A stretch of 64,000 nucleotides of DNA from an uncultured Phycisphaerales bacterium (lineage in GTDB: Bacteria > Planctomycetota > Phycisphaerae > Tepidisphaerales > Tepidisphaeraceae): NCBI GenBank assembly GCA_963755915.1, contig CAVWLP010000003.1, forward strand, positions 352,001 through 416,000. The letters are read 5' to 3'. Numbering within the stretch: the first letter of the stretch is position 1; every line of letters starts with the position of its first letter. The translations under genes were made by a program, and so were the position numbers. Of this stretch, positions 1-64,000 are shown piece after piece. The notes below the pieces were generated by a model. It ran no database searches, was not told the DNA's origin, and was given only the letters and a program-made list of their open reading frames with translations.

Positions 1-207
1 TATCGTCATATTTCCAGGCTGCAATCAAAATCGACGGGGTCGGGCGCTGGAGGGAAACTCCTTTCCAATCCGGCCTGCGGCGCGATATACTTGCAGACTG
101 ATAGTAAGTAGGGTCCTGGCGGTCTGCATTCGAGGAAATGGGCACCCGGTCCTGATATACTTTCGCCGAATCGAACTCTGGTCTCTAATTGGCGGACGAG
201 GCGCGCA

Positions 208-1530
208 ATGGGCCCTAAATCGTCTTTGACACTCTTGCTGGCGATCTGTATTGCGCTGGAGATCGTGCGCGCGGATTTTACGTCGCTGCGGGCGGTGACC
301 CCGATCGGGTCCACACAGGCGCCGGTGCAGATCGGGTTCTGGAATGGATTCACCGGCCCCGATGGCCGGGTGATGCTCGACCTGGTCCGGCAGTTCAATG
401 AGACGCACCCGGACGTGCAGGTCACGATGCAGCGAATCGTCTGGGCGACGTTTTACAACAAGGTGATGGTGGCGGCGATCGACCATCGGGGGCCGGAAGT
501 TTTTGTGCTTCAGTGGGATCTGACGCCGCGGATGGATCGGGCGGGGATTCTGGATGATGTGGATGACATGTTTGCCGATCCGGCATTTGCGGCGGATTTT
601 GAGCCTTGGTTGCTGGACCGGGTGAATTTCGGGACGGATGGGAAGACCAGACGGATTGGCGTGCCGCTGGATATCTGGCCGCACGGGATGTACTGCAACG
701 CGGAGATGTTTCGGCAGGCGGGGATCGTGAATGCGGATGGGTCGGCGCGGTTGCCGAGAACCCGAGAGGAATTCTTGGAGGATGCGAAGGCGCTCGAGCG
801 CGTGGATAATTCCGATCAATCGGCGCAGTGGGGGTTTGCGTATGGGGATTGGACGTATAACTTCGAGTCGCTGCTGCCGCAGTGGCACGGGCATTTGGTG
901 GACAAAGAGGGGAATCCGACGATTGACGATCCGGGAAATGTGGCGGCGCTGCAGTTTCTGGCGGACATGAATCTGAAATATCACCTGGCGCCGCCCCTGG
1001 AGGGGGGCGTTGCGGGATGGGTCGGATTTCGCCAGCATCGCGTGGCGATGGAATTTGATGGGGTTTACATGGTTGGCGATTTAAAGCGGCTTACGGGGCT
1101 GGATTATGAGGGCGCCCCCCTGCCGCAGATCGGGCCATATCCGGGAACATTCGCGAATTCGCACATTATGTGCATTCGAAAGGGGCTGGATGAGCGACGA
1201 AGAGAGGCGGCAAAGGCGTTTATTCGATTTTTATCGGACCACAGCCTGACGTGGGCGGATGCCGGGCAGGTTCCGGCGCGGACGAGCGCGCGGGAGAGCC
1301 CGGCGTTCAAGAAGCTGCAGGTGCAGTATGCGTTTTCGCAGCAACTGGATTATGTGCAGTATCCGGCCAGGACCGCGCTGATCAGCGAGATGCAGCAATA
1401 TGTGAACCTCGCGGTGGAGGCAGCGCTTCGCGGGCATGCGACGGCGGCGGAAGCGCTGCACCAGGCGCAGGAAAACTTCGAGACGTTGCTCGAGCACGAC
1501 CGGCAGGAGCTGATGGCGAGCCAGCCGTGA
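208..1530 (+). CDS. Carbohydrate ABC transporter substrate-binding protein (family 1)
   Basis: 440-aa ORF with N-terminal hydrophobic leader, FWNGFTGPDG motif and GVPLDIWPHGMYCN motif; directly upstream of two permeases. Confidence 0.9.
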   Translation: MGPKSSLTLLLAICIALEIVRADFTSLRAVTPIGSTQAPVQIGFWNGFTGPDGRVMLDLVRQFNETHPDVQVTMQRIVWATFYNKVMVAAIDHRGPEVFVLQWDLTPRMDRAGILDDVDDMFADPAFAADFEPWLLDRVNFGTDGKTRRIGVPLDIWPHGMYCNAEMFRQAGIVNADGSARLPRTREEFLEDAKALERVDNSDQSAQWGFAYGDWTYNFESLLPQWHGHLVDKEGNPTIDDPGNVAALQFLADMNLKYHLAPPLEGGVAGWVGFRQHRVAMEFDGVYMVGDLKRLTGLDYEGAPLPQIGPYPGTFANSHIMCIRKGLDERRREAAKAFIRFLSDHSLTWADAGQVPARTSARESPAFKKLQVQYAFSQQLDYVQYPARTALISEMQQYVNLAVEAALRGHATAAEALHQAQENFETLLEHDRQELMASQP

Positions 1531-2402
1531 CGAAAAAGATCCGAAGCGAAATGGTCGCCTATGCGTTCCTGCTGCCTTACGCGGCGGTCTTCTTTTTATT
1601 CATCGTGCTGCCGTTTGTGGTGTCGCTGGTGCTGGCGTTTTGCCAATATGATCTGACGACGCAGCGGGCGATTCGGTTTGTGGGGACGCGGAATTTCACC
1701 GAGGCCTTTCACGACCAATTTTTCTGGCGGGCGGTTGGGGCGACGTTTCGATACGTCGCGATGATCATTCCAGCGCAGACGGTGCTGGGGATGCTGCTCG
1801 CGCTGGGGATGAACGCGATGTCGCGGGGGCGGAAATCGGTTCGGGCGCTGCTTTTTCTGCCCGGGCTGTTCAGCATTTCGGTGACGGCGCTGCTTTGGAA
1901 TTGGTTCTTCGACGAGGAATTTGGACTGTTTAATCATTTGCTGCATGAGATTCATTTGCCCGGGGTGCCGTGGTTATCGAACGCGCATGTGGCGATGCCA
2001 AGCATCGTTCTGATGACGCTATGGTGGACGGTGGGAGGATCAGCGGCGATTTTGCTCACCGGCCTGCAGCAGATTCCGTCGCAGATCATGGAGGCGGCGG
2101 CGATCGACGGGGCCAGCGCCTGGCATGCGTTCTGGAAGGTGACGCTGCCGATGCTGCGGCCCGTGCTGCTGTTCATCGTGGTGATGAACACCATCGGCGG
2201 GTTTCAAATGTTTGCGCAGTCGATGCTGCTGACCAACGGCGGGCCGGAATTTACAACGCGGGGGGTGGTTCAGCTCATCTACGACACGGCGTTCATGAAC
2301 TACCGGCTCGGATACGGAGCGGCAATCAGTTGGCTGCTGTTCCTGCTGATCGCGGGATTTTCGCTGGCCCAATACCGGCTTTTGCGGAGGTATTCGGATT
2401 GA
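1527..2402 (+). CDS. Carbohydrate ABC transporter permease
   Basis: GTG at 1527 overlaps the upstream stop (GTGA); multiple TM segments; EAA motif EAAAIDGAS. Confidence 0.9.
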   Translation: MTKKIRSEMVAYAFLLPYAAVFFLFIVLPFVVSLVLAFCQYDLTTQRAIRFVGTRNFTEAFHDQFFWRAVGATFRYVAMIIPAQTVLGMLLALGMNAMSRGRKSVRALLFLPGLFSISVTALLWNWFFDEEFGLFNHLLHEIHLPGVPWLSNAHVAMPSIVLMTLWWTVGGSAAILLTGLQQIPSQIMEAAAIDGASAWHAFWKVTLPMLRPVLLFIVVMNTIGGFQMFAQSMLLTNGGPEFTTRGVVQLIYDTAFMNYRLGYGAAISWLLFLLIAGFSLAQYRLLRRYSD

Positions 2403-3222
2403 AGCGCACTGGGCCGCAAATTTCGACGGGGGTGATGATAGCGGTTGGGCTGCTGTTTATTGCCCCGCTCTTTGTAATGATCTTCACGTCATTCAAGCCG
2501 GAGTCGGAGGTTTTGAATCCGCAGTCGATTATTCCGAAACACTGGACCACAGAAAATTTCCGGTACGTGCTGAATTATTCGGAAGAAGCGCCGTTTCGCG
2601 CTGGCTGCTGAACAGCATCTTCGTGTCGACGGCGGTGACGCTGGGAGTGCTGGTCTTTTCGTCAATGGCGGCCTATGCGCTCACGCGGCTGAGATTGCGC
2701 GGCGGCGGGAAGATCCTGGGGGCTGTGGTGCTGACGATGATGCTTCCGGCCCAGTTATTTTTGGTGCCGGACTATTTGATTTTGAGCTGGTTTCACTGGC
2801 TCGATACGCCCTGGGCACTGATCGTCCCGGCAACGGCGGGAGGCTTCGGCGTGTTTATGCTCGCCAGCTTTATGCGGGCCATCCCCACTTCAATCGACGA
2901 GGCGGCGGTGATCGACGGCTGTTCGCCGCTGGGGGTTTACCTGCACGTGGTGCTGCCGCTGAGCGCACCCGCGCTGGCGACGCTGGGGATTTTCACGTTC
3001 ATCGGATCCTGGAACGATTTCGTGGCGCCGCTGGTGTTCCTGGATTCGGTGCGGAATTACACGCTGCCGGTGGGGATCGCGCTCTATCAGAATTCATACT
3101 ACACCGAATATGGGCTGACCCTGGCCACAAGCGTTCTGGCAACGATGCCGCTGGTCGTGATGTTCGCGATTTTCCAGCGGCACATCATTGAAAGCATGTC
3201 TTCAACCGGTTTGAAGGAATAG
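2399..3222 (+). CDS. Carbohydrate ABC transporter permease (one frameshift near 2597)
   Basis: TTG at 2399 overlaps the upstream stop; N-part SFKPESEV...WTTENF continues in another frame as WLLNSIFVST...EAAVIDGCS. Confidence 0.85.
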
Positions 3223-3231
3223 AAAGGAAAC

Positions 3232-4725
3232 ATGAATACCAAGCTTCATCTTCACACGGCGTTTCTGGTCGATGACGTTGACCCGCGCGTCTTCGGCGGA
3301 TTTCTCGAGCATTTGGGCAGGGCCGTTTACGAGGGCGTCTACGAGCCCAAGAGCAAGCACGCCGACGAGACCGGCTGCCGCAAGGACGTTCTGGAGGCCC
3401 TGAAGCGTTTGCGATTCACCGCGATGCGATATCCCGGCGGCAATTTCGTCAGCGGATACCACTGGCAGGATGCCGTCGGCCCCCGCAACAAGCGCCCGAA
3501 GGTGCGCGACCTCGCCTGGCAAAGTTTGGAGACAAACGAATTCGGACCGGATGAATTTGTCCCCCTTTCCCGCCGCATGAATTGGACCCCCATGATGGCC
3601 GTCAACCTCGGTACCGGCACGCCCGAAGAAGCCAGAAACTGGCTGGAATATTGCAACCTCGAATCCGGCTCAAAATGGGCCGAAATGCGCATCGCCAACG
3701 GATCCAAACGCCCGCACGACATCAAGCTCTGGTGTCTCGGCAACGAAATGGATGGCCCCTGGCAAATCGGGCACATCCCCGCGGAAACTTATGCAATAAA
3801 CGCCCAGCAGACCGCGCGGATGATGAAGATGGTCGACCCCAGCGTCGAGCTCGTCGTTTGCGGCTCCTGCACGATCGATCTCCCCACATACCTGGAGTGG
3901 GATCGGAAGGTCCTGGAACATTGCAAAAACGATGTGGAATTCATCAGCTTGCACCGTTACGTCGGCAACGAAGCCAACGATACGCCCGATTTTCTGGCGG
4001 TCAGCAACAGCATCGACGATCAGATCGAATCGATGGATTCGGTCTGCAAAGCCGTTCAAAAGACCAAGCGCCTCAAAAAGCGCGTCTATCTGAGTTTCGA
4101 CGAATGGAACATCTGGTATCGCGCCCGCACCGGCCCGCACATGGACGGTCGCGGCAAATTCGCCCCGCATCTGCTGGAAGAGGTGTATAACCTCGAGGAT
4201 GCGCTGGTCGCTGCTGAATTTCTGAACAGCTTCGTTCGTCATGCCGACTCTGTGAAGATCGCGAACATTGCCCAGATCGTGAACGTGATCGCACCGATAC
4301 TCACGCGCGGGGACGAGATGGTGATCCAGACGATTTTTTATCCGATCGAAATGATGACCAAACGCCGGGATGGGAAGGCGATGCGGATTGCGATCGATGG
4401 GCCGGCGTATGATTCGAAAAGCTTTGGACGGGCCAATTACCTCGATGCTTCCGCCATTCAAAACGGGAAACAGATCAGCGTTTTCGCGGTGAATCGCAGC
4501 CTTGAGGAGGCGATGGACCTCGAAGTCCGCCTCGGTGGAGGCCGAATCGAGAAACTCGTAAGCGGCGAGATTATCAGCAGTAATGATCCGAAGGCGAGCA
4601 ATACATTCGAGAACCCCAATCACGTGACGCCGCGGGAATTTAAGGATGCGGTCATCAACTCGGCGGGGGCAACTCTGAAACTGCCGCCGCTTTCGTTTGT
4701 CGCGGCGACGTTTGAAATATCGTGA
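3232..4725 (+). CDS. abfA: Alpha-L-arabinofuranosidase, GH51
   Basis: FLEHLGRAVYEG, RYPGGNFVSGYHW, LGNEMDG (acid/base) and SFDEWN (nucleophile) motifs; SD AAAGGA upstream. Confidence 0.93.
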   Translation: MNTKLHLHTAFLVDDVDPRVFGGFLEHLGRAVYEGVYEPKSKHADETGCRKDVLEALKRLRFTAMRYPGGNFVSGYHWQDAVGPRNKRPKVRDLAWQSLETNEFGPDEFVPLSRRMNWTPMMAVNLGTGTPEEARNWLEYCNLESGSKWAEMRIANGSKRPHDIKLWCLGNEMDGPWQIGHIPAETYAINAQQTARMMKMVDPSVELVVCGSCTIDLPTYLEWDRKVLEHCKNDVEFISLHRYVGNEANDTPDFLAVSNSIDDQIESMDSVCKAVQKTKRLKKRVYLSFDEWNIWYRARTGPHMDGRGKFAPHLLEEVYNLEDALVAAEFLNSFVRHADSVKIANIAQIVNVIAPILTRGDEMVIQTIFYPIEMMTKRRDGKAMRIAIDGPAYDSKSFGRANYLDASAIQNGKQISVFAVNRSLEEAMDLEVRLGGGRIEKLVSGEIISSNDPKASNTFENPNHVTPREFKDAVINSAGATLKLPPLSFVAATFEIS

Positions 4726-4792
4726 CGATCGTGCGCCGATTCGCGGTTTGTTAAAATGTGCCGGCCCGGGGGAAAATGGGCGAGATTCGCCA

Positions 4793-5635
4793 GTGAAAAA
4801 GCTGCGCTCATACATTCTCGGCAACGCTTCCACCGCGGAATATCAGCGGCTGGATCTCATGTCCAAGATTCTTGATCCGTGGACGAGATCATTGATTGCC
4901 GGACTTGGTTTGCGGGAGGGTTGGCATTGCCTGGAACTGGGGGGCGGCAATGGGAGCATGACGGAGTGGCTGTGCGAAAAGGTCGGGGCGTCGGGAAGCG
5001 TTACCTCGGTGGACATCGAACCGAAGCTTATTGCACTGGTGCCGGCGCAAAACCTTGTGGTTCGGCAGACGGACGTGCGGGTCGCGGATTTGCCGGGAGG
5101 GCCGTTTGACCTCGTGATGTGCCGGGCGATGCTGCACCAGATTTCGGAGCACGCGCAGGGTGTGCTGGGCAAAATGGCGGCGGCAGTGAAACCCGGCGGG
5201 TGGCTGTTTGCGTGCGAGCCGGATTTTAACCTGGCGCGGACCTGTGAGCCCAAAGCGTGGGCGAAGACATGGGATGGAATTTTGAAGTGGGGAAAATCGC
5301 AGGGCGTTGACTGGTTAATCGGCCGCAGGCTGCCGGGAATGGTAAAGGCGCTGGGGCTGGGATATCCCGAAGTGGCGACGCACGTGCCGAGCATTCGGGG
5401 GACGACGCGCGATGCGGAATATTTTCAGATGTTTCTGGAGATGGTGCGAAAACGCGTGCTGGAATCGCGGTCGGTGGATGCGAAAACATTCGATGCGGCT
5501 GCCGCGGCGCTGCGGGATCCGGATTGCTGGACGCAGTGCTGGATGCTGACCGGCGTTTGGGTGCGCAAGCCGTGGTTTGAACGCGATCAATCAGAGCAGC
5601 GGGTCGTTGATCTTGCGCTTCATCAGCAGGTTTGA
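4793..5635 (+). CDS. Class I SAM-dependent methyltransferase
   Basis: LELGGGNG motif I, VDIEP, FDLVMCRAMLH and KPGGWL motifs; GTG at 4793; 3' end overlaps the convergent gene by 45 bp. Confidence 0.85.
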   Translation: MKKLRSYILGNASTAEYQRLDLMSKILDPWTRSLIAGLGLREGWHCLELGGGNGSMTEWLCEKVGASGSVTSVDIEPKLIALVPAQNLVVRQTDVRVADLPGGPFDLVMCRAMLHQISEHAQGVLGKMAAAVKPGGWLFACEPDFNLARTCEPKAWAKTWDGILKWGKSQGVDWLIGRRLPGMVKALGLGYPEVATHVPSIRGTTRDAEYFQMFLEMVRKRVLESRSVDAKTFDAAAAALRDPDCWTQCWMLTGVWVRKPWFERDQSEQRVVDLALHQQV

Positions 5636-6163
5636 GGGGAGGCTCGTGGGGTCCAGCGCTTTGCGGGCGGTTTCCACGCCGGCGACCGGGAGATTTTTGG
5701 GGTCGAGCAATCCGAGTTGAACAAGCGCCGAGGCCTGGTCCCAGTGGATGTGCTCGTGATGAATTTTTCCGCCTTCGAAGGCGACGACCACGATCGTGAC
5801 CAATTCGATCCTCCGGCCGGTCGGCGGCACACCGGGAAGCAGCCAGTCCATTTGCTTGGTGTGGGTGCAGCGGAAGACGAATTCATCGACGATGCGGTCG
5901 TAGCCGACGGTCCGCGAGATGGGGAGGAGTTCGACATCGGGCGGCATCGAGGGAATGAAATACGTGCCGTAAAAGTGCTCGAGCTGGGTGCGACCAACGC
6001 CGCCGGTCAGCACCGGCACGTGGTTGACATAGGGGCGGGCGACCATGGTATCGCAGGAAGCGGCGGCATTTTTGTCCTGGAATTCCGCGGCCAGATGCTT
6101 TTCCCACAGATCGACCATCGCCAGTTGATCGGGCGTGAGCTTTGAAAGGTCGAGGGCGAACAT
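5591..6163 (-). CDS. SnoaL/NTF2-like ester cyclase family protein
   Basis: PYVNHVPVLTGGVG, RIVDEF, LPGVPPTGR and EHIHWDQAS motifs. Confidence 0.85.
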   Translation of the reverse strand: MFALDLSKLTPDQLAMVDLWEKHLAAEFQDKNAAASCDTMVARPYVNHVPVLTGGVGRTQLEHFYGTYFIPSMPPDVELLPISRTVGYDRIVDEFVFRCTHTKQMDWLLPGVPPTGRRIELVTIVVVAFEGGKIHHEHIHWDQASALVQLGLLDPKNLPVAGVETARKALDPTSLPSNLLMKRKINDPLL

Positions 6164-6393
6164 GACGACCACCTCCCCAAAAGAAGTAGTTTGTCCGGGG
6201 ACGCCGGGACGCGCGCAGGCATTCTAACACAAGGCGTGCAGTAATCAGTTATCGCTCCCATTTTACGCGGGGAAAATAATTCATTTGCTTCAAAACAGCC
6301 GCTGGGCGCAAAACCTGCCATGGGGCCACAAGTTAAGTGATGTTTCGGGTTCTTCGATAAAGGGCAATATCGGTCTTTTGCCTTAAGCCAGGA

Positions 6394-8012
6394 ATGCCAA
6401 TGGAAAGCAGCAATCAAAGTGTTTCAATCCGCTGGGGACTCGTAGCCGTCCTGCTCGCAGCATCGATTGCGCGCCTGTCGACGCTGAGCGACCCATTTAC
6501 CCGAAACCACGAAAGCACCGCCTGCGGCCCCATGGTCTGCGCCGCCCGAAATATGGTGCGCTACGGATTCTTCGCCTGCCATTTCGGCTACGTTGAAAAC
6601 GCCGATCACGTCGATCCGAGCCAGTTCACTTATTACAACCACCATCCGCCCCTGGTTCCGATACTCGAGGCCCTCAGCGCCAAGGTCTTCGGCGATGTCC
6701 CCTGGGCTTACCGCCTACCCGGCGCTCTCTGCTCCGTGCTCACCAGCGGGCTGCTCTTTGTGATGCTGGCGGCAAGTTTGACTGGCGCGTCGGGCTCGCC
6801 ACGGCGCTGCTTTATACCCTCTGCCCTTTCATCTGGATGTTCGGCGACATGCCCGACGTCGTCGGCCCCCACATGATGCTCTTCGGACTCCTCACCCTGG
6901 AGTGCTATTCACGCTGGTCCGACGAAGGCAACGCAAGGTGGCTCCCCTGGGCCGTTCTCTGCTGGTTTCTGGCCTTTATGTGCGACTGGCCGGCCTTTTT
7001 CCTCGTCCCCATCCTCTGCGCCGATTATGCCATCAAGCATCCCTGGCGCGCCTGGTGGCGGATGATTCCCTACTGCGTGATCGCCGTCCTCGTCCTCGGA
7101 TCGACCATCGGCTGGCTGATGGCCGGTGGCGACAACAGCGTCATCTCCGAAACCATCCGCAGGGTCAACGGCGGCGCCTCCGACGCCGGCCTGAAGATCG
7201 GCCTGGCAAGCTGGTTCCGCGTCGCCATCGGTTATTACGTTTATCACACGTTCACCCTCCCGGTAATTCTGCTCGGCCTGGCCTATATTCCCGCGGTGGT
7301 GTGGATCGTTAAGAAACACCGCTCAGAGTTGGCGGCCAATGATACAACGCTGATGATGGTCTGCTGGGGACTGATGCACGTTCTGATCGGCTTCCAGAGC
7401 AGCTACCAGCACATGTGGGTCTGGTGCGTCCTGGTGCCGGGCGCCTGCGCCGCCGCCGTCCTGGGCGGACGGGCCATCTGGAATATTCTCCCCGCCAAAA
7501 TTCAGACCAGTTCCTACGTGCCCTTTACCGCCGGAGCGCTGGCGGTTGTCTTCATCGTCTCCTGTTGCCTGGAGGCCAAAACCCTCAGCAATCTCGGCCT
7601 GCCTGTCGAGGAAAACAGCTATACAATGAAGGACATGGGCGAGGTGATTCAGCAGACCGTGCCCCCTGGCCAGGGAGTTTTGACCAGCGATATGAGCGAC
7701 CCCCTGACGCATCAAAGCGAGCCGGCCCTGTGGTTCTACTCCGACCGCCAGCTTCGCAACGGCATTCGCAGCGTCAGCCAGCTTGATAATTCACTGGGTG
7801 AGGGGGACTACCAGCTCTTCTACGATTTCGTGCAGCCCGGCGGCCCGGCGCCTTTGTGGTTCATCATGCCGCTGGAGCATCACGAGCGATTCAAGCAACT
7901 GGCGGCCGCGCTCGACAGCCGATACGCCCGCTGGCAGAAAAACGGGTTCTTCATCTACTACCTCCCGGAGACCCCCGCCGACGTAGGCAAGGTCGCCGAT
8001 ACCGGCAGGTAG
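6394..8012 (+). CDS. GT-C fold membrane glycosyltransferase (ArnT/PMT_2-like), frameshift near 6770
   Basis: YNHHPPL and AYRLPGAL motifs in the first ORF; frame switches to GKFDWRVGLATALLYTLCPF and a polytopic membrane ORF ending at 8012. Confidence 0.72.
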
Positions 8013-8025
8013 ACTTCCACCACTT

Positions 8026-8835
8026 TTAGTTTGCGTCGGCCCCCGCCGACGCACCCACAAGCTTGCCCACCGGTGCAGCAGTCTTGCGTGGCTCATGCCA
8101 GAGCCGCCAGCGAAGGCGGATCGTGTCGAGGATCATGGACCAGCCGTGCTTCACCATGCGGACCGTGGTCGGGTCTACATATTCGAAATGGATCGGCGTC
8201 TCCTTGATCGTGAGATTGGCGGCGCCGGCGTAGGCGAGGAGCTCTACGTCGAAGAAGAAGCCGTCGGTTACGATGTGTGCGCCGATTCGATCCCACGTTT
8301 TGGCGGTGAAGCCTTTCAGGCCGGCCTGGGTGTCGAGGATTTTTATGGGCAGCATCCAGCGCAGGAAGGCGTTGAAGGCGCGGCTCATGCGGTGACGCTT
8401 GTAGATGTTAGGGAAATCGAGGGGGCTGATCAGGAACCGCGAATCGGGGTGGGCGCGGTTGACGACGACCATGTCGGCCCCTTCGCGCAATTTCGCCAGG
8501 ACCTTGACCGCTTCCTCGGGGGCATACGCCAGATCGGCATCGGTGAAGATCCGATACGGCGTCTGCGCCCGCCACATGCCGTTCTTCACCGCGAATCCCT
8601 TGCCGCGGTTCTTGGTATAGCTCTGCACCGTCATCCGCGGCTCATTGCGCGTAAGCATCTCGAGCTTCGCCGAGGTATCGTCCGTGCACCCGTCGCAGAC
8701 GAACAGAACGCAGAATTCGGGATTCACCGCAAGAAAGGCGCTGAGCCTTTCCACCGATTTGGCGATGAACGCCGACGCGTTATAGGTCGGAATGACCAGT
8801 GTGCAGATAGGATTGGTCCCAATTTGAGCATTCAT
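8026..8835 (-). CDS. GT2 polyprenyl/dolichyl-phosphate glycosyltransferase-like
   Basis: VIPTYN, DGCTD, NRGKGFAV, FTDADL, DTQAGLKGF and GFFFDVELL motifs. Confidence 0.88.
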   Translation of the reverse strand: MNAQIGTNPICTLVIPTYNASAFIAKSVERLSAFLAVNPEFCVLFVCDGCTDDTSAKLEMLTRNEPRMTVQSYTKNRGKGFAVKNGMWRAQTPYRIFTDADLAYAPEEAVKVLAKLREGADMVVVNRAHPDSRFLISPLDFPNIYKRHRMSRAFNAFLRWMLPIKILDTQAGLKGFTAKTWDRIGAHIVTDGFFFDVELLAYAGAANLTIKETPIHFEYVDPTTVRMVKHGWSMILDTIRLRWRLWHEPRKTAAPVGKLVGASAGADAN

Positions 8836-8897
8836 ATTTCTCCCGGTCCGTTTTTAGTTCTTGCCAGTTTGTTATCGGTCCAAGCGCATAAATCCTG

Positions 8898-10535
8898 TTA
8901 AAACCTGTAAGTGAGCCCCGCGGAGAGCCCGTTGCCGGAATAGGGCACAGACGATCCGGGGAGGTAGTAGTACGTATACGACACCGACAGTTGGAGACGA
9001 TTCCCAATGTGCAGCGTGGGCCCGATCGACAGCTCCACGCCGAAGTCGGCGGGGCTCAGGATGTACAGGGGATAGACATACATCGGTAGCGTAAGCCCGG
9101 GCACGATCTGCGGCTCGGCACGCAAAATCGGACCGACGGTTTGGAAATCCGCCCGGCTGCTGTAGGCGGTGTTTTGCCCATACTGGGTCATTTCGTAAGC
9201 GCCGCCGAGGCGGATATTCCAGGTGTAATTGAGGACGTAATAGGGTTCGACGTGGAGGAACTGGCGGCTATTGCCGTCGTTGTATTCGGCGTAGGTGTAG
9301 ACGACGTTGGCGGCGATGTAATCGGTGAACTGGTAGCCACCACTGACGCCGGCGACGTCCTGCGAGAGGTCGTTGGCGACTGTGTACATCGTGTCGTTAA
9401 CCGGGTCGTTGAGGCGATACGTTCCGTCGAGCCAGAGCTTATCGGTGGGCTTCCAGGTAGCGCCGACGTTGAAGCCGGTGACTTGACGCCCGGGCTGCTG
9501 GAAGGCGTCAACGCCGCCGCGGAAATTCCATTCGCTGTTGACGTGATATTCGAGGCCTAGGTCCTCCTGGTAGCGGATCACGGGGCCAAAGCTCATCTTG
9601 TTGTTGGCGAAGTAATTGTTGTTGTATTCCGCGTCGATGGCGATGTGATCCGACACCGGAACGGTCAGGGTATTGAACCATCCCATCTGGTGGAACCCAT
9701 CGCTGCCGAAGAAGAGGTAATAGTCGCTGGAAAACTGCACGGCCGTATTGGTTTCGATATTCGAAAGCCCTGTCTTGGCCGTTTCGAATGTCGGGTCAAA
9801 CTCCATCGCCTTGGCGTATTCCTGCCGAGCTTCGGACAGATCCCAGTTGTTCCGGTGAATATCCCCCAGCAGGCCCAGGGCATCGACCGACTTGGGATTC
9901 TTGGCCAGCACCGCCTTGGCAATCTTTTCCGCCTCCGCATCGCGCCCATGGGCGTGCAGGAATTTGGCGTGGGCCAGGAGGATCCATTCCTCATCGACGG
10001 CATTGCGATCAGCCGCTTCGTAGGCTTTTTCGGCGTCCGCGGTCCGGCCCGCGTGATCCAGCGCGGCGCCGAGCTGCGCATAGGTTTCCGCGTCGTTAGG
10101 GTCGTGTCGAATGACTTCGTTGAGAACGTCTATTTCGCGATCGGTCATCCCGGCCGCATCCGCGGCCTTGGCGAGCTCCAGGCCCCAGCTGGTGTCGTTG
10201 GGATCCTGGATGTAGGCCGTGTCGAGATGCACGTAGGCTTTTTGGGGATCGTTCAGTTTGTCCAGATAGATCCAGCCGAGGGTTCGCCGCAGGATGATTT
10301 CATCCGGGCGCGCCGCCAGGGCCTTTTCCATCGCGTCGGCGGCGGCCTGGTAGTCGGCCTTGGTTTTCGTCTGCTCCGCGCGGCTTTCCAGCTCCCACGC
10401 GGAATCCATCAGCGCGTCGGTCTGCTGCTTGGTAAGCGACGGAGTCGTCTGCGCACCCGCGCGGCCGCAAAGCATGGCCAGGGTCGCCAGCGCCAACAGG
10501 ATTCTTGCCGGAGATTTTGGAGAGATGGTTTTCAT
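8898..10535 (-). CDS. Secreted TPR protein with probable C-terminal outer-membrane beta-barrel
   Basis: Signal peptide ending AGA-Q; several TPR repeats; Tyr/Gly-rich alternating beta strands ending GLTYRF. Confidence 0.75.
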   Translation of the reverse strand: MKTISPKSPARILLALATLAMLCGRAGAQTTPSLTKQQTDALMDSAWELESRAEQTKTKADYQAAADAMEKALAARPDEIILRRTLGWIYLDKLNDPQKAYVHLDTAYIQDPNDTSWGLELAKAADAAGMTDREIDVLNEVIRHDPNDAETYAQLGAALDHAGRTADAEKAYEAADRNAVDEEWILLAHAKFLHAHGRDAEAEKIAKAVLAKNPKSVDALGLLGDIHRNNWDLSEARQEYAKAMEFDPTFETAKTGLSNIETNTAVQFSSDYYLFFGSDGFHQMGWFNTLTVPVSDHIAIDAEYNNNYFANNKMSFGPVIRYQEDLGLEYHVNSEWNFRGGVDAFQQPGRQVTGFNVGATWKPTDKLWLDGTYRLNDPVNDTMYTVANDLSQDVAGVSGGYQFTDYIAANVVYTYAEYNDGNSRQFLHVEPYYVLNYTWNIRLGGAYEMTQYGQNTAYSSRADFQTVGPILRAEPQIVPGLTLPMYVYPLYILSPADFGVELSIGPTLHIGNRLQLSVSYTYYYLPGSSVPYSGNGLSAGLTYRF

Positions 10536-10536
10536 G

Positions 10537-11904
10537 TTATTGATGGAACTCTCTTGAAAACTCATTTATCGACAAGAACTGCGGTGCGCCGTTTTCAGAG
10601 TCGTGAACGAATATTGGGACGTTGGCCTCATCGATCCCCCTGGTGGCGATAACCTTCAATTGCACCCTGTACCAGCCTGGAACGTCGGGCAGCTCGATCG
10701 CCGCCATCTGGCCGCCCTGCATCGGAGTGATCGTTCCCGCGTCCGGCTTGAAATTCGGACCTGTCACGCTCCAGCGATACTCCACATGATCCAATGGCAA
10801 CGATCGCACGTTCGCCTTGACCACAAACGGCTCACCGGGCCACTGCGCATCGGTCGGATAATTGATTTCCAGGATCTCCGGGCCGGGATTAGTGAAGGCT
10901 CCAAACAGCTTCGGATTCGGATTATGCCAGGCGTCGCGCATCGCGGCGCACACCGGTTTTTCGCGGCCGTCGAGGTCCACCATTCCGAACCAGGTGGCGG
11001 TTCCTTCGTAACGATCGCTCCAGCAATAGGCGATGCCGCCCACGTTGCTCCCCTTATTCGCCTGGATATCCTCGCGCCACCGATCCGCGTAATACCAGCC
11101 CTTCACCGCCGCCGTCGGTTCCAGCAGCCCCTTCTGGCTGTCGTAATGATTGCGGTCGTTGTTCCAGTACCCATCCGGACCAAATTCGCTCACCAGATAC
11201 GGCCGCCCCGGATCGAAGCGGGCGAAAAGCTCGTGAAGGTGCCCAATGTCAGGCTGGTAATACGCATTCACCGCAACCGCATCGAGCGTCGGCGCCCCAA
11301 CCGCGTAGTCGGCAATCGCCCCACCAACCTGGTCAGCCTCCTGCGCGGAGAAGATCGGATGATTAGGATCGAGCTGCCGAATAACCTGCGCCATCCGCTC
11401 CACGAAAAGCACGTGGGCATGCCGAACTTCCGTCAAATACGGCTGCGAATACTTGTGCTTCAGCAGCCCCCAAACTTCGTTGCCCAGGCACCACCCCAGC
11501 AGCCCCGGATGATCGTGATAAGCGAGAACCGTCGATTCAATTTGCGCCTGATATTCCTGCTGTTTGGCCGCATCCGCCAGGTAATTCTCGTCCTGCATGA
11601 ACCAGAACCCGTACATCACCTTGAGATGATTTTCCTGTGCCGCGTTGAGGATATTGCGGTCCGACCAGGTCCGCCCATACCGGCGGATGGTGTTGCCTCC
11701 CATTTCGTGAATGATCGAAAAATCGCGACTAAGCTGGGCCGAGCTCAACGGCACGTTGGCGTCGCGCCAATCCTGCCCCGGATTGTAAGCAATTCCCTTG
11801 ACGTAGAACGGCCTTCCATCCACTAACAGCGAGAAATGCCCCGGCGAACCGCTGATGCAGCGCGACTGATGATGCTGGGGATGCAAATCAAACCACAGCG
11901 GCAA
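10537..11904 (-). CDS. Clan GH-A TIM-barrel glycoside hydrolase (GH2-TIM/GH158-like); probably the C-terminal part of the upstream GT2 gene
   Basis: VDGRPFYVKGIAY, GGNTIRRY, LGNEV and VSEFGP motifs; no signal peptide or SD; overlaps the upstream ORF by 82 bp. Confidence 0.75.
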   Translation of the reverse strand: MPLWFDLHPQHHQSRCISGSPGHFSLLVDGRPFYVKGIAYNPGQDWRDANVPLSSAQLSRDFSIIHEMGGNTIRRYGRTWSDRNILNAAQENHLKVMYGFWFMQDENYLADAAKQQEYQAQIESTVLAYHDHPGLLGWCLGNEVWGLLKHKYSQPYLTEVRHAHVLFVERMAQVIRQLDPNHPIFSAQEADQVGGAIADYAVGAPTLDAVAVNAYYQPDIGHLHELFARFDPGRPYLVSEFGPDGYWNNDRNHYDSQKGLLEPTAAVKGWYYADRWREDIQANKGSNVGGIAYCWSDRYEGTATWFGMVDLDGREKPVCAAMRDAWHNPNPKLFGAFTNPGPEILEINYPTDAQWPGEPFVVKANVRSLPLDHVEYRWSVTGPNFKPDAGTITPMQGGQMAAIELPDVPGWYRVQLKVIATRGIDEANVPIFVHDSENGAPQFLSINEFSREFHQ

Positions 11905-14558
11905 CGATTGCGCTGCGCGTGGCCGGCGCTGAAAGGCTGAAGATTCAGCGTCCGCTTTGTTTCCGACAACCAGGACGAATCGTCGGTCGGCGGCGCAATC
12001 GCATTGTTGTCGTCGAGAACGACGCTCTTGATCTCCGGATAGCGCACGCTGATGTCGGAAAGAGCATCACGCTCCCAATTGGCCCCCAGCTCATTGTTGG
12101 CCGCATTCAGCCCGGTAATCATGATCGGTCGGTGCCACTGGGCAATGCGCGGATGGAAGGCGTCATACTGCTCGGCAAAAGATTTCCTCGGCGAAGCCGG
12201 ATCCTGGGCGATCGGCAGGGCGATCCAGTCGATGAATCCCGCCTGCTCCGGAAAATACGTCGCCGCGGTCTTGGGCGAAGCCGGAGACCAGACCCACCCA
12301 ATATTAGCCGCACCTTCCGTTTGGAGCGTCAGCACCAGGTGCTGCCAGGCGGCGATAAAATCCGCCGGTTTGTTGCCGGTACGGGCAGACCACGGCATTG
12401 CCGCGTTGTCCGGCTGCGGAGCGAAGGAGATAAGAATCGGTTCACCAAACGCCCGCGCCGAGGCCGCAAACTGGTGAATGTACGCGTCATAATTCCCCGC
12501 CCCGATGCGCTGGAGAATCGGATGCCTCTGCCACGAATGCATTGCAGTTCCATCGACGGGCAGCCAATTCAGCATCGGGATCGCCCCGCCGCGGCGGAGC
12601 TCCTTAAGCTGGTCGACCGGCAAATCCGCGCCCCAGGGCAAATCAACGGCCACGATCCGGAACTGGATATCAAACTGCAACTGGAGATTGGCCGTGCTCG
12701 GCAGCCAGGCCTCTTTGCCCGCGCTCAGGTGTACGCCCGTGTAAAAGCCTCCGGTATCCGGCACCAGCGTGTCGTCGAACGCATTTTCCAGACCGTTCCC
12801 CTGCGACGGAACGAGGTTGATGAAATAAATCGCCAATGTTGCCGTCGCGATTCCCAGCGGAAGCAGCCGTCCCTCGCGGAACTGCCGCAGCATCGCCCGA
12901 TACGCCATTCCCGCGCCGCGCCGAACGCTCCGGGCGATCTGGATGACGAATCGCAGCCGCTGAAGCTGCCGGCGAAGTTTCAGCAGCGTTACCTGCTGCG
13001 AAGTGACGGAAATATGTAAAAGCGAAATCGAGTTGAGCACCGCCAAAACCGCCATGAGCAGTGCCGGCGGAGAGCTGTCGTAATAAACCCCGAAGCATGC
13101 CGCGAGGATAAGAACGCCGGCCGCGACGAAGTTGGGCAGCGTGATCCTGCCCGCGTTGGAAGGTTCATCTTCCTTCGGCGTCGGGATATACGGAACCTTG
13201 ATCCGAAACACCGCGCAGAAAACGCCCGCCAGATAAATCCACCAGGTCGCGATCGCCAGCGACCCGCCGGCGATATGCATCCCGCGCTCCTGCGGCTCCA
13301 TGAGCCACCGCTGCACGCGCAGCCGCACCAGCGTCGCGAAAACCAGCATCGGCGCGAACCAGAGCACCAGTTCCGTCGCCGTCGCCCGCCAGGCGATCAG
13401 CCCCACGGTGAGCGTGGCGATCGGCACCAGCATTTCCAGAAGCGTCACCACGCCGCGAAGAAAGAAAATCGGGCACAGCAGGTAGTGAATGCGCTGCCGC
13501 CAGGTAAAGCCGCTGTAAAGTTTTGGATATTCCTGGAAGAGCAAATCGAACACGCCGCACGCCCATTTGATCTGCTGCTTGTAAAACGCCGCCAGCGTCG
13601 AGGGAACCAGTCCGCGGGTGAGAATCTCCGGCACGTAAACCGAGTGCCACCCCTTCGAATAGAGCCGCATCGACGTGTGCATGTCCTCGGCGAGTCCCGG
13701 CGCGTGCCCGCCGATGCTGTCCAGCGCCGTCCGGCGAAAGACGCAGTTTGCGCCGATGGCCTGTGTCGTGCCGCACCCGTTCATCCCCATCATGTAGGGG
13801 CCGTAAAAGTGATACGACTGCTCCGCCGCGCCTCGCGCCACGATCGAATCCGACTGATTCCGATACGCCTGCACCGACTGCACAAACCCAACGGATGGAT
13901 CCTCGAAATATCCCAGCGTCCGCTCCAGCAAATAGGGCGAAGGCTCATGATCTGGATCCAGAACGACGGCGATTTCCCCCGTCGCCTGCCGAAGCGCATT
14001 ATTGATGTTCCCCGCCTTGGCGTTCTTCTTGACGGTGCGCGTCACGTGAACAACGCCCAGCTCCTCGCAGATCGCCTTGAGAATCGGGTCGTTGCCTTCG
14101 TCGCAAAGGTAATTGGTATGCGGATACGGGATCGCCACCATCGCCTTGAGCGTCCGCACGATCATCCCGCGCGGCTCACCCGGGCAGGCGGTCGTCAGGA
14201 TATCGACGGACCATTTCCGCCGCGCCTTCAATACGCGGGGAATCGAAATGTGAAAATAGTTGTACCATTCAAACAGCCAGCAGGCGGCGCGAAGCCCCAG
14301 CGCCAGCGTGAGCCCCAGATAAACGATCGGATCGCCGATCCGGCCCGGACTCAGCAGCCAGGCCATCAGCGAAATCAGCGAACCCGCGGCCAGCAGGATC
14401 AGCACCCGAAGCTTGAGCAGCTCCCGCCGCGGCAGAATCGTCGCGCGGACCGGATGCGCCGGCCACTTGTAGGGCGGCCAGCATTCGACGGCATCAAGTG
14501 CCGAAGCCGGCGACTCCGCCGACTCTGCGTCGACAATCTGGGTGTCCAAGAGACTCAT
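11823..14558 (-). CDS. Cellulose-synthase-like processive GT2 fused to a GH26-like domain
   Basis: KAGNIN, DPDH, VQSVQ, AED and QQIKW motifs; TM region; then PMLNWLP, GNYDAYI, WVWSP and YFP..IDW GH26-type motifs. Confidence 0.88.
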   Translation of the reverse strand: MSLLDTQIVDAESAESPASALDAVECWPPYKWPAHPVRATILPRRELLKLRVLILLAAGSLISLMAWLLSPGRIGDPIVYLGLTLALGLRAACWLFEWYNYFHISIPRVLKARRKWSVDILTTACPGEPRGMIVRTLKAMVAIPYPHTNYLCDEGNDPILKAICEELGVVHVTRTVKKNAKAGNINNALRQATGEIAVVLDPDHEPSPYLLERTLGYFEDPSVGFVQSVQAYRNQSDSIVARGAAEQSYHFYGPYMMGMNGCGTTQAIGANCVFRRTALDSIGGHAPGLAEDMHTSMRLYSKGWHSVYVPEILTRGLVPSTLAAFYKQQIKWACGVFDLLFQEYPKLYSGFTWRQRIHYLLCPIFFLRGVVTLLEMLVPIATLTVGLIAWRATATELVLWFAPMLVFATLVRLRVQRWLMEPQERGMHIAGGSLAIATWWIYLAGVFCAVFRIKVPYIPTPKEDEPSNAGRITLPNFVAAGVLILAACFGVYYDSSPPALLMAVLAVLNSISLLHISVTSQQVTLLKLRRQLQRLRFVIQIARSVRRGAGMAYRAMLRQFREGRLLPLGIATATLAIYFINLVPSQGNGLENAFDDTLVPDTGGFYTGVHLSAGKEAWLPSTANLQLQFDIQFRIVAVDLPWGADLPVDQLKELRRGGAIPMLNWLPVDGTAMHSWQRHPILQRIGAGNYDAYIHQFAASARAFGEPILISFAPQPDNAAMPWSARTGNKPADFIAAWQHLVLTLQTEGAANIGWVWSPASPKTAATYFPEQAGFIDWIALPIAQDPASPRKSFAEQYDAFHPRIAQWHRPIMITGLNAANNELGANWERDALSDISVRYPEIKSVVLDDNNAIAPPTDDSSWLSETKRTLNLQPFSAGHAQRNRCRCGLICIPSIISRAASAVRRGISRC

Positions 14559-14691
14559 GCTTCTCCCATACTCCTCGGGCGATCTTAAGGTCGCCTTCGA
14601 TTGTGCTGTCCAACCCCGGTGCCTTCCGGCACTTATTCGATCGGTTTAATTCACGGATGGATTCAACGCCCGATCCGTAAAGCTGTTCCGT

Positions 14692-16179
14692 TTATGACGG
14701 CGAAAGCCCGAATTCGTTGATGTCTCGATAGACCTGTTGCGGCACAGCCTTCGGTTGCACCGGCGCCGCCGCCCCCAGGAAATATTTCCGATACCGCGCC
14801 TTCGGCAGCGCGTTCACGATAGCCACCATTTGCTTCGCCCCATGGGCCTTCAGCAGCTCCCGGCACTGCCCCGCCGCAGCCAGAGACGCCCGCCGCGCGT
14901 TCATCACCAGCAGCGTCGCCCGGCATCGCGCCGCCAGCGCCAGCGTGTCTGGATTCCCCAGCGCCGGACCCGCGTCGAACATCACGAACCGATACGATCC
15001 CGTCAGTTGCCGGATCACGTCCGACAAAGCGCTGCCCTGAAGCTTCGCCGCCGAAACCGACGACGGCTTTCCGCACGGCAGCAGGTGCAAATTCTGAATG
15101 TGCGTCGGCCGGATGAAATCCGACGCCACCAGCGGATTGTCCAGCCCGTCATAAAAGCCCGGCGAAGGATTATTGTCCCCGAAAATCTTGTGAAGGATCG
15201 GCGAGCGAAAATTCACGTCGATCAGCAAAACGCTTTCCCCCGCCATCGCGATCGTCGTTGCCAGGTTCACCGCGACGGTAGAAGTCCCCTCCCCACGCGA
15301 TGGAGAAGTCACCAGCAGCGAACCCGCCTGCCGGCTCACGTTCGCCCCGAACAGATTCAGCAGCAACGACCGGCACAAAAGCGCCCCTTCGGATGCCGGA
15401 TCGATATAAGCGGCCAGACCCCGCCCCGCCGTCGAGCTTTCTGGAAGAATCGGCAGATGCCCCGCCGTCTGCAATCCCGTCCGCTCAAAAATCTGCGCCG
15501 GTGTGCGTATCCGATCGTGCGAAGAGCCCGCAATCAGTTCGATCAATATCCCCAGAATCACGCCCGCCGCCGCTGCAATTCCCAGCATCTCCCCAAACGA
15601 CGGATTCTCCGGCTGAACGTCCCCGCTGGCCAGCGTGCAATCCGCAACGGCCTTGGGATCGATCAGCAACATACTCATCCCCGTCAACGGATCATTCCTC
15701 GTCGCCGACGCCAGTGACGCCAGCACCGCGTTGATAATCTTCGCCGCCTGGTGCGGATAGGGCGTATGGGCCACGATCTTCAGTTGATCGTCCTGCGTGA
15801 CTGTTTGAATCGTCAGCATGCGCCTCAGCGATTCGACCGTGTTGGACCCCAGTCCCAGAATCGCGAGCTGCGAAAGATCGAGCCGCCGCCCCGCCGCGGC
15901 CAGGACTGCATCAGACCGCGCCGCATCGGCAAGCTGGTCCAGATATTCCGCTGCCGCAACGCCCGATTCCACGTTCTGATCCGTCTGCGAAATGTTCGCA
16001 AACGACAAAACTCCCTGCACCTGGTAGGAGGGCTGGGATGCGTTCATATACGCCAGCATCCCCACCACTGAAATCAGCGTGGTAAAGAGGATACCGAAGC
16101 GTCCGTGAACCACTGCACTCACTAAACGGGATGTCCACGAAGCGCCGCGCGGTGCGCTAGTCTGTCTGCTACCAATCAT
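14692..16179 (-). CDS. Wzc/CpsD-CapB-like polysaccharide co-polymerase with P-loop domain
   Basis: Two TM helices flanking a periplasmic loop, DRIRTP linker, VTSPSRGEGTST, NLA..IA..GESVLLID, NLHLLPCG and VMFDAGP motifs. Confidence 0.85.
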   Translation of the reverse strand: MIGSRQTSAPRGASWTSRLVSAVVHGRFGILFTTLISVVGMLAYMNASQPSYQVQGVLSFANISQTDQNVESGVAAAEYLDQLADAARSDAVLAAAGRRLDLSQLAILGLGSNTVESLRRMLTIQTVTQDDQLKIVAHTPYPHQAAKIINAVLASLASATRNDPLTGMSMLLIDPKAVADCTLASGDVQPENPSFGEMLGIAAAAGVILGILIELIAGSSHDRIRTPAQIFERTGLQTAGHLPILPESSTAGRGLAAYIDPASEGALLCRSLLLNLFGANVSRQAGSLLVTSPSRGEGTSTVAVNLATTIAMAGESVLLIDVNFRSPILHKIFGDNNPSPGFYDGLDNPLVASDFIRPTHIQNLHLLPCGKPSSVSAAKLQGSALSDVIRQLTGSYRFVMFDAGPALGNPDTLALAARCRATLLVMNARRASLAAAGQCRELLKAHGAKQMVAIVNALPKARYRKYFLGAAAPVQPKAVPQQVYRDINEFGLSPS

Positions 16180-16493
16180 AAGTGCCCTTCAATACGGAGA
16201 TGCCCGAATAATCGGTTGTTGCGACCGGAATATAAACGCGCCAAACCCGACCGACCAATGAATCCGACCGATGTGAAGCCCTTGCGACCCCCCCAAATGA
16301 AAAACTCGGAAATCTGTAACGAGGACGCCAGCAAAGAGCCGAAACGAAAGACCCGATAATCCGCCTGGTCCGATAATTCGGCGCGGCCCAACACAGGCAT
16401 TATCGCCCCCAGACCCAAATAATGTTTTTGCCTTGGCCCCAAATTAGGGCGATATTCTCTCGTAATCTCACTGGAGTGTTAGTGAACCTCTCG

Positions 16494-17671
16494 ATGCGGG
16501 GATTCCGCGAATATCTGCTGCTGATCGTCTCGATGCTCGCCCTCTTCTGCGCTGCCCACAATCGTGCGCCGCCGATGGTCTGATCGTCGGCGCCGATGTT
16601 TCCGACTGCGCCTATTTCCAGGGTCTTGGCGCTAAATATATGGATCACAGCCAGCCCGCGGACATCTTCTCCATCCTCAAAACCCACCACATCAATCTCG
16701 TCCGCCTCCGCCTCTTCACCAGCACCAATCAGCAGGCGCAGCAGGCCCCCTATGACAGCATCAACAACATGCTCTACACGCTCCCGCTCGCGGTTCATGC
16801 CGCCCAGGCCGGCTTGCCCTGGATGCTCGACTTCCACTACTCCGATCTCTGGGCTGATGCCAACCACCAGCTCAAACCCGCCGCCTGGAAAGGCCTCACC
16901 TTCTTCCAGCTCGAACAACGCATGTACGAATACAACCGCGATTGCATCCGCACCTTCCGCGAAGCCGGCGCAATGCCCCAATACGTCCAGATCGGCAATG
17001 AAATCACCTCCGGCCTCGTCTGGCCCGACGCCGAAACCGACACCCCGGGCCACTGGAAACGCCTCGGCAGACTCCTTAACGCCGCCATCCGCGGCATCCA
17101 CGACGGCGCCGGCTCACAAAAACCCAAAATCGTCATCCACATCGGCAGCGGCGATCAGTGGGACGTCATCCGCGCCTTTTTCGACCGCCTTCGCGATCAG
17201 CAGGTGGACTTCGACGTGATCGGCCTAAGCTATTTCCCCGACGCCACCAGCAAAATCGAAGATCTTCAATCAGCCATGGCCGGCGCGACAGCACGATATG
17301 CCCGCCCGGTCATGATCGCTGAAACCGCCTTTCCCTGGTCCCAGAATTCCGCCGATGCCGACGCCGGTGAACCCATCCTTGGCCTGACGCCCGGCGCTCA
17401 CGGACAAGCGCAATACGCCGCGATGCTTTGCCAGGCAATGGCAAGTGTCCCCAACCAAATGGGCATCGGAATCGTCTGGTGGGGCGCCGAATATGAAAAC
17501 ATAGGCCGTCTCGATTTGAACGGCTACGACTGCAGCTCACTCTTCGACGGCTCCGGGAATGTTCTCCCCGTGATCGACGTCCTCGGCCGCTTTGCGATAA
17601 AAGGAAACTCGCTCGCCAACAATGCCGTAACCCAAAGTCTGCAAGCATCCGCCAAACATCTCGCTCAATAG
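16494..17671 (+). CDS. Endo-beta-1,4-galactanase, GH53 (frameshift near 16565)
   Basis: Signal peptide from ATG 16494; GADVS motif in the main frame upstream of 16640; DFHYSDLWAD, QIGNEI and IAETAFP motifs. Confidence 0.88.
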
Positions 17672-18391
17672 CCGCCCCTGCTCAGGCGTCAAATCGCGCC
17701 TCCACCGTCCGGGTTGCGCACTCCCAATATGATTATCGTGAAGCAACGTCACGCGATCGCGCCGGTGATTATCGATGCCCACGTCAACCTGCTCCGCCGG
17801 ACGCGAAGCAAGCTGCCCGCAAATCTTCCGGCTGAATTCGATATTCGTCTGCCCATCGATCCACTCGACTATTTTCTGATCGACCGGAACCTCCAGATGC
17901 TCTGCAATCTTTGCAATTTCCCGTGGCGGATCTTTAACCATCTCTTCGTACCGAACAAACAGAGTGCGCTGCGAATCCTGGTAAGACCTCAGCAGGCAAT
18001 CAAAGCTATGCGCCATGCGCCGCACCGAAGCCTCAAACCCGCCGGCCCAGAACACCAGATCGGAAGCCACGCAATCCCGCGGATCGCGATAGGTGCACAC
18101 CGCTTTCACGCGCCCGCTACGAATCGACTGAAGCGCAAAGGGCCCAAGCTCATGCACCTTGATAACCGCCGACCCCGAGCCGAGCGTTGCCTCCATCTGC
18201 AGAAACCGATCCAGCGAATTTTCCCCCAGGCACGCCATCCCGAACGGCTCCCCGCGCCGCTTCGCGCGGATTTGCCCCAGCAAACGGCAGACGTTGTACG
18301 ACCAGGTTGACCCCGAGCGGATAACGCCGTCACAAATAAAAATGGGCGATATCATCGAACAAATTCGATTCGCTTGCGCGGTTGTCTTCAC
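17537..18391 (-). CDS. Sulfotransferase-domain protein
   Basis: GVIRSGSTW (5'-PSB loop), YRDPRD, RYEE and WRRDLTPEQ...LGY motifs. Confidence 0.75.
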   Translation of the reverse strand: MKTTAQANRICSMISPIFICDGVIRSGSTWSYNVCRLLGQIRAKRRGEPFGMACLGENSLDRFLQMEATLGSGSAVIKVHELGPFALQSIRSGRVKAVCTYRDPRDCVASDLVFWAGGFEASVRRMAHSFDCLLRSYQDSQRTLFVRYEEMVKDPPREIAKIAEHLEVPVDQKIVEWIDGQTNIEFSRKICGQLASRPAEQVDVGIDNHRRDRVTLLHDNHIGSAQPGRWRRDLTPEQGRLLSEMFGGCLQTLGYGIVGERVSFYRKAAEDVDHGENIPGAVEE

Positions 18392-18605
18392 TTGGGAAGT
18401 CTGCGTCGCCCCCCAGGACGAAAAATCCAGACTAGTCCGCGACGACTTAAGCGAACATGAAGAAAATCCCCAAAATGCAGAACCCGACTCGATTACTCAG
18501 ATTTCCTGTTGAGCCGCCACCCCCAGGGAGAGTGCTTTCCCGAGCCCTTCCCAACCCGCGATCCCACCGACTCCCCCCGGATACTCCAAGCCAAGAATCC
18601 CACTT

Positions 18606-18620
18606 TGGCACGCATCTTGC
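18606..18620 (+). promoter_or_regulatory. Sigma54 (-24/-12) promoter
   Basis: TGGCAC-GCATC-TTGC matches the RpoN consensus with GG-N10-GC spacing. Confidence 0.65.
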
Positions 18621-18627
18621 GCTTTGC

Positions 18628-18700
18628 TTTTTGCCTACAAGGCAAAAATATCGCCATTTATGAGATTTTTATTGACCTACAGGCAACAAACCAGTACATT
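18628..18700 (+). promoter_or_regulatory. Palindromic operator plus sigma70-type promoter of the XRE gene
   Basis: TTTTTGCCT-ACA-AGGCAAAAA at 18628-18648; related TTGACCTACAGGCAA at 18672-18686 overlaps TTGACC-17-TACATT. Confidence 0.6.
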
Positions 18701-18708
18701 CTCCATCC

Positions 18709-19335
18709 ATGGCGACGATCCATGACTATGCAACAGGGATTGGGTTTTCTCTGGGGCACCGAATCCACTCAATGCGCGAGTCGCGCGACTGGACCCTCGA
18801 AACCCTCGCCGAGGCCACCGGCCTCTCCAAGCCCTATCTCAGCCGCCTCGAGGCCGGCGCACGCGAGCCTTCGCTGGGAGCGCTCGGCCAGATCGCCCGC
18901 GCTTTCGGAGTCTCCATCGCTGCTCTCCTCGAGCACCCCGATGAGTCTGCCGATTGCGTCATCGTCCGCGGCGGAAGCACCTCCCGGCAGGAAGCCAATG
19001 GCCTCACCTTCCGGCCCCTGTCCAGCACAACCAAACCATTTAACATTCATCCCATCGGCGTAGTCATTCCCGCCGGCCGCGCTGGTGACGAATCTTATCG
19101 CCACGACGGTGAAGAGTGGCTCTACGTCACTTCCGGCCGCGTAAAACTGACCGTCAACGGAAACCAGTACACGCTTGAAAAGGGCGATGCCGCGCATTTC
19201 GACTCGCGGCAAAAACACAGGATCGACGCGCTGGATGGCAGGGATGCCGAGGTCATTCTCGTCGCCTGTCCCATACCAACCACCCTCCACGCGCAGCGCG
19301 GCTTGGCACAAGTGCCGGCCGGTGTGATCGGGTAA
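18709..19335 (+). CDS. XRE-family HTH transcriptional regulator with cupin domain (PuuR-like)
   Basis: TLETLAEATGLSKPYLSRLEAG HTH; HDGEEWLYV...GDAAHFDSRQKH cupin. Confidence 0.92.
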   Translation: MATIHDYATGIGFSLGHRIHSMRESRDWTLETLAEATGLSKPYLSRLEAGAREPSLGALGQIARAFGVSIAALLEHPDESADCVIVRGGSTSRQEANGLTFRPLSSTTKPFNIHPIGVVIPAGRAGDESYRHDGEEWLYVTSGRVKLTVNGNQYTLEKGDAAHFDSRQKHRIDALDGRDAEVILVACPIPTTLHAQRGLAQVPAGVIG

Positions 19336-19482
19336 CGCTGCACTCAAAAGCGGAAGACGGAAAACGAACCGAGATTCTGGCGGATTCGAGGAAAAAAGCC
19401 CGCGTGCGGTGCGCACGGCGGCATGTGTTGCCACGCACCATCGCTCACGCAGGCAGGTGAGGTTTTTTGCTTGGAGTCTGTC

Positions 19483-21021
19483 ATGAACGAAACGAAAGTT
19501 TCCAGTACGTCCGGCGGCTACGCCGAAACCGTCAAGAACACACACACGAAACTCAAACATAACGCGCTGAACTTCTGGGAGGTGAGCGCCCAGGCCATCG
19601 CCCTGATATCCCCGAGCATGACCGCGGCGCTGATCGTGCCGCTGATGTTCGCCACATCGGGCACCGCCGGCTGGCTTTGCTATCTCTTCGGCACCGTCAT
19701 GCTCCTCTTCGTCGCCATCAGCCTCAACCAGTTCGCCAAGCGATACACCTCCGCCGGCAGCATGTACGAATACACTGTCAAGGGCCTCGGCCCCAAGGTG
19801 GGCGGCGTCTCTGGATGGTCCCTCATCTTCGCTTACATGTTCATCGGAATCGCCGGCGTCACCGGCTTCACCCACTTCGCCTCCATGCTCCTCACCCAGG
19901 CCGGCGCAACCGGTTGGCTCTCCCACCCCTGGATCACCCTCTTCGCCATCTGCGTCTTCTCCTCCTGGTTCCTTGCCTATAAAGACATCACCTTCTCAAC
20001 CCTCCTGATGCTCATCCTCGAGGGCGCATCGGTCACCGTGATCATGCTTCTCGCCATCGTCGCCATCTTCAAAACCGGCGCGGTTGATACCGCCCAGCTC
20101 CACCCTATGGCCGGCCACGGCCTCTCCGACATCGGCCTCGGCGTGGTGGTCGCCATCTTCAGTCTCGTCGGCTTCGAATGCGCCACCGCCTTCGGTGAAG
20201 AAGCAAAAAAGCCCCTGGTAACCATCCCCCGCGCCGTCATCGCCAGCCTCCTCATCACCGGCGCCTTCTTCGTCTTCATCACCTACGTCGAAACCCACGC
20301 CCTCGCCAACAACAATCCCACGCTCGACCAGCTCACCGCCCCACTGACCACCCTCAGCCAAAACCTCGGCATGGGCTGGATGGGCATCGTGATTGAGTTC
20401 GGCGCAATGTTCAGCTTCTTCGCCCTGGCAATGTCCTGCCTCAACGCCGGTTCGCGAATCATCTTCAGCATGGCACGCTACGGAATCTTCCCCATCTCAA
20501 TGGGCAGCAGCCACAAGCATAACCTGACGCCCCACTTCGCTCTGGCGATCTTCGCCGTAATTCAATTCCTGATTCCCACGGCTTTCATGCTTATCGCCTA
20601 CGCCGGCGGGTGGCAGGCCGACGGCATCTGCATTCCCTACGACGCCTTCAACGCCGCCGGACTCTTCGGCGCAATGGGCTTCAGCGGCGCCTACGTTCTG
20701 ATCTCCCTCGCCACCCCCTTCTACCTCCACAAGATCGGCGAGCTGAAAGCCTGGCACATCGTCGTCTGCGTCCTCGCCGAACTCCTCCTCATCGTCCCCA
20801 TCGTCGGCCTCGTCTATCCGGTGCCCCCCTTCCCCGCCAATGTTCAGCCCTACGTCTACGGCGGCTACCTCGTCATCGGCATCATCCTCGTCCTGATCCG
20901 CAGCCGCAGCGGCAAGGAAATCGACGAGATCCGCAAAGTCCTCGACGTCTCCACCGCCGTACCGGCCAAGCCCCTCGACGACGCCGCCATGCCCGCGGAT
21001 GGATCGCCGGCCATCGCATGA
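19483..21021 (+). CDS. APC-family amino acid/amine permease
   Basis: About 12 TM helices; AGSMYEY and FSLVGFECATAFGEEAK motifs; GGAG SD before ATG 19483. Confidence 0.9.
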   Translation: MNETKVSSTSGGYAETVKNTHTKLKHNALNFWEVSAQAIALISPSMTAALIVPLMFATSGTAGWLCYLFGTVMLLFVAISLNQFAKRYTSAGSMYEYTVKGLGPKVGGVSGWSLIFAYMFIGIAGVTGFTHFASMLLTQAGATGWLSHPWITLFAICVFSSWFLAYKDITFSTLLMLILEGASVTVIMLLAIVAIFKTGAVDTAQLHPMAGHGLSDIGLGVVVAIFSLVGFECATAFGEEAKKPLVTIPRAVIASLLITGAFFVFITYVETHALANNNPTLDQLTAPLTTLSQNLGMGWMGIVIEFGAMFSFFALAMSCLNAGSRIIFSMARYGIFPISMGSSHKHNLTPHFALAIFAVIQFLIPTAFMLIAYAGGWQADGICIPYDAFNAAGLFGAMGFSGAYVLISLATPFYLHKIGELKAWHIVVCVLAELLLIVPIVGLVYPVPPFPANVQPYVYGGYLVIGIILVLIRSRSGKEIDEIRKVLDVSTAVPAKPLDDAAMPADGSPAIA

Positions 21022-21031
21022 TGTTGAATTC

Positions 21032-21120
21032 AATCTCAAATCTCGAATTTGAAATTTGAGATTTCCGGCCGTCTCGGCCGACGCGCGATCAAGGCAAATG
21101 GACGCGCTCGGCCGAGACGG
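21032..21120. repeat. Two adjacent inverted repeats between convergent genes (heptamer-based hairpin and REP-like hairpin)
   Basis: AATCTCAAAT...ATTTGAGATT (21032-21063) and CCGTCTCGGCCGA...TCGGCCGAGACGG (21069-21120). Confidence 0.65.
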
Positions 21121-21135
21121 GGAGAGTGACAAAAA

Positions 21136-23409
21136 TCACTCCCCCCATCCCGCCCACGCCGTCCGCAACACCGCTTCGACGTTCCGCGCAAACCGTTTCG
21201 CATCGCACAGCGGCGACGCCACCATCCGCGCCCGCAGATTTCTCCGCACCTCCGCAAGCCGCGGCAAATCCCCCGCCGTCTTCACCGCGATCTCCACAAA
21301 TTCCTCCTCCGTTCCCGCCGCCAATTCCCCCATCCCCAGATTGCTCAACTGGCTAAACCCCGCCCGCCCCACCGTGGTCTTCCCAACCAGCGTCACAATC
21401 GGCACCCCCATCCACAGCGACTCCAATCCCGTCGAGTGGCTGTTATACGGAAACGTGTCCAGCCCAAGATCGATCCGGCCAAACAGCCGCAAATACTCCG
21501 CCCTCGCCCGTCTCCCCGCAAACTCAATCCGCGACCCTTCAACCCCCCACTCCGCGAATCTTCCCAGGATTCTTTCCCGTACCTCCCCTTGAAGCGCCAA
21601 CATCAACAGCCGCGAATTCGGCACCCGCCCCAAAACCTTCCCCCACAGCTCCAGCGCCTGCTCGTTCATTTTGAACGGCACATTCAGACTCCCAAACGTC
21701 ACATACCCCGCCCGCAACGCCGGCAATTCGTTCACCTCATACCCGTGCGCCACCTCCATTGCCTCCGGATCAAAACACCAGAAACTATCCGCCACCCGCA
21801 GCACCCGCTCTGAACCACCCTTCTCTTCTCTTTCCCCCGGATCCAAATATGGATCGCTGATCCGGTAATCGATCGTCTTCAATCCCGTCCCCCCCGGGTA
21901 CCCCGCAAAGGTCATCTGCACTGGCGCCGGCTTACGTGCAAAGACCAGCAGCCGATGGTTAACCGTATGCAGCGCCAGATCGATCAGAACATCAATCCGA
22001 TCCTCCCGAATCCGCTGCGCCGCCGCCGCATCGCTCATCTCCCCGATCTCAACCCAATGCTCCGCATACGATTTAAATTTCTCCGTCATCACCCCCGGCC
22101 CCGCATGGTTCGAGTAACAAAAAACTTCGAATTCCCCACGATCATGCTCACGGATCAGCGGCAGCACGTTTCGCCCCACAACATGGGCACTAAAATCCGC
22201 CGAAACATACCCGATCCTCAGCCGCCGATTCGCGTCTCGATTGTTGACATGCGGAACGATCGCCGATCGCAGCGGCTGCGCATATCGCTCGTCCCAATCC
22301 GACTCCAGCCGCCGAATCGAATCGGCATCCATACCCGGATGATAAAAAGAGGTAAGAATCAAGCTGCTGCCAATGTACGGATCTTTCGGGTCAAGCTCCT
22401 GAGCCCGCGAAAACGCCGCCATCGCCTGATCAAATTCTCCCAAATCGCGCAACGCCAGCCCCAGCCCATGATGATTATTCGCGGATCCGGGCGCCAGCGC
22501 GACGGCCTTCCGACACGCCTCCACCGCCTCGTCACACCGGTCCAGCGTCGACAGAATTCTCCCCAGCGTCGCCAGCAGATCGGCATCGTCAGGCTGAATC
22601 TCGACCGCCTTCTGCAATTGTTCCAGCGCCTCTTCCCGCTTCCCCTCTTCAAGCAGCAGCCCGCCCAGATGCCCGCGGGCGACGGCCGAATTCGGCTCCA
22701 TCGCCACCACCTTCCTGAACTGCTCAATCGCTTCCCCTCTTTGTCCCGCCTTCGCAAGCGCCCCACCCAGGTTCATCAAAATCACCGGCGACTGAAGATT
22801 GGCCGATGCCTTACGATACGCCGCGATTGCCCCCTCCCGATTCCCCAGTTTCAACAGCACGCTTCCATAGTTCGTGAGAATCTCCGCCGACTCCGGCAAC
22901 TGCGCCACCGCCTTTTCGTAAATCGCCCGCGCCCCTTCGAGATCCCCCTTCTGAACCCGGAGCTGGGCCAAACCAATCCACGCATCCCGCCGCCGCGGCT
23001 GGACCTTCAGCGATTTCTCATATTCCGCCGCCGCTTCCTCCCCGCGCCCGATCTGCGAAAGCAGCGTCGCCGCCCCCAGATATGCATCACTATCCTCAGG
23101 CCGAAGCCGCGCCGCCGCGCGATACGAATCGACCGCTTCCTGCGTCTTTCCCGACGCCGCAAGCACTCGCGCGAGGTTCTTATGAAAGTCCGGCACGTCC
23201 GGCGCAAAAACGATCGCCCGCCGGATCAGTTGTTCCGCCGACGCGTTGTCCCCGCGCTGATGGAAAACCAATCCCAGCAGGTGCAGAACCACGGGATCAC
23301 CCGGCCGCTGCGCGAGGATATCGCGGTAAATCCGCTCCGCTTCGGCAAGCTGTCCCCCCTGATGCAGCTTTACTGCGCCGGCAAGCCTCGGATCGGCGGC
23401 GGGGATCAT
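21136..23409 (-). CDS. TPR-repeat O-GlcNAc transferase/SPINDLY-like protein (GT41)
   Basis: About 10 TPRs followed by RIGYVSADF..H, IDVLIDL, KPAPVQ and DLGLDTFPYN motifs. Confidence 0.9.
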   Translation of the reverse strand: MIPAADPRLAGAVKLHQGGQLAEAERIYRDILAQRPGDPVVLHLLGLVFHQRGDNASAEQLIRRAIVFAPDVPDFHKNLARVLAASGKTQEAVDSYRAAARLRPEDSDAYLGAATLLSQIGRGEEAAAEYEKSLKVQPRRRDAWIGLAQLRVQKGDLEGARAIYEKAVAQLPESAEILTNYGSVLLKLGNREGAIAAYRKASANLQSPVILMNLGGALAKAGQRGEAIEQFRKVVAMEPNSAVARGHLGGLLLEEGKREEALEQLQKAVEIQPDDADLLATLGRILSTLDRCDEAVEACRKAVALAPGSANNHHGLGLALRDLGEFDQAMAAFSRAQELDPKDPYIGSSLILTSFYHPGMDADSIRRLESDWDERYAQPLRSAIVPHVNNRDANRRLRIGYVSADFSAHVVGRNVLPLIREHDRGEFEVFCYSNHAGPGVMTEKFKSYAEHWVEIGEMSDAAAAQRIREDRIDVLIDLALHTVNHRLLVFARKPAPVQMTFAGYPGGTGLKTIDYRISDPYLDPGEREEKGGSERVLRVADSFWCFDPEAMEVAHGYEVNELPALRAGYVTFGSLNVPFKMNEQALELWGKVLGRVPNSRLLMLALQGEVRERILGRFAEWGVEGSRIEFAGRRARAEYLRLFGRIDLGLDTFPYNSHSTGLESLWMGVPIVTLVGKTTVGRAGFSQLSNLGMGELAAGTEEEFVEIAVKTAGDLPRLAEVRRNLRARMVASPLCDAKRFARNVEAVLRTAWAGWGE

Positions 23410-23522
23410 CTCGGTCCTTCTTTCTCAATTGCGCCTTTGATGCGCACATCAAATTCAATGTTGTATGGCCTGTGCGATGATATAATGCATCCAGCAGCTT
23501 GCGAAATCCGGGAGACAACATA

Positions 23523-23825
23523 GTGATTGCCAATGCACCGCTCATAAAAAACGTGAAGCCCGTGGCTCCGGAATTGTTGTCCGGCGATCTGATCCGCCAG
23601 GGCCATCCCTTCTTTGGGATCATCTGGATCAACCCCGAGAGACTCAGCGGCGCGCCGTGTTTCTATGGAACGCGGGTTCCAATTAGAAATCTTTTTGATT
23701 ACATTGAGGGCGGATCGACGCTGAATGAATTCGTTGAAGGCTTTCCCGGCGTCAGCCATGAGCAGGCTGTCGCCGTGCTGGAAATCGCCCGATCGGGTTT
23801 GCTGGCGAAACTTCCCAGACGATGA
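23523..23825 (+). CDS. DUF433-family antitoxin
   Basis: PERLSGAPCFYGTRVP...LNEFVEGFPGV motif; ATGA coupling to the PIN gene. Confidence 0.88.
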   Translation: MIANAPLIKNVKPVAPELLSGDLIRQGHPFFGIIWINPERLSGAPCFYGTRVPIRNLFDYIEGGSTLNEFVEGFPGVSHEQAVAVLEIARSGLLAKLPRR

Positions 23826-24175
23826 AGATCCTGCTTGACCATTGTATTGATTGGCGACTTAAGGGGTCGCTGCCAAAGCACAAGGTCAACTCGGCACAGG
23901 AAATGGGTTGGGAGGGACTGAAAAACCGAAAACTCCTCAGCACTGCCGCAACGGACTTCGACGTGATGATCACTGTCGATCAGAGCATCAAACATCAGCA
24001 AAACATCGATCGCCTGCCCATTGCAGTGCTGGCTCTGATCGCCCATTCGAACCGGCTTGAAGATGTTAAGAGACTCATACCCATGATTGAGGCTTGCCTG
24101 CCAAACCTAAAGAAGGGATCACTCGTCCAAATCGATGCGGCTCTGAACGCAGTTGTCATAGCGCCTGGGCGTTAG
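23822..24175 (+). CDS. DUF5615/PIN-like toxin (VapC45-like)
   Basis: MKILLDHC, GWEGLKN..LL and ITVD motifs. Confidence 0.85.
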   Translation: MKILLDHCIDWRLKGSLPKHKVNSAQEMGWEGLKNRKLLSTAATDFDVMITVDQSIKHQQNIDRLPIAVLALIAHSNRLEDVKRLIPMIEACLPNLKKGSLVQIDAALNAVVIAPGR

Positions 24176-24304
24176 GACCGCGAGCAGTTCTTTTGGCTCC
24201 GCGGAAAATCGAGTGACCCGCCCCGCCGCTTAAAAATATGTTTGACATTACCGCCGCGACAAAGACGATGTCGGGTTGCCCGTCATTAGGAAGGCAGGTA
24301 ACCC

Positions 24305-24772
24305 ATGGGTAAATTATTGCAATCGGGAGCAGCCGCTCCGGATTTCACGCTTCCGGTAACCCCCGACCAGAAACTTTCCCTCCGCGAGCTGCGCGGCAGA
24401 CCCGTCATTCTTGCTTTTTATCCGGCCGATTGGAGCCCCGTTTGCGGCGACCAGATGTCCCTCTACAACGAAATTCTGTCCGAGTTCAAAAAGCACAACG
24501 CCGAGCTCCTGGGCATTTCCGTCGACGGCGTCTGGTGCCACGACGCCTTCTCCAAGGACCGCCATCTTCATTTTCCGCTCCTGGCTGATTTCGAGCCCAA
24601 AGGCCTGGTCGCCCGGTCGTATGGGGCCTATCGCGAGCCGGAAGGCGAATGCGAGCGAGCCCTTTTCGTCATCGACGCGCAGGGCCAGATCGCCTGGAGC
24701 TATCGCTCTCCCGTGGCCGTCAATCCCGGAGCCGACGGAATCCTAAGTGCCTTGGAATCCCTCAAAAAGTAA
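24305..24772 (+). CDS. Peroxiredoxin (AhpC/TSA family)
   Basis: FYPADWSPVC, LLADF and ERALFVID motifs. Confidence 0.88.
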   Translation: MGKLLQSGAAAPDFTLPVTPDQKLSLRELRGRPVILAFYPADWSPVCGDQMSLYNEILSEFKKHNAELLGISVDGVWCHDAFSKDRHLHFPLLADFEPKGLVARSYGAYREPEGECERALFVIDAQGQIAWSYRSPVAVNPGADGILSALESLKK

Positions 24773-24784
24773 GGAACCCTAGCC

Positions 24785-25309
24785 ATGCTGACCATCCCCG
24801 TTGGACCCGACGATCACTTTCAGGGCGACCCCAAAGCCACCGTGGTGCTCGTCGAATACGGCGACTACGAATGCCCGCATTGCGGCAGGGCATACCCAAT
24901 CGTGAAGCGCGTCCAGAAACATCTCGGCCCGAAGCTGAAGTTTGTCTTCCGAAATTTCCCCTTGAACGAGATCCATCCCAACGCCGAGATCGCCGCCGAG
25001 ACGGCGGAGTTCGCCGGCGCAGGCGGAAAATTTTGGGAAATGCACGATGCGATCTTTGATCACCAGCAATCCCTCAGCGAGGACGTTCTCGTCGAACTGG
25101 CGGGAAAATTCCACCTGCCCAAGCAGGGCTTAGCCGAAGCCCTTGAGGAAGGCACGTTTCGCGAGCGCGTCCGAGCCGATTTCATCGGCGGCGTCCGCAG
25201 CGGCGTCAACGGAACCCCAACTTTCTTCATCAACGGCGAGCGACACGAAGGCCCGTTCGATTACGAAACGCTGGTGGCCGCCATCGAATCGCGCCTCAAG
25301 CCCGCATGA
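24785..25309 (+). CDS. DsbA-family thioredoxin-fold protein
   Basis: EYGDYECPHC, FRNFPL and GVNGTPTFFING motifs. Confidence 0.9.
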   Translation: MLTIPVGPDDHFQGDPKATVVLVEYGDYECPHCGRAYPIVKRVQKHLGPKLKFVFRNFPLNEIHPNAEIAAETAEFAGAGGKFWEMHDAIFDHQQSLSEDVLVELAGKFHLPKQGLAEALEEGTFRERVRADFIGGVRSGVNGTPTFFINGERHEGPFDYETLVAAIESRLKPA

Positions 25310-25470
25310 TTTTTGTCTCTTGCCAGGCAAAACCTGCAAAATCGAAACTCGAATCCCGTCGCGCCGGGAGAAATTCGAAATTCGAATTTCCCCTAAGCGA
25401 AATCAGAATGCTGAATTCTCGCTAAAATTGGTGTAGAATTGGGGAGGCAGTAAAAAAAAGAAGAAGCCCC

Positions 25471-25806
25471 ATGACGATTCCTGTCGAACAACTTGGCGAG
25501 CGGCTTACCAAGGCCTTAGAGACACAACAGCAAAACGAGGCCATTGAGCTGACCAAAAACGACGACATCGTCGCCTGGGTCGTGCCGGTGCCGCAAAAAA
25601 TAAACGATAATTCACAGGGGGAAATCGTTTTCTCCGTGGAACAACCATCCGGACGCCGACTGACGGTGCACGTTGAGATTAAGTTAGACTCTTCCAGAAC
25701 TGATAAAAGTACTTCCATTCCTGTATTCGGCGCCGGCCGCGGAACACTTTCGATCGTCAGCGAGGATGAGGAGCATTTGAATGACTTCCAGGAGTACATG
25801 AAGTGA
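25471..25806 (+). CDS. Phd-like/DUF2281-tail antitoxin
   Basis: Phd-like N-terminus; C-terminal FGAGRGTL..SEDEEHLNDFQEYM; stop overlaps a vapC start. Confidence 0.65.
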   Translation: MTIPVEQLGERLTKALETQQQNEAIELTKNDDIVAWVVPVPQKINDNSQGEIVFSVEQPSGRRLTVHVEIKLDSSRTDKSTSIPVFGAGRGTLSIVSEDEEHLNDFQEYMK

Positions 25807-25976
25807 ATCTTCTCCTGGATACGCAGGCGTGGCTGTGGTTTCATCTCGGAAATGCGCGGTTGAGGCAGAAAGCGAAACCCGGACCTGTCCTGTCTTCCGA
25901 ATTTGATTTAGCAGAGCGGCGGCGTACGGTAGTGAAATGCTGCAGACGGTGCATGGCAGGCTCGGGTCCAACATAA
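25803..25976 (+). pseudogene. Truncated VapC/PIN toxin (N-terminal ~25 codons only)
   Basis: GTG-NLLLDTQAWLWFHLGNARLRQKAK then unrelated sequence; stop after 57 codons. Confidence 0.75.
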
Positions 25977-26761
25977 TTGCGCCGAGCGGATCGATCGACC
26001 TCTACGTTTTCATTGATGCCGGTGGGCGCAAGTCTGAAACGTGTCTGGGGCGGCGTCGCCTGCCTAAACGCGAACGAGGTTTCGTGGATTGATACTGAGC
26101 TCTCCCGACTCCGCTCGCTTCTTCCTGGTTCGCTTACTCAGAGCGGCGAACTAAAAGGCAAGGACGTTCCGACACAACTCGCTCAGGAGATCGGCCGTAG
26201 AATCCGTCAGCAGGACCGTAGGATTCTCTTTTGGGCGAACTTGTATCCTGAGTTTGATGGGCCGGAGTTGATCGAACTGAGGCGCAGCTTTCGGAGTTCC
26301 TGCAGAATTTGCGTCCTGATCCCAACAATCTTGAGCGTTCGGAAATTGAAGCATGGCATGCAGACATGCGGGATTACTTCGATCGACTTCGGGAGATCAA
26401 CGGCCACAAAGTCATCTCAATAGTGGGGCAAATGATTTGGTTGTGTAACGAAATTAAGAGGGTAAAACTTGGACCTCAACTTCGCTCGGCGCGTGTGCTA
26501 ATTGACGAAGAGAATCTGCCCACTTCGGGGCGCACCAACCGATTCATAACTGGGTTTGTCGCGGCAGGTCTCCAGCACGCGGGAATGTCCTTTCGCCGGA
26601 CCGGCGGCTGCTTCAGGCGTATAAATACTGGCGGGTGTCATGTGAGTGTGGACGCATCCGCGAAATCTGATGAGCATTCCGGACTTCAGTATGTAGACAT
26701 TCTGCTCCAAGTCGTCCAGCGGCAACTGCCCGGATTCGCGACGAAGAAAAACGGAACGTAA
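25937..26761 (+). CDS. DUF3800-like RNase H-fold protein, reconstructed across two frameshifts (~26035, ~26295)
   Basis: LYVFIDAGG at the N-terminus, ELKG, VLIDEE and C-terminal SDEHSGLQYVDIL, spread over three ORF segments. Confidence 0.55.
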
Positions 26762-26949
26762 ATCTAGCGAAAAGAACGAATGGATCGGTCTACGGACGAA
26801 CCGTCGGCTACTTTACACTGCTCCATTCAGATCACCTTCCGAAGGTCTCGGTCGGCACCGGAGCCCCGCGTTTTTAGGCAGAGTCTTGGAGCTGAAAGAT
26901 CTCGACTGTCTACAGAACGGTGGTCCTACTATCGGAAGAACACTCGCTC

Positions 26950-26975
26950 CATCACCGATTGGCCAATGGGTGATG
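26950..26975. repeat. 26-bp near-perfect palindrome between convergent islet genes
   Basis: CATCACCGATTGGCCAATGGGTGATG, one mismatched pair. Confidence 0.7.
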
Positions 26976-27005
26976 CTCCTATTCGTTTCAGTAAAACGCT
27001 AGCAA

Positions 27006-28145
27006 TTAGAGGGCTGGTAGTGTTCCTTCCTCGGCGAATTTAGACACGCGAATTACGGAAAACACCACGGCGGAAACCGCCAATTGCTTGGCTGTGTCAT
27101 TATAAAGATTAAGAGCGTCATCGATTACGTGCGCAGATTGTTCCTTAGCCTGACAGTAAGATAGCACGCGATGCCGATTCGCTCGGCGCGAGTGCCAGCC
27201 CCAGTCATCGCGCAGACAATCGTCTATCAACCAATTTAGCGCTGTGACGTTCTCCATCTGGCCTGGAAACTGGGCGCTAAATCGCACCCTGGTACTCTCG
27301 TACGCTGCGGCCGCGGCAGGGTTGTATGCGAGCATCGCGCACATTCTCTGATCCAACTGACCCTGAACCTGATTTTGCCATCGTCTCATAGAGCTTTCCA
27401 AAACCAAGACCAGGTCGCCGAGCGCCTGCATACGAAGGTGACGACTTGCAGTGTTGTCCGGTATGACCTGCAGGGCGGCAAAGCGCTGCAGGCTTACAAC
27501 TATTTGCAGCGCATCGGTCAACCTTCTTGACGCCCAATCCAAAACACTGATGTACTCTGATTTTGAAAGGGCAATTCCCGTCAATTCGCCGTAGGCGGTT
27601 CCCCAGACATTGGCGCTCGCGAGCCACGCGCATAAGGGGTCGACTAGTATTTTCGAAGATAATTCATTTGCGCCCACTAATACGCAATGCGCAGGCCCGC
27701 GCCCGGAAGCCTCATCCTCTATACCGGCCTCCGCTATAAAAGTTACGGCCCTCTCGAAGTCACCTGCGGCGAAGAACGCCAACCCCACGTTAAATATCGG
27801 CGCACCCTTATGAATTCTCCTTCCCGCCGCAACCTCGGTCTCCCGCGTTTTCTGCGCCAGTTGGCCTAGCCAAAGCGCGACGCTCCTCTGTGGAATTAAT
27901 CTATCACAGCAGAAGACAACGTACCAATTGAACGGCTGGAATATGTCATCGTCACTTCCTTGAAATGCGCCCGTAGACCACATTAGTAGATTTTCTGCGA
28001 CCAATCCGGCGACTTGTTCCTCAAGGCACTCGATCCAGCATTCCACCCTTTCCTGGGCCTCATCAACCGAGGTGAAGGATTCTGAATTTTTCCAAGCCTC
28101 CGGGTCCGCCGACTGCGACCCGCTGCCTTCATAACTATTGGACAT
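27006..28145 (-). CDS. Hypothetical helical protein with TPR-like segment and possible C-terminal HEPN-like motif
   Basis: 379-aa ORF with atypical codon usage; HKGAPIFNVGLAFFAAGDFERA; alternative frame near 27130-27205 reads IGIACYLTVRLRNNL. Confidence 0.65.
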   Translation of the reverse strand: MSNSYEGSGSQSADPEAWKNSESFTSVDEAQERVECWIECLEEQVAGLVAENLLMWSTGAFQGSDDDIFQPFNWYVVFCCDRLIPQRSVALWLGQLAQKTRETEVAAGRRIHKGAPIFNVGLAFFAAGDFERAVTFIAEAGIEDEASGRGPAHCVLVGANELSSKILVDPLCAWLASANVWGTAYGELTGIALSKSEYISVLDWASRRLTDALQIVVSLQRFAALQVIPDNTASRHLRMQALGDLVLVLESSMRRWQNQVQGQLDQRMCAMLAYNPAAAAAYESTRVRFSAQFPGQMENVTALNWLIDDCLRDDWGWHSRRANRHRVLSYCQAKEQSAHVIDDALNLYNDTAKQLAVSAVVFSVIRVSKFAEEGTLPAL

Positions 28146-28457
28146 TACAGCTCCAGTTCGATTTCTAGATCATAGCACCTAGCTGGTCAAATCTAGCCCA
28201 AACCTTGCTGACCAGCGTCCCCATTGACCATTCGTTAAAATTCCATCTATTCGGGGCGGCATGACAATGAACCCTTGCCTCTCCCTCCGATCAACTTCCT
28301 CTTCGCGATTAATCAATCATTGGCATCCTTTGTGGACAATTTAGAACAAAAATGCGCGATTTAGCCATACCCAGATTGCCCATCTTACCCAGCTTGTTGC
28401 GGACTGTTACCTTTTGTACCCAATGCCCTGGCGCCAAAAAAATCATCGGAACACCCC

Positions 28458-28506
28458 TTCACACTTTCATACGTTCACACTTTTCACACCTTCACACTTT
28501 CCCACC
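28458..28506. repeat. Degenerate tandem repeat of TTCACAC(T/C)
   Basis: ttcacact ttcatacg ttcacact tttcacac cttcacac tttcccac. Confidence 0.7.
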
Positions 28507-28528
28507 CGAATAGTAGCATCCCCCCTCC

Positions 28529-29513
28529 ATGACCTACGTCCGTCTCGGCAACACCGGCCTAAAAGTCTCCCGAATCTGCCTCGGCTGCATGAGCTACGGA
28601 ATCCCCGAGCGCGGCAACCACCCCTGGACCCTCGGCGAAGAACAAACCCGCCCCTTCATCAAAAAAGCCCTCGACCTCGGCATCAACTTCTTCGACACCG
28701 CCAACGTCTATTCCGACGGCACCAGCGAAGAAATCGTCGGCAAGCTCCTCAAGGAAATGTCCCCGCGCCATTCGATCGTCCTGGCGACGAAGGTTCATGG
28801 CCGGATGCATCCCGATGCCAACGGCGCGGGCCTCGGCCGCAAGGCGATCATGCAGGAGATCGACGCAAGCCTGAAGCGGCTCCAGATGGATTATGTCGAT
28901 CTCTACCAGACGCACCGCTGGGATTACGAAACCCCCATCGAGGAGACGCTAGAGGCCCTGCACGACGTGGTGAAAGCCGGCAAGGCGCGCTACATCGGCG
29001 CCAGCAGCATGTTCGCCTGGCAGTTCGCCAAGGCGCTTTACCTTGCCGACCAGCACGGCTGGACGCGCTTCGTCTCGATGCAGAACCATTACAACCTGAT
29101 CTATCGCGAAGAAGAGCGCGAGATGATGAAGCTCTGCGCCGATCAGGGCGTCGGCGTAATCCCCTGGAGCCCCCTGGCGCACGGCCGCCTGACCCGCCCC
29201 TGGGCCCTGCGCTCAATCCGATCGCGCCGGCAAAGACGAATTCGGCAAAGGTTTGTATGCAAAATCGGAGGAGTCCGATCGCCACGTCGTCGATGCCGTC
29301 GAGCAGGTCGCGAAAAACCGCGGCGCACGAATGTCGCAGATCGCGCTGGCGTGGCACTTTGCCAAGGGATATATAACGTCGCCGATCATCGGCGCGACTA
29401 AGCCCAATCATCTCGACGACGCCATCGCGGCCGAGCCGTTGAAATTGACGGATGAAGAAGTGGCGGCAGTGGAGAAGCCATACGAGCCGCACGGGGTTCA
29501 GGGGTTTTCATGA
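28529..29513 (+). CDS. Aldo/keto reductase (frameshift near 29200)
   Basis: GLKVSRICLGCM, FDTANVYS, DLYQTHRWD and PWSPLA motifs; C-terminal part SPIIGATKPNHL in another frame. Confidence 0.9.
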
Positions 29514-30289
29514 GGAGCGAAATGAACCGGATTTTTGTTCGTCTGTTTGTCGGATTAGGGGTTCTGGCATTTTTTGGCGGCATGGCTCTGGCGGACGCGC
29601 CGCCTGCCACGATGCCCAGCGCGGTGACGCCGAAGCCAGCGCCTGGCCCGCGCACGCCGGACAGCGCGCTGACGCCGAAGATCAAGGATCCCAATCGGCA
29701 TGCGCAGTTTCTTTACCGGATCAAGGAGGGACCAATTGGCGTGCTGTTCATGGGAGACTCGATCACCGATTTCTGGCCGCGGGTGGGAGAATATAGCTGG
29801 CTGAAGTTTGCCCCCTATCAACCGGCCGATTTTGGAGTCAGCGGCGACGCCACGGAAAACGTCATCTGGCGGATCACCAACGGAGAGCTCGACGGAATTA
29901 ATCCGAAAGTTGTCGTGCTGATGATCGGCACCAACAACATCGGCCACAATCCACCGGACCAGCCGGAGTGGGCGGCGGCCGGAGTTGTGAAGATTGTGCA
30001 GATCTTCCGCGAGAAACTGCCGGATTCGAAAATCCTTCTGCTGGCGGTCTTTCCGCGCGATACGCCCGGGAGCATTCGCCGAAATGCGGTGGACACGATC
30101 AATGGGATCATTTCCAAGCTCGACGATGGAAAGATGGTCCGCTACCTCGACATCGGCCACGTTTTTCTCGACGACAGCGGCAACATCCCACATGACATTA
30201 TGGCCGATCGGCTGCACCCCACCGCCAAGGGGTATGACATTTGGTACGGGGCGATGCAGCCGACGCTGGACGAGATGATGAAGCCATAG
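29510..30289 (+). CDS. Secreted SGNH/GDSL hydrolase
   Basis: Signal peptide; GDSIT, IGTNN and DRLHP catalytic blocks. Confidence 0.9.
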   Translation: MRSEMNRIFVRLFVGLGVLAFFGGMALADAPPATMPSAVTPKPAPGPRTPDSALTPKIKDPNRHAQFLYRIKEGPIGVLFMGDSITDFWPRVGEYSWLKFAPYQPADFGVSGDATENVIWRITNGELDGINPKVVVLMIGTNNIGHNPPDQPEWAAAGVVKIVQIFREKLPDSKILLLAVFPRDTPGSIRRNAVDTINGIISKLDDGKMVRYLDIGHVFLDDSGNIPHDIMADRLHPTAKGYDIWYGAMQPTLDEMMKP

Positions 30290-30309
30290 AGCCAGGCAAT
30301 AGCGCCTGG

Positions 30310-30549
30310 TTACTGGCTATTGTTGGCGTTATTCATCCCGCTGTTGGTTCCGCTGCCGGGGTTTGCGCCGTTATTTTTAAGGGTTCCCTGGTCGCTGGAA
30401 TTACTGCCGGAGCTTTGGTTGTAGCCCTGGCTGGGTTGCTGGTTGTTCTGGCCGTTGTCAGGGTTGTTGCTCTAACATCCGAATAGCGACACCCCTGCGA
30501 GAGCGATCGAGCCCGCGAGCAGGGTTTTGGCGAAAGTGTGACTTTTCAC
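30310..30549 (-). CDS. Small Asn/Gln/Ser/Gly-rich lipoprotein interrupted by an in-frame TAG
   Basis: SD AAGGAG, GTG 30549, MKSHTFAKTLLAGSIALAGVSLFGC-TAG-SNNPDNGQNNQQ...NNSQ-TAA; not in the ORF track. Confidence 0.7.
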
Positions 30550-30707
30550 AAACGCTCCTTGTAAAGGATTCATTCCCTGCCCCGCCACAACGTCGCGGCG
30601 CGGTGCAGGCGGAAGGTGTCCCGCAAATAAAGTGCCGGACGAAGGGATTGGGAGAGTTGGGCGAAATTTCCCAGGGCTTGGCCGAGGGTTAAAGCGACTT
30701 TATTTCC

Positions 30708-30980
30708 ATGACGCCCCTAAGAATCTTTCTCGCAACAATCGTACTGGCCTTCCAGTTCGGCTAGGTGATATTCGCGGCCTTCATGGTCGCCTGGGGTGCC
30801 AGCGACGCCGCCCCACATTGGACAGCCCCACAATGGACCCTTGCAATCGCCCTCTGGTCGCCCCCATTTCTGATCGCCGCGTGGATCGTCTACCGGCTAC
30901 TCTCCAGCCTCAAGCATTTCCTCATCTCCCAGGCAGCCGTGATCGCTCTGTTGCTGTTGGCGTTCTGGTGCGTTGTCTGA
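30708..30980 (+). CDS. Small 3-TM membrane protein with in-frame TAG at codon 19
   Basis: ATG 30708 MTPLRIFLATIVLAFQFG-TAG-VIFAAFMVAWG... in the same frame as ORF 30765..30980. Confidence 0.5.
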
Positions 30981-30995
30981 ATTCTTCCGTCCCCC

Positions 30996-31973
30996 TTACG
31001 GCTTCGTCGCAGCCACACCCTCCATCAGCGTCGAATCCGTCGTCGCCAGCATTCCCGTGTGCTCGACGTAATCCACCCGGGTAATTCCCAGATAGCTCCG
31101 AAGTTTCTCGGCCGCGATATTTTTCATCGGGCCTGGTGAATCGGCTGTTCCGGGAACCGGCTGCGGGAATGCGGTCGATCGAGCGGTGTGGAAACTGATG
31201 TTTCCCTCTACCTTCTGCATGATCTGGTGGATGTGGCCATTGAGGACGCTGACAGAGCCGAATCGGCGGAGCAAGCCCAGCGCTTGCGCCGAATCCTGCG
31301 TGCCCCAGCCCCATTTTTCATAGACCGTCCAGAGCGGGACGTGGGCAAAGACGACGACGGGTGTGCTGGCGCTGAGGCCGGCCAGGTCGTTCAGCATCCA
31401 TGCAAGCTGGTCGTCCCCGAGGACGCCCAGCGCGGTCTGGCCATTGGAAATGTTGGCAACATTGACCAGACCGACGAAATGAACGCCGCGGTAGTCGAAG
31501 CTCTGCCAGCCCAAACCCTTGGTGCCTTTGCCGAAGCGCTCGAGGTAGCGCTTGCCATTGTCGACGAAATAGTCGTGTTCGCCGGGGACGAAGAAGGATT
31601 GCTGGGTGTTGATCGATTTCATGACCTGCGACACCGCGTCGAACTCCGCCGGCTTGGAGAGATGCGAGAGGTCGCCCGTGTGCAGGACCAGCGCGGGGGA
31701 TGTGGGGAGGGAATTGATTCGAGAGACGGCGGTTTGGAACGTGCCGACGACATCGGTGTACACGCCGCGGTGGAAACCGATGTGGCTGTCGCTCACCTGC
31801 ACGAAAGAAAAATCGGCATTGTCGGCGCTGGCGTCGGCGCCGAAGGCGCGGGCGGTGAGGATGCCTCCTTTCATAGCCCATACCAGGCCCGCGCCGGCCC
31901 AGGCCATGCATTTGAGAAATCCCCGGCGGTCGATGCCATCGTTCGTCGTATCTTTATCGATAAAGTTGGACAT
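30996..31973 (-). CDS. Tat-exported calcineurin-like metallophosphoesterase
   Basis: RRGFLK Tat motif; SDSH, TGDLSH, PGEHD and NGHIH metal-binding motifs. Confidence 0.9.
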   Translation of the reverse strand: MSNFIDKDTTNDGIDRRGFLKCMAWAGAGLVWAMKGGILTARAFGADASADNADFSFVQVSDSHIGFHRGVYTDVVGTFQTAVSRINSLPTSPALVLHTGDLSHLSKPAEFDAVSQVMKSINTQQSFFVPGEHDYFVDNGKRYLERFGKGTKGLGWQSFDYRGVHFVGLVNVANISNGQTALGVLGDDQLAWMLNDLAGLSASTPVVVFAHVPLWTVYEKWGWGTQDSAQALGLLRRFGSVSVLNGHIHQIMQKVEGNISFHTARSTAFPQPVPGTADSPGPMKNIAAEKLRSYLGITRVDYVEHTGMLATTDSTLMEGVAATKP

Positions 31974-31983
31974 TTGTTCTCCT

Positions 31984-32334
31984 TTATTTGACGGTGATGA
32001 CGCCGGTCATATGCGGATGGACTTTGCAGTAGTAGGCATAGGTGCCGGGCTTGGTGAAGGTGAAGGAAAAGGAATCGTCCGTGTCGAGGGGGCCGGAATT
32101 GAAAGTCTGCGGATCGTCCTTGCTCGTGGCGGTATGAGGAACGTCGTCGGCGTTTTTCCAGGTGACGGTGGCGCCGGCGGGAATCATCAATTTGCGCGGC
32201 TCGAATGCGAAATTTTCGATTGTCACGGTCGCGGCCGGCCGCGTCGAAGGCAACGTCTGCGCTAATGAACCGTTAATTGTATAGCAATTGAATGCAATCA
32301 AAATGAGGACAAAGAGGCTTCGTGCAGATTTCAT
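31984..32334 (-). CDS. Cupredoxin (plastocyanin/amicyanin-like)
   Basis: Signal peptide; PHT and YYCKVHPHM type-1 copper ligands. Confidence 0.9.
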   Translation of the reverse strand: MKSARSLFVLILIAFNCYTINGSLAQTLPSTRPAATVTIENFAFEPRKLMIPAGATVTWKNADDVPHTATSKDDPQTFNSGPLDTDDSFSFTFTKPGTYAYYCKVHPHMTGVITVK

Positions 32335-32400
32335 TCTGGCAGCTCCCGATTTCAGCGGACGAATCCCGCCGCTGCTGACCAGACGCGGGAGGCGGCGGAT

Positions 32401-32925
32401 TTATTCCATGAGTTCAGCGAAATCGTTTATTCGCGCGTGGAGGGAGATTTCTGAGCCGCGAAGAGGTCGCAGAATCGCTGCAATGTCACTCCCTTGGCAC
32501 TTGAAGTCAACCCAATGCGACGCATCGGTGGTCCAGATTTCAAACTTTCCCCGTTCCATCAGCCGCGGATGCCACAGCCAATGGTCGACTCTTTCGGTGA
32601 TCTGAAACGATAGGCGATACCAGAAAGGCAATTTGTGCCAACAGGGGAGGGGAGGATTCGACATGGATGTGAGCCGTCGATGGATTCGCTCCAGTGGGAC
32701 TGGGATAGGTTTCCAATCCGGCGATTGAGAATAGCCGTCGGCGGATCGGATGAGAATTTCGGTTCTCGGGCCGTCACCGGCGAACATCAGGCCGGGGACT
32801 TCATTTCGAAGCATCTTAAGAATGAGAAGATTGACCAGCATTCTTACGGGATCGGCATTGGCATATTTTTCCAGGAGTCGCAGGTGGGCGTCGGAGATTT
32901 GGGGATGTTGTGCGACTGCCGACAT
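32401..32925 (-). CDS. Hypothetical protein
   Basis: About 174-aa ORF filling the gap; TATAAT 8 nt before the ATG; no recognised motif. Confidence 0.5.
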   Translation of the reverse strand: MSAVAQHPQISDAHLRLLEKYANADPVRMLVNLLILKMLRNEVPGLMFAGDGPRTEILIRSADGYSQSPDWKPIPVPLERIHRRLTSMSNPPLPCWHKLPFWYRLSFQITERVDHWLWHPRLMERGKFEIWTTDASHWVDFKCQGSDIAAILRPLRGSEISLHARINDFAELME

Positions 32926-33077
32926 GGTTTCCAATTATAAATCAAAAACACCCGATTCAATCAAGAAATTCAATCGCCGCTCGGCCCTACCCTTATCCTC
33001 TCTCTTCGTACATGGACAGGGGGAACAAGGGCAGCATGTCCTTGCGAACGGTCCCGGTCGACTGCTACAACATTCCC

Positions 33078-33728
33078 ATGCCCACAAAAGAACAAAACCT
33101 CAAAACCATCACGGACGCCGGCGTCGTCGCCGTCATCCGCGCCAACTCCAGGGACCAGCTCATCGGCCTCACCGAGGCCCTCCTCGCTGGCGGTGTGCCC
33201 GCCATCGAGGTCACCATGAGCACGCCCAAAGCCATCGCAGGCATTGAAATGCTGGCCGATCGTTTCGGCGACAAAGCCGTGGTGGGCGTCGGCACCGTGA
33301 TCGATGCGGCGACGGTGCGCGATGCGATTTCAGCCGGAGCGCAGTTTGTCGTTTTACCGGTCTTTGACGAGCAGATCGTCGCGACCACGCGGCGGTATGG
33401 GAAGATCATGGTTCCAGGCGCGTTTACACCGACGGAGATTTTGCGGGCCTGGACCGCCGGGGCGGATGTGGTGAAGGTATTTCCATCGACGTGCCTTGGG
33501 CCGCAATATTTCAAGGATCTTCTTGCCCCCCTGCCGCAGCTTCGGCTGACGCCGACGGGGGGCGTGGATATCAAGAACGCGGGGGAGTGGATCAAGGCCG
33601 GCGCGGTGTGTGTGGGAGCCGGGTCGTCGCTGGTGACGAAGGATGCGCTGGCGAAAAATGACTGGGCCAGCGTGACGGCCAACGCCAAGGCGTTTGTCGA
33701 AGCTATAAAAACCGCGCGGGCGAAGTAA
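33078..33728 (+). CDS. eda: KDPG/KHG aldolase
   Basis: VVAVIR, IEVTM, GVGTV, PGAFTPTE, VKVFP and PTGGV motifs. Confidence 0.93.
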   Translation: MPTKEQNLKTITDAGVVAVIRANSRDQLIGLTEALLAGGVPAIEVTMSTPKAIAGIEMLADRFGDKAVVGVGTVIDAATVRDAISAGAQFVVLPVFDEQIVATTRRYGKIMVPGAFTPTEILRAWTAGADVVKVFPSTCLGPQYFKDLLAPLPQLRLTPTGGVDIKNAGEWIKAGAVCVGAGSSLVTKDALAKNDWASVTANAKAFVEAIKTARAK

Positions 33729-33731
33729 CCC

Positions 33732-35847
33732 ATGGCGCAGGTGAGCCTCGAGCAGGCGTTGCAGATGGTGCTTCAGCATCGGTGCGCGGGGAATCTTGGG
33801 CAGGCGGAGGCGATCTGCCGGGAAATCCTGGCGCAGGTTCCGAACCATCCGCCGGCGATGCATCAACTGGCCATCGTGCTGGCGACGCAGAGGCGCGGGC
33901 CCGAGGCGCTGCCGCTAATGCAGCGGGTGGTTCAGATGATTCCCGGCGACGCCGCCGCGCTCAGCGACCTGGGAAATCTGCTGCGCGACCTGGATCGGCC
34001 GACCGAAGCCCTGGCGGCTTACCGCCGCGCGGTGGCGCTCAATCCGAATCTCGCCTTCGCCCAGTCCAACCTCGCCAACCAGTTGCGCGACATGGGCCAG
34101 GCGAGCGAAGCCGTCCCCATTTTTCACCGCGCCATCCAGCTTCAGCCCAATTTTTTTGAGGCTTATCTCAATCTTGGAAACGCGCTAATGGACCTGGGGG
34201 AGACCGACCAGGCAATCGCCGCCTATCAGCAGGCGATTCGCCTTAATCCCACTTACGCGATGGCTCACTGCAATCTCGGCGTTGGGCTGCGAGCGGCGGG
34301 CCGGGTTGACGACGCGATCGCCTCCTTTCGCCGCACCATCGAGATGATGCCCAACTGCGTTGAAGCCTATAGCAACCTGGGTCAGGTTCTCGCCTCGGTG
34401 CGGCGGATGGACGAAGCCATCGATTCGTTTAACACGGCCATTCGGATCAATCCCAATTTCGCACCTGCCTATTCAAATCTGGGCTCCGCGCTGCTCGACC
34501 TGAGGCGGATTCCCGAGTCGCTGGACATCTGCCGGAAGGCCGTCGCGATGGCGCCCCAGATGGCCGAAGCGCACAACAACCTGGCCAATGCGCTGGGCGA
34601 CAATGACCAGTTGGATGAAGCGATCGTCGAATACCGCGAAGCGCTGCGCCTTCGGCCCGACTATCCGCAGGCGCTGGCCAATTTCGGCAGCACGCTAATC
34701 GACGCCGGCCGCTGCGACGAAGCCGAGGAACTGCTTGGCAATGCCCTGAAAATTGCCCCCGATTTCCCCGACGCGCACTGGAACCTCGGTCTTTTGCGCC
34801 TGCTTCAAGGCGATTTCCAGCGCGGCTTGCCGGAATACGAATGGCGCTGGCGCGTGAAGACGATGCAGGCCCCGCCGACTTTCTCCCAGCCGCTCTGGGA
34901 TGGGAGCTCGCTCGACGACAAAATCATCCTGATTCACGTCGAGCAGGGATACGGCGATGCCATCCAGTTTGCGCTATGTTCCGATGGTAACCGCCCGAGG
35001 CGGACGCGTGATCCTGCAATGTCCGCCGGAGTTGCACCGGCTCTTTTCGACGATTCCCGATATCGAGCTCTTTCCCAGCGGCCCGCCGCCGGCACGATTT
35101 GACGTCCACTGCCCGATTTTGAGCCTGATGCTCGCTTTCAAGACCGATCTGGCGTCGATTCCGGCCCCGGTGCCATATCTCCGCTCCGACCCCGCGCTGC
35201 GTGAGGCCTGGCGAAAGAGACTGGAATCCTCCGCGGGTCGGCTGAAAGTTGGTTTGGCCTGGGCGGGCAGGCCAACGCACATCAATAACCGCCACCGGTC
35301 GATCCCACTGGAAAAGTTTTCACAGCTGGCTGGAGTAAGCGGCGCCGATTTTTTTTAGCCTCCAAAAAGGAGATCCCGCAAACGACAACCCCCCCGCCGG
35401 CCTGAAATTCATCGATCACACGGCCGAGTTGAATGATTTTGCGGAGACGGCGGCGCTGGTCGACAATCTCGATCTGATCATCACCGTCGACACTGCGGTT
35501 GCGCACCTTGCAGGGGCGCTGGGCAAGCCGGTGTGGGTGCTGATTCCTGCGAATCCCGACTGGCGTTGGATGCTCGATCGCGCGGATTCGCCGTGGTATC
35601 CGACGATGCGGCTCTACCGGCGCCGCGCGGGGCTGATTGGGGAGAAGTTATTCGGCAGATTTCCGGCGATCTCGCTGGGTTCGGGCAATATTGTCCGGGA
35701 CTTCCGCGTCTTAGAGCTGGGATTTTTCGGGTTTTCACTCGAAAGGCTGCGTTGCCTCGATGGGCAACGGCGTGGAAGGTTCAGCGCTGCTCCTGCAGCG
35801 CATGCCGCGGCGTTCACCGGCGGCCGGACAACAAAAACCCCCGGTGA
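33732..35847 (+). CDS. TPR-repeat protein with C-terminal GT9-like glycosyltransferase domain (frameshifts ~34970, ~35355, ~35625; 3' end hit by an IS)
   Basis: About 10 TPRs; YEWRW, EQGYGDAIQF, VGLAWAG, ITVDTAVAHLAGALG, DWRW and SPWYP motifs. Confidence 0.85.
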
Positions 35848-37207
35848 CTTACTTGACGATTTTTTCAGCCTTCTTCCGTGCCACACGCTGACGCTGCAGC
35901 TCGCATTCCCGTTCTCGGCGCTGCAGGATGGGAATAATCTCTTGCAACGTGGCCCCTCCCGCGGCGACCAGGCTCAGCATCGCGTAGGCATATTTGCTCA
36001 CCGGACGCTGCGTGTGCAGATAGATCAACAGCACCCCGATGACCGCGATGTAGAACCCGGTGGTGACGCCGTTTTTGCTGTGGCTGGTGAGATGGCGGAA
36101 GTGGGCGTGCACTTTCAGCCAGCGGAAAAACAGCTCGATCTTCCATCGCCAGCGGTAGAGCAGACCGATGACATGGGCGGGAATGTTAAGAAGATTGGTC
36201 AGCAGCCGCAGGGGCCTGTCGGGTTTGTCCGGGTCGAAGATCGTCACTTCCCGAAGCCATTTTCCCGCCGGAGGAGCAAAGCGTGGCCCTTCTGAGCCCA
36301 GGTATCCGATCCGGTCGCTGAGAATGCCGGCAGCGCGGTCTTCATCGCTCAGCGGCAGGGACTTGGGGGTCAAGTCATTGTTTTCGATGGGAATGAAATA
36401 GTTGTTTGACTTGAGCCGGAGCACAAAATCGCTGCAGGCATGTACGATCCGCTCCAGCAGCTCGAAACAGACGTAGCCGCGGTCCATGACGTAAATCTGT
36501 CCCGGCTCCAGGGACTGCATCAGCGCCTGCGCCTCGGAGCATCCCGCGCCGCTGATCGTCACTCCCTCGGGAACCCCCACGCCCGCCGCCCATTGAAGAT
36601 TCAGGCGAATCGTGTCCATGGGCTTTCCGTTGGGTCGACTTTGATGCAGCGCCCAGGCCACGTCGGCGGCAACGGTGAACAGCGACCCATCCACCACCCG
36701 TACCCGCTCGGTCAACTCCGCCAGCTTCGGATCGCCGTGACGCAGGTGCGGCAGCCGCGCCCGCAACTCCTCGATGATCGGCTCCAGCAGCGTCGGATCG
36801 AACAGGGCGTTGGCATCGGAAAGCGTGGAACGCGGCAGGCGATCGACCGAAAGCTGCTCCTGCATCTGCTCGGTCTGGCTGAAATCCTCCATCGTCCGCA
36901 GGCTGCGAATCGCCGGCGTGAAAAACGCCAGCAGATAGGCAAGGGTCACATCGTCATAAAAAAGCGTGCGATTGGGGTGGGGATGCGCCGCCCGCAGGCG
37001 GGCCAGATGATCCTGCAAAATACCGACGTACTTGCCGCCGAACAAATCCTCCCCCCGCACCGCCGGCCGCGGCTTTCGTCCCGGCTTGGCGGGCAATCCA
37101 GAAGCTGGGCAAAGGTCCGCGTGCACGTGGCGGCAGTGAACCACAAAACGCTGCTTCGCGAAGCGCAAGATTGTGTTATTTGTGAGCCTGCGTTCCGGAC
37201 ACTATTG
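35686..37207 (-). mobile_element. IS4-family insertion sequence (1522 bp)
   Basis: IRs CAATATTGTCCGGGAC / GTTCCGGACACTATTG; 9-bp direct repeat GGGTTCGGG at 35677-35685 and 37208-37216. Confidence 0.93.
35849..37168 (-). CDS. IS4-family DDE transposase
   Basis: VDGS, MDRGY and YRWRWKIELFFRWLK (YREK signature). Confidence 0.93.
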   Translation of the reverse strand: MRFAKQRFVVHCRHVHADLCPASGLPAKPGRKPRPAVRGEDLFGGKYVGILQDHLARLRAAHPHPNRTLFYDDVTLAYLLAFFTPAIRSLRTMEDFSQTEQMQEQLSVDRLPRSTLSDANALFDPTLLEPIIEELRARLPHLRHGDPKLAELTERVRVVDGSLFTVAADVAWALHQSRPNGKPMDTIRLNLQWAAGVGVPEGVTISGAGCSEAQALMQSLEPGQIYVMDRGYVCFELLERIVHACSDFVLRLKSNNYFIPIENNDLTPKSLPLSDEDRAAGILSDRIGYLGSEGPRFAPPAGKWLREVTIFDPDKPDRPLRLLTNLLNIPAHVIGLLYRWRWKIELFFRWLKVHAHFRHLTSHSKNGVTTGFYIAVIGVLLIYLHTQRPVSKYAYAMLSLVAAGGATLQEIIPILQRRERECELQRQRVARKKAEKIVK

Positions 37208-37356
37208 GGGTTCGGGCAAGTCCGATAGTTACTGCTAACAATCGGCTGTCGCGCAATTGTTGCCTTCTTGTTTGAACCTTAAATATTGCGGTTGCGCTCA
37301 TTCAGCCGACCCTAGCAACTGGTCAGCGGTGCGCGCGAGCCGTATTATTCCCAGAC

Positions 37357-38184
37357 ATGGCTGCACGATATATAGAAACGATCGGCCGGACGACCAACAA
37401 CGTGTTGGCCGATTTCGGGCAATTCTGCGAATTCGCGGGACAGACTTTCGCCTGGCTCTTCACGGTCGGCCTGCGTTCCAAGAACCTCCGGCAGCTTTTG
37501 CCGCAGATGTATGAGGTCGGGGTGCGCACCATTCCCGTCGTCGGACTCACCGGCGCATTTATCGGAATGGTGATGGCGGTCGAAACGTATGCCCAGTTCA
37601 AAGCGATCGGGCAGCAGAATCGGCTGGGGAGCGTGATTTTCCTTTCGGTGGTGAAACAGATCGGCCCGGTGCTGGCATCCGTGATGGTCGCGGGTCGGGT
37701 TGGCGGCGCGCTGACGGCCGAGCTGGGAACGATGAATGTTACCGAGCAGCTTGATGCGCTGCGGGTCATGGGGACGGATCCGATCCGGTTTCTGGTGGTG
37801 CCGCGATTCATGGCGTGCGTGCTCCTGACGCCGGTGCTGACGATTTACAGCGACATCATGGGAATCGTCGGCGGGTGGTTCATTGGCGTGAACGTGATGG
37901 GGGTTCCATCCGGGCCGTTCTGGCATTACGCCCATGTGGGTGTGGAAATGTGGCAGGTAAACGAGGGGATCATCAAATCGTTCTTCTTTGGCGGCGCGAT
38001 TGGTTTGATCAGTTGCTACAAAGGATTTACCTGCGGGGCGGGGGCCAACGGCGTCGGGCGGGCCTGCACGGATTCGTTCGTCGCCAGCTTTATCTCCATC
38101 ATCATGATGAACTTCTTCTTCGCGCAATTGGGCCAGGACTGGTACCAGGCGATTTACGGCATCCGCAGCGTTTTTGGAACGTAA
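37357..38184 (+). CDS. mlaE: MlaE-family ABC permease
   Basis: AGRVGGALTAELGTM.VTEQLDALRVMG and GANGVGRA motifs. Confidence 0.9.
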   Translation: MAARYIETIGRTTNNVLADFGQFCEFAGQTFAWLFTVGLRSKNLRQLLPQMYEVGVRTIPVVGLTGAFIGMVMAVETYAQFKAIGQQNRLGSVIFLSVVKQIGPVLASVMVAGRVGGALTAELGTMNVTEQLDALRVMGTDPIRFLVVPRFMACVLLTPVLTIYSDIMGIVGGWFIGVNVMGVPSGPFWHYAHVGVEMWQVNEGIIKSFFFGGAIGLISCYKGFTCGAGANGVGRACTDSFVASFISIIMMNFFFAQLGQDWYQAIYGIRSVFGT

Positions 38185-38199
38185 AAAGGGGCAACCAGG

Positions 38200-38970
38200 A
38201 TGGCACTGATCGAACTGCGGCATGTGTATAAGCGCTTCGGGTGGCTCGAAGTGCTCAATGACGTCACGCTCAAGATTGAGCGCGGGACGTGCGTCGTGAT
38301 CCTGGGCGCCAGCGGCAGCGGGAAGAGCGTGATGCTGAAGCATATCGTCGGGCTGCTGAAGCCGGACCGGGGGGAAGTCTGGTTTGGGGATAAGCGGATC
38401 GACCATCTCCGCGAGCGCGATCTGATGAAGGTTCGCGAGCACTTTGGGTTTCTGTTTCAGCAGGGGGCGCTGTTTGATTCGGATACGGTGACGCAGAACG
38501 TGGCGTTTCCGATCGCGGAGCATACGAATAAGAAGCCGGATGAAATTCGGGAGATCGTGGATCAGAAGCTGCGGATGGTGGGGCTGCCGGACGTGGGCTC
38601 GAAGATGCCATCGGAGCTTTCCGGCGGACAGCGAAAGCGGGTGGCGCTGGCGCGGGCGATTGCGCTGGATCCGGAAGTGATTCTTTATGACGAGCCGACG
38701 ACGGGGCTGGATCCGATCCGGTCGGACGTGATCAACGAGCTGATCCTGAAGCTTCAGCGGGAGCTTCACGTGACGAGCATCGTGGTGACGCACGATATGA
38801 ATTCGGCGATGAAGGTCGCGGATCGCATTGTGATGCTCTACGAAACCAAACTGATTTTCGACGGGACGCCCGAGGAGATTAAGTCCACGCGGGTCGAAGC
38901 GGTGAGGCGTTTCGTGCACGGCGAGGCATCGGAGCAGGAATTGCAGACGTTGGAGACGCCGGCGAAATGA
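38200..38970 (+). CDS. mlaF: MlaF-family ABC ATPase
   Basis: GASGSGKS, FQQGALFDS, LSGGQRKRV and DEPTTGLDP motifs. Confidence 0.9.
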   Translation: MALIELRHVYKRFGWLEVLNDVTLKIERGTCVVILGASGSGKSVMLKHIVGLLKPDRGEVWFGDKRIDHLRERDLMKVREHFGFLFQQGALFDSDTVTQNVAFPIAEHTNKKPDEIREIVDQKLRMVGLPDVGSKMPSELSGGQRKRVALARAIALDPEVILYDEPTTGLDPIRSDVINELILKLQRELHVTSIVVTHDMNSAMKVADRIVMLYETKLIFDGTPEEIKSTRVEAVRRFVHGEASEQELQTLETPAK

Positions 38971-39002
38971 AGAGGAATTTTGATTAGCAAGGGATTGAGG
39001 CC

Positions 39003-39993
39003 ATGCCAAGTTATAAGCGGAATATTCTGGTAGGAGCGACGGTTCTGGGAGCGATCGTGGGATTTGTGTGGATGTCGCTGAAGTTCAGCAGCAAGGCGGG
39101 GGAGATTTTCGCGCCGCCGCAGATTGCGGTGCATTTTCACTGCGCGCGTGCCGATGGAGTTGCGACGGGATCGTCGATTGAATATTTGGGCGTGCAGGTG
39201 GGACACGTGACGGCCGTGGCGCAACGCGAGCGGCGTTGGCGTGAGTATCGATGCGGTGTTGGACCGCGACCCCCCCCTGCCGGGAAATGTGCGGGCGCAG
39301 ATTGTCTCGGCGGGACTTTTGGGCGGGGGTTCGCTGATCAGCATGGATGTGGGTGACCAGCAGCCGCAGGGATCGCTTAAGGCGGATACGACGATTGACG
39401 CGCAATATGTGGGGATGCAACTGGATTTGCTTCCGCCTTCGCTGACGCAGACCGCCGGGCAGATTGGGAAAATGAGCGAGGAGCTTCGGCTGACGGTGAA
39501 GCAGCTTCGGGAATCCGGAGCGATCACCGATCTGGACAAGGCAATCAACCAGATCTCGGCGCAGGCGACCAAGGTGGGGAACGTGTTTGATTCGATTCAG
39601 AACGTGCTCGGCGACAAGAACACGCAGCAGGACCTGAAGAGCGCGATCTCGGATTTGCACTCGACGATTGCAAAGCTGAACTCCGTGGCAGATAGCCTGC
39701 AAACCGCCAGCAGCGCCGCGACGGACACGATCAAGGGCGCTCACCAGGATATCGACGGCCTGAATAGCCAGATTGGCGATCGGCTGACGCAGATTTCGGG
39801 AATTCTGACCTCGATGCAGAGCGTCTTGACAAAAGTTGACACCGGGCAGGGGACGGCCGGGCAACTGGTGAACGATCCGCGGCTCTATCAGTCGCTGGTG
39901 GACACGTCGCGACAACTGAATGAAACCGTCACTGACCTCAAACGCCTTGTCGAGCAGTGGGAGCAGGAAGGCGTGTATCTGAAATTGAAGTGA
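39003..39993 (+). CDS. mlaD: MlaD/MCE-family protein (frameshift near 39230)
   Basis: N-terminal TM, DGV..GS.I.Y.GVQVG.V, GLLGG, helical tail with GTAGQLVNDPRLY. Confidence 0.85.
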
Positions 39994-40096
39994 ATGCCGA
40001 ATGCCGATTGCCAAATGCCGAATGAAAAGGCGGAAATTGCGAAACACGCGGTTTTTGCAGCTTCATTCGGCGTTTGGCATTTGGCATTCGGCATTC
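39992..40096. repeat. 35-bp inverted repeat built from AATGCCG heptamers
   Basis: GAATGCCGAATGCCGATTGCCAAATGCCGAATGAA (39992-40026) versus its near reverse complement at 40062-40096, 3 differences. Confidence 0.85.
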
Positions 40097-40115
40097 GCTT
40101 CCGTATCTTTCCCAT

Positions 40116-42137
40116 ATGGCGCTCATTATTCTTCCTGATGGAAGTCGCAGGGAATTGCCGGACGGGACTACCGTGCAACAACTGGCCGAGTCGATCGGCA
40201 AGGGGCTGGCGAGGGCGGCGATCGTCGGCAAGGTGGATGGGAAGCTTGTGGATCTCTCCTACAAGCTGGCTGGCGAGCACCAGGTTTCCATTATCACGGA
40301 TCGTGACCCCGATGGGCTCTATGTGTTGCGGCACAGCACGGCGCACGTGCTGGCGCAGGCGCTGCGGCATCTGTATGGGAAGTCGGTGCAGTACACCATC
40401 GGGCCGGTGATCGAGAATGGGTTTTTCTATGATTTCGAGCTGCCGGCGGGTTTCTCAGCAGAGGAGCTGCCGAAGGTTGAGCAGGAGATGCAGAAGCTGA
40501 TCGACGCGGATCTGCCGTTTTCGCGGCAGGATGTCGATCCGGGGGCGGCGAAGGAAGTTTTGCACGGCGAGAATCAGCGGTTCAAGGATGAGATTATCGA
40601 TGAGCTGGAGAAGGCCGGGGAGAAGACGGTTTCGATTTATCGGCAGGGAGATTTCACGGACCTTTGCCGGGGGCCGCATGTGCCGTCGACCGGGAAGATC
40701 AAGGCGTTCAAATTGCTGAGCGTCGCGGGGGCTTATTGGCGCGGGGACAGCAATCGGGAGCAGCTTACCCGGGTCTATGGGACCGCTTTCTTCGATAAGA
40801 AGGATCTTGAGAAACATTCGCAGCAGCTTGAGGAGGCGAAGAAGCGGGATCACCGCGTGCTGGGGCCGGCGCTGGGGCTCTTCACCGTCGATGAGAAGGT
40901 TGGGCAGGGGCTGGTGCTCTGGAAGCCGAAGGGGGCGATTGTCCGGATCGAGCTGCAGAATTTCATCAGCGAGCATCTTCGGCGGCAGGGGTATCAGCAG
41001 GTTTTTACGCCGCACATCGGGAGGCTCGATCTGTATCGCACCAGCGGGCACTATCCGTATTACCGGGAGTCGCAGTTTCCGCCGCTGATTGACCGGGAAT
41101 ATTTCGAGATGCTGGCGAAAGAGAATTGCACCTGCGGTGAACTTGCGAATCGGATGGAGAAGGGGGAGATCGACGGCTATCTGCTGAAGCCCATGAACTG
41201 CCCGCATCACATCCGGATTTACGCCAGCGAGCAGCGGAGCTATCGCGATCTGCCGGTGCGGCTGGCGGAGTTTGGGACGGTTTACCGGTGGGAAAAATCG
41301 GGTGAGCTGGGAGGCATGACCCGCGTGCGCGGGTTTACGCAGGATGATGCGCATCTGTTCTGCTCGGAAGACCAGGTTCAACAGGAGCTGCTGGGGTGTC
41401 TCGATCTCGTGAAGATCGTTCTGGGGACATTGAACATGCACGATTTCCGGGTGCGGGTGGGGCTGCGCGATCCGGACAGCGCGAAATATGTGGGGGAAGC
41501 CGCACAGTGGGACAAAGCGGAGGCGGCGTGCAAAATCGTGGCCGAGCATCTGGGTGTTCCCTTTACGATGGAACCGGGCGAGGCGGCGTTTTATGGGCCG
41601 AAGATCGATTTTGTGGTGAAGGATGTGATTGGGCGGGAATGGCAACTGGGGACGGTGCAGGTGGATTATCAGTTGCCGCAGCGGTTTGAATTGTCGTATG
41701 TGGGCTCCGACAATCAGCCGCACCGGCCGGTGATGATTCACCGGGCGCCGTTCGGGAGCATGGAGCGGTTTATTGGGGTGCTGATTGAACATTTTGGCGG
41801 AGCCTTTCCGCTGTGGCTTGCCCCGGTGCAGATCGCGGTGCTGTCGATCAGCGAGAAATTCAACGCGTATGCCCAGCAGGCGGCGGAGGCGATCAGGGAG
41901 GCAGGCCTGCGGGTTGATTCCGATCTGGATGCCGACAAGATCGGGGCGAAGATCCGTCGGGCGACGCTTGCCAAGGTGCCGTACATGCTCATCGTCGGGG
42001 AAAAGGAAATGCAATCGCGGCTGGTGGCGGTGCGAACCCGGGCGGGCAAGGATTACGGGGCAATACCGCTGATAGAGTTTATTGAGCGGTGCCAGCAGGA
42101 GATTTCCACGCGTGGGGCGGCGCCGGCGGAGCCGTAG
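40116..42137 (+). CDS. thrS: Threonine--tRNA ligase
   Basis: TGS domain; RHSTAH, DLCRGPH, KPMNCPHH, FYGPKID and IHRAPFGSMERF motifs. Confidence 0.98.
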   Translation: MALIILPDGSRRELPDGTTVQQLAESIGKGLARAAIVGKVDGKLVDLSYKLAGEHQVSIITDRDPDGLYVLRHSTAHVLAQALRHLYGKSVQYTIGPVIENGFFYDFELPAGFSAEELPKVEQEMQKLIDADLPFSRQDVDPGAAKEVLHGENQRFKDEIIDELEKAGEKTVSIYRQGDFTDLCRGPHVPSTGKIKAFKLLSVAGAYWRGDSNREQLTRVYGTAFFDKKDLEKHSQQLEEAKKRDHRVLGPALGLFTVDEKVGQGLVLWKPKGAIVRIELQNFISEHLRRQGYQQVFTPHIGRLDLYRTSGHYPYYRESQFPPLIDREYFEMLAKENCTCGELANRMEKGEIDGYLLKPMNCPHHIRIYASEQRSYRDLPVRLAEFGTVYRWEKSGELGGMTRVRGFTQDDAHLFCSEDQVQQELLGCLDLVKIVLGTLNMHDFRVRVGLRDPDSAKYVGEAAQWDKAEAACKIVAEHLGVPFTMEPGEAAFYGPKIDFVVKDVIGREWQLGTVQVDYQLPQRFELSYVGSDNQPHRPVMIHRAPFGSMERFIGVLIEHFGGAFPLWLAPVQIAVLSISEKFNAYAQQAAEAIREAGLRVDSDLDADKIGAKIRRATLAKVPYMLIVGEKEMQSRLVAVRTRAGKDYGAIPLIEFIERCQQEISTRGAAPAEP

Positions 42138-42172
42138 CGGTCATCGGTAATGGAAAAATCACACAAATCTGC

Positions 42173-42201
42173 TTGAAAATCGCGCGGTGCATGCCGATAA
42201 T
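42173..42201 (+). promoter_or_regulatory. Sigma70-type promoter upstream of infC
   Basis: TTGAAA-17 nt-GATAAT. Confidence 0.65.
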
Positions 42202-42207
42202 CTCCTC

Positions 42208-42322
42208 ATAGGAGCCCTGATCTTCGCGTCTCAGGTTTGGGATAGCGGAAATTAGCTGTGAACTGCGGCCACGGATGAACATCGAAGAGCCTGGACGCAC
42301 CGCCGGCACGCGGGCGTTTTTT
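42208..42322 (+). ncRNA. Candidate structured RNA or leader (identity unknown)
   Basis: GCGTC(T)CAGGTTT pairs with GAGCCTGGACGC; inner CTGTG/CACGG stem; GC-rich 3' hairpin plus T6. Confidence 0.4.
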
Positions 42323-42433
42323 GTGGCTTTTCGATCGTGTCTGTGGCTCGTTTTTTGCCGTACATTGGGACTCATCAGGCCGTGATCCGGGGCAGGTGCT
42401 TCGGCGGCTGAAGTGGTTTTTTGGAGAATTGTT

Positions 42434-43093
42434 ATTTCTACAAACTTTCGTCACAACGAGCAGATTCGCATTTCGCCGATTTTCCTGATCAACGAAAGAG
42501 ATGAAAAGGTCGGCTCGGTATCGACCTCCGAGGCCCTGAAGATGGCCCGGGAAGCGGGACTCGACCTTGTCGAAGTGGCCCCAACGGCCCGCCCGCCGGT
42601 TTGCAAAATCCTCGATTACGGGAAGTGGCGCTACCAGCAGCAGAAAAAAGTCGACAAGTCCCGGTCTGCCGTGCGCGGCGGACAACTTAAGGAACTGAAA
42701 CTTAAGACGGTAAAGATCGGGGATCATGACCTCATGATCAAGATCAACCACGCGCGGGAATTTCTGAAAGAGGGGAACAAGGTTCAATTCACGCTCCAGT
42801 TCAAGGGACGGGAGATGGCGCATACTGAGCTTGGCCGGGACATTTTTACCAAGATCAAGAGCGAGCTTTTCCTGGTGAGCAAGATCGAGCGCGATTCGAA
42901 GATGGAAGGGCGCCGGATGACGCTGGTGCTTCAGCCGGATCATAAGCCTGCCGGGACGAAACCAGCGGCGCCGGCAGCGGGTACGACGCCGTCGCGGTCA
43001 AGCGCGTTCTCGTCGGGAGCCGGGCTGAACATTCCAGTGCGGCCGGCGGCGGCAGCAGCGCCGGTGGCGGCGCCTACGGCTTCGAACGTCTAA
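42434..43093 (+). CDS. infC: Translation initiation factor IF-3 (probable ATT start)
   Basis: NEQIR, GLDLVEVAP and PPVCKILDYGK motifs; GGAG at 42423-42426 then in-frame ATT at 42434. Confidence 0.95.
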   Translation: MSTNFRHNEQIRISPIFLINERDEKVGSVSTSEALKMAREAGLDLVEVAPTARPPVCKILDYGKWRYQQQKKVDKSRSAVRGGQLKELKLKTVKIGDHDLMIKINHAREFLKEGNKVQFTLQFKGREMAHTELGRDIFTKIKSELFLVSKIERDSKMEGRRMTLVLQPDHKPAGTKPAAPAAGTTPSRSSAFSSGAGLNIPVRPAAAAAPVAAPTASNV

Positions 43094-43130
43094 ATACGGG
43101 TCTGCGATTCGAGGAGATTGCGCAACGCAC

Positions 43131-43273
43131 GCCCCGCAAGCGGGGCCGCCAAACACGGGGCGCGAATTTGTTCTTCGCCAGCCTTACGTAAATCCTGTTC
43201 CAAATTCAACGACTTCCGTCCAATGACGGTTTAGGGGAGGGGCATGTCCGAAAATGTCCGGAAATGCCCGGTA
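43131..43273. repeat. REP-like hairpin and three tandem 10-mers
   Basis: GCCCCG-CAAG-CGGGGC at 43131-43146; ATGTCCGAAA ATGTCCGGAA ATGCCCGGTA at 43244-43273. Confidence 0.55.
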
Positions 43274-43391
43274 TTTGACGATGAGATTTTTTTCTCCCTG
43301 GCTGGGTTTGATGGGTCGGGCAAGATTGCCGTGGAATATGGGTCGAAGATAAGATGCATCTATATACAGGTCCAAAAGGTGTACGTTTTGT

Positions 43392-44882
43392 TAATCCCGT
43401 TCGGCACGGGGTTCGCGCAAGCAGCAAGATATTGAGATTGCGCCTTTGATCTTTTTATGGCATGCTGCCGGACGTGCAGGCAAGACTGAAGGAAAAAGAG
43501 ATCCTGTGCCTCGGACATCTGCGGCGCGTCTTCGCGCTGCTGCCCACGCTGCGGGATGTGGGCTGTGAGCGGGATCGAGCCGGGAACCGCCAGCTTCACT
43601 TCGACGATTATTGCAAGCTGGTTTTGCTTTACACCTGGAATCCGCTGATCCAATCCCTGCGGGATCTTCAGGAGGTTGCTGAAATGCCCAAGGTGGCCAA
43701 GGCGCTGGGAATTAAGCGTTTTTCCGTGGGCAGTTTCTCTGAATCGGTTCGGGTGTTCGAGCCGGGGCGTTTGACGCCGCTGATTGAGGAATTGGCGGGG
43801 GAACTGCCCCAGGCGCCCGATCCGCGTCTTGCGGACTTTGGGCAGGCGATCACGCTGGTCGACGGGACGGTGCTGACGGCGCTGAGTCGGCTGGCCAAAT
43901 CCGCTTGCGGCATCGATGCGCGCTACAACACCTCCCGGGACGGGAAAGCGGTCTATGGCTGGCGTTTGCACGTTCAATTCGATCTGGAGACGTTCAAAGT
44001 CCATCGCCTCGACCGCACTGGCGCTCGCAACGCGGGGGCCAACCGTGAAAACAACGTCCTGCGGCGCAGCCTGGAAGCAGGACGGTGCTATGTAGGAGAC
44101 GGCGGCTACGCCGACCGGAGCCTCTTTGCGGACATCGCCGCGGCGCAAAGCTCCTTTGTGATGCGGGCCGCGGAAAACTCGGTGTTTGAGCTGTTTGAAG
44201 AACGATTGCTTTCACAGGAAGCATTGGACGGCGGCGTGGTGCGAGACGCGCTGGTGAAACTCGACGGCCTGGAGACGGCGGCGGATAGGGTGGTGCGACG
44301 GGTGGAAGTGCAGGTGAAACCCCATCCGCGCCGCACTGCGCAGCGGCAACAAGCCGACGGACCTGATCATCCTGTACACGAACCTGCTGGACCTGCCGGC
44401 GGAATTGATCGCCCTGATTTATCTGTACCGCTACACCGTTGAGTTGTTCTTCCGGATCTTCAAGCAACTGCTGGGCATGCGTCACCTGCTGAGCCAACGC
44501 CAGGAGGGGATCGACATCCAAATCCACTGCGCGCTGATCGTCTGCGTGCTGATTCAGCTGATCAGCGGCAGGAAGCCGAACAAGGCGATGCGGAACATGA
44601 TCGGCTGGTATCTGCTGGGGCTGGCCGAGGAACAGGACGTGCTTCGATTCCTGAACAAGCCGGATAACACCGGGATTAAGCTGAGGGCAAGAGCGGAGGC
44701 CTTGAAAAAACTGGGAGTAAACTGAAGGGGAATCCGTCGCCGCGGAGACCTCGCGGTTGATGCTGCGCTCTTGCGGACGCCGGCGTGCAGCAGGGGAAAG
44801 TAAAAGTATCTAAGCTTCAATTGTTTCGCGTCCTCCACAGCTTTGGAATGCTCCGATGAAGCCTGCGTGCCGAACGGGATTA
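43392..44882 (+). mobile_element. IS4-family insertion sequence (1491 bp)
   Basis: Perfect 17-bp IRs TAATCCCGTTCGGCACG; 9-bp direct repeat ACGTTTTGT at 43383-43391 and 44883-44891. Confidence 0.93.
43462..44725 (+). CDS. IS4-family DDE transposase (frameshift near 44340)
   Basis: VDGT, GDGGY, then YLYRYTVELFFRIFK in the second frame. Confidence 0.88.
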
Positions 44883-44992
44883 ACGTTTTGTACCTATTTT
44901 TTAGAAATCCGGGGATTTTTCTGAAAAAATTTTTGGGGTAGGAAAAAGTGGAAGCGTGGGCAAGGCGACAGTGTGGCAGTTTTTTCCCAAGG

Positions 44993-45030
44993 CCCTCACC
45001 CCGACCCTCTCCCGGAGTACCGGGCGAGGG
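44993..45030. repeat. CCCTCACCCC..CCCTCTCCC REP-like element, copy 1
   Basis: CCCTCACCCCGACCCTCTCCCGGAGTACCGGGCGAGGG; related copies at 48813 and 61603. Confidence 0.7.
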
Positions 45031-45098
45031 GGTAAGAGGAGAGGAAGAGGGAATATGTGATAGCCCTTGAGGACTAGCGTTGTAGTGATGGCGTCGGT

Positions 45099-45127
45099 TG
45101 GACATGCCGGGGGTCGTCTGCTATATT
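45099..45127 (+). promoter_or_regulatory. Sigma70-type promoter for rpmI-rplT
   Basis: TGGACA-17 nt-TATATT with an extended -10 TG. Confidence 0.55.
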
Positions 45128-45180
45128 TCCCGCCCCTCGCTGGCAGAGGGTTTTGGCTGATCTAACGAAGGTTTCTGACA

Positions 45181-45468
45181 ATGTCTTACAAATTCAAGCC
45201 CAATAAGAGCGTCGCGAAGCGTTTGCGCCTGACGGCGACGGGAAAATTGAAGCGGCATCATGGTTTTACCTCGCACCTGATGAGCGCGCGGCCATCATCG
45301 CGGCGGCGAAAGCTGCGACGTCCGGCGGTGCTGTTTGAAGGTCATTCCCGCAATATGCGAAAACTGATGGGGGTTGCCGGCGTTCGGCCCAACGAAATCA
45401 GGCATGAGCGTGAGCTGGCCGCGAAAGAAAAGAAGACGGCTGCGGCTGAGAAGCCGGAAAGGAAGTAG
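45181..45468 (+). CDS. rpmI: 50S ribosomal protein L35
   Basis: KPNKSVAKRLRLTATGKLKR motif; between infC and rplT. Confidence 0.92.
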   Translation: MSYKFKPNKSVAKRLRLTATGKLKRHHGFTSHLMSARPSSRRRKLRRPAVLFEGHSRNMRKLMGVAGVRPNEIRHERELAAKEKKTAAAEKPERK

Positions 45469-45471
45469 ACC

Positions 45472-45849
45472 ATGGCGCGATCAACCGGCGGCCCGACGCA
45501 TAGCCGCAAGAGAAAACGCGTATTGAAGGCCGCCAAGGGATTTCGCGCGGCATCGGGGACTTTGTATCGCCCGGCGATAGAGTTCACCCGCAAGGCGGGC
45601 GTTTATGCTTATCGCGACCGGCGGCAGAAGAAGCGGCATTTCCGGTCGCTGTGGATCACCCGGCTGGGGGCGGCGCTAAGGGCGAAGGGGATTCATTACA
45701 ACCGGTTTATTCCGGCGCTTATCGCCGCGGGCATTGAGCTGAATCGGAAGATGCTGAGCGAACTGGCGATAAGTGACCCTGCGGCGTTTGACGCCATTGT
45801 TGAAAAAGCCCGGCCGCATATTGTTACCTTCGCCGCAAAGACTGCGTAA
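45472..45849 (+). CDS. rplT: 50S ribosomal protein L20
   Basis: AYRDRRQKKRHFRSLWITR and LNRKMLSELA motifs. Confidence 0.97.
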   Translation: MARSTGGPTHSRKRKRVLKAAKGFRAASGTLYRPAIEFTRKAGVYAYRDRRQKKRHFRSLWITRLGAALRAKGIHYNRFIPALIAAGIELNRKMLSELAISDPAAFDAIVEKARPHIVTFAAKTA

Positions 45850-45954
45850 AGAGTTCGGTCGTCGCCCCAAACCATTTGAGTCGCAGATTTGAAGAGGAGT
45901 TCCTACCGTCCTGACTGACATCCCGACGTTTGATTAATGGAACTGCGCAAAGGC

Positions 45955-46348
45955 GCTCGCTTAAAGACGAAAAGCAAAAGCAATGCAGGAGGGGCGAAGG
46001 GGAACCAGATAAGGCCCCCTTCGGTCTGAGCTCAGGGTCGAAGACAACAGTTTTTCCCTCGCCCCTCCCGCACCCACCCCACTCCCCTTTCTTTTCCGCT
46101 CAACGCTCCGCCAGGAAATACATATGCGACCGCACTCCCGCAGTCGCGTGCCCCAAAGCTCACGTGAAGAGGGGTGCAAATTTCTTGAGGAGCGCCGCAG
46201 CATTTTGGCTTTTGGCTTGGACGGTTAGGGGAAGCCGGAGAGTGGAGGAGGGGCGCGGGGAGGAGGCGAGAACCGCTTGGGGCGCGCACGCAACTCATCT
46301 CGCGGGGGTCTCGCCTCCTCCCCGCATTGCATTTGCCTTTAAAAGAGC
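45955..46348. repeat. Structured non-coding dispersed element (MITE/REPIN-like or ncRNA), full copy
   Basis: Imperfect terminal IRs, nested stems; homologous to 48882-49128. Confidence 0.75.
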
Positions 46349-46422
46349 CGGCCGCTTCGTCTCCGAACTCAAAAAAGGTGTCGCACCGTCAGCAGTGCCA
46401 GGGACGGGCTAAATGTCATTTA

Positions 46423-47212
46423 TCAGCTCACCGGCTCCCCGACCATTCTCACCGCGATGTAGTCGCAGTAATCATAGACCATATTCCGATTTGGCCGCCA
46501 GGGATCGAAGAGGATGGTGACCAGGTCGCCGACGGCGATGGCGTCGTATTGCTGGGGGCTGATGCGGATGCAGTGGCGCGGAGGATTCCGTTTACCTTGA
46601 ATTGATAGGTGAGGGAGCAGTAGAGAAGTCGGCGGTTGGTGTGGACGATTTTCTTTTCGGTGACCGCGCCAAAGGTTGCTTCGCCCCATCGGGCGAGCCA
46701 GCGTGAGCGCCAGGGCATGAGCCAGATGCCGTAGAAAAGGACCCAGCCGATGGCGCCCATAAAGAGGCGCAAAACCAGGTAATCATCCGGTAGCGGGCAT
46801 AGTGCAACGTCGAGCGGTCGAGGAGCGAATATCCGTTGTTGCGGCCGAAATAGAAGACGTGGGCCTTGACGGGCTGCCCGATGTGGAAGCCGAGAAATTC
46901 CTGGAGCAGGGCGTTGTCGGTGCCGGTGAAGCCGGTGCCGGTGGTGCGATATTTGACGTAAAACTGGGTTCCGCGGTGGGGTTTGAAATCGCGCCAGAGA
47001 TCGACGATCTGGGCCGGTTCGGCGGGGAAGAGGAACATGACGGCGGCGTCGCAGAGGACGTAAATCGCCAGCGCGGCGGCGACGGCAACGAAGGGGGCGG
47101 TCAGGACCCGGCCGAGGATCAGGATGCTGAGCCTTCCCCGGCGGCGGCGGATGCGGCGAGGAGGGCGGGGAAGCCGCGCGGTCAGCGAATCTTTCTCCTG
47201 GGTCCCGGGCAC
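46423..47212 (-). CDS. Membrane protein, DUF3592-like (frameshifts ~46770 and ~46575)
   Basis: Two TM+beta-domain units; ends VGDLVTILFDPWRP. Confidence 0.55.
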
Positions 47213-47274
47213 GCAACGATTCTAGGCGATTCGATTGGTTTTCAAGAACGAAAAAATATTAATGCGGGTATGTT

Positions 47275-48768
47275 TTATTCCCATCCCATCGACCGTTCGA
47301 CGGCTTTTCGCCAGCCGGTGAGGCGGTGATTGCGATCCTGGTCGCTCATCTTCGGGTGCCAGGTGTGGTCGGATTTCCATTTTGAGCGGAGATCGTCGAA
47401 ATCGTTCCAGAAGCCGACGGAGAGGCCGGCGGCGTAGGCGGCGCCCAGCGCCGTGGTTTCGCGGACGCGGCTGCGGACGACGGGAGCGGCGAGGATGTCG
47501 GCCTGGAATTGCATGAGGAGGGAGTTGGTGGTCATTCCGCCGTCGACTTTCATGGCGGCGATGTGGGCGCCGCTGTCTTCGGCCATGGCGTGGGCGACGT
47601 CGTGGGTCTGGAAGGCGACGGATTCGAGGACGGCGCGGGCAATGTGATGGCGATTGGAATAGGCGGTGAGACCGGCGATGAGGCCGCGGGCGTCGGAACG
47701 CCAGTAAGGGGCGAAAAGCCCGGAGAATGCGGGGACAATATAAACCCCGCCGCTGTCGGGCATGTGGGAGGCCAGCGATTCTATCTCGGCGGAGGAGGAG
47801 ATCATTTTCATGTTGTCGCGGAGCCACTGGACGAGCGAGCCGGCAACGGCGACGGAGCCTTCGAGGGCGTAATGGGGTTTCTCGCCGGCGCGGTAATAGG
47901 CGAGCGTCGTGATCAGGCCGTGCTTGGATTGTTTGGGGGTTTGGCCGGTATTGAGAAGGAGGAAGCAGCCGGTGCCGTAGGTGTTTTTGGAATCACCGGG
48001 GTTGAAGCAGCATTGTCCGACGAGCGCGGCGTGCTGGTCGCCGAGATTTCCGCAGACGGGGATTTTGTCCTGGAAGGGGCCGTCAATCGTCGTGTGGCCC
48101 CAGGGGTGGGATGGAATGGACGGGGTGATTTCTGCGAGCATTTTGGGGTCGATGCCGAGGGTGGCGATCATGCCGTCGTCCCAGCGGAGATCGGCGAGGT
48201 TCATGAGCATGGTGCGGCTGGCGTTGGTGGCATCGGTGACGTGACGGCCACCGTGCGGGCCGCCGGTGAGGTTCCAGATGAGCCAGGAATCGATGGTGCC
48301 GAAGAGTGCGCCTTCGTTGCGCGAGGCGGGGACGTTTTCGAGAATCCAGCGGAGCTTGGGGCCGGAGAAATAGGTGGCCAGGGGAAGGCCGGTGGTGGCG
48401 CGGAAGCGGTCGATTCCGCCACCCTTGGCGAGGTCGTCGCAGATGGATTTGGTGCGGGTGTCCTGCCAGACGATGGCGTTGTGGAGGGGCTGGCCGGTGG
48501 CGCGGTCCCAAACGACGGTGGTTTCGCGCTGATTGGTGATGCCGAGGGCGGCGATCTGGCTTTTTTTGGCGCCGGCCGCTGCGATTGCTTCGGAGATTAC
48601 TTCCTGGGTTTTGGTCCAGATTTCGATGGGGTCGTGCTCGACCCAGCCGGCGCGGGGGAAGATCTGGCGGTGTTCTTTCTGTGCGACGGCGACGGGGCCG
48701 TCGGGGTCGAAGAGCATGCAGCGGGTGCTGGTGGTTCCCTGATCGATGGAAGCGATGAGATCGGGCAT
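47275..48768 (-). CDS. glpK: Glycerol kinase
   Basis: [34 protein letters not shown] and VDGG motifs. Confidence 0.97.
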
Positions 48769-48812
48769 GATTTTTTTGCCTTGGGGATTCTATCCGCACA
48801 AAAAGAAAAACG

Positions 48813-48851
48813 CCCTCACCCTGGCCTTCCCCCGGGATACTTGGATGACGG
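48813..48851. repeat. CCCTCACCC REP-like element, copy 2 (degenerate)
   Basis: CCCTCACCCTGGCCTTCCCCCGGGATACTTGGATGACGG. Confidence 0.5.
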
Positions 48852-48881
48852 CCCAACATTTTTTTATAGCGTCGACCAAGT

Positions 48882-49128
48882 GGCGCTCGCTTAAAGACGA
48901 AATGCAAATGCAATGCAGGAGGGGCGAGGGGACACCATATAAGGCCCCAAAAGTTTTCCCCTCGCCCCTCCCGCACCCTCCCCACTCCCCTTCCTCTTCC
49001 CCTCAACGCTCCCCCGGAAATGCGTGCACGGTCGCACTTTTGCAATCGTGTGCCCCAACGTCCACGTGGATGAAGTGCGTCAACTCCCGGCAAAACACCT
49101 TCGCATGCTGCATTTGGGCTTGGACGGC
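48882..49128. repeat. Structured non-coding dispersed element, partial second copy
   Basis: Colinear with 45952-46225 from GGCGCTCGCTTAAAGACGAAA to GGCTTGGACGG. Confidence 0.8.
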
Positions 49129-49165
49129 CAGGAGTGCCAGGAAACGGGATAAGAATAGAGCGGAA

Positions 49166-52074
49166 TCAGACAGTGCGTGTAGCCGCGGTGCGTCGCCATT
49201 TTCCGGTGGCCAGCGTGGCCGCGGCGGTGGCGATGATGCAGATGAGGCCGACGGCGAAGCGGGTTTGGCTGGCGTACCAGACGGTCATGTCCGCGGTGAT
49301 GGGGATGAAGCGGAGCATGTAGATGCACCAGAGACCGGCGATGGCGGCGACGAGGCCGTAGCGGACAAGCAGGAGGATCATCAGGCCCATGACGACGCCG
49401 GCTTCGGCCCACTGGACCCAGCCGGGGCTGTACCACTGGAAGGTTTGAACGGCGCCCAGCGCGACGAGCGCGAGGGCGGCGATCCATTTGCGACGGAAGA
49501 CGATCAAAAACAGGACGGTGGAAAGCAGGTAGAGCAGGCCGATGTAGAGGGCGTCGAGGAGGGACCAGAGAGCGAGGGCGGTGGGATTTTCCTTGGCGAG
49601 AAAGCGGACCATGGTGCGGATATCGGGGACGGCGGCGGCATGGCCGAAGTGCATGGGGAGGAGATTGGCAAGCTCGCCGAGAACGCTGGCGACCGCGCCG
49701 ACGGCCAGGCCGGCGAGAACATGGGAGCCCACGAGTGGGTCCATCAAACGGCCGGAGAGGGCCCTGCTCCAGGAGATGACGGTTTCGGGCCAGGTTTTGC
49801 GGACGTGGGGCTCGAGCGCCAGATAAAACATCCAGACGATTGCCGCGGGGACGACGATGAAACCCAAGGCGCGGAAAAACGAGCGGAGTTCGAGGAAGAG
49901 CTCAGGGATATGACTGGAGCAGAGGAGCCAGACGAGCAGGCCGAGGACGAGGAAGAGTCCGGCGAGCTTTTGGGCGCCTTCGGAATCGCCTTCTCTGGCG
50001 CGGATGTTTCGCCAGGCGAGGAAAAGGCTGCTGATGATTGCGGCGATGATGAGGGTCGCCTGCAGGGCAATGTTGCGGCCGGTGGGGAGATCGGGGTTGG
50101 CTACGATGCCCAGTTTGTCGGCCTGGTCTTCCCAGGTTTCGCGGATTTCGAAATAGACGGGCAGGCCGTTGACGGTACCAAGAGCGACGCGGAAAGATTG
50201 GCCGGGGTTTTCGGGATAGACGCCCTGCCACTGGCTGCGGGAATCGACGAACATCGGGGGAATGATGGAGGGGGTTTGGGGCTTGAGCTGGGCGGGGTCA
50301 AGATCGGCGTAGCGGAAAAGGGCCGCGATATAGGCGGCGGATTGGGCGGGGGTGGCGCTGCCGAAGTTACTTGTGGGCAAAATCTGGAGGAGCTTGAGGC
50401 GGCCGGTGGGATCGAGCTCGATGGTTCGCATGTCTGGCGCGGTGCGGGCGGGTTCGTCAAGCGTCACCATGCCGAGGTCGTCCTTCGAGACCATGAACTG
50501 CGGGCTTTGGCGATACCAGAAAAAGATCGGGCCGGGGCGGGAATAGGAGAGCTGGTCCCAGCGATTGACGGTGTTGTCTTTTTGAATGATCCAGCCAATA
50601 AACTTGTCGTTGAGGGCGAATCCATGGGCGGAGCGCGCGGTTCCGATCCAGGTTCGGCTGTAGCCGGCATCGGAAAGGATCTGGAGGGCGCGATCGGTGA
50701 GAACGGCCGGGGCCTTGATTCCCTCCTGAAGGCGGGGCAGGAGCATGGCGCGTGGAGAAAGGAGAACGGCGGCGACGATGCCGACGACGGCGATCGCCAG
50801 GAGGATGGCGGCGCGAATGACGGTCAGTCCGGCGCCACCGGCAGCGGCGACCATCTGCGGGCTGGGGGTTTCGCCAGCGGCCAGGACCGCGGCGAGGGGA
50901 TCGCCGCCGGGCAATGCGGCGGCGACGGCGAGCGCGCTGCCGGGCGCTTGCTGGGGTCTTTTTCCAGGCATCGCAGAATCACCCGCTCGGCGAGGGGATC
51001 CATGTCGGCGATGAAAGTGGAGGGATGCGTGGGATTCGTTTGTTTGTGGAGGCGGGCGTATTCGGGCATCGAGTGGGCGGTGAATGCCTGGCGGCCGGTG
51101 AAGATTTCGTAGAGGACGAGGCCCAAGGCGTAGATGTCGCTGCGGACGGTGGCTTCGCCCTTGGCGAATTGTTCCGGGGCCATGTAGGCGGGGGTGCCGG
51201 CGGCTGTGTCGTTGGCGCCGTCGACGCGGCCGCTGATGCCGAAATCGGTGATGCGAACCTGGCCGCGGCCGTCGAGCATGATGTTGGCGGGCTTGAGATC
51301 GCGATGTAGGACACCCTTGTCGTGGGCGGCGGCGAGGCCGGCGCAGAGCTCGCGGGCAATTTGAATCGCCTTGTCGTGCGGCAGGCGGCCGATGCGGCGG
51401 AGGAGGGAGGCGAGGTCTTCGCCGTCGACGAATTCCATGGAGATGAACTGCTCGCCCTCCACCTCGCCGATGTCGAAGACCCGGCAGACGTTGGGATGGG
51501 TGACCTGGCGGGAAAGGCGGACCTCGTTGTGAAAGCGCTCGAGCCAGGTGGGATTGTTTTCGAAGGATTTCGGCAAGAATTTCAGGGCGACGGCCTGGTC
51601 GAGCGTGAGATCGTCGGCGCGGTAGACCTCGCCCATTCCGCCAGAGCCGAGGAGGCTGACGATGCGATAGCGCTGGGCGACGACCATGCCGGATTCGAAG
51701 CGGCCCTTGGGGGTTCCCGAATCGGAATGGCCTGAGGTGACACGGGAGACGTGAGAAGCGTGGGAGCGATATTCCGAGGCGCTGTGGCGCGGCGTGGGTT
51801 TTTTCTCGGTGAAGGGCTCGAGGGGGCGGATTTCCTGGCTGACGGCGGGCGGCTCGGGCTCGGTGGTCATCTCCTCATTTTCTTTTTCTTCAGATGCCTC
51901 CATCGAGCCGAGCTTGGAAGCGTGGCGATGGGAGCGCAGGAGGGAGGTGACTTCTTCACTCAGCTCGGCGTCGCCAGCGCAGAGGCGGGCGATTTCCTCG
52001 TCCTGCCGATCTTCGGGGCAGTCGGTGAGGGCGAGGAAGACTTCCTTAACGCGCTTGTACTGTTCCGCGGTCAT
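49166..52074 (-). CDS. Hanks-type Ser/Thr kinase with periplasmic and multi-TM C-terminal region (frameshift near 50945)
   Basis: GSGGMGEVY, VALKFL, HRDLKPAN, DFG and GTPAYMAPE; continues SALAVAAALPGGDPL in the next frame. Confidence 0.9.
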
Positions 52075-52631
52075 CGGCTGAGTTCCCGCATCAACCAGGC
52101 TCGGGCCATTGTCCAGTCCCCTTCCACGGTGCGCTTGGAGACGCCGAGGACCTGGGCGACTTCTTCGACGCTCATGCCGGCAAAGAATCGCATCTCAACG
52201 ACCTCGGACTGGCGGTGATCGAGCTTGGCGAGTTTTTCCAGGGCCTCGTCGAGCGCCAGGATTTCCTCTTCGCGCTGCGGGGCGAGGGCGACGGATTCGT
52301 CGAGGGCAACGCGGCCCGCGCCGCCGCCGCGCTTTTGTCGCTTTTTCTGGCGGGCGTGATCGACGAGTATCCGGCGGATGGCCTGGGCCCCCACCGCGAA
52401 GAAATGCGTCCGCCCCTGCCAATCGACGCGGGTCTGGTCGATGAGGCGGAGGTAGGCCTCGTGAACCAGGGCGGTGGGCTGAAGAGTGTGGTCCTTGCGC
52501 TCGTGCCGGAGATGCCGGGCGGCGAGGGCGCGGAATTCATCGTAGACCAACGGCATCAGCTTAGCCGCGGCCGAGGCGCGATCGCCGTCCTTAAGGGTGA
52601 CCAGAAGTTTTGTGACCTCATTCGCTGCCAG
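52071..52631 (-). CDS. ECF sigma factor, planctomycete STK-associated type
   Basis: EVTKLL, PLVYDEFR, HTLQPTALVHEAYLRL and DWTMARAWL motifs; stop overlaps the kinase ATG; start uncertain (CTG 52631). Confidence 0.9.
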   Translation of the reverse strand: MAANEVTKLLVTLKDGDRASAAAKLMPLVYDEFRALAARHLRHERKDHTLQPTALVHEAYLRLIDQTRVDWQGRTHFFAVGAQAIRRILVDHARQKKRQKRGGGAGRVALDESVALAPQREEEILALDEALEKLAKLDHRQSEVVEMRFFAGMSVEEVAQVLGVSKRTVEGDWTMARAWLMRELSR

Positions 52632-52752
52632 AGTCCAAATTATCGCCGGGAACAGCGGTCCGACAAGCCCAAATCAGATGCCATCCCGCCAGCCCCACCG
52701 TTTTCCAAACTCTGGCAACTGCCGACCTATACAGTAACATTCACAGGCAACC

Positions 52753-54237
52753 ATGCACCGCCGACTGATCCAGATCGTCCAGCAGCTCCCGGCAAGCAGG
52801 GTCGTGCTTGTGGGGGACCTCATGCTGGACAAATACCTTTACGGCAACGCCGAGCGAGTTTCGCCCGAGGCGCCGGTCCTGGTGCTCCATTATCAGAATG
52901 AGGAGCTGCGGCTGGGGGGGGCGGCCAATGTGGCTTCGATGCTGGCGACGCTGAACGCCAGGGTGAGGGCGATCGGGTTGGTTGGCAAAGATCAAAACGC
53001 CCAGGACCTGCGGCAGTTGATGCAGGGGATCGGAGTAGACCACAGCCTGCTGGTCGTCGATGAGAACCGCCCCACCACCTGCAAGCTTCGGCTCGTGGGG
53101 GCGGCGCAGCATCGCCATGCCCAGCAGCTCATGCGGCTGGATTATGAAAATCCCTCGGCCTGCTCCGATGCTTTGGCCTCCAAAATCCTCGCCAGCGCGG
53201 AGCAGGCGATTGGCGACTGCAACATGGTCTGTATCGAGGATTACAACAAGGGAACGCTAACGCCCAAGGTTTGCCAGGGGGTTATCGCGGCGGCGAAGCG
53301 CAAAGGGGTGCCGATATTGGTCGATCCGGCTTCGATCGGGGATTACTCAAAATATGCCGGGGCGACGGCGATCAAGCTCAATCGGGCGGAAACGAGCCGG
53401 GCGTGCGGGCACCCGGTGGAGGGGCCGAACGATTTTGAGCCGGCGGCGGAGAAGCTGCTCAACATGCTGAACCTCGAAGCCGCGATTCTTACGCTGGATC
53501 GCGACGGGGCTTTTCTTGCCACGCGCGATGGGAAGCGGCAGTGGCTCAAGCACGTTCGTCAACGGCAGGTGTTTGATGCGACCGGGGCGGGCGACATGGT
53601 ATTGGCAATGCTGGCCGCGGCGCGGGCGGCGGGGGCAAGTTGGACGGAGGCGGTGGCGCTGGGGAACGTGGCGGCGGGGCTGGAGGTGGAGCGATTTGGG
53701 ACGGTGCCGATTACTCCCGGCGAAATTATCCAGGAAATCCAGGCGGAGGCGCATGAGCCGCCCTCGAAGCTGCGGTCGCTCGATCTGCTTCTGCCGGAGC
53801 TGGCGGCGCATCGGGCGTCGGGGAAGAAGATCGTCTTTACCAACGGGTGTTTCGATCTGATCCATCTGGGGCATGTGAAATATTTCCAGTTTGCCCGGCA
53901 ACAGGGGGACCTGCTGGTGGTCGGCGTGAATACGGATGAGGGGATTCGCCGGCTTAAGGGGCCGAAGCGGCCGATTATTTCGCAAGTCGATCGGCTGGGG
54001 GTTTTGGAGGAGCTTCAGAGCATCGATTACCTGGTTTGTTTTGATGAAGACACGCCGCAGAAACTGATCGAGCAGATTCGGCCCGATGTCCTGGTGAAGG
54101 GGGCGGATTATCCGAAGGATAAGGTGGTGGGGTGGGATGTGGTGGAATCGTATGGGGGTCATGTGCAGCTTGCTCCACTGGTGGATGGGAAGAGCACGAC
54201 TGCCGTCATTCAGCGAATTCTGGAAAATTATCGCTGA
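52753..54237 (+). CDS. hldE: Bifunctional heptose-7-phosphate kinase / heptose-1-phosphate adenylyltransferase
   Basis: RVSPEAPV, GGAANVA, DATGAGD, FTNGCFDLIHLGH and LVKGADY motifs. Confidence 0.95.
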   Translation: MHRRLIQIVQQLPASRVVLVGDLMLDKYLYGNAERVSPEAPVLVLHYQNEELRLGGAANVASMLATLNARVRAIGLVGKDQNAQDLRQLMQGIGVDHSLLVVDENRPTTCKLRLVGAAQHRHAQQLMRLDYENPSACSDALASKILASAEQAIGDCNMVCIEDYNKGTLTPKVCQGVIAAAKRKGVPILVDPASIGDYSKYAGATAIKLNRAETSRACGHPVEGPNDFEPAAEKLLNMLNLEAAILTLDRDGAFLATRDGKRQWLKHVRQRQVFDATGAGDMVLAMLAAARAAGASWTEAVALGNVAAGLEVERFGTVPITPGEIIQEIQAEAHEPPSKLRSLDLLLPELAAHRASGKKIVFTNGCFDLIHLGHVKYFQFARQQGDLLVVGVNTDEGIRRLKGPKRPIISQVDRLGVLEELQSIDYLVCFDEDTPQKLIEQIRPDVLVKGADYPKDKVVGWDVVESYGGHVQLAPLVDGKSTTAVIQRILENYR

Positions 54238-54390
54238 AAATCGCCCGCCAAAATGTCTTGTCTGCGCTGAATTTGGCATGATTTTGGGGCTTGTAAAGCC
54301 AAATTGGCCGGTTGTGGCCGATTGGCCCGCTATGTGCTTTGGGAGGGGTAGCTATAATCATTTTTTGAACACTCTCGAAAGGAGCTATCG

Positions 54391-54699
54391 ATGTCACGTA
54401 CACACACACACCATGCGTCAAACGGTCCGGGTCACGGCTCTGCTACCGATGACCTCAAGGACAAGGCCGGCAAAGTCGGGCAGGACCTGAAGGACGTCGC
54501 GGGCGCGGTGCGCGACGTAGCGGGAGAACAGTACGAAAATGTGCGCCAGCGGGCTGCCGATTACGTCGAGCAGGGCCGCGAGCGGGTCATGGAATGGGAA
54601 GAGGGGATCGAAGGATACATCAAGGACAATCCCATCCGTTCGCTGCTGATCGCCGGCGGAGTAGGATTGCTCGTCGGGCTGATCTGGCGACGCAAATGA
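54391..54699 (+). CDS. ElaB/YqjD/DUF883-family protein
   Basis: Helical N-terminus; YIKDNPIRSLLIAGGVGLLVGLIWRRK tail anchor. Confidence 0.85.
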   Translation: MSRTHTHHASNGPGHGSATDDLKDKAGKVGQDLKDVAGAVRDVAGEQYENVRQRAADYVEQGRERVMEWEEGIEGYIKDNPIRSLLIAGGVGLLVGLIWRRK

Positions 54700-54725
54700 T
54701 TTTGGGCAAGTAATCTTGGGCGAAT

Positions 54726-55295
54726 ATGGAAATGGATTCGGAAGGCAGGAATCCGACCTGGTCGGTCGCTGATGCGGCCGGGGCGTCCCCGCCTTCCGAA
54801 TCCCACCGGTCGCAGGCCAAACCGCCCCCACCGCCGCCTTCGCCCGATAAGGACCGGCGGTCGACCGAAGAAGTCATCTCCGATCTGCATCTTCGATTTC
54901 GCGAGCTGGTTGATTACGTCGTTTATTTCCTGATGACGCGAATCGACGCCGCGAGACATTACGTTAAACAAAAGATTCTGTGGCTCTCGCTGATCGCCCT
55001 GGGCGTGCTTGCGGGCGCTGGGGCCGTCGTAACGGCCGTGGTTCTGCTTTGCACGGGAATCGCGGATGGGCTTTCGGCCCTCTTCGGGCGCGTCTGGGCG
55101 GGGGAGCTGGCGACGGGTGTTATCCTGCTCGGTGTCACCGGTTTTTTGGGATCCTATGCGTTTGAGCGGCTGGTTAAACAATCGCATCAGGAGCGGATCG
55201 CAAAATATGAGGCCTTCCGCGCCCGATTTCGGGAGAGATATGGCCATGACATTGACGACCCCGGAGGTCCGCAGCAAAGAGGGGGCGGGCAATGA
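54726..55295 (+). CDS. YqjE/phage-holin-superfamily-like membrane protein
   Basis: Two TM segments; position after DUF883 gene. Confidence 0.6.
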   Translation: MEMDSEGRNPTWSVADAAGASPPSESHRSQAKPPPPPPSPDKDRRSTEEVISDLHLRFRELVDYVVYFLMTRIDAARHYVKQKILWLSLIALGVLAGAGAVVTAVVLLCTGIADGLSALFGRVWAGELATGVILLGVTGFLGSYAFERLVKQSHQERIAKYEAFRARFRERYGHDIDDPGGPQQRGGGQ

Positions 55296-55708
55296 ATGAA
55301 GCCGAATTCCTGAACCAGGAATGTAAGCGGGCGGAGGGGGCGATAAAGGTCACCGCCATGGCCCTTGGACATGAGGCGATGGAGATCGTCGACCCCCGGC
55401 GGTTGACGCGCGAGCATCCCTGGAAGCTGGTGGCGGTCGCGGCGGCGGCGGGATTTGTGGCCAGCAGGCTCTTTACCGCCGAAGAGCCGCAGGGGCCGGA
55501 AATTCGCGACAAACCGGCCCCCCGCAAGAAGCTGTTTACGCTGAGCCGCATCTTTGCCGTCTCGCGGGAGCTGCTGACGGTGGCCCGTCCCATCATCGAT
55601 ACCGTGTGGGCAGCGGCACTTGCCGCCGCCGAGGGGCAACACGGCAACGGGGAGCATCTTTCCCAAACCCCCAGCAATCAACCGCCCGATTTTCCTTCCC
55701 AATCCTGA
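55292..55708 (+). CDS. YqjK/DUF3618-like protein
   Basis: REHPWKLVAVAAAAGFV motif; ATGA-coupled third gene. Confidence 0.55.
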   Translation: MNEAEFLNQECKRAEGAIKVTAMALGHEAMEIVDPRRLTREHPWKLVAVAAAAGFVASRLFTAEEPQGPEIRDKPAPRKKLFTLSRIFAVSRELLTVARPIIDTVWAAALAAAEGQHGNGEHLSQTPSNQPPDFPSQS

Positions 55709-55864
55709 ATTGCCGGTCCTGCTTACCTGCCTTTCCACCGCGGCGGTCGCCAACGGTGTTACGAGAGTGAATTTTAGTTGGCCCCCTGATCCGTTCGCGG
55801 TAATCTGAGCGTGAACCCGAAGTTCCCCGCTCCCGGGATGCCTTTCGCTAACGCTGGACAAAAC

Positions 55865-56083
55865 ATGATTCGCGCAATCCGTCGATTAATCGCAGTGGGA
55901 TTTGTTGTATCCATGGTGGCGGCGCCTTTGGGGATTTGCGGGGACAATTCTGCCAACCCTCAGAAACATGCAACGCCCGGGGCGCAGGTTGCCAGCCGGT
56001 TGATCGAAGTGCGGCTTCGGCGATTGCACCTGGTTCGTCCGGATTTGATCCCCTACCCGATCGCCTACGAATTGATCTGCTGA
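55865..56083 (+). CDS. Small putative secreted protein
   Basis: GGA SD, signal-peptide-like N-terminus, C-terminal LHLVRPDLIPYPIAYELIC. Confidence 0.5.
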   Translation: MIRAIRRLIAVGFVVSMVAAPLGICGDNSANPQKHATPGAQVASRLIEVRLRRLHLVRPDLIPYPIAYELIC

Positions 56084-57297
56084 ACTCCGCCCATACTTTT
56101 CCGCAAACTTTGCGGTTGTCTCTTTTCCTTCATCGCGATGGCAATGTCGGCCAGGGCATCGGCCGCGAATTGCACGTCCTGGGGACTTAAGAAGGGTCCG
56201 AAACTGAGTCGATCCGTTCCACCACCGGCGGCGGTGCCGATGGCTTCATGCGCCAGCGGAGCGCAGTGAATTCCGGCGCGGGTGAGAATGCCGTAGCTCG
56301 ATTCGAGGACGGCGGCGAGTTCGTGGGGTTCGAGGCCCTGGACCGCGACCGAGAAAACACCGACGCGATTTTTTACGCCGCGCGGGCCGAAATAGGTGAG
56401 GCCGTCCACGTCGCTGATCCCGTCGATGAAGGTGCCGCACAGTTCCGTTTCGTGGCGAGCGATGTTTTCGATTCCACGATCAATGACCCATTGGACGCCT
56501 TCGGAAAGGCCGATAATTCCGATGGCGTTGTGGCTGCCGGGCTCGTATTTGTCGGGGAGGAAATCGGGCTGGCGATCGCTTTCGCTGATCGAGCCGGTGC
56601 CCCCTTCGCGGATGGTTTGGACGAGCTTTTCCATGCCGGGGCGGAGGTAGAGGAACCCTGTGCCGAGCGGGCCGAAGAGGCCTTTGTGTCCCGGCGCGGC
56701 CAGGAGATCGATGCAGTCGGCCTGCACGTCGATCGAAACGTGCCCGGCGGATTGGGCGGCGTCGACCAGCAGGGGAATGCCCCGCGAGCGGGCGATTTTG
56801 CCGATCTCGCGGATCGGCTGAAGCGTGCCCGTCACGTTGCTGGCGTGGGTGAGGGCGATCAATCTTGTATCGGAGCGAATGGCTTTGGCGATGGCGTCGG
56901 GATCGACCAGGCCGGTCTTGGGGTCGATCGGGATTCGTGTTTGCTCGATGCGGCCTTCATCCGCCAGCGCGTTCAACGGGCGGAGGATTGAATTGTGATC
57001 GATGCGCGTGCAAATCGCATGGGCCCGATCGGTGCGATGGAAAAGGCCCTTGATCGCCAGGTTCAGCGCATCCGAGCAGTTGAGGGTAAAGATGAAGTGG
57101 TCGGGATTTTCACCGTTGAAGAACCGATTGAGCCGCTCGCGGCAGCCGCGGAGAAGCGCGCCCGTTTCCATCGCTTCGCGATAGGCGCCGCGGCCGGCGC
57201 GATCGCCCAGTTCGGTCGCATAGCGCGACATCGCTTCCAGAACCTCCTTCGGTTTGGGGAAGCTGGTGGCGGCGTTGTCGAGGTACAGACGGTTCAT
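56065..57297 (-). CDS. Cysteine desulfurase family, class V aminotransferase
   Basis: YLDNAATSFPKP, HASNVTG, DAAQSAG, GHKGL and RAGIHCAP motifs. Confidence 0.9.
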   Translation of the reverse strand: MNRLYLDNAATSFPKPKEVLEAMSRYATELGDRAGRGAYREAMETGALLRGCRERLNRFFNGENPDHFIFTLNCSDALNLAIKGLFHRTDRAHAICTRIDHNSILRPLNALADEGRIEQTRIPIDPKTGLVDPDAIAKAIRSDTRLIALTHASNVTGTLQPIREIGKIARSRGIPLLVDAAQSAGHVSIDVQADCIDLLAAPGHKGLFGPLGTGFLYLRPGMEKLVQTIREGGTGSISESDRQPDFLPDKYEPGSHNAIGIIGLSEGVQWVIDRGIENIARHETELCGTFIDGISDVDGLTYFGPRGVKNRVGVFSVAVQGLEPHELAAVLESSYGILTRAGIHCAPLAHEAIGTAAGGGTDRLSFGPFLSPQDVQFAADALADIAIAMKEKRQPQSLRKSMGGVQQINS

Positions 57298-57353
57298 GCT
57301 GTGGCCATTTTTTCTTCGCGGTGAATCATAGCCACTTCACAACGCAAATGTCA

Positions 57354-58076
57354 TTACCAGAATGCCCAGTCGTGGGTGGCCAGTACGTAAACGCCAAGCA
57401 GCAAGTTGGTAACGCCATGGGCGATAATGCAGGCGCCGAGGCTTCGGGTGCGAATGAGCAGCAGCGCAATCATGACGCCCCAGACGATGGCGGTGAGCCA
57501 TTGGATGTGGACGGTGGCGAAGGCGAGGGTGACGATGATGAAGGCCCGCCCGTCCCAGCCGCCGATAGGGAAGATTTTGAAATCGTTGGGGGCTGCGACA
57601 GTTCGCCACAGAAAATCGCGCCAGAAGAGCTCTTCCATGAAGGGGACAACGATCACCGGGCCCAGAAGCCGAAATGGGATGAAAATCCATAGCAGGGTGC
57701 GAGATTCGATATCGGCGAAGGGGTTGAAGATGTCGGAGCTGGGGCGGGGGTAGTTGGGCCAGAAATGGAGGAGGAGTTTTTCCATGCCGACCCATTGGAC
57801 GACACCGAGGACGCCGATGATGAGGCCGAGGATGGCGTAGTCCCAACTGATCTTCGTGTAATGTTTTCGAAAGGCGACGAGCAGCATGCCGGCCGCGAAG
57901 GTTTTCAGGATGTAGGACAACGGGAAAAACGAATGCCACTGGCCGGCGGCGAAGGTAAAGGCGAGGAAGACGGCCATGGGGAGCACATAGGCGCCTTCAT
58001 CGCCGATGCGGGATTTGCCTCCGGGCGCCGTTGGCGGGGTTTGATAATCGACAATCGGCGGCGGATCGGCCTCCAT
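57354..58076 (-). CDS. CAAX prenyl protease-related (CPBP) membrane protein
   Basis: VVPFMEELFWR, FATVH and AHGVTNLLLG motifs. Confidence 0.88.
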   Translation of the reverse strand: MEADPPPIVDYQTPPTAPGGKSRIGDEGAYVLPMAVFLAFTFAAGQWHSFFPLSYILKTFAAGMLLVAFRKHYTKISWDYAILGLIIGVLGVVQWVGMEKLLLHFWPNYPRPSSDIFNPFADIESRTLLWIFIPFRLLGPVIVVPFMEELFWRDFLWRTVAAPNDFKIFPIGGWDGRAFIIVTLAFATVHIQWLTAIVWGVMIALLLIRTRSLGACIIAHGVTNLLLGVYVLATHDWAFW

Positions 58077-58109
58077 CGTGCGCATCTTAGCGGAAAGGGT
58101 TTGGGGATT

Positions 58110-58748
58110 CTAAGCGAGGCCGTGGAGCAGGTTTCGGGTGAGGATTTCTTTGACCTCGTCGATCGATGGGGCATTGTCGCCCAATATCTTTCGAACACTG
58201 GTGACGCCTCTGCCGGTAAGTCCGCAGGGGATGATGTGGGAGAAGCCGGATAAGTCACCCTCCACATTGAGAGCGAGGCCATGGAGGGAGATTCCGCGTC
58301 GGATTCGGACGCCGATTGCGCAGATCTTGGATTCGCCGACCCACACGCCTACGGCATTCGGATCGGTTGTGGCCTCGATGCCGATTCCTTTGAGCGTGGC
58401 GATGACGATCGCTTCCAGTCGGTGAACGTACCCCCCTACCGAAAACCCGTGCGAATTCAGGCGGATGATAGGGTAGGCAACGATCTGGCCTGGGCCGTGG
58501 AAGGTGATGTCGCCGCCGCGGTCGCTGTGGACCAGTTCTACGCCGTACGATTGCAACTGATCGGGGGGGGTGACGAGGTTTCGTATCGAGTCTTCCCGGC
58601 GGCCAAGGGTAACGACTGCGGGGTGCTGGACGAGGAGGATTGTTTCCGGGCCGCCACTTAGAACCGATTCGTGGATGCGCTCCTGCTCTTTCCACGCGTC
58701 GCGATAGGGCATGGTGCCGAGGTCGGTGACTTCGATCGTTTTTTCCAT
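58110..58748 (-). CDS. lipB: Lipoyl(octanoyl) transferase
   Basis: RGGDITFHGPGQIVAYP, KICAIG, HGLALN and IPCGL motifs. Confidence 0.95.
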   Translation of the reverse strand: MEKTIEVTDLGTMPYRDAWKEQERIHESVLSGGPETILLVQHPAVVTLGRREDSIRNLVTPPDQLQSYGVELVHSDRGGDITFHGPGQIVAYPIIRLNSHGFSVGGYVHRLEAIVIATLKGIGIEATTDPNAVGVWVGESKICAIGVRIRRGISLHGLALNVEGDLSGFSHIIPCGLTGRGVTSVRKILGDNAPSIDEVKEILTRNLLHGLA

Positions 58749-58773
58749 TGCCAATTAACACTAGAATCTCCGC

Positions 58774-60026
58774 ATGCAATTGTCATCTTCCCAGGCGGAC
58801 GCGGATATTCGCAGACACCGCACGAGCGATGCCGTTGTGACGTTTCTGCGGCCGGACGGGAAGCCAGCAGTTGACCAGGAATTGATCGTCGAGCAGAAGT
58901 CGCACAAATTTCTTTTTGGCATCACCGGCGCCAGCGACATCGCGCTGGCCAATGGCGAACTGAGCGGGGAAGAAAATTGTGCGCAGAAGTTCACGCTGAA
59001 AAGCTTTTGCATCTTTTCAACTTTGTCACGCTTCCGTTTTATTGGGGGCGGTTTGAGCCGGAGCAGGGGAAGCCGGAGACGAAACGGCTGAAGGTCGCGG
59101 CGAAATTTTTTTTGGAGCGGGGGTGCCTCGTCAAAGGGCATCCGCTCTGCTGGCACACCGTCTGCGCCGACTGGCTGCTGCCGATGACGGTCGAGCAGAT
59201 CATCGAGACACAGCTTGGCCGGATCAGGCGGGAAGTAAACGATTTTTCCGGGCTGATTGACGTGTGGGACGTGATCAACGAAGTGGTGATCATGCCGATC
59301 TTCGATAAATACGACAACGCGGTGACGCGGATGTGCCGGAAGCTGGGGCGGATCGGGATGGTGCGGGAGACGTTCGCCGCGGCGCGGGCCACGAATCCGA
59401 ACTCGTTTCTGCTCCTGAACGATTTTGATCTGTCGGCCGCGTTCGAGTGTCTCATCGAAGGGTGCCTCGAGAATGGGATCAAGATCGATGCCCTGGGGCT
59501 TCAGTCGCATATGCACCAGGGGTACTGGGGAATCGAGAAGACGAACAATGTGCTGGAGCGGTATGCGCGGTATGGGCTGCCGCTGCATTTTACGGAGAGC
59601 ACGCTGGTTTCAGGGAAGATCATGCCGGCGGAGATTGTGGATCTGAATGATTACCAGGTGGCAGAGTGGCCGACGACCCCGGAGGGGGAAGCGCGGCATG
59701 CGGAGGAAGTGGTCACGCATTACAAGACGCTGATGGGGCATCCATCCGTGGAGGCGATCACCTGGTGGGGGCTGACGGATGGCGGGTGGCTGAAGGCGCC
59801 GTCGGGGCTGCTGCGCGTCGACAATTCCGCGAAGCCGGCGTATGAGGCGCTGGCGAATCTGGTGAAGCGCGACTGGTGGATGGGGCCGACGAAGATGCGG
59901 ACGGATGGGCGGGGGCAGCTTAAGTTCTCGGGATTCCTTGGTGAGTATGCTGCGAGGCATGATGCTGGAACTGCTTCGTTTGAATTGGGTCGGGGCGGGC
60001 CGTGGAATATTTCAGTGAGGCTGTGA
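58774..60026 (+). CDS. GH10 endo-xylanase-like glycoside hydrolase (frameshift near 58975)
   Basis: QKSHKFLFG N-domain; KGHPLCWH, WDVINE, LQSHMH and HFTE motifs. Confidence 0.88.
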
Positions 60027-60156
60027 ATTCTTGCCCCGCGCCCCTTCAATACAAAACTTTACAGTCCGCGACAAGATGATATCACCGCGGGGGAATTCGA
60101 TCTTGAGCTGTTGATGGACCGCGAGCGTCCTTTCCGTGGGCGATTGGGTCCGAAGA

Positions 60157-60522
60157 TCATTTCTGGGAATCTCGAATGTCGGAGGAAGACTCGTCTGGCA
60201 GAGATTTTGGTTCGCTTGCGTTGCCCTCAGGAGAGTTTTGCGTTGTCGTGCCGGCCATGGCCAGCACAGCCAGCGCCCAGGCCGGGAACAGCTCCAAGGC
60301 CGGTATTGCCTCTACAGCGAGGGCGACAAAAAGCTGCCAGCGGAATCCGAGAACGAATAACAGGGCGGCGGCGGTGACTGCATCCAGCAGCCATTGCGCG
60401 GGCGGGAACAGCACCACACCGAACGCCAGCGCATCCGACGCGACTGCGATAAGCAGAGCCCAGCGCCAGCGGGGAAGTTTCCACGCCGTCATGAAATTTT
60501 GAATCAGTTTTGGCGACGACAT
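60157..60522 (-). CDS. Small membrane protein
   Basis: 121-aa hydrophobic ORF with EAIPALELFPAW motif. Confidence 0.6.
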   Translation of the reverse strand: MSSPKLIQNFMTAWKLPRWRWALLIAVASDALAFGVVLFPPAQWLLDAVTAAALLFVLGFRWQLFVALAVEAIPALELFPAWALAVLAMAGTTTQNSPEGNASEPKSLPDESSSDIRDSQK

Positions 60523-60537
60523 GCGGCAAATTGGAGG

Positions 60538-61209
60538 TTATGTCGAACGACGACGAGTGCGCCCGAGCAATGCCGCGGTGGTGACGGCCAACAGGCCGAT
60601 AGACGCCGGTTCGGGGACGGTGGCAGTAGCGGAAATGGCGAGGAGGCCGGATTCGACGGAGTCGCCATCCGCGGGGGCGGAGAAGATCACTTCCTGCGAT
60701 GAATCGGATTCGACGAGGATCTGGAAGAGGGTGGGGACGTCGAAGTCGACGGGGGTGAGAGTGGCGGAATTGTCGGCGAGGGTGGCGTCGATCTCGGCGG
60801 GACCGTCGGTGCCGAGCCAGATGTCGAAGAGGGCGGGCTCGCCGGCGGTGACTTCGTAGCCGTTGTCGAAGCCGACGTAAATCCAGGGGGTATTGGTGGC
60901 TTCGCCGGGGCTGTTGGTGCCGCCGTAAGTGGTGAATTGGGGAGCGTAGGACTGGGGGACGTCGAAGTAGGCCTCACTGTTCAGGTCGTCGGCGAAATAG
61001 GGCTCGGTAAAGTCGGAGTGATCGACATAGGTGACGTCCCACCCCAGATCGCTCTGGGTGGCGGCGGTTCCGTCGAAGGTGACGGAATCGGTGGAATCGA
61101 AGGGAGTGGCGGAGACTTCTTCGATATAGGCCGCCGAGGCCGATTGGGCGAGGGACAAAAGCAAAAGTCCTGCGGCGGTTGCCGCGGCCGAGACGAGATT
61201 TGACCGCAT
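60538..61209 (-). CDS. PEP-CTERM sorting-domain surface protein
   Basis: SD AAGGAG, ATG 61209, signal peptide, acidic body, VPEPASIGLL...RTRRRST. Confidence 0.9.
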   Translation of the reverse strand: MRSNLVSAAATAAGLLLLSLAQSASAAYIEEVSATPFDSTDSVTFDGTAATQSDLGWDVTYVDHSDFTEPYFADDLNSEAYFDVPQSYAPQFTTYGGTNSPGEATNTPWIYVGFDNGYEVTAGEPALFDIWLGTDGPAEIDATLADNSATLTPVDFDVPTLFQILVESDSSQEVIFSAPADGDSVESGLLAISATATVPEPASIGLLAVTTAALLGRTRRRST

Positions 61210-61602
61210 TTTTTCGCTCTCCTTATGGAAATGTGGATTGCATTTGTATCGAAAGCATTCGATTCTGCGCCTGGGCTCCGGTAAACAGGCCACTAGTCGA
61301 GAGCGGGCGCGATTGCGCGGGGCAATTGCTCTGGCGGCCCTGGTGAAAGCCCTAAACGTGCGGCGGGAAAATAGCATGTTTCCGGTTGTTTCAAAGGATT
61401 TTTTTATCAGGTGCTTTGCGCGGCGGGCTGAGGCGCATTTCGTTTTAAGCAGGAAATTTGCCGTTTTTCGCACGTTTTGGGGGTGGTAAGCGGATTGGGT
61501 GGCTGGGAGCGACTTCGCGGTTTGCGACAAAGTGCGTCGTGAAAAAAGTCTATAAAATCTTCGGCGAATGCCCGCGCGGAGTTTGGCAGTAAGCGCCGTC
61601 CG

Positions 61603-61653
61603 CCCTCACCCCAGCCCTCTCCCAGAGGGGTGCGCCCCGCGTACTGGGAGAGG
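61603..61653. repeat. CCCTCACCCC..CCCTCTCCC REP-like element, copy 3
   Basis: CCCTCACCCCAGCCCTCTCCCAG...CTGGGAGAGG. Confidence 0.7.
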
Positions 61654-61782
61654 CGGAAAGCGGTGGATGCCGGGGCCAAGCTGTATTTGAATGCAAGTTA
61701 CAATCGGACTGAAAAAAATGCTCTGGCAGCGCCGGGACATGTGGTAGACTTTCCGCGCAACGGGACGGCGGGAGAGGACGCA

Positions 61783-64000
61783 ATGGACACGATTAAAGGG
61801 CGAGCGGAAGGTAAAAGGCGAGCGCGCGCGAGAATCGGACGTGCGGTGGGAGCGACAGTGGTGGGCATTGGGTTATCGCGGGCGGCGCTCGCGGTCGACT
61901 GGAACGGCACCGACCCAGGCAGCAGCGCAATCTCCACCACTGGGCTGACCGACAACTACGGCCAGTTCGTCGATGAATCGGTCATATACAACAACGACAT
62001 TGGCGCGAGGGGAACCTGCACATACCTGGGCAATGGATGGGTGCTCACAGCCCAGCACGTCGTGCAGAGCACCAACGGATACGGTACGTTTGCCCCGCTA
62101 AGCGATATTGAAGTCAACGTCTACGGAACCTACTACACCGCCGAATCCGAGGTGGGCTTCGGCAGCACCGACGCGATGCTCGTCCAACTCGCAGGCGCGA
62201 ATTCCGGGCCAATCACGCTTCTGCCCGGCGTGCAGCGAACGCAGATTTACACCGGCTCCAGCGAAAACGGCAATCTCGAGCAAGTCGGTGGCTTTGGCCT
62301 CTACGGCGAAATCAGCAGCGGCACCAATGGCACCAACACAACCTTTTACCGCGGCTTCAACGTCGCCTCTGCCGACGGAGGATTCATCGACGTCAACGCC
62401 GACGGCAATTCCAAGCTCGTCCAGGACGGATACGTCCTGGGATACCAGCAGGCCGGCGATAGCGGCAGCGGACTCTGGATGGACAATGGCCCCGACCAGG
62501 ATCTGAACCTCAATGACTGGTCGCTGATCGGGGTTTGCGATCAGGCGACGACGCCGGGATATTTCGGCGATGAGGGAAATTATTCGCGCGTCAGCAGTTT
62601 CGCCGGCACCATCGACAGCACCGTTTTCCCCCACGCCTGGCTGACCTGGAACGCCAACAACTCCACGACGACAGCCACGGATGGACCCGGGACCTGGAAC
62701 CTGAGCACCGCCAACTTCACCGATGGGACGAACTTTGCCTTCAACGGCCCCGAACAGACGCAGATCGTCACCTTCGGCGCCGGCAACGGGGCGGCGGGGA
62801 CGGTGACACTGGGGGCGACAATTCCCGTCGACTCGATCACATTCAATGCGGCGGGGAGCGGGAACTATACGATCGCGGGCGGCTCGGGCACTTCCCTGAA
62901 CTTGTCGCCCGACTCGATCATTACCACCAACGTGAACGCGACGATCAGCGCCGCGATGACGGGCGGCAGCAACTCCGACGAGGGATACGGCACCTTCCCC
63001 TCCTTCTGGAACGTCACCAAGAACGGCACCGCCACCCTCACCCTCACCGGCACGACATCGCTCGCTAGCGGCGTCGCTTTTTACGCCCGGGCGGGCACGA
63101 CTTTGCTTTCAAGCGGTAGCTTCGCGCCTGGCTTTTATACGTCGGTGGGCGTCTATACGGGCGACACCGCGACGCTCACGCTCAGCGGTAGCAGCACCTA
63201 CAGCGATGCCAGGCAGGATTTCAACCTCGCCGACCTGGGCGGCAATGGCACGCTGTACGTGCAGAACTCGGCATCGCTGACGGCGGGAACGATCTACGTC
63301 GGCAAGGGAAGCTCGGGACTGACAGGCGCGGGCGGGGTCGGCACGGTTAATCAGAGCGGCGGGACGGTCACGGCGTCGAGCATGTCGCTGGCTACAAATC
63401 ACCCGCTTAGCTCCGGGACGTACAATTTCAATGGCGGAAATCTCGTCACCGCCGCGATTACCGGCGGGCTGGGAACATCGACCTTCAATTTCAACGGCGG
63501 ACAGCTTGTGGCGTCGGCCAACTCGACGACCCTAATGCAAAACCTCACGAGTGCGACGATCAATGGGGCGGCGAACATTAATACCAACGGGTTTAACGTC
63601 ACGCTGAATCAGCCCCTGCTGCATTCCAACGCGGCGCCGACGATCGACGGTGGTTTATCCAAAGTTGGCGGCGGCACGCTGACGCTGGGGGGATTGAGCA
63701 CGTATACCGGGCCGACCGTTATCAGCGCGGGAACCGTGATGCTGAACCCCGCGGCCGGCGCGGCGGCGGTGGCGATTCAGCCGGTCGCGTCCTATTCCTT
63801 CGACAATGTCTCGGGGTCTACCGTCATCAACGGGGGGAGCGGCGGGTCGGCGATGAACGGGACACTGACGGGGAATGCGACCATCGTTTCCGGCGGAAGA
63901 TTCGGGAATGCGGTGAGCCTTTCCAACGGGGGGTCGGTTGTGGTGGACAATCCCATCACCGACACGGGAGGGGCGGCCAACTGGACGATTTCGGCATGGG
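61783..64000 (+). CDS. Large secreted protein: trypsin-like serine protease + autotransporter-associated beta-strand repeats + LamG-like domain (runs off the window)
   Basis: Open frame from ATG 61783 after GGAGAGG; WVLTAQH, STDAML, AGDSGSG; GGLSKVGGGTLTLGGLSTYTGPT; PVASYSFD...GRFGNAV; absent from the ORF track because there is no stop. Confidence 0.88.
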   Translation, partial: MDTIKGRAEGKRRARARIGRAVGATVVGIGLSRAALAVDWNGTDPGSSAISTTGLTDNYGQFVDESVIYNNDIGARGTCTYLGNGWVLTAQHVVQSTNGYGTFAPLSDIEVNVYGTYYTAESEVGFGSTDAMLVQLAGANSGPITLLPGVQRTQIYTGSSENGNLEQVGGFGLYGEISSGTNGTNTTFYRGFNVASADGGFIDVNADGNSKLVQDGYVLGYQQAGDSGSGLWMDNGPDQDLNLNDWSLIGVCDQATTPGYFGDEGNYSRVSSFAGTIDSTVFPHAWLTWNANNSTTTATDGPGTWNLSTANFTDGTNFAFNGPEQTQIVTFGAGNGAAGTVTLGATIPVDSITFNAAGSGNYTIAGGSGTSLNLSPDSIITTNVNATISAAMTGGSNSDEGYGTFPSFWNVTKNGTATLTLTGTTSLASGVAFYARAGTTLLSSGSFAPGFYTSVGVYTGDTATLTLSGSSTYSDARQDFNLADLGGNGTLYVQNSASLTAGTIYVGKGSSGLTGAGGVGTVNQSGGTVTASSMSLATNHPLSSGTYNFNGGNLVTAAITGGLGTSTFNFNGGQLVASANSTTLMQNLTSATINGAANINTNGFNVTLNQPLLHSNAAPTIDGGLSKVGGGTLTLGGLSTYTGPTVISAGTVMLNPAAGAAAVAIQPVASYSFDNVSGSTVINGGSGGSAMNGTLTGNATIVSGGRFGNAVSLSNGGSVVVDNPITDTGGAANWTISAW

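What the first reader, a model, noticed from the sequence alone, without database searches (positions are those of the whole stretch)
6394..16179. Candidate hybrid exopolysaccharide system: BcsA-like synthase co-encoded with a Wzc-type co-polymerase, TPR/beta-barrel exporter and lipid-donor decoration pair
Seen: a minus-strand run of Wzc-like gene, processive GT2 with hydrolase domains, TPR-beta-barrel and polyprenyl-P GT2, facing a GT-C transferase. No BcsB, Wzy, Wzx or Wza gene is present in the locus, and I see no PilZ domain after the GT2 TM region. Known: synthase-dependent systems (Bcs, Pga, Alg, Pel) use TPR/barrel export without Wzc, and Wzc belongs to Wzy-dependent systems. Inference: an uncharacterised beta-glycan secretion system that mixes the two, with periplasmic glycosyl decoration.
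Basis: partly seen in the sequence, partly recalled or inferred. Interest (0 to 1): 0.8.

Follow-up and report, generated by a model that had tools for sequence, protein, structure and literature searches.

The report
Glucan synthase module with Wzc-like pseudokinase
A soil planctomycete carries a compact gene set that probably makes, trims and exports a beta-glucan slime through a cellulose-synthase-type machine, which unusually has its own shortened, apparently inactive copy of a protein normally found in a different sugar-export pathway.

Summary
The genes are there as described. Two splits are assembly errors. Contigs from other runs carry one extra C behind 6771 and behind 11912. So the GT-C is one gene, and the GT2 plus the next glycoside-hydrolase ORF form one protein of about 1,340 aa: a BcsA-like GT2, a catalytically dead GH26-like domain, an intact GH158 domain and an Ig-like end.

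The organism is a Phycisphaerae MAG. In the synthase clade at 50% identity or more, a TPR plus 16-strand barrel lies directly downstream in 9 of 9 readable loci. The model's best fold matches are BcsC, PelB and PgaA. The short Wzc-like gene lies directly upstream in 8 of 9 readable loci. Among 61 relatives, all three genes occur in the same five genomes.

The Wzc-like protein folds like Wzc but lacks the Walker A lysine in 19 of 19 family members, has no tyrosine cluster and has a periplasmic domain of only about 150 aa. It is probably a pseudokinase scaffold.

Verrucomicrobial relatives keep only the barrel, and Bacteroidota relatives keep neither. The GT-C/small-GT2 pair is a variable add-on, seen in 3 genomes.

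Verdict: a new variant of synthase-dependent secretion, probably for a beta-1,3-containing glucan. The "hybrid" reading is partly supported. This scan had already found the fused synthase in another genome.

The parts
14692..16179 (-). WzcL: a short PCP-2-like protein. It has TM1 at about residues 27-47, a periplasmic alpha/beta domain of about 150 aa, TM2 at about 195-220, and a C-terminal BY-kinase-like P-loop domain without the Walker A lysine.
   Evidence: - NCBIfam tyrosine-autokinase models match at 3.7e-27 and 2e-23, both below their cut-offs.
- PDB sequence search gives CapAB at 2.9e-19.
- The AF2 model has pLDDT 78. Its best Foldseek hits are full-length Wzc: 7nhr at 8.1e-22, TM about 0.55-0.6.
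- The Walker A lysine is absent in 19 of 19 family members, against 6 of 6 canonical outgroup proteins that have it.
- Hydropathy supports the two TM helices.
10537..14558 (-). One synthase gene of about 1,340 aa. The window reads it as two ORFs (11823-14558 and 10537-11904) because one C is missing behind 11912.
   Evidence: - Contigs of runs X1 and X4 carry the extra C.
- G001, at about 95% protein identity, is in frame at this site.
- The orthologues are single ORFs of 1349, 1366 and 1321 aa.
12810..14558 (-). BcsA-like processive GT2 with its membrane channel region. There are two TM helices before the GT domain and a BcsA-like TM block after it. A lysine/arginine-rich loop of about 46 aa follows where BcsA has PilZ, and then one extra TM helix.
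   Evidence: - Pfam GT2 families match at 3.5e-25, and Cellulose_synt at 4.9e-8.
- NCBIfam CelA matches at 1.1e-52, with 179 bits against a cut-off of 699.
- PDB BcsA (5ej1, 4hg6) matches at about 2e-42.
- The motifs DPDH, (A/S/T)ED and QQxKW are present in 16 of 16 family members.
- Hydropathy supports the helix count. The topology is inferred; no model of this protein was made.
11949..12761 (-). GH26-like domain with both catalytic glutamates replaced in this clade. It is probably a glycan-binding domain.
   Evidence: - The PDB search hits the CtLic26A ('Endoglucanase H') domain at 3.3e-8. In the alignment, the lichenase 'HE' position is 'PQ' here, and the 'AEF' nucleophile position is 'TGV'.
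- Other family members keep HE and (A/T)EF.
10537..11850 (-). GH158 catalytic domain plus a C-terminal Ig-like domain. It is a predicted periplasmic endo-beta-1,3-glucanase or transglycosylase.
   Evidence: - PDB 9oro (GH158) matches at 5.2e-26 and 6pal at 1.4e-25. The NE acid/base and the SEFG nucleophile align with the solved enzymes.
- Both glutamates are invariant in 16 of 16 family members.
8898..10565 (-). Outer-membrane exporter: signal peptide, about 13 TPR helices (residues 46-274) and a 16-strand beta-barrel (277-554) that ends in YRF.
   Evidence: - The AF2 model has pLDDT 87.1 and pTM 0.75.
- Foldseek's top hits are BcsC 9b8a at 4.4e-16, PelBC 9h80 at 7.3e-14 and PgaA 4y25 at 5.5e-12, the last with TM 0.79 normalised to the target.
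- Seven of 9 barrel domains hit the PgaA porin model, best 1.9e-7.
- The stop codon of the synthase lies 1 nt from an in-frame ATG of this gene, or overlaps it by 29 nt.
8026..8835 (-). Small GT2 of the polyprenyl-phosphate glycosyltransferase kind, co-directional with the core and 62 nt after the barrel gene.
   Evidence: - Pfam Glycos_transf_2 matches at 2.6e-18.
- The best PDB hits are ArnC at 3.6e-7, DPMS at 2.5e-6 and GtrB at 2e-5.
- No C-terminal TM helices were found by hydropathy.
- The locus copy occurs only in G000, G001 and G011. A paralogue at 51-61% identity occurs in 11 other related genomes, and as second copies in G000 and G001.
6394..8012 (+). GT-C (PMT_2-type) membrane glycosyltransferase, convergent with the small GT2 across a 13-nt gap. 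It is one gene. The window splits it because one C is missing behind 6771.
   Evidence: - Pfam PMT_2 matches at 5.2e-7, with 30.5 bits against a cut-off of 26.1.
- Hydropathy shows many TM segments.
- Runs X1, X3 and X4 carry the extra C, and G001 is in frame there.
- Orthologues occur only in G000, G001 and G011, plus one 30% relative.
- No solved relative was found by sequence.
11912..11912 (.). Site of a one-base consensus deletion in the MAG, at the synthase/GH158 junction.
6771..6771 (.). Site of a one-base consensus deletion in the MAG, inside the GT-C gene.

Best explanation
The core is a three-gene, synthase-dependent exopolysaccharide machine of a Phycisphaerae soil bacterium.

1. **Synthase.** A BcsA-type GT2 polymerises a beta-glucan at the inner membrane and threads it through its own channel. 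Homology is shown; the sugar and the linkage are inferred.
2. **Periplasmic domains.** The same polypeptide goes on through one extra membrane helix into the periplasm. There a catalytically dead GH26-like domain probably holds the chain. An intact GH158 endo-beta-1,3-glucanase domain trims, releases or remodels it. The domains and residues are shown; their location and role are inferred. This is the job that BcsZ, PgaB, PelA or AlgL does in known systems. Such enzymes act on their own system's polymer, so the product is most likely a beta-1,3-linked or mixed beta-1,3/1,4 glucan.
3. **Exporter.** A TPR plus 16-strand barrel of the BcsC/PelB/PgaA class takes the chain across the periplasm and the outer membrane. 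The fold is shown.
4. **WzcL.** The gene in front of the synthase is a dedicated, shortened Wzc relative. It has no Walker A lysine, no tyrosine cluster and a degenerate A' arginine. It therefore most likely works without phosphorylation, as a membrane scaffold or regulator of the synthase. It sits in the slot that BcsQ/BcsB, Alg44 or PgaD fill elsewhere. This is inferred from conserved linkage, co-occurrence and motifs.
5. **Add-ons.** The small GT2 and the GT-C form a lineage-specific add-on. They would make a polyprenyl-phosphate sugar and transfer it in the periplasm, possibly onto the glucan as side branches (inferred, weakly). Sister loci carry an O-acyltransferase and a beta-helix protein instead, or as well.
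For: **Synthase and its domains**
- Domain identities.
- The synthase is one gene.
- The GT2 motifs and the GH158 glutamates are invariant in 16 of 16 family members. The GH26 pair is lost in the four rows that cluster with this clade (G011, G028, P0011, P0021), and one or both residues are also missing in 6 more of the 16 rows. Five rows keep HE plus AEF, and one more keeps both glutamates.
- BuGH158 (PDB 6PAL) is an endo-glucanase active on laminarin, curdlan and lichenin (PMC7553746, passages read).

**Exporter**
- Model and fold matches.

**WzcL**
- Fold.
- Motifs.
- BY pseudokinases that act as scaffolds are known, namely EcpK and HfsB (PMC12004946, passages read).
- E. coli BcsQ, encoded just upstream of bcsA, also has T in place of the Walker A lysine (PMC8892547, passage read). 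The window's WzcL has T there too.

**Linkage**
- Of 161 related loci searched with my own profiles, the barrel domain is found in 10 and the WzcL N-terminal domain in 7.
- The clade at 50% identity or more has 11 loci, counting the window. The barrel lies directly downstream in 9 of 9 readable loci, and WzcL directly upstream in 8 of 9.
- Full-length orthologues of all three genes occur in the same 5 of 61 relatives.
- In a FastTree of 42 of 158 GT2 regions, all WzcL-linked synthases fall in one 9-row clade with support 99.

**Gene spacing**
- Spacing is tight: 133 nt, then about 0 nt, then 62 nt.
Against: - Nothing here is experimental, and the polymer is inferred only from the fused hydrolase families.
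- GH26 is mostly a mannanase family (recalled).
- The GT2 carries QQxKW instead of QxxRW, and the consequence is unknown.
- WzcL is not needed by the family at large:
  - L103 is nested in the WzcL clade but has a LuxR-type gene and an unrelated 509-aa ORF upstream instead.
  - Verrucomicrobial loci L026 and L027 have the barrel but no WzcL.
  - 151 of the 161 loci have neither partner.
- Independence is limited. The window and G001 are near-copies, as are L104 and L105, so there are about 7 lineages.
- Arginine in place of the Walker A lysine may still allow nucleotide binding.
- No c-di-GMP receptor (PilZ) and no riboswitch was found, so the activation route is unknown.
- Co-transcription is not shown, and the promoter/terminator scan was uninformative.
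- The periplasmic location of the GH domains rests on hydropathy and on analogy with BcsA, not on a model.
Confidence: 0.6

Rival explanations
1. WzcL is an active nucleotide-dependent switch, an ATPase or an atypical kinase that uses Arg/Thr in the P-loop. It controls the synthase as BcsQ does in Bcs systems, and is not an inert scaffold.
For: - Pfam CBP_BcsQ matches above its cut-off: 29.4 bits against 21.3.
- E. coli BcsQ also lacks the Walker A lysine, yet needs ATP for secretion (PMC8892547, passages read).
- The Walker B aspartate is invariant, and DxD of Walker A' is kept in most members.
- The gene order mirrors bcsQ-bcsA-bcsZ-bcsC.
Against: - By sequence and fold it sits with the BY-kinases, not with BcsQ. 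The tyrosine-autokinase models score 95 and 83 bits, against 20 bits for the BcsQ model.
- No BcsQ chain appears among the sequence hits at E <= 0.01.
- The Walker A position varies (R, T, S or C), which argues against a conserved catalytic role.
Confidence: 0.2
2. The product is not a secreted matrix polymer. It is a periplasmic, cyclic or branched beta-glucan made by synthesis followed by transglycosylation, as proposed for NdvB-type GH17-GT2 proteins.
For: - GT2 fused to a periplasmic clan GH-A domain is the architecture proposed for pseudomonad cyclic beta-1,3-glucan synthases (PMC10237404, abstract read).
- The GH158 region also hits Pfam GH72 'glucanosyltransferase', at 7.1e-8.
- Most family members, in Bacteroidota, have no exporter next to the gene.
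Against: - In this clade a BcsC/PelB/PgaA-type exporter is translationally coupled to the synthase and is always present. That makes sense only for export.
- The solved GH158 enzymes are hydrolases (PMC7553746, passages read).
Confidence: 0.12
3. The GT-C/small-GT2 pair has nothing to do with the polymer. It glycosylates a protein or an envelope lipid and merely lies next to the module.
For: - The pair is absent from 3 of the 6 genome loci of this clade (G006, L018 and G028, the last only as far as it is readable), and from all four metagenome loci of this clade that were searched.
- In G011 it sits on the other side of the module, with an IS transposase between the two genes.
- PMT_2 family members include protein mannosyltransferases and lipid A modifiers (family description; the rest recalled).
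- The GT-C gene is convergent with the core operon, not part of it.
Against: - GT-C orthologues occur only in genomes that have the synthase module, and always beside it (3 of 3).
- The locus copy of the small GT2 is a dedicated paralogue of a commoner gene.
Confidence: 0.45
4. The polymer is cellulose, a mannan or another beta-glycan, and not a beta-1,3-containing glucan.
For: - The best solved relative of the GT2 is cellulose synthase BcsA.
- GH26 is best known for mannanases (recalled).
- The QQxKW variant is uncharacterised.
Against: - The only catalytically intact hydrolase domain is GH158. Both of its solved relatives are GH158 entries, and BuGH158 cleaves beta-1,3-glucans (PMC7553746).
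- The closest solved GH26 relative is a beta-1,3-1,4-glucanase domain of 'Endoglucanase H' (that assignment is recalled).
Confidence: 0.3

Closest known systems
Bcs cellulose secretion system (bcsQ-bcsA-bcsB-bcsZ-bcsC)
   Same: - It has a BcsA-type GT2 with a membrane channel.
- It has a polymer-specific periplasmic hydrolase.
- It has a TPR plus 16-strand barrel exporter (Foldseek top hit BcsC 9b8a).
- A P-loop protein without the Walker A lysine is encoded just upstream of the synthase.
- The gene order is the same.
   Different: - There is no PilZ and no BcsB.
- The hydrolase (GH158, not GH8) is fused to the synthase, behind a dead GH26-like domain.
- The upstream P-loop protein is membrane-anchored and of BY-kinase/Wzc descent. 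It is not a soluble BcsQ.
- The product is probably not cellulose.
PgaABCD (PNAG) and PelA-G systems
   Same: - The exporter has the same short TPR-plus-porin design. PgaA 4y25 matches with TM 0.79 normalised to the target and rmsd 3.5 over 303 columns, and PelBC 9h80 is also a top hit.
- There is a periplasmic glycoside-hydrolase domain that handles the system's own polymer.
   Different: - There is no deacetylase.
- There is no PgaD or PelD c-di-GMP receptor.
- The GT2 is closer to BcsA than to PgaC by score: 179 bits against 57 bits.
NdvB / 'Orphan' GH17-GT2 cyclic beta-1,3-glucan synthases of pseudomonads (PMC10237404, abstract read)
   Same: - One polypeptide joins a cytoplasmic BcsA-like GT2 to a periplasmic clan GH-A glucan-processing domain across a membrane region.
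- The proposed product is a beta-1,3-glucan.
   Different: - The domain order is reversed: here the GH domains are C-terminal.
- The families differ: GH26-like plus GH158 here, GH17 there.
- Here there are dedicated outer-membrane exporter and Wzc-like genes.
Wzc / PCP-2a co-polymerases, and the BY pseudokinases EcpK and HfsB (PMC12004946, passages read)
   Same: - The overall Wzc fold spans both the membrane and the kinase parts (7nhr at 8.1e-22).
- It has the two-TM PCP topology.
- It has lost catalytic BY-kinase features, as in the phosphorylation-independent PCP-2 subfamily.
   Different: - The pseudokinase is fused to its PCP part here; it is not a separate protein.
- The periplasmic domain is only about 150 aa.
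- There is no GNVR hit, and the Wzz hit is below threshold.
- There is no Wza, Wzx or Wzy partner in the locus.
- Its partner is a synthase.
Lipid-donor decoration pairs (ArnC/ArnT, GtrB/GtrC, DPMS/PMT)
   Same: - A small GT2 whose best solved relatives are ArnC, DPMS and GtrB lies next to a multi-TM PMT_2-type GT-C.
   Different: - The small GT2 lacks the C-terminal membrane helices.
- There is no flippase gene nearby.
- The acceptor is unknown.
- I found no paper that describes such a pair acting on a synthase-made polymer.

Membership tests
Synthase-dependent EPS secretion systems (Bcs/Pga/Pel/Alg type) | Inner-membrane processive glycosyltransferase that also forms the translocation channel | tested here: met
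   - GT2 and Cellulose_synt families match.
- CelA matches at 1.1e-52, and BcsA structures at about 2e-42.
- The DxD-, TED- and QxxRW-like motifs are conserved in 16 of 16 members.
- The TM helices fit the BcsA layout.
Synthase-dependent EPS secretion systems (Bcs/Pga/Pel/Alg type) | TPR domain plus a 16-18-strand outer-membrane beta-barrel exporter | tested here: met
   - The AF2 model (pLDDT 87) has 13 helices and 16 strands.
- The top Foldseek hits are BcsC, PelBC and PgaA.
- The definition is taken from PMC9601211 (passages read).
Synthase-dependent EPS secretion systems (Bcs/Pga/Pel/Alg type) | c-di-GMP receptor (PilZ on BcsA or Alg44; PgaCD; PelD) | tested here: not met
   - There is no PilZ hit at E <= 0.01 in the window ORF or in the intact orthologue.
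- Only a loop of about 46 aa lies where BcsA has PilZ.
- No riboswitch was found.
- Other kinds of receptor were not excluded.
Synthase-dependent EPS secretion systems (Bcs/Pga/Pel/Alg type) | Periplasmic hydrolase or lyase for the system's own polymer | tested here: met
   - The GH158 domain keeps both catalytic glutamates.
- Its periplasmic location is inferred.
PCP-2a / Wzc BY-kinase co-polymerases | Two TM helices flanking a periplasmic Wzz/GNVR domain with a long helical extension | tested here: inconclusive
   - It has two TM helices and a periplasmic alpha/beta domain of about 150 aa.
- Foldseek aligns it to Wzc over 540-630 columns.
- Pfam Wzz matches only at 0.0048, with 17.6 bits against a cut-off of 25.5.
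- GNVR is absent from all 15 family clusters but present in most canonical hits.
PCP-2a / Wzc BY-kinase co-polymerases | Walker A with the catalytic lysine (GK[ST]) | tested here: not met
   - None of 19 family sequences has the lysine: 14 have R, 3 T, 1 S and 1 C.
- All 6 canonical outgroup proteins have it.
- Two canonical paralogues in the same genome also have it.
PCP-2a / Wzc BY-kinase co-polymerases | C-terminal tyrosine cluster | tested here: not met
   - There are 0-4 tyrosines in the last 40 residues, and they are not clustered.
- Four of the 19 have none, and two of those four are cut short by frameshifts.
- Most members instead share a C-terminal motif, Y-x-D-I-x-x-(Y/F)-G.
PCP-2a / Wzc BY-kinase co-polymerases | Works with Wza (OPX) and Wzy/Wzx encoded in the same locus | tested here: not met
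   None of these families appears among the neighbours in the window, G011, G006, G028, L102 or L104.
BcsQ (SIMIBI ATPase of Bcs systems) | Sequence membership in the BcsQ family | tested here: not met
   - NCBIfam TIGR03371 scores 20.3 bits against a cut-off of 157.85.
- Pfam CBP_BcsQ passes its cut-off (29.4 against 21.3). The tyrosine-autokinase models score far higher, at 95 and 83 bits, though still below their own cut-offs.
GH158 | Sequence homology to solved GH158 enzymes, with the clan GH-A acid/base (NE) and nucleophile (E) present | tested here: met
   - 9oro matches at 5.2e-26 and 6pal at 1.4e-25, with both motifs aligned.
- Both are invariant in 16 of 16 members.
GH26 | The catalytic glutamate pair | tested here: not met
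   - Homology to the CtLic26A domain is at 3.3e-8.
- In G011, HE is replaced by PQ and the AEF nucleophile position by TGV. The window and the other clade rows are also degenerate.
- Pfam GH26 is hit only in relatives that keep the pair.
Polyprenyl-phosphate GT2 (ArnC/GtrB/DPMS type) | GT-A domain of this subgroup plus C-terminal membrane helices | tested here: inconclusive
   - The top solved relatives are ArnC, DPMS and GtrB, but only at 1e-5 to 4e-7.
- All NCBIfam hits are far below their cut-offs.
- No C-terminal TM helices were found.
GT-C (PMT_2 / GT39-GT83-like) | Pfam PMT_2 above its cut-off, and a multi-spanning membrane protein with a periplasmic C-terminal part | tested here: met
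   - PMT_2 scores 30.5 bits against 26.1, on the N-terminal fragment.
- Many TM segments are followed by a tail of about 136 aa.
- Catalytic loop residues were not assessed, and no solved relative was found by sequence.

The most novel reading that the evidence does not exclude
A Wzc-derived, phosphorylation-independent ring or scaffold has been recruited as an integral inner-membrane subunit of a synthase-dependent machine. It would take over the co-polymerase or activator role of BcsB/BcsQ, Alg44 or PgaD, and couple a PilZ-less glucan synthase to its TPR-porin. That would be a real mechanistic bridge between the two main polysaccharide export architectures. A GT-C that branches the synthase-made chain in the periplasm from a lipid-linked sugar would be a further first.
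Probability: 0.3. Interest if true: 0.75.

Novelty: new variant of a known kind. Interest (0 to 1): 0.55.

Why it matters
Polysaccharide export is taught as three separate designs: Wzx/Wzy, ABC transporter and synthase. PCP/Wzc proteins are said to belong to the first two (PMC9601211 and PMC12004946, passages read).

Here a small, coherent clade has a Wzc-derived pseudokinase locked to a BcsA-type synthase and a BcsC/PgaA-type porin. If that protein is a working subunit, three things follow:
- PCP scaffolds can serve synthases.
- It offers a candidate answer to how a synthase without PilZ or BcsB is activated.
- It adds a case to the emerging class of BY pseudokinases.

The fused GT2-GH26-GH158 synthase family is large and unstudied. 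At least 585 hits were found among species-representative genomes. These include cultured Pontibacter, Hymenobacter, Chitinophaga and Pedobacter species, so the polymer can be tested experimentally.

If the product is a curdlan- or lichenan-like glucan, it would be a widespread soil matrix polymer. It could also be a new source of beta-1,3-glucans.

Tried and rejected
**Untested**
- No complex prediction and no protein-atlas look-up could be run. WzcL-synthase contact and WzcL oligomerisation are therefore untested.
- No structural model of the synthase was made, because both model jobs went to the barrel and to WzcL.

**Searches that gave nothing useful**
- A profile search of the barrel domain against solved chains by sequence gave nothing meaningful: the best hit was 0.043, to a capsid fusion. 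The whole-protein profile found only TPR proteins.
- The promoter/terminator scan found 0 promoter-like sites. It found 14 terminator-like sites against 10.0 +/- 3.6 in shuffles, and none in the intergenic gaps of the operon. It was uninformative.
- The Rfam scan of 5500-17000 found no match at E <= 1.
- No RNA holder was listed among the sequencing runs, so expression and co-transcription were not examined.
- A search of 401 genomes across the phylum found no full-length synthase relative at E <= 1e-60 other than G000 itself. That sample appears to leave out the window's own family.
- The first alignment, which held the split window ORFs, had no stretch conserved enough to scan with. I re-made it from the three intact orthologues.

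**Ideas rejected**
- The 509-aa ORF upstream of the L103 synthase is a diverged WzcL. Rejected: hhalign probability 0.1.
- WzcL belongs to a neighbouring Wzy-type cluster. Rejected for this clade. It holds only for unrelated, canonical Wzc genes of about 750-800 aa that lie 2.4-8 kb away on the other strand in L025, L047, L058, L088 and L139.

**Literature**
- The searches turned up no paper on a Wzc/PCP-like subunit dedicated to a BcsA-type synthase, or on a GT2-GH26-GH158 fusion.
- The library covers only open-access papers and preprints, so this is no proof that nothing is in print.
- PMC10635127 (abstract read) was irrelevant.

Full report
**What is in the window**

| Gene | Coordinates | Strand | Length |
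|---|---|---|---|
| Wzc-like gene ('WzcL') | 14692-16179 | - | 495 aa |
| BcsA-like GT2 | 11823-14558 | - | 911 aa |
| TIM-barrel hydrolase ORF | 10537-11904 | - | 455 aa |
| TPR plus OMP barrel | 8898-10565 | - | 555 aa |
| Small GT2 | 8026-8835 | - | 269 aa |
| PMT_2-type GT-C, read as two overlapping ORFs | 6394-8012 | + | 160 + 391 aa |

The GT-C gene converges on the small GT2. The flanks hold unrelated genes: an ABC sugar transporter, an arabinofuranosidase, a methyltransferase, a SnoaL protein, a GH53, a sulfotransferase, a permease and a GT41. No BcsB, Wza, Wzx, Wzy or PilZ family was hit.

**Two frame breaks are assembly errors**

- The window is G000:C3:352001-416000. G000 is a 6.6-Mb, 3-contig genome of 81% estimated completeness.
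- In three intact orthologues the synthase and the hydrolase ORF are one frame of 1349, 1366 and 1321 aa.
- Against G001 (about 95% protein identity, 92% DNA identity over the locus), the window lacks one base at about 11912 and one at about 6771. G001 in turn has frameshifts elsewhere.
- I laid Logan contigs of four soil-metagenome runs from one study on 6300-16300. They showed exactly two indels: an extra C behind 6771 (X1, X3, X4) and an extra C behind 11912 (X1, X4). Every contig covering each site had the extra base.
- The depth is low, and the runs may include the source sample, so this is not fully independent support. It does agree with G001 and with the orthologues.
- The organism therefore most likely has an intact GT-C of about 540 aa and an intact synthase of about 1,340 aa.

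**The synthase**

- The N-terminal 580 residues are a BcsA-type GT2 with its channel.
  - NCBIfam CelA matches at 1.1e-52, far below the equivalog cut-off. BcsA structures match at about 2e-42.
  - The motifs DPDH, (A/S/T)ED and QQxKW are present in 16 of 16 family members.
- Hydropathy gives two helices before the GT domain and a BcsA-like block after it. A lysine/arginine-rich loop of about 46 aa follows where BcsA carries PilZ, and then one more helix. The rest of the chain is thus predicted to be periplasmic. This is an inference; I made no model of this protein.
- The next domain resembles the GH26 module of 'Endoglucanase H' (3.3e-8). In this clade both catalytic glutamates are replaced, while five of the 16 family members aligned keep the full HE and AEF motifs.
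- The last part is GH158 with its Ig-like domain (9oro at 5.2e-26, 6pal at 1.4e-25). The acid/base and the nucleophile are both aligned and are invariant in 16 of 16 members.
- BuGH158 (6PAL) cleaves laminarin, curdlan and lichenin endolytically (PMC7553746, passages read).
- Known synthase-dependent systems carry a hydrolase or lyase for their own product: BcsZ, PgaB, PelA and AlgL (general knowledge, and PMC8892547 passages for Bcs). So a beta-1,3-containing glucan is the best guess.
I reached it independently and tested it here.

**The exporter**

- The 555-aa protein models with pLDDT 87.1 and pTM 0.75. The model shows a signal peptide, 13 TPR helices and 16 strands.
- Foldseek's best matches are BcsC (9b8a at 4.4e-16; also 6tzk), PelBC (9h80 at 7.3e-14) and PgaA (4y25 at 5.5e-12, TM 0.79 normalised to the target).
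- Seven of 9 barrel domains hit the PgaA porin model, best 1.9e-7.
- The chain ends in YRF.
- Its start overlaps or abuts the synthase stop codon.

**The Wzc-like protein**

- By sequence it is nearest to BY-kinase families: 95 and 83 bits, below their cut-offs, with CapAB at 2.9e-19. It is far from the BcsQ model, which scores 20 bits.
- The model (pLDDT 78) has TM1, a periplasmic alpha/beta domain of about 130 aa, TM2 and a P-loop domain.
- Foldseek aligns it to full-length Wzc over 540-630 columns: 7nhr at 8.1e-22, TM about 0.55-0.6.
- It is not a canonical member of the family.
  - The Walker A lysine is absent in 19 of 19 family sequences (14 R, 3 T, 1 S, 1 C). It is present in 6 of 6 canonical outgroup proteins and in two canonical paralogues of the same genome.
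  - The arginines after DxD in Walker A' are mostly replaced.
  - There is no tyrosine cluster.
  - GNVR is not detected.
- The family is small and sharply separate. It has 15 clusters at E <= 1e-99, 383-525 aa long. The next hit is at 7e-30, among canonical proteins of 700-800 aa.
- Scaffold-type BY pseudokinases are known from Wzx/Wzy pathways, namely EcpK and HfsB (PMC12004946, passages read).
- E. coli BcsQ, encoded just upstream of bcsA, also has T instead of the Walker A lysine and still needs ATP (PMC8892547, passages read).

**Is it one system?**

- Among 61 related genomes, full-length orthologues of the synthase, of WzcL and of the barrel occur in the same five: G000, G001, G006, G011 and G028. 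All 61 genomes also have canonical Wzc paralogues of about 750 aa. The unpublished genome G014 enters these counts only as a non-holder.
- Scans of species genomes and metagenomes gave 161 related loci. My own profiles found the barrel domain in 10 of them and the WzcL N-terminal domain in 7.
- The clade with 50% identity or more to the G011 synthase has 11 loci: the window, L017, L018, L019, L021, L024 and L102-L106.
  - The barrel lies directly downstream in 9 of 9 readable loci. L103 and L106 end too early to tell.
  - WzcL lies directly upstream in 8 of 9 readable loci. L105 and L106 are unreadable on that side.
  - L103 has a LuxR-type gene and an unrelated ORF there instead.
- The window and L024 are near-copies, and so are L104 and L105, so about seven lineages are independent.
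- I built a FastTree of the GT2 region from 42 of the 158 rows, chosen to keep all rows of this type plus a spread of the others.
  - All WzcL-linked synthases fall in one 9-row clade (support 99), with L103 nested inside it.
  - Its sister is a verrucomicrobial pair. The root is at the midpoint only.
- The verrucomicrobial loci L026 and L027 keep the barrel but have no WzcL. L025 has a classical Wza/Wzc cluster 6-8 kb away on the other strand.
- The remaining 151 loci have neither partner. Those from named genomes are almost all Bacteroidota, and the metagenome contigs are unassigned.
- So the barrel is the older partner. WzcL looks like a single later recruitment, and it is not essential to the synthase family as such.

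**Accessory genes**

- GT-C orthologues occur only in G000, G001 and G011, always beside the module. There is also one 30% relative in a genome without the module.
- The locus copy of the small GT2 occurs in the same three genomes. It is a paralogue of a commoner gene, at 51-61% identity, found in 11 other relatives and as second copies in G000 and G001.
- G006 and L018 carry an Acyl_transf_3 and a right-handed beta-helix protein instead. G011 has both sets, with an IS transposase between the small GT2 and the GT-C.
- G000 has the beta-helix orthologue about 565 kb away and has no acyltransferase orthologue.
- These are therefore interchangeable add-ons. A role in branching the glucan is possible but unproven.

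**Verdict**

- This is a synthase-dependent machine of the Bcs/Pga/Pel kind. It has a self-trimming fused synthase and a dedicated Wzc-derived pseudokinase-like subunit.
- It is a new variant of a known kind, not a new kind.
- Binding, expression, the polymer's structure and the activation signal all remain open.

Noticed in passing
window 6771 and 11912; also L013/L024 (G001) throughout: The MAG consensus carries single-base deletions in G+C-rich contexts. Against G001, many of the 1-nt differences sit next to GCGCA/GCGCG-like strings, which may mean a systematic long-read error, perhaps at a methylation motif. Other split genes in the window may be broken in the same way, for example the ABC permease read as 1251-2402, 1970-2611 and 2623-3222.
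   Followed up: partly
L020, L028-L101, L107-L179: The fused GT2-GH26-GH158 synthase family is large: 585 of the first 600 pattern hits in species genomes were confirmed as relatives. It is common in cultured Bacteroidota such as Pontibacter, Hymenobacter, Chitinophaga, Pedobacter, Runella and Mucilaginibacter. There are shorter forms that match only the GT2 part (to about residue 600) or the GT2 plus GH26 parts (to about 870). Some members keep an intact GH26 catalytic pair.
   Followed up: partly
L017 6870-7892, L018 16907-18148, L021 6839-7864, L026 8542-10917, and 12 Bacteroidota or metagenome loci: A right-handed beta-helix protein lies near the synthase in 16 of the 161 loci, across three phyla. 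It may be a further conserved accessory, such as a glycanase, a lyase or an epimerase-like protein.
   Followed up: no
G000 C2:696503-697156 (outside the window): A second Wzc-type paralogue in the same genome also has arginine in place of the Walker A lysine, and it sits in a canonical-length ORF of about 767 aa. Loss of the lysine may recur among Phycisphaerae BY-kinase homologues.
   Followed up: no
WzcL C-terminus, window about 14692-14800; alignment A9: Most WzcL family members share a C-terminal motif, Y-x-D-I-x-x-(Y/F)-G, instead of a tyrosine cluster. It could be a docking peptide.
   Followed up: no
L025 1-4156: In a Chthoniobacteraceae MAG, a classical cluster lies 6-8 kb upstream of the fused synthase on the other strand. 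It holds Wza (Poly_export/SLBB), a Wzc-type P-loop protein and a beta-barrel (BBP2-like).
   Followed up: no
L014 625-1965 (G011): A DDE_Tnp_1_4 transposase sits between the small GT2 and the GT-C of the G011 locus. The module also has different neighbours in G000/G001, G011, G006 and G028. This fits a mobile accessory island.
   Followed up: no
window 16640-17671, 17537-18391, 3232-4725: The module is embedded among glycan-degrading and glycan-modifying genes with no evident link to it: a GH53 galactanase, a sulfotransferase and an arabinofuranosidase.
   Followed up: no
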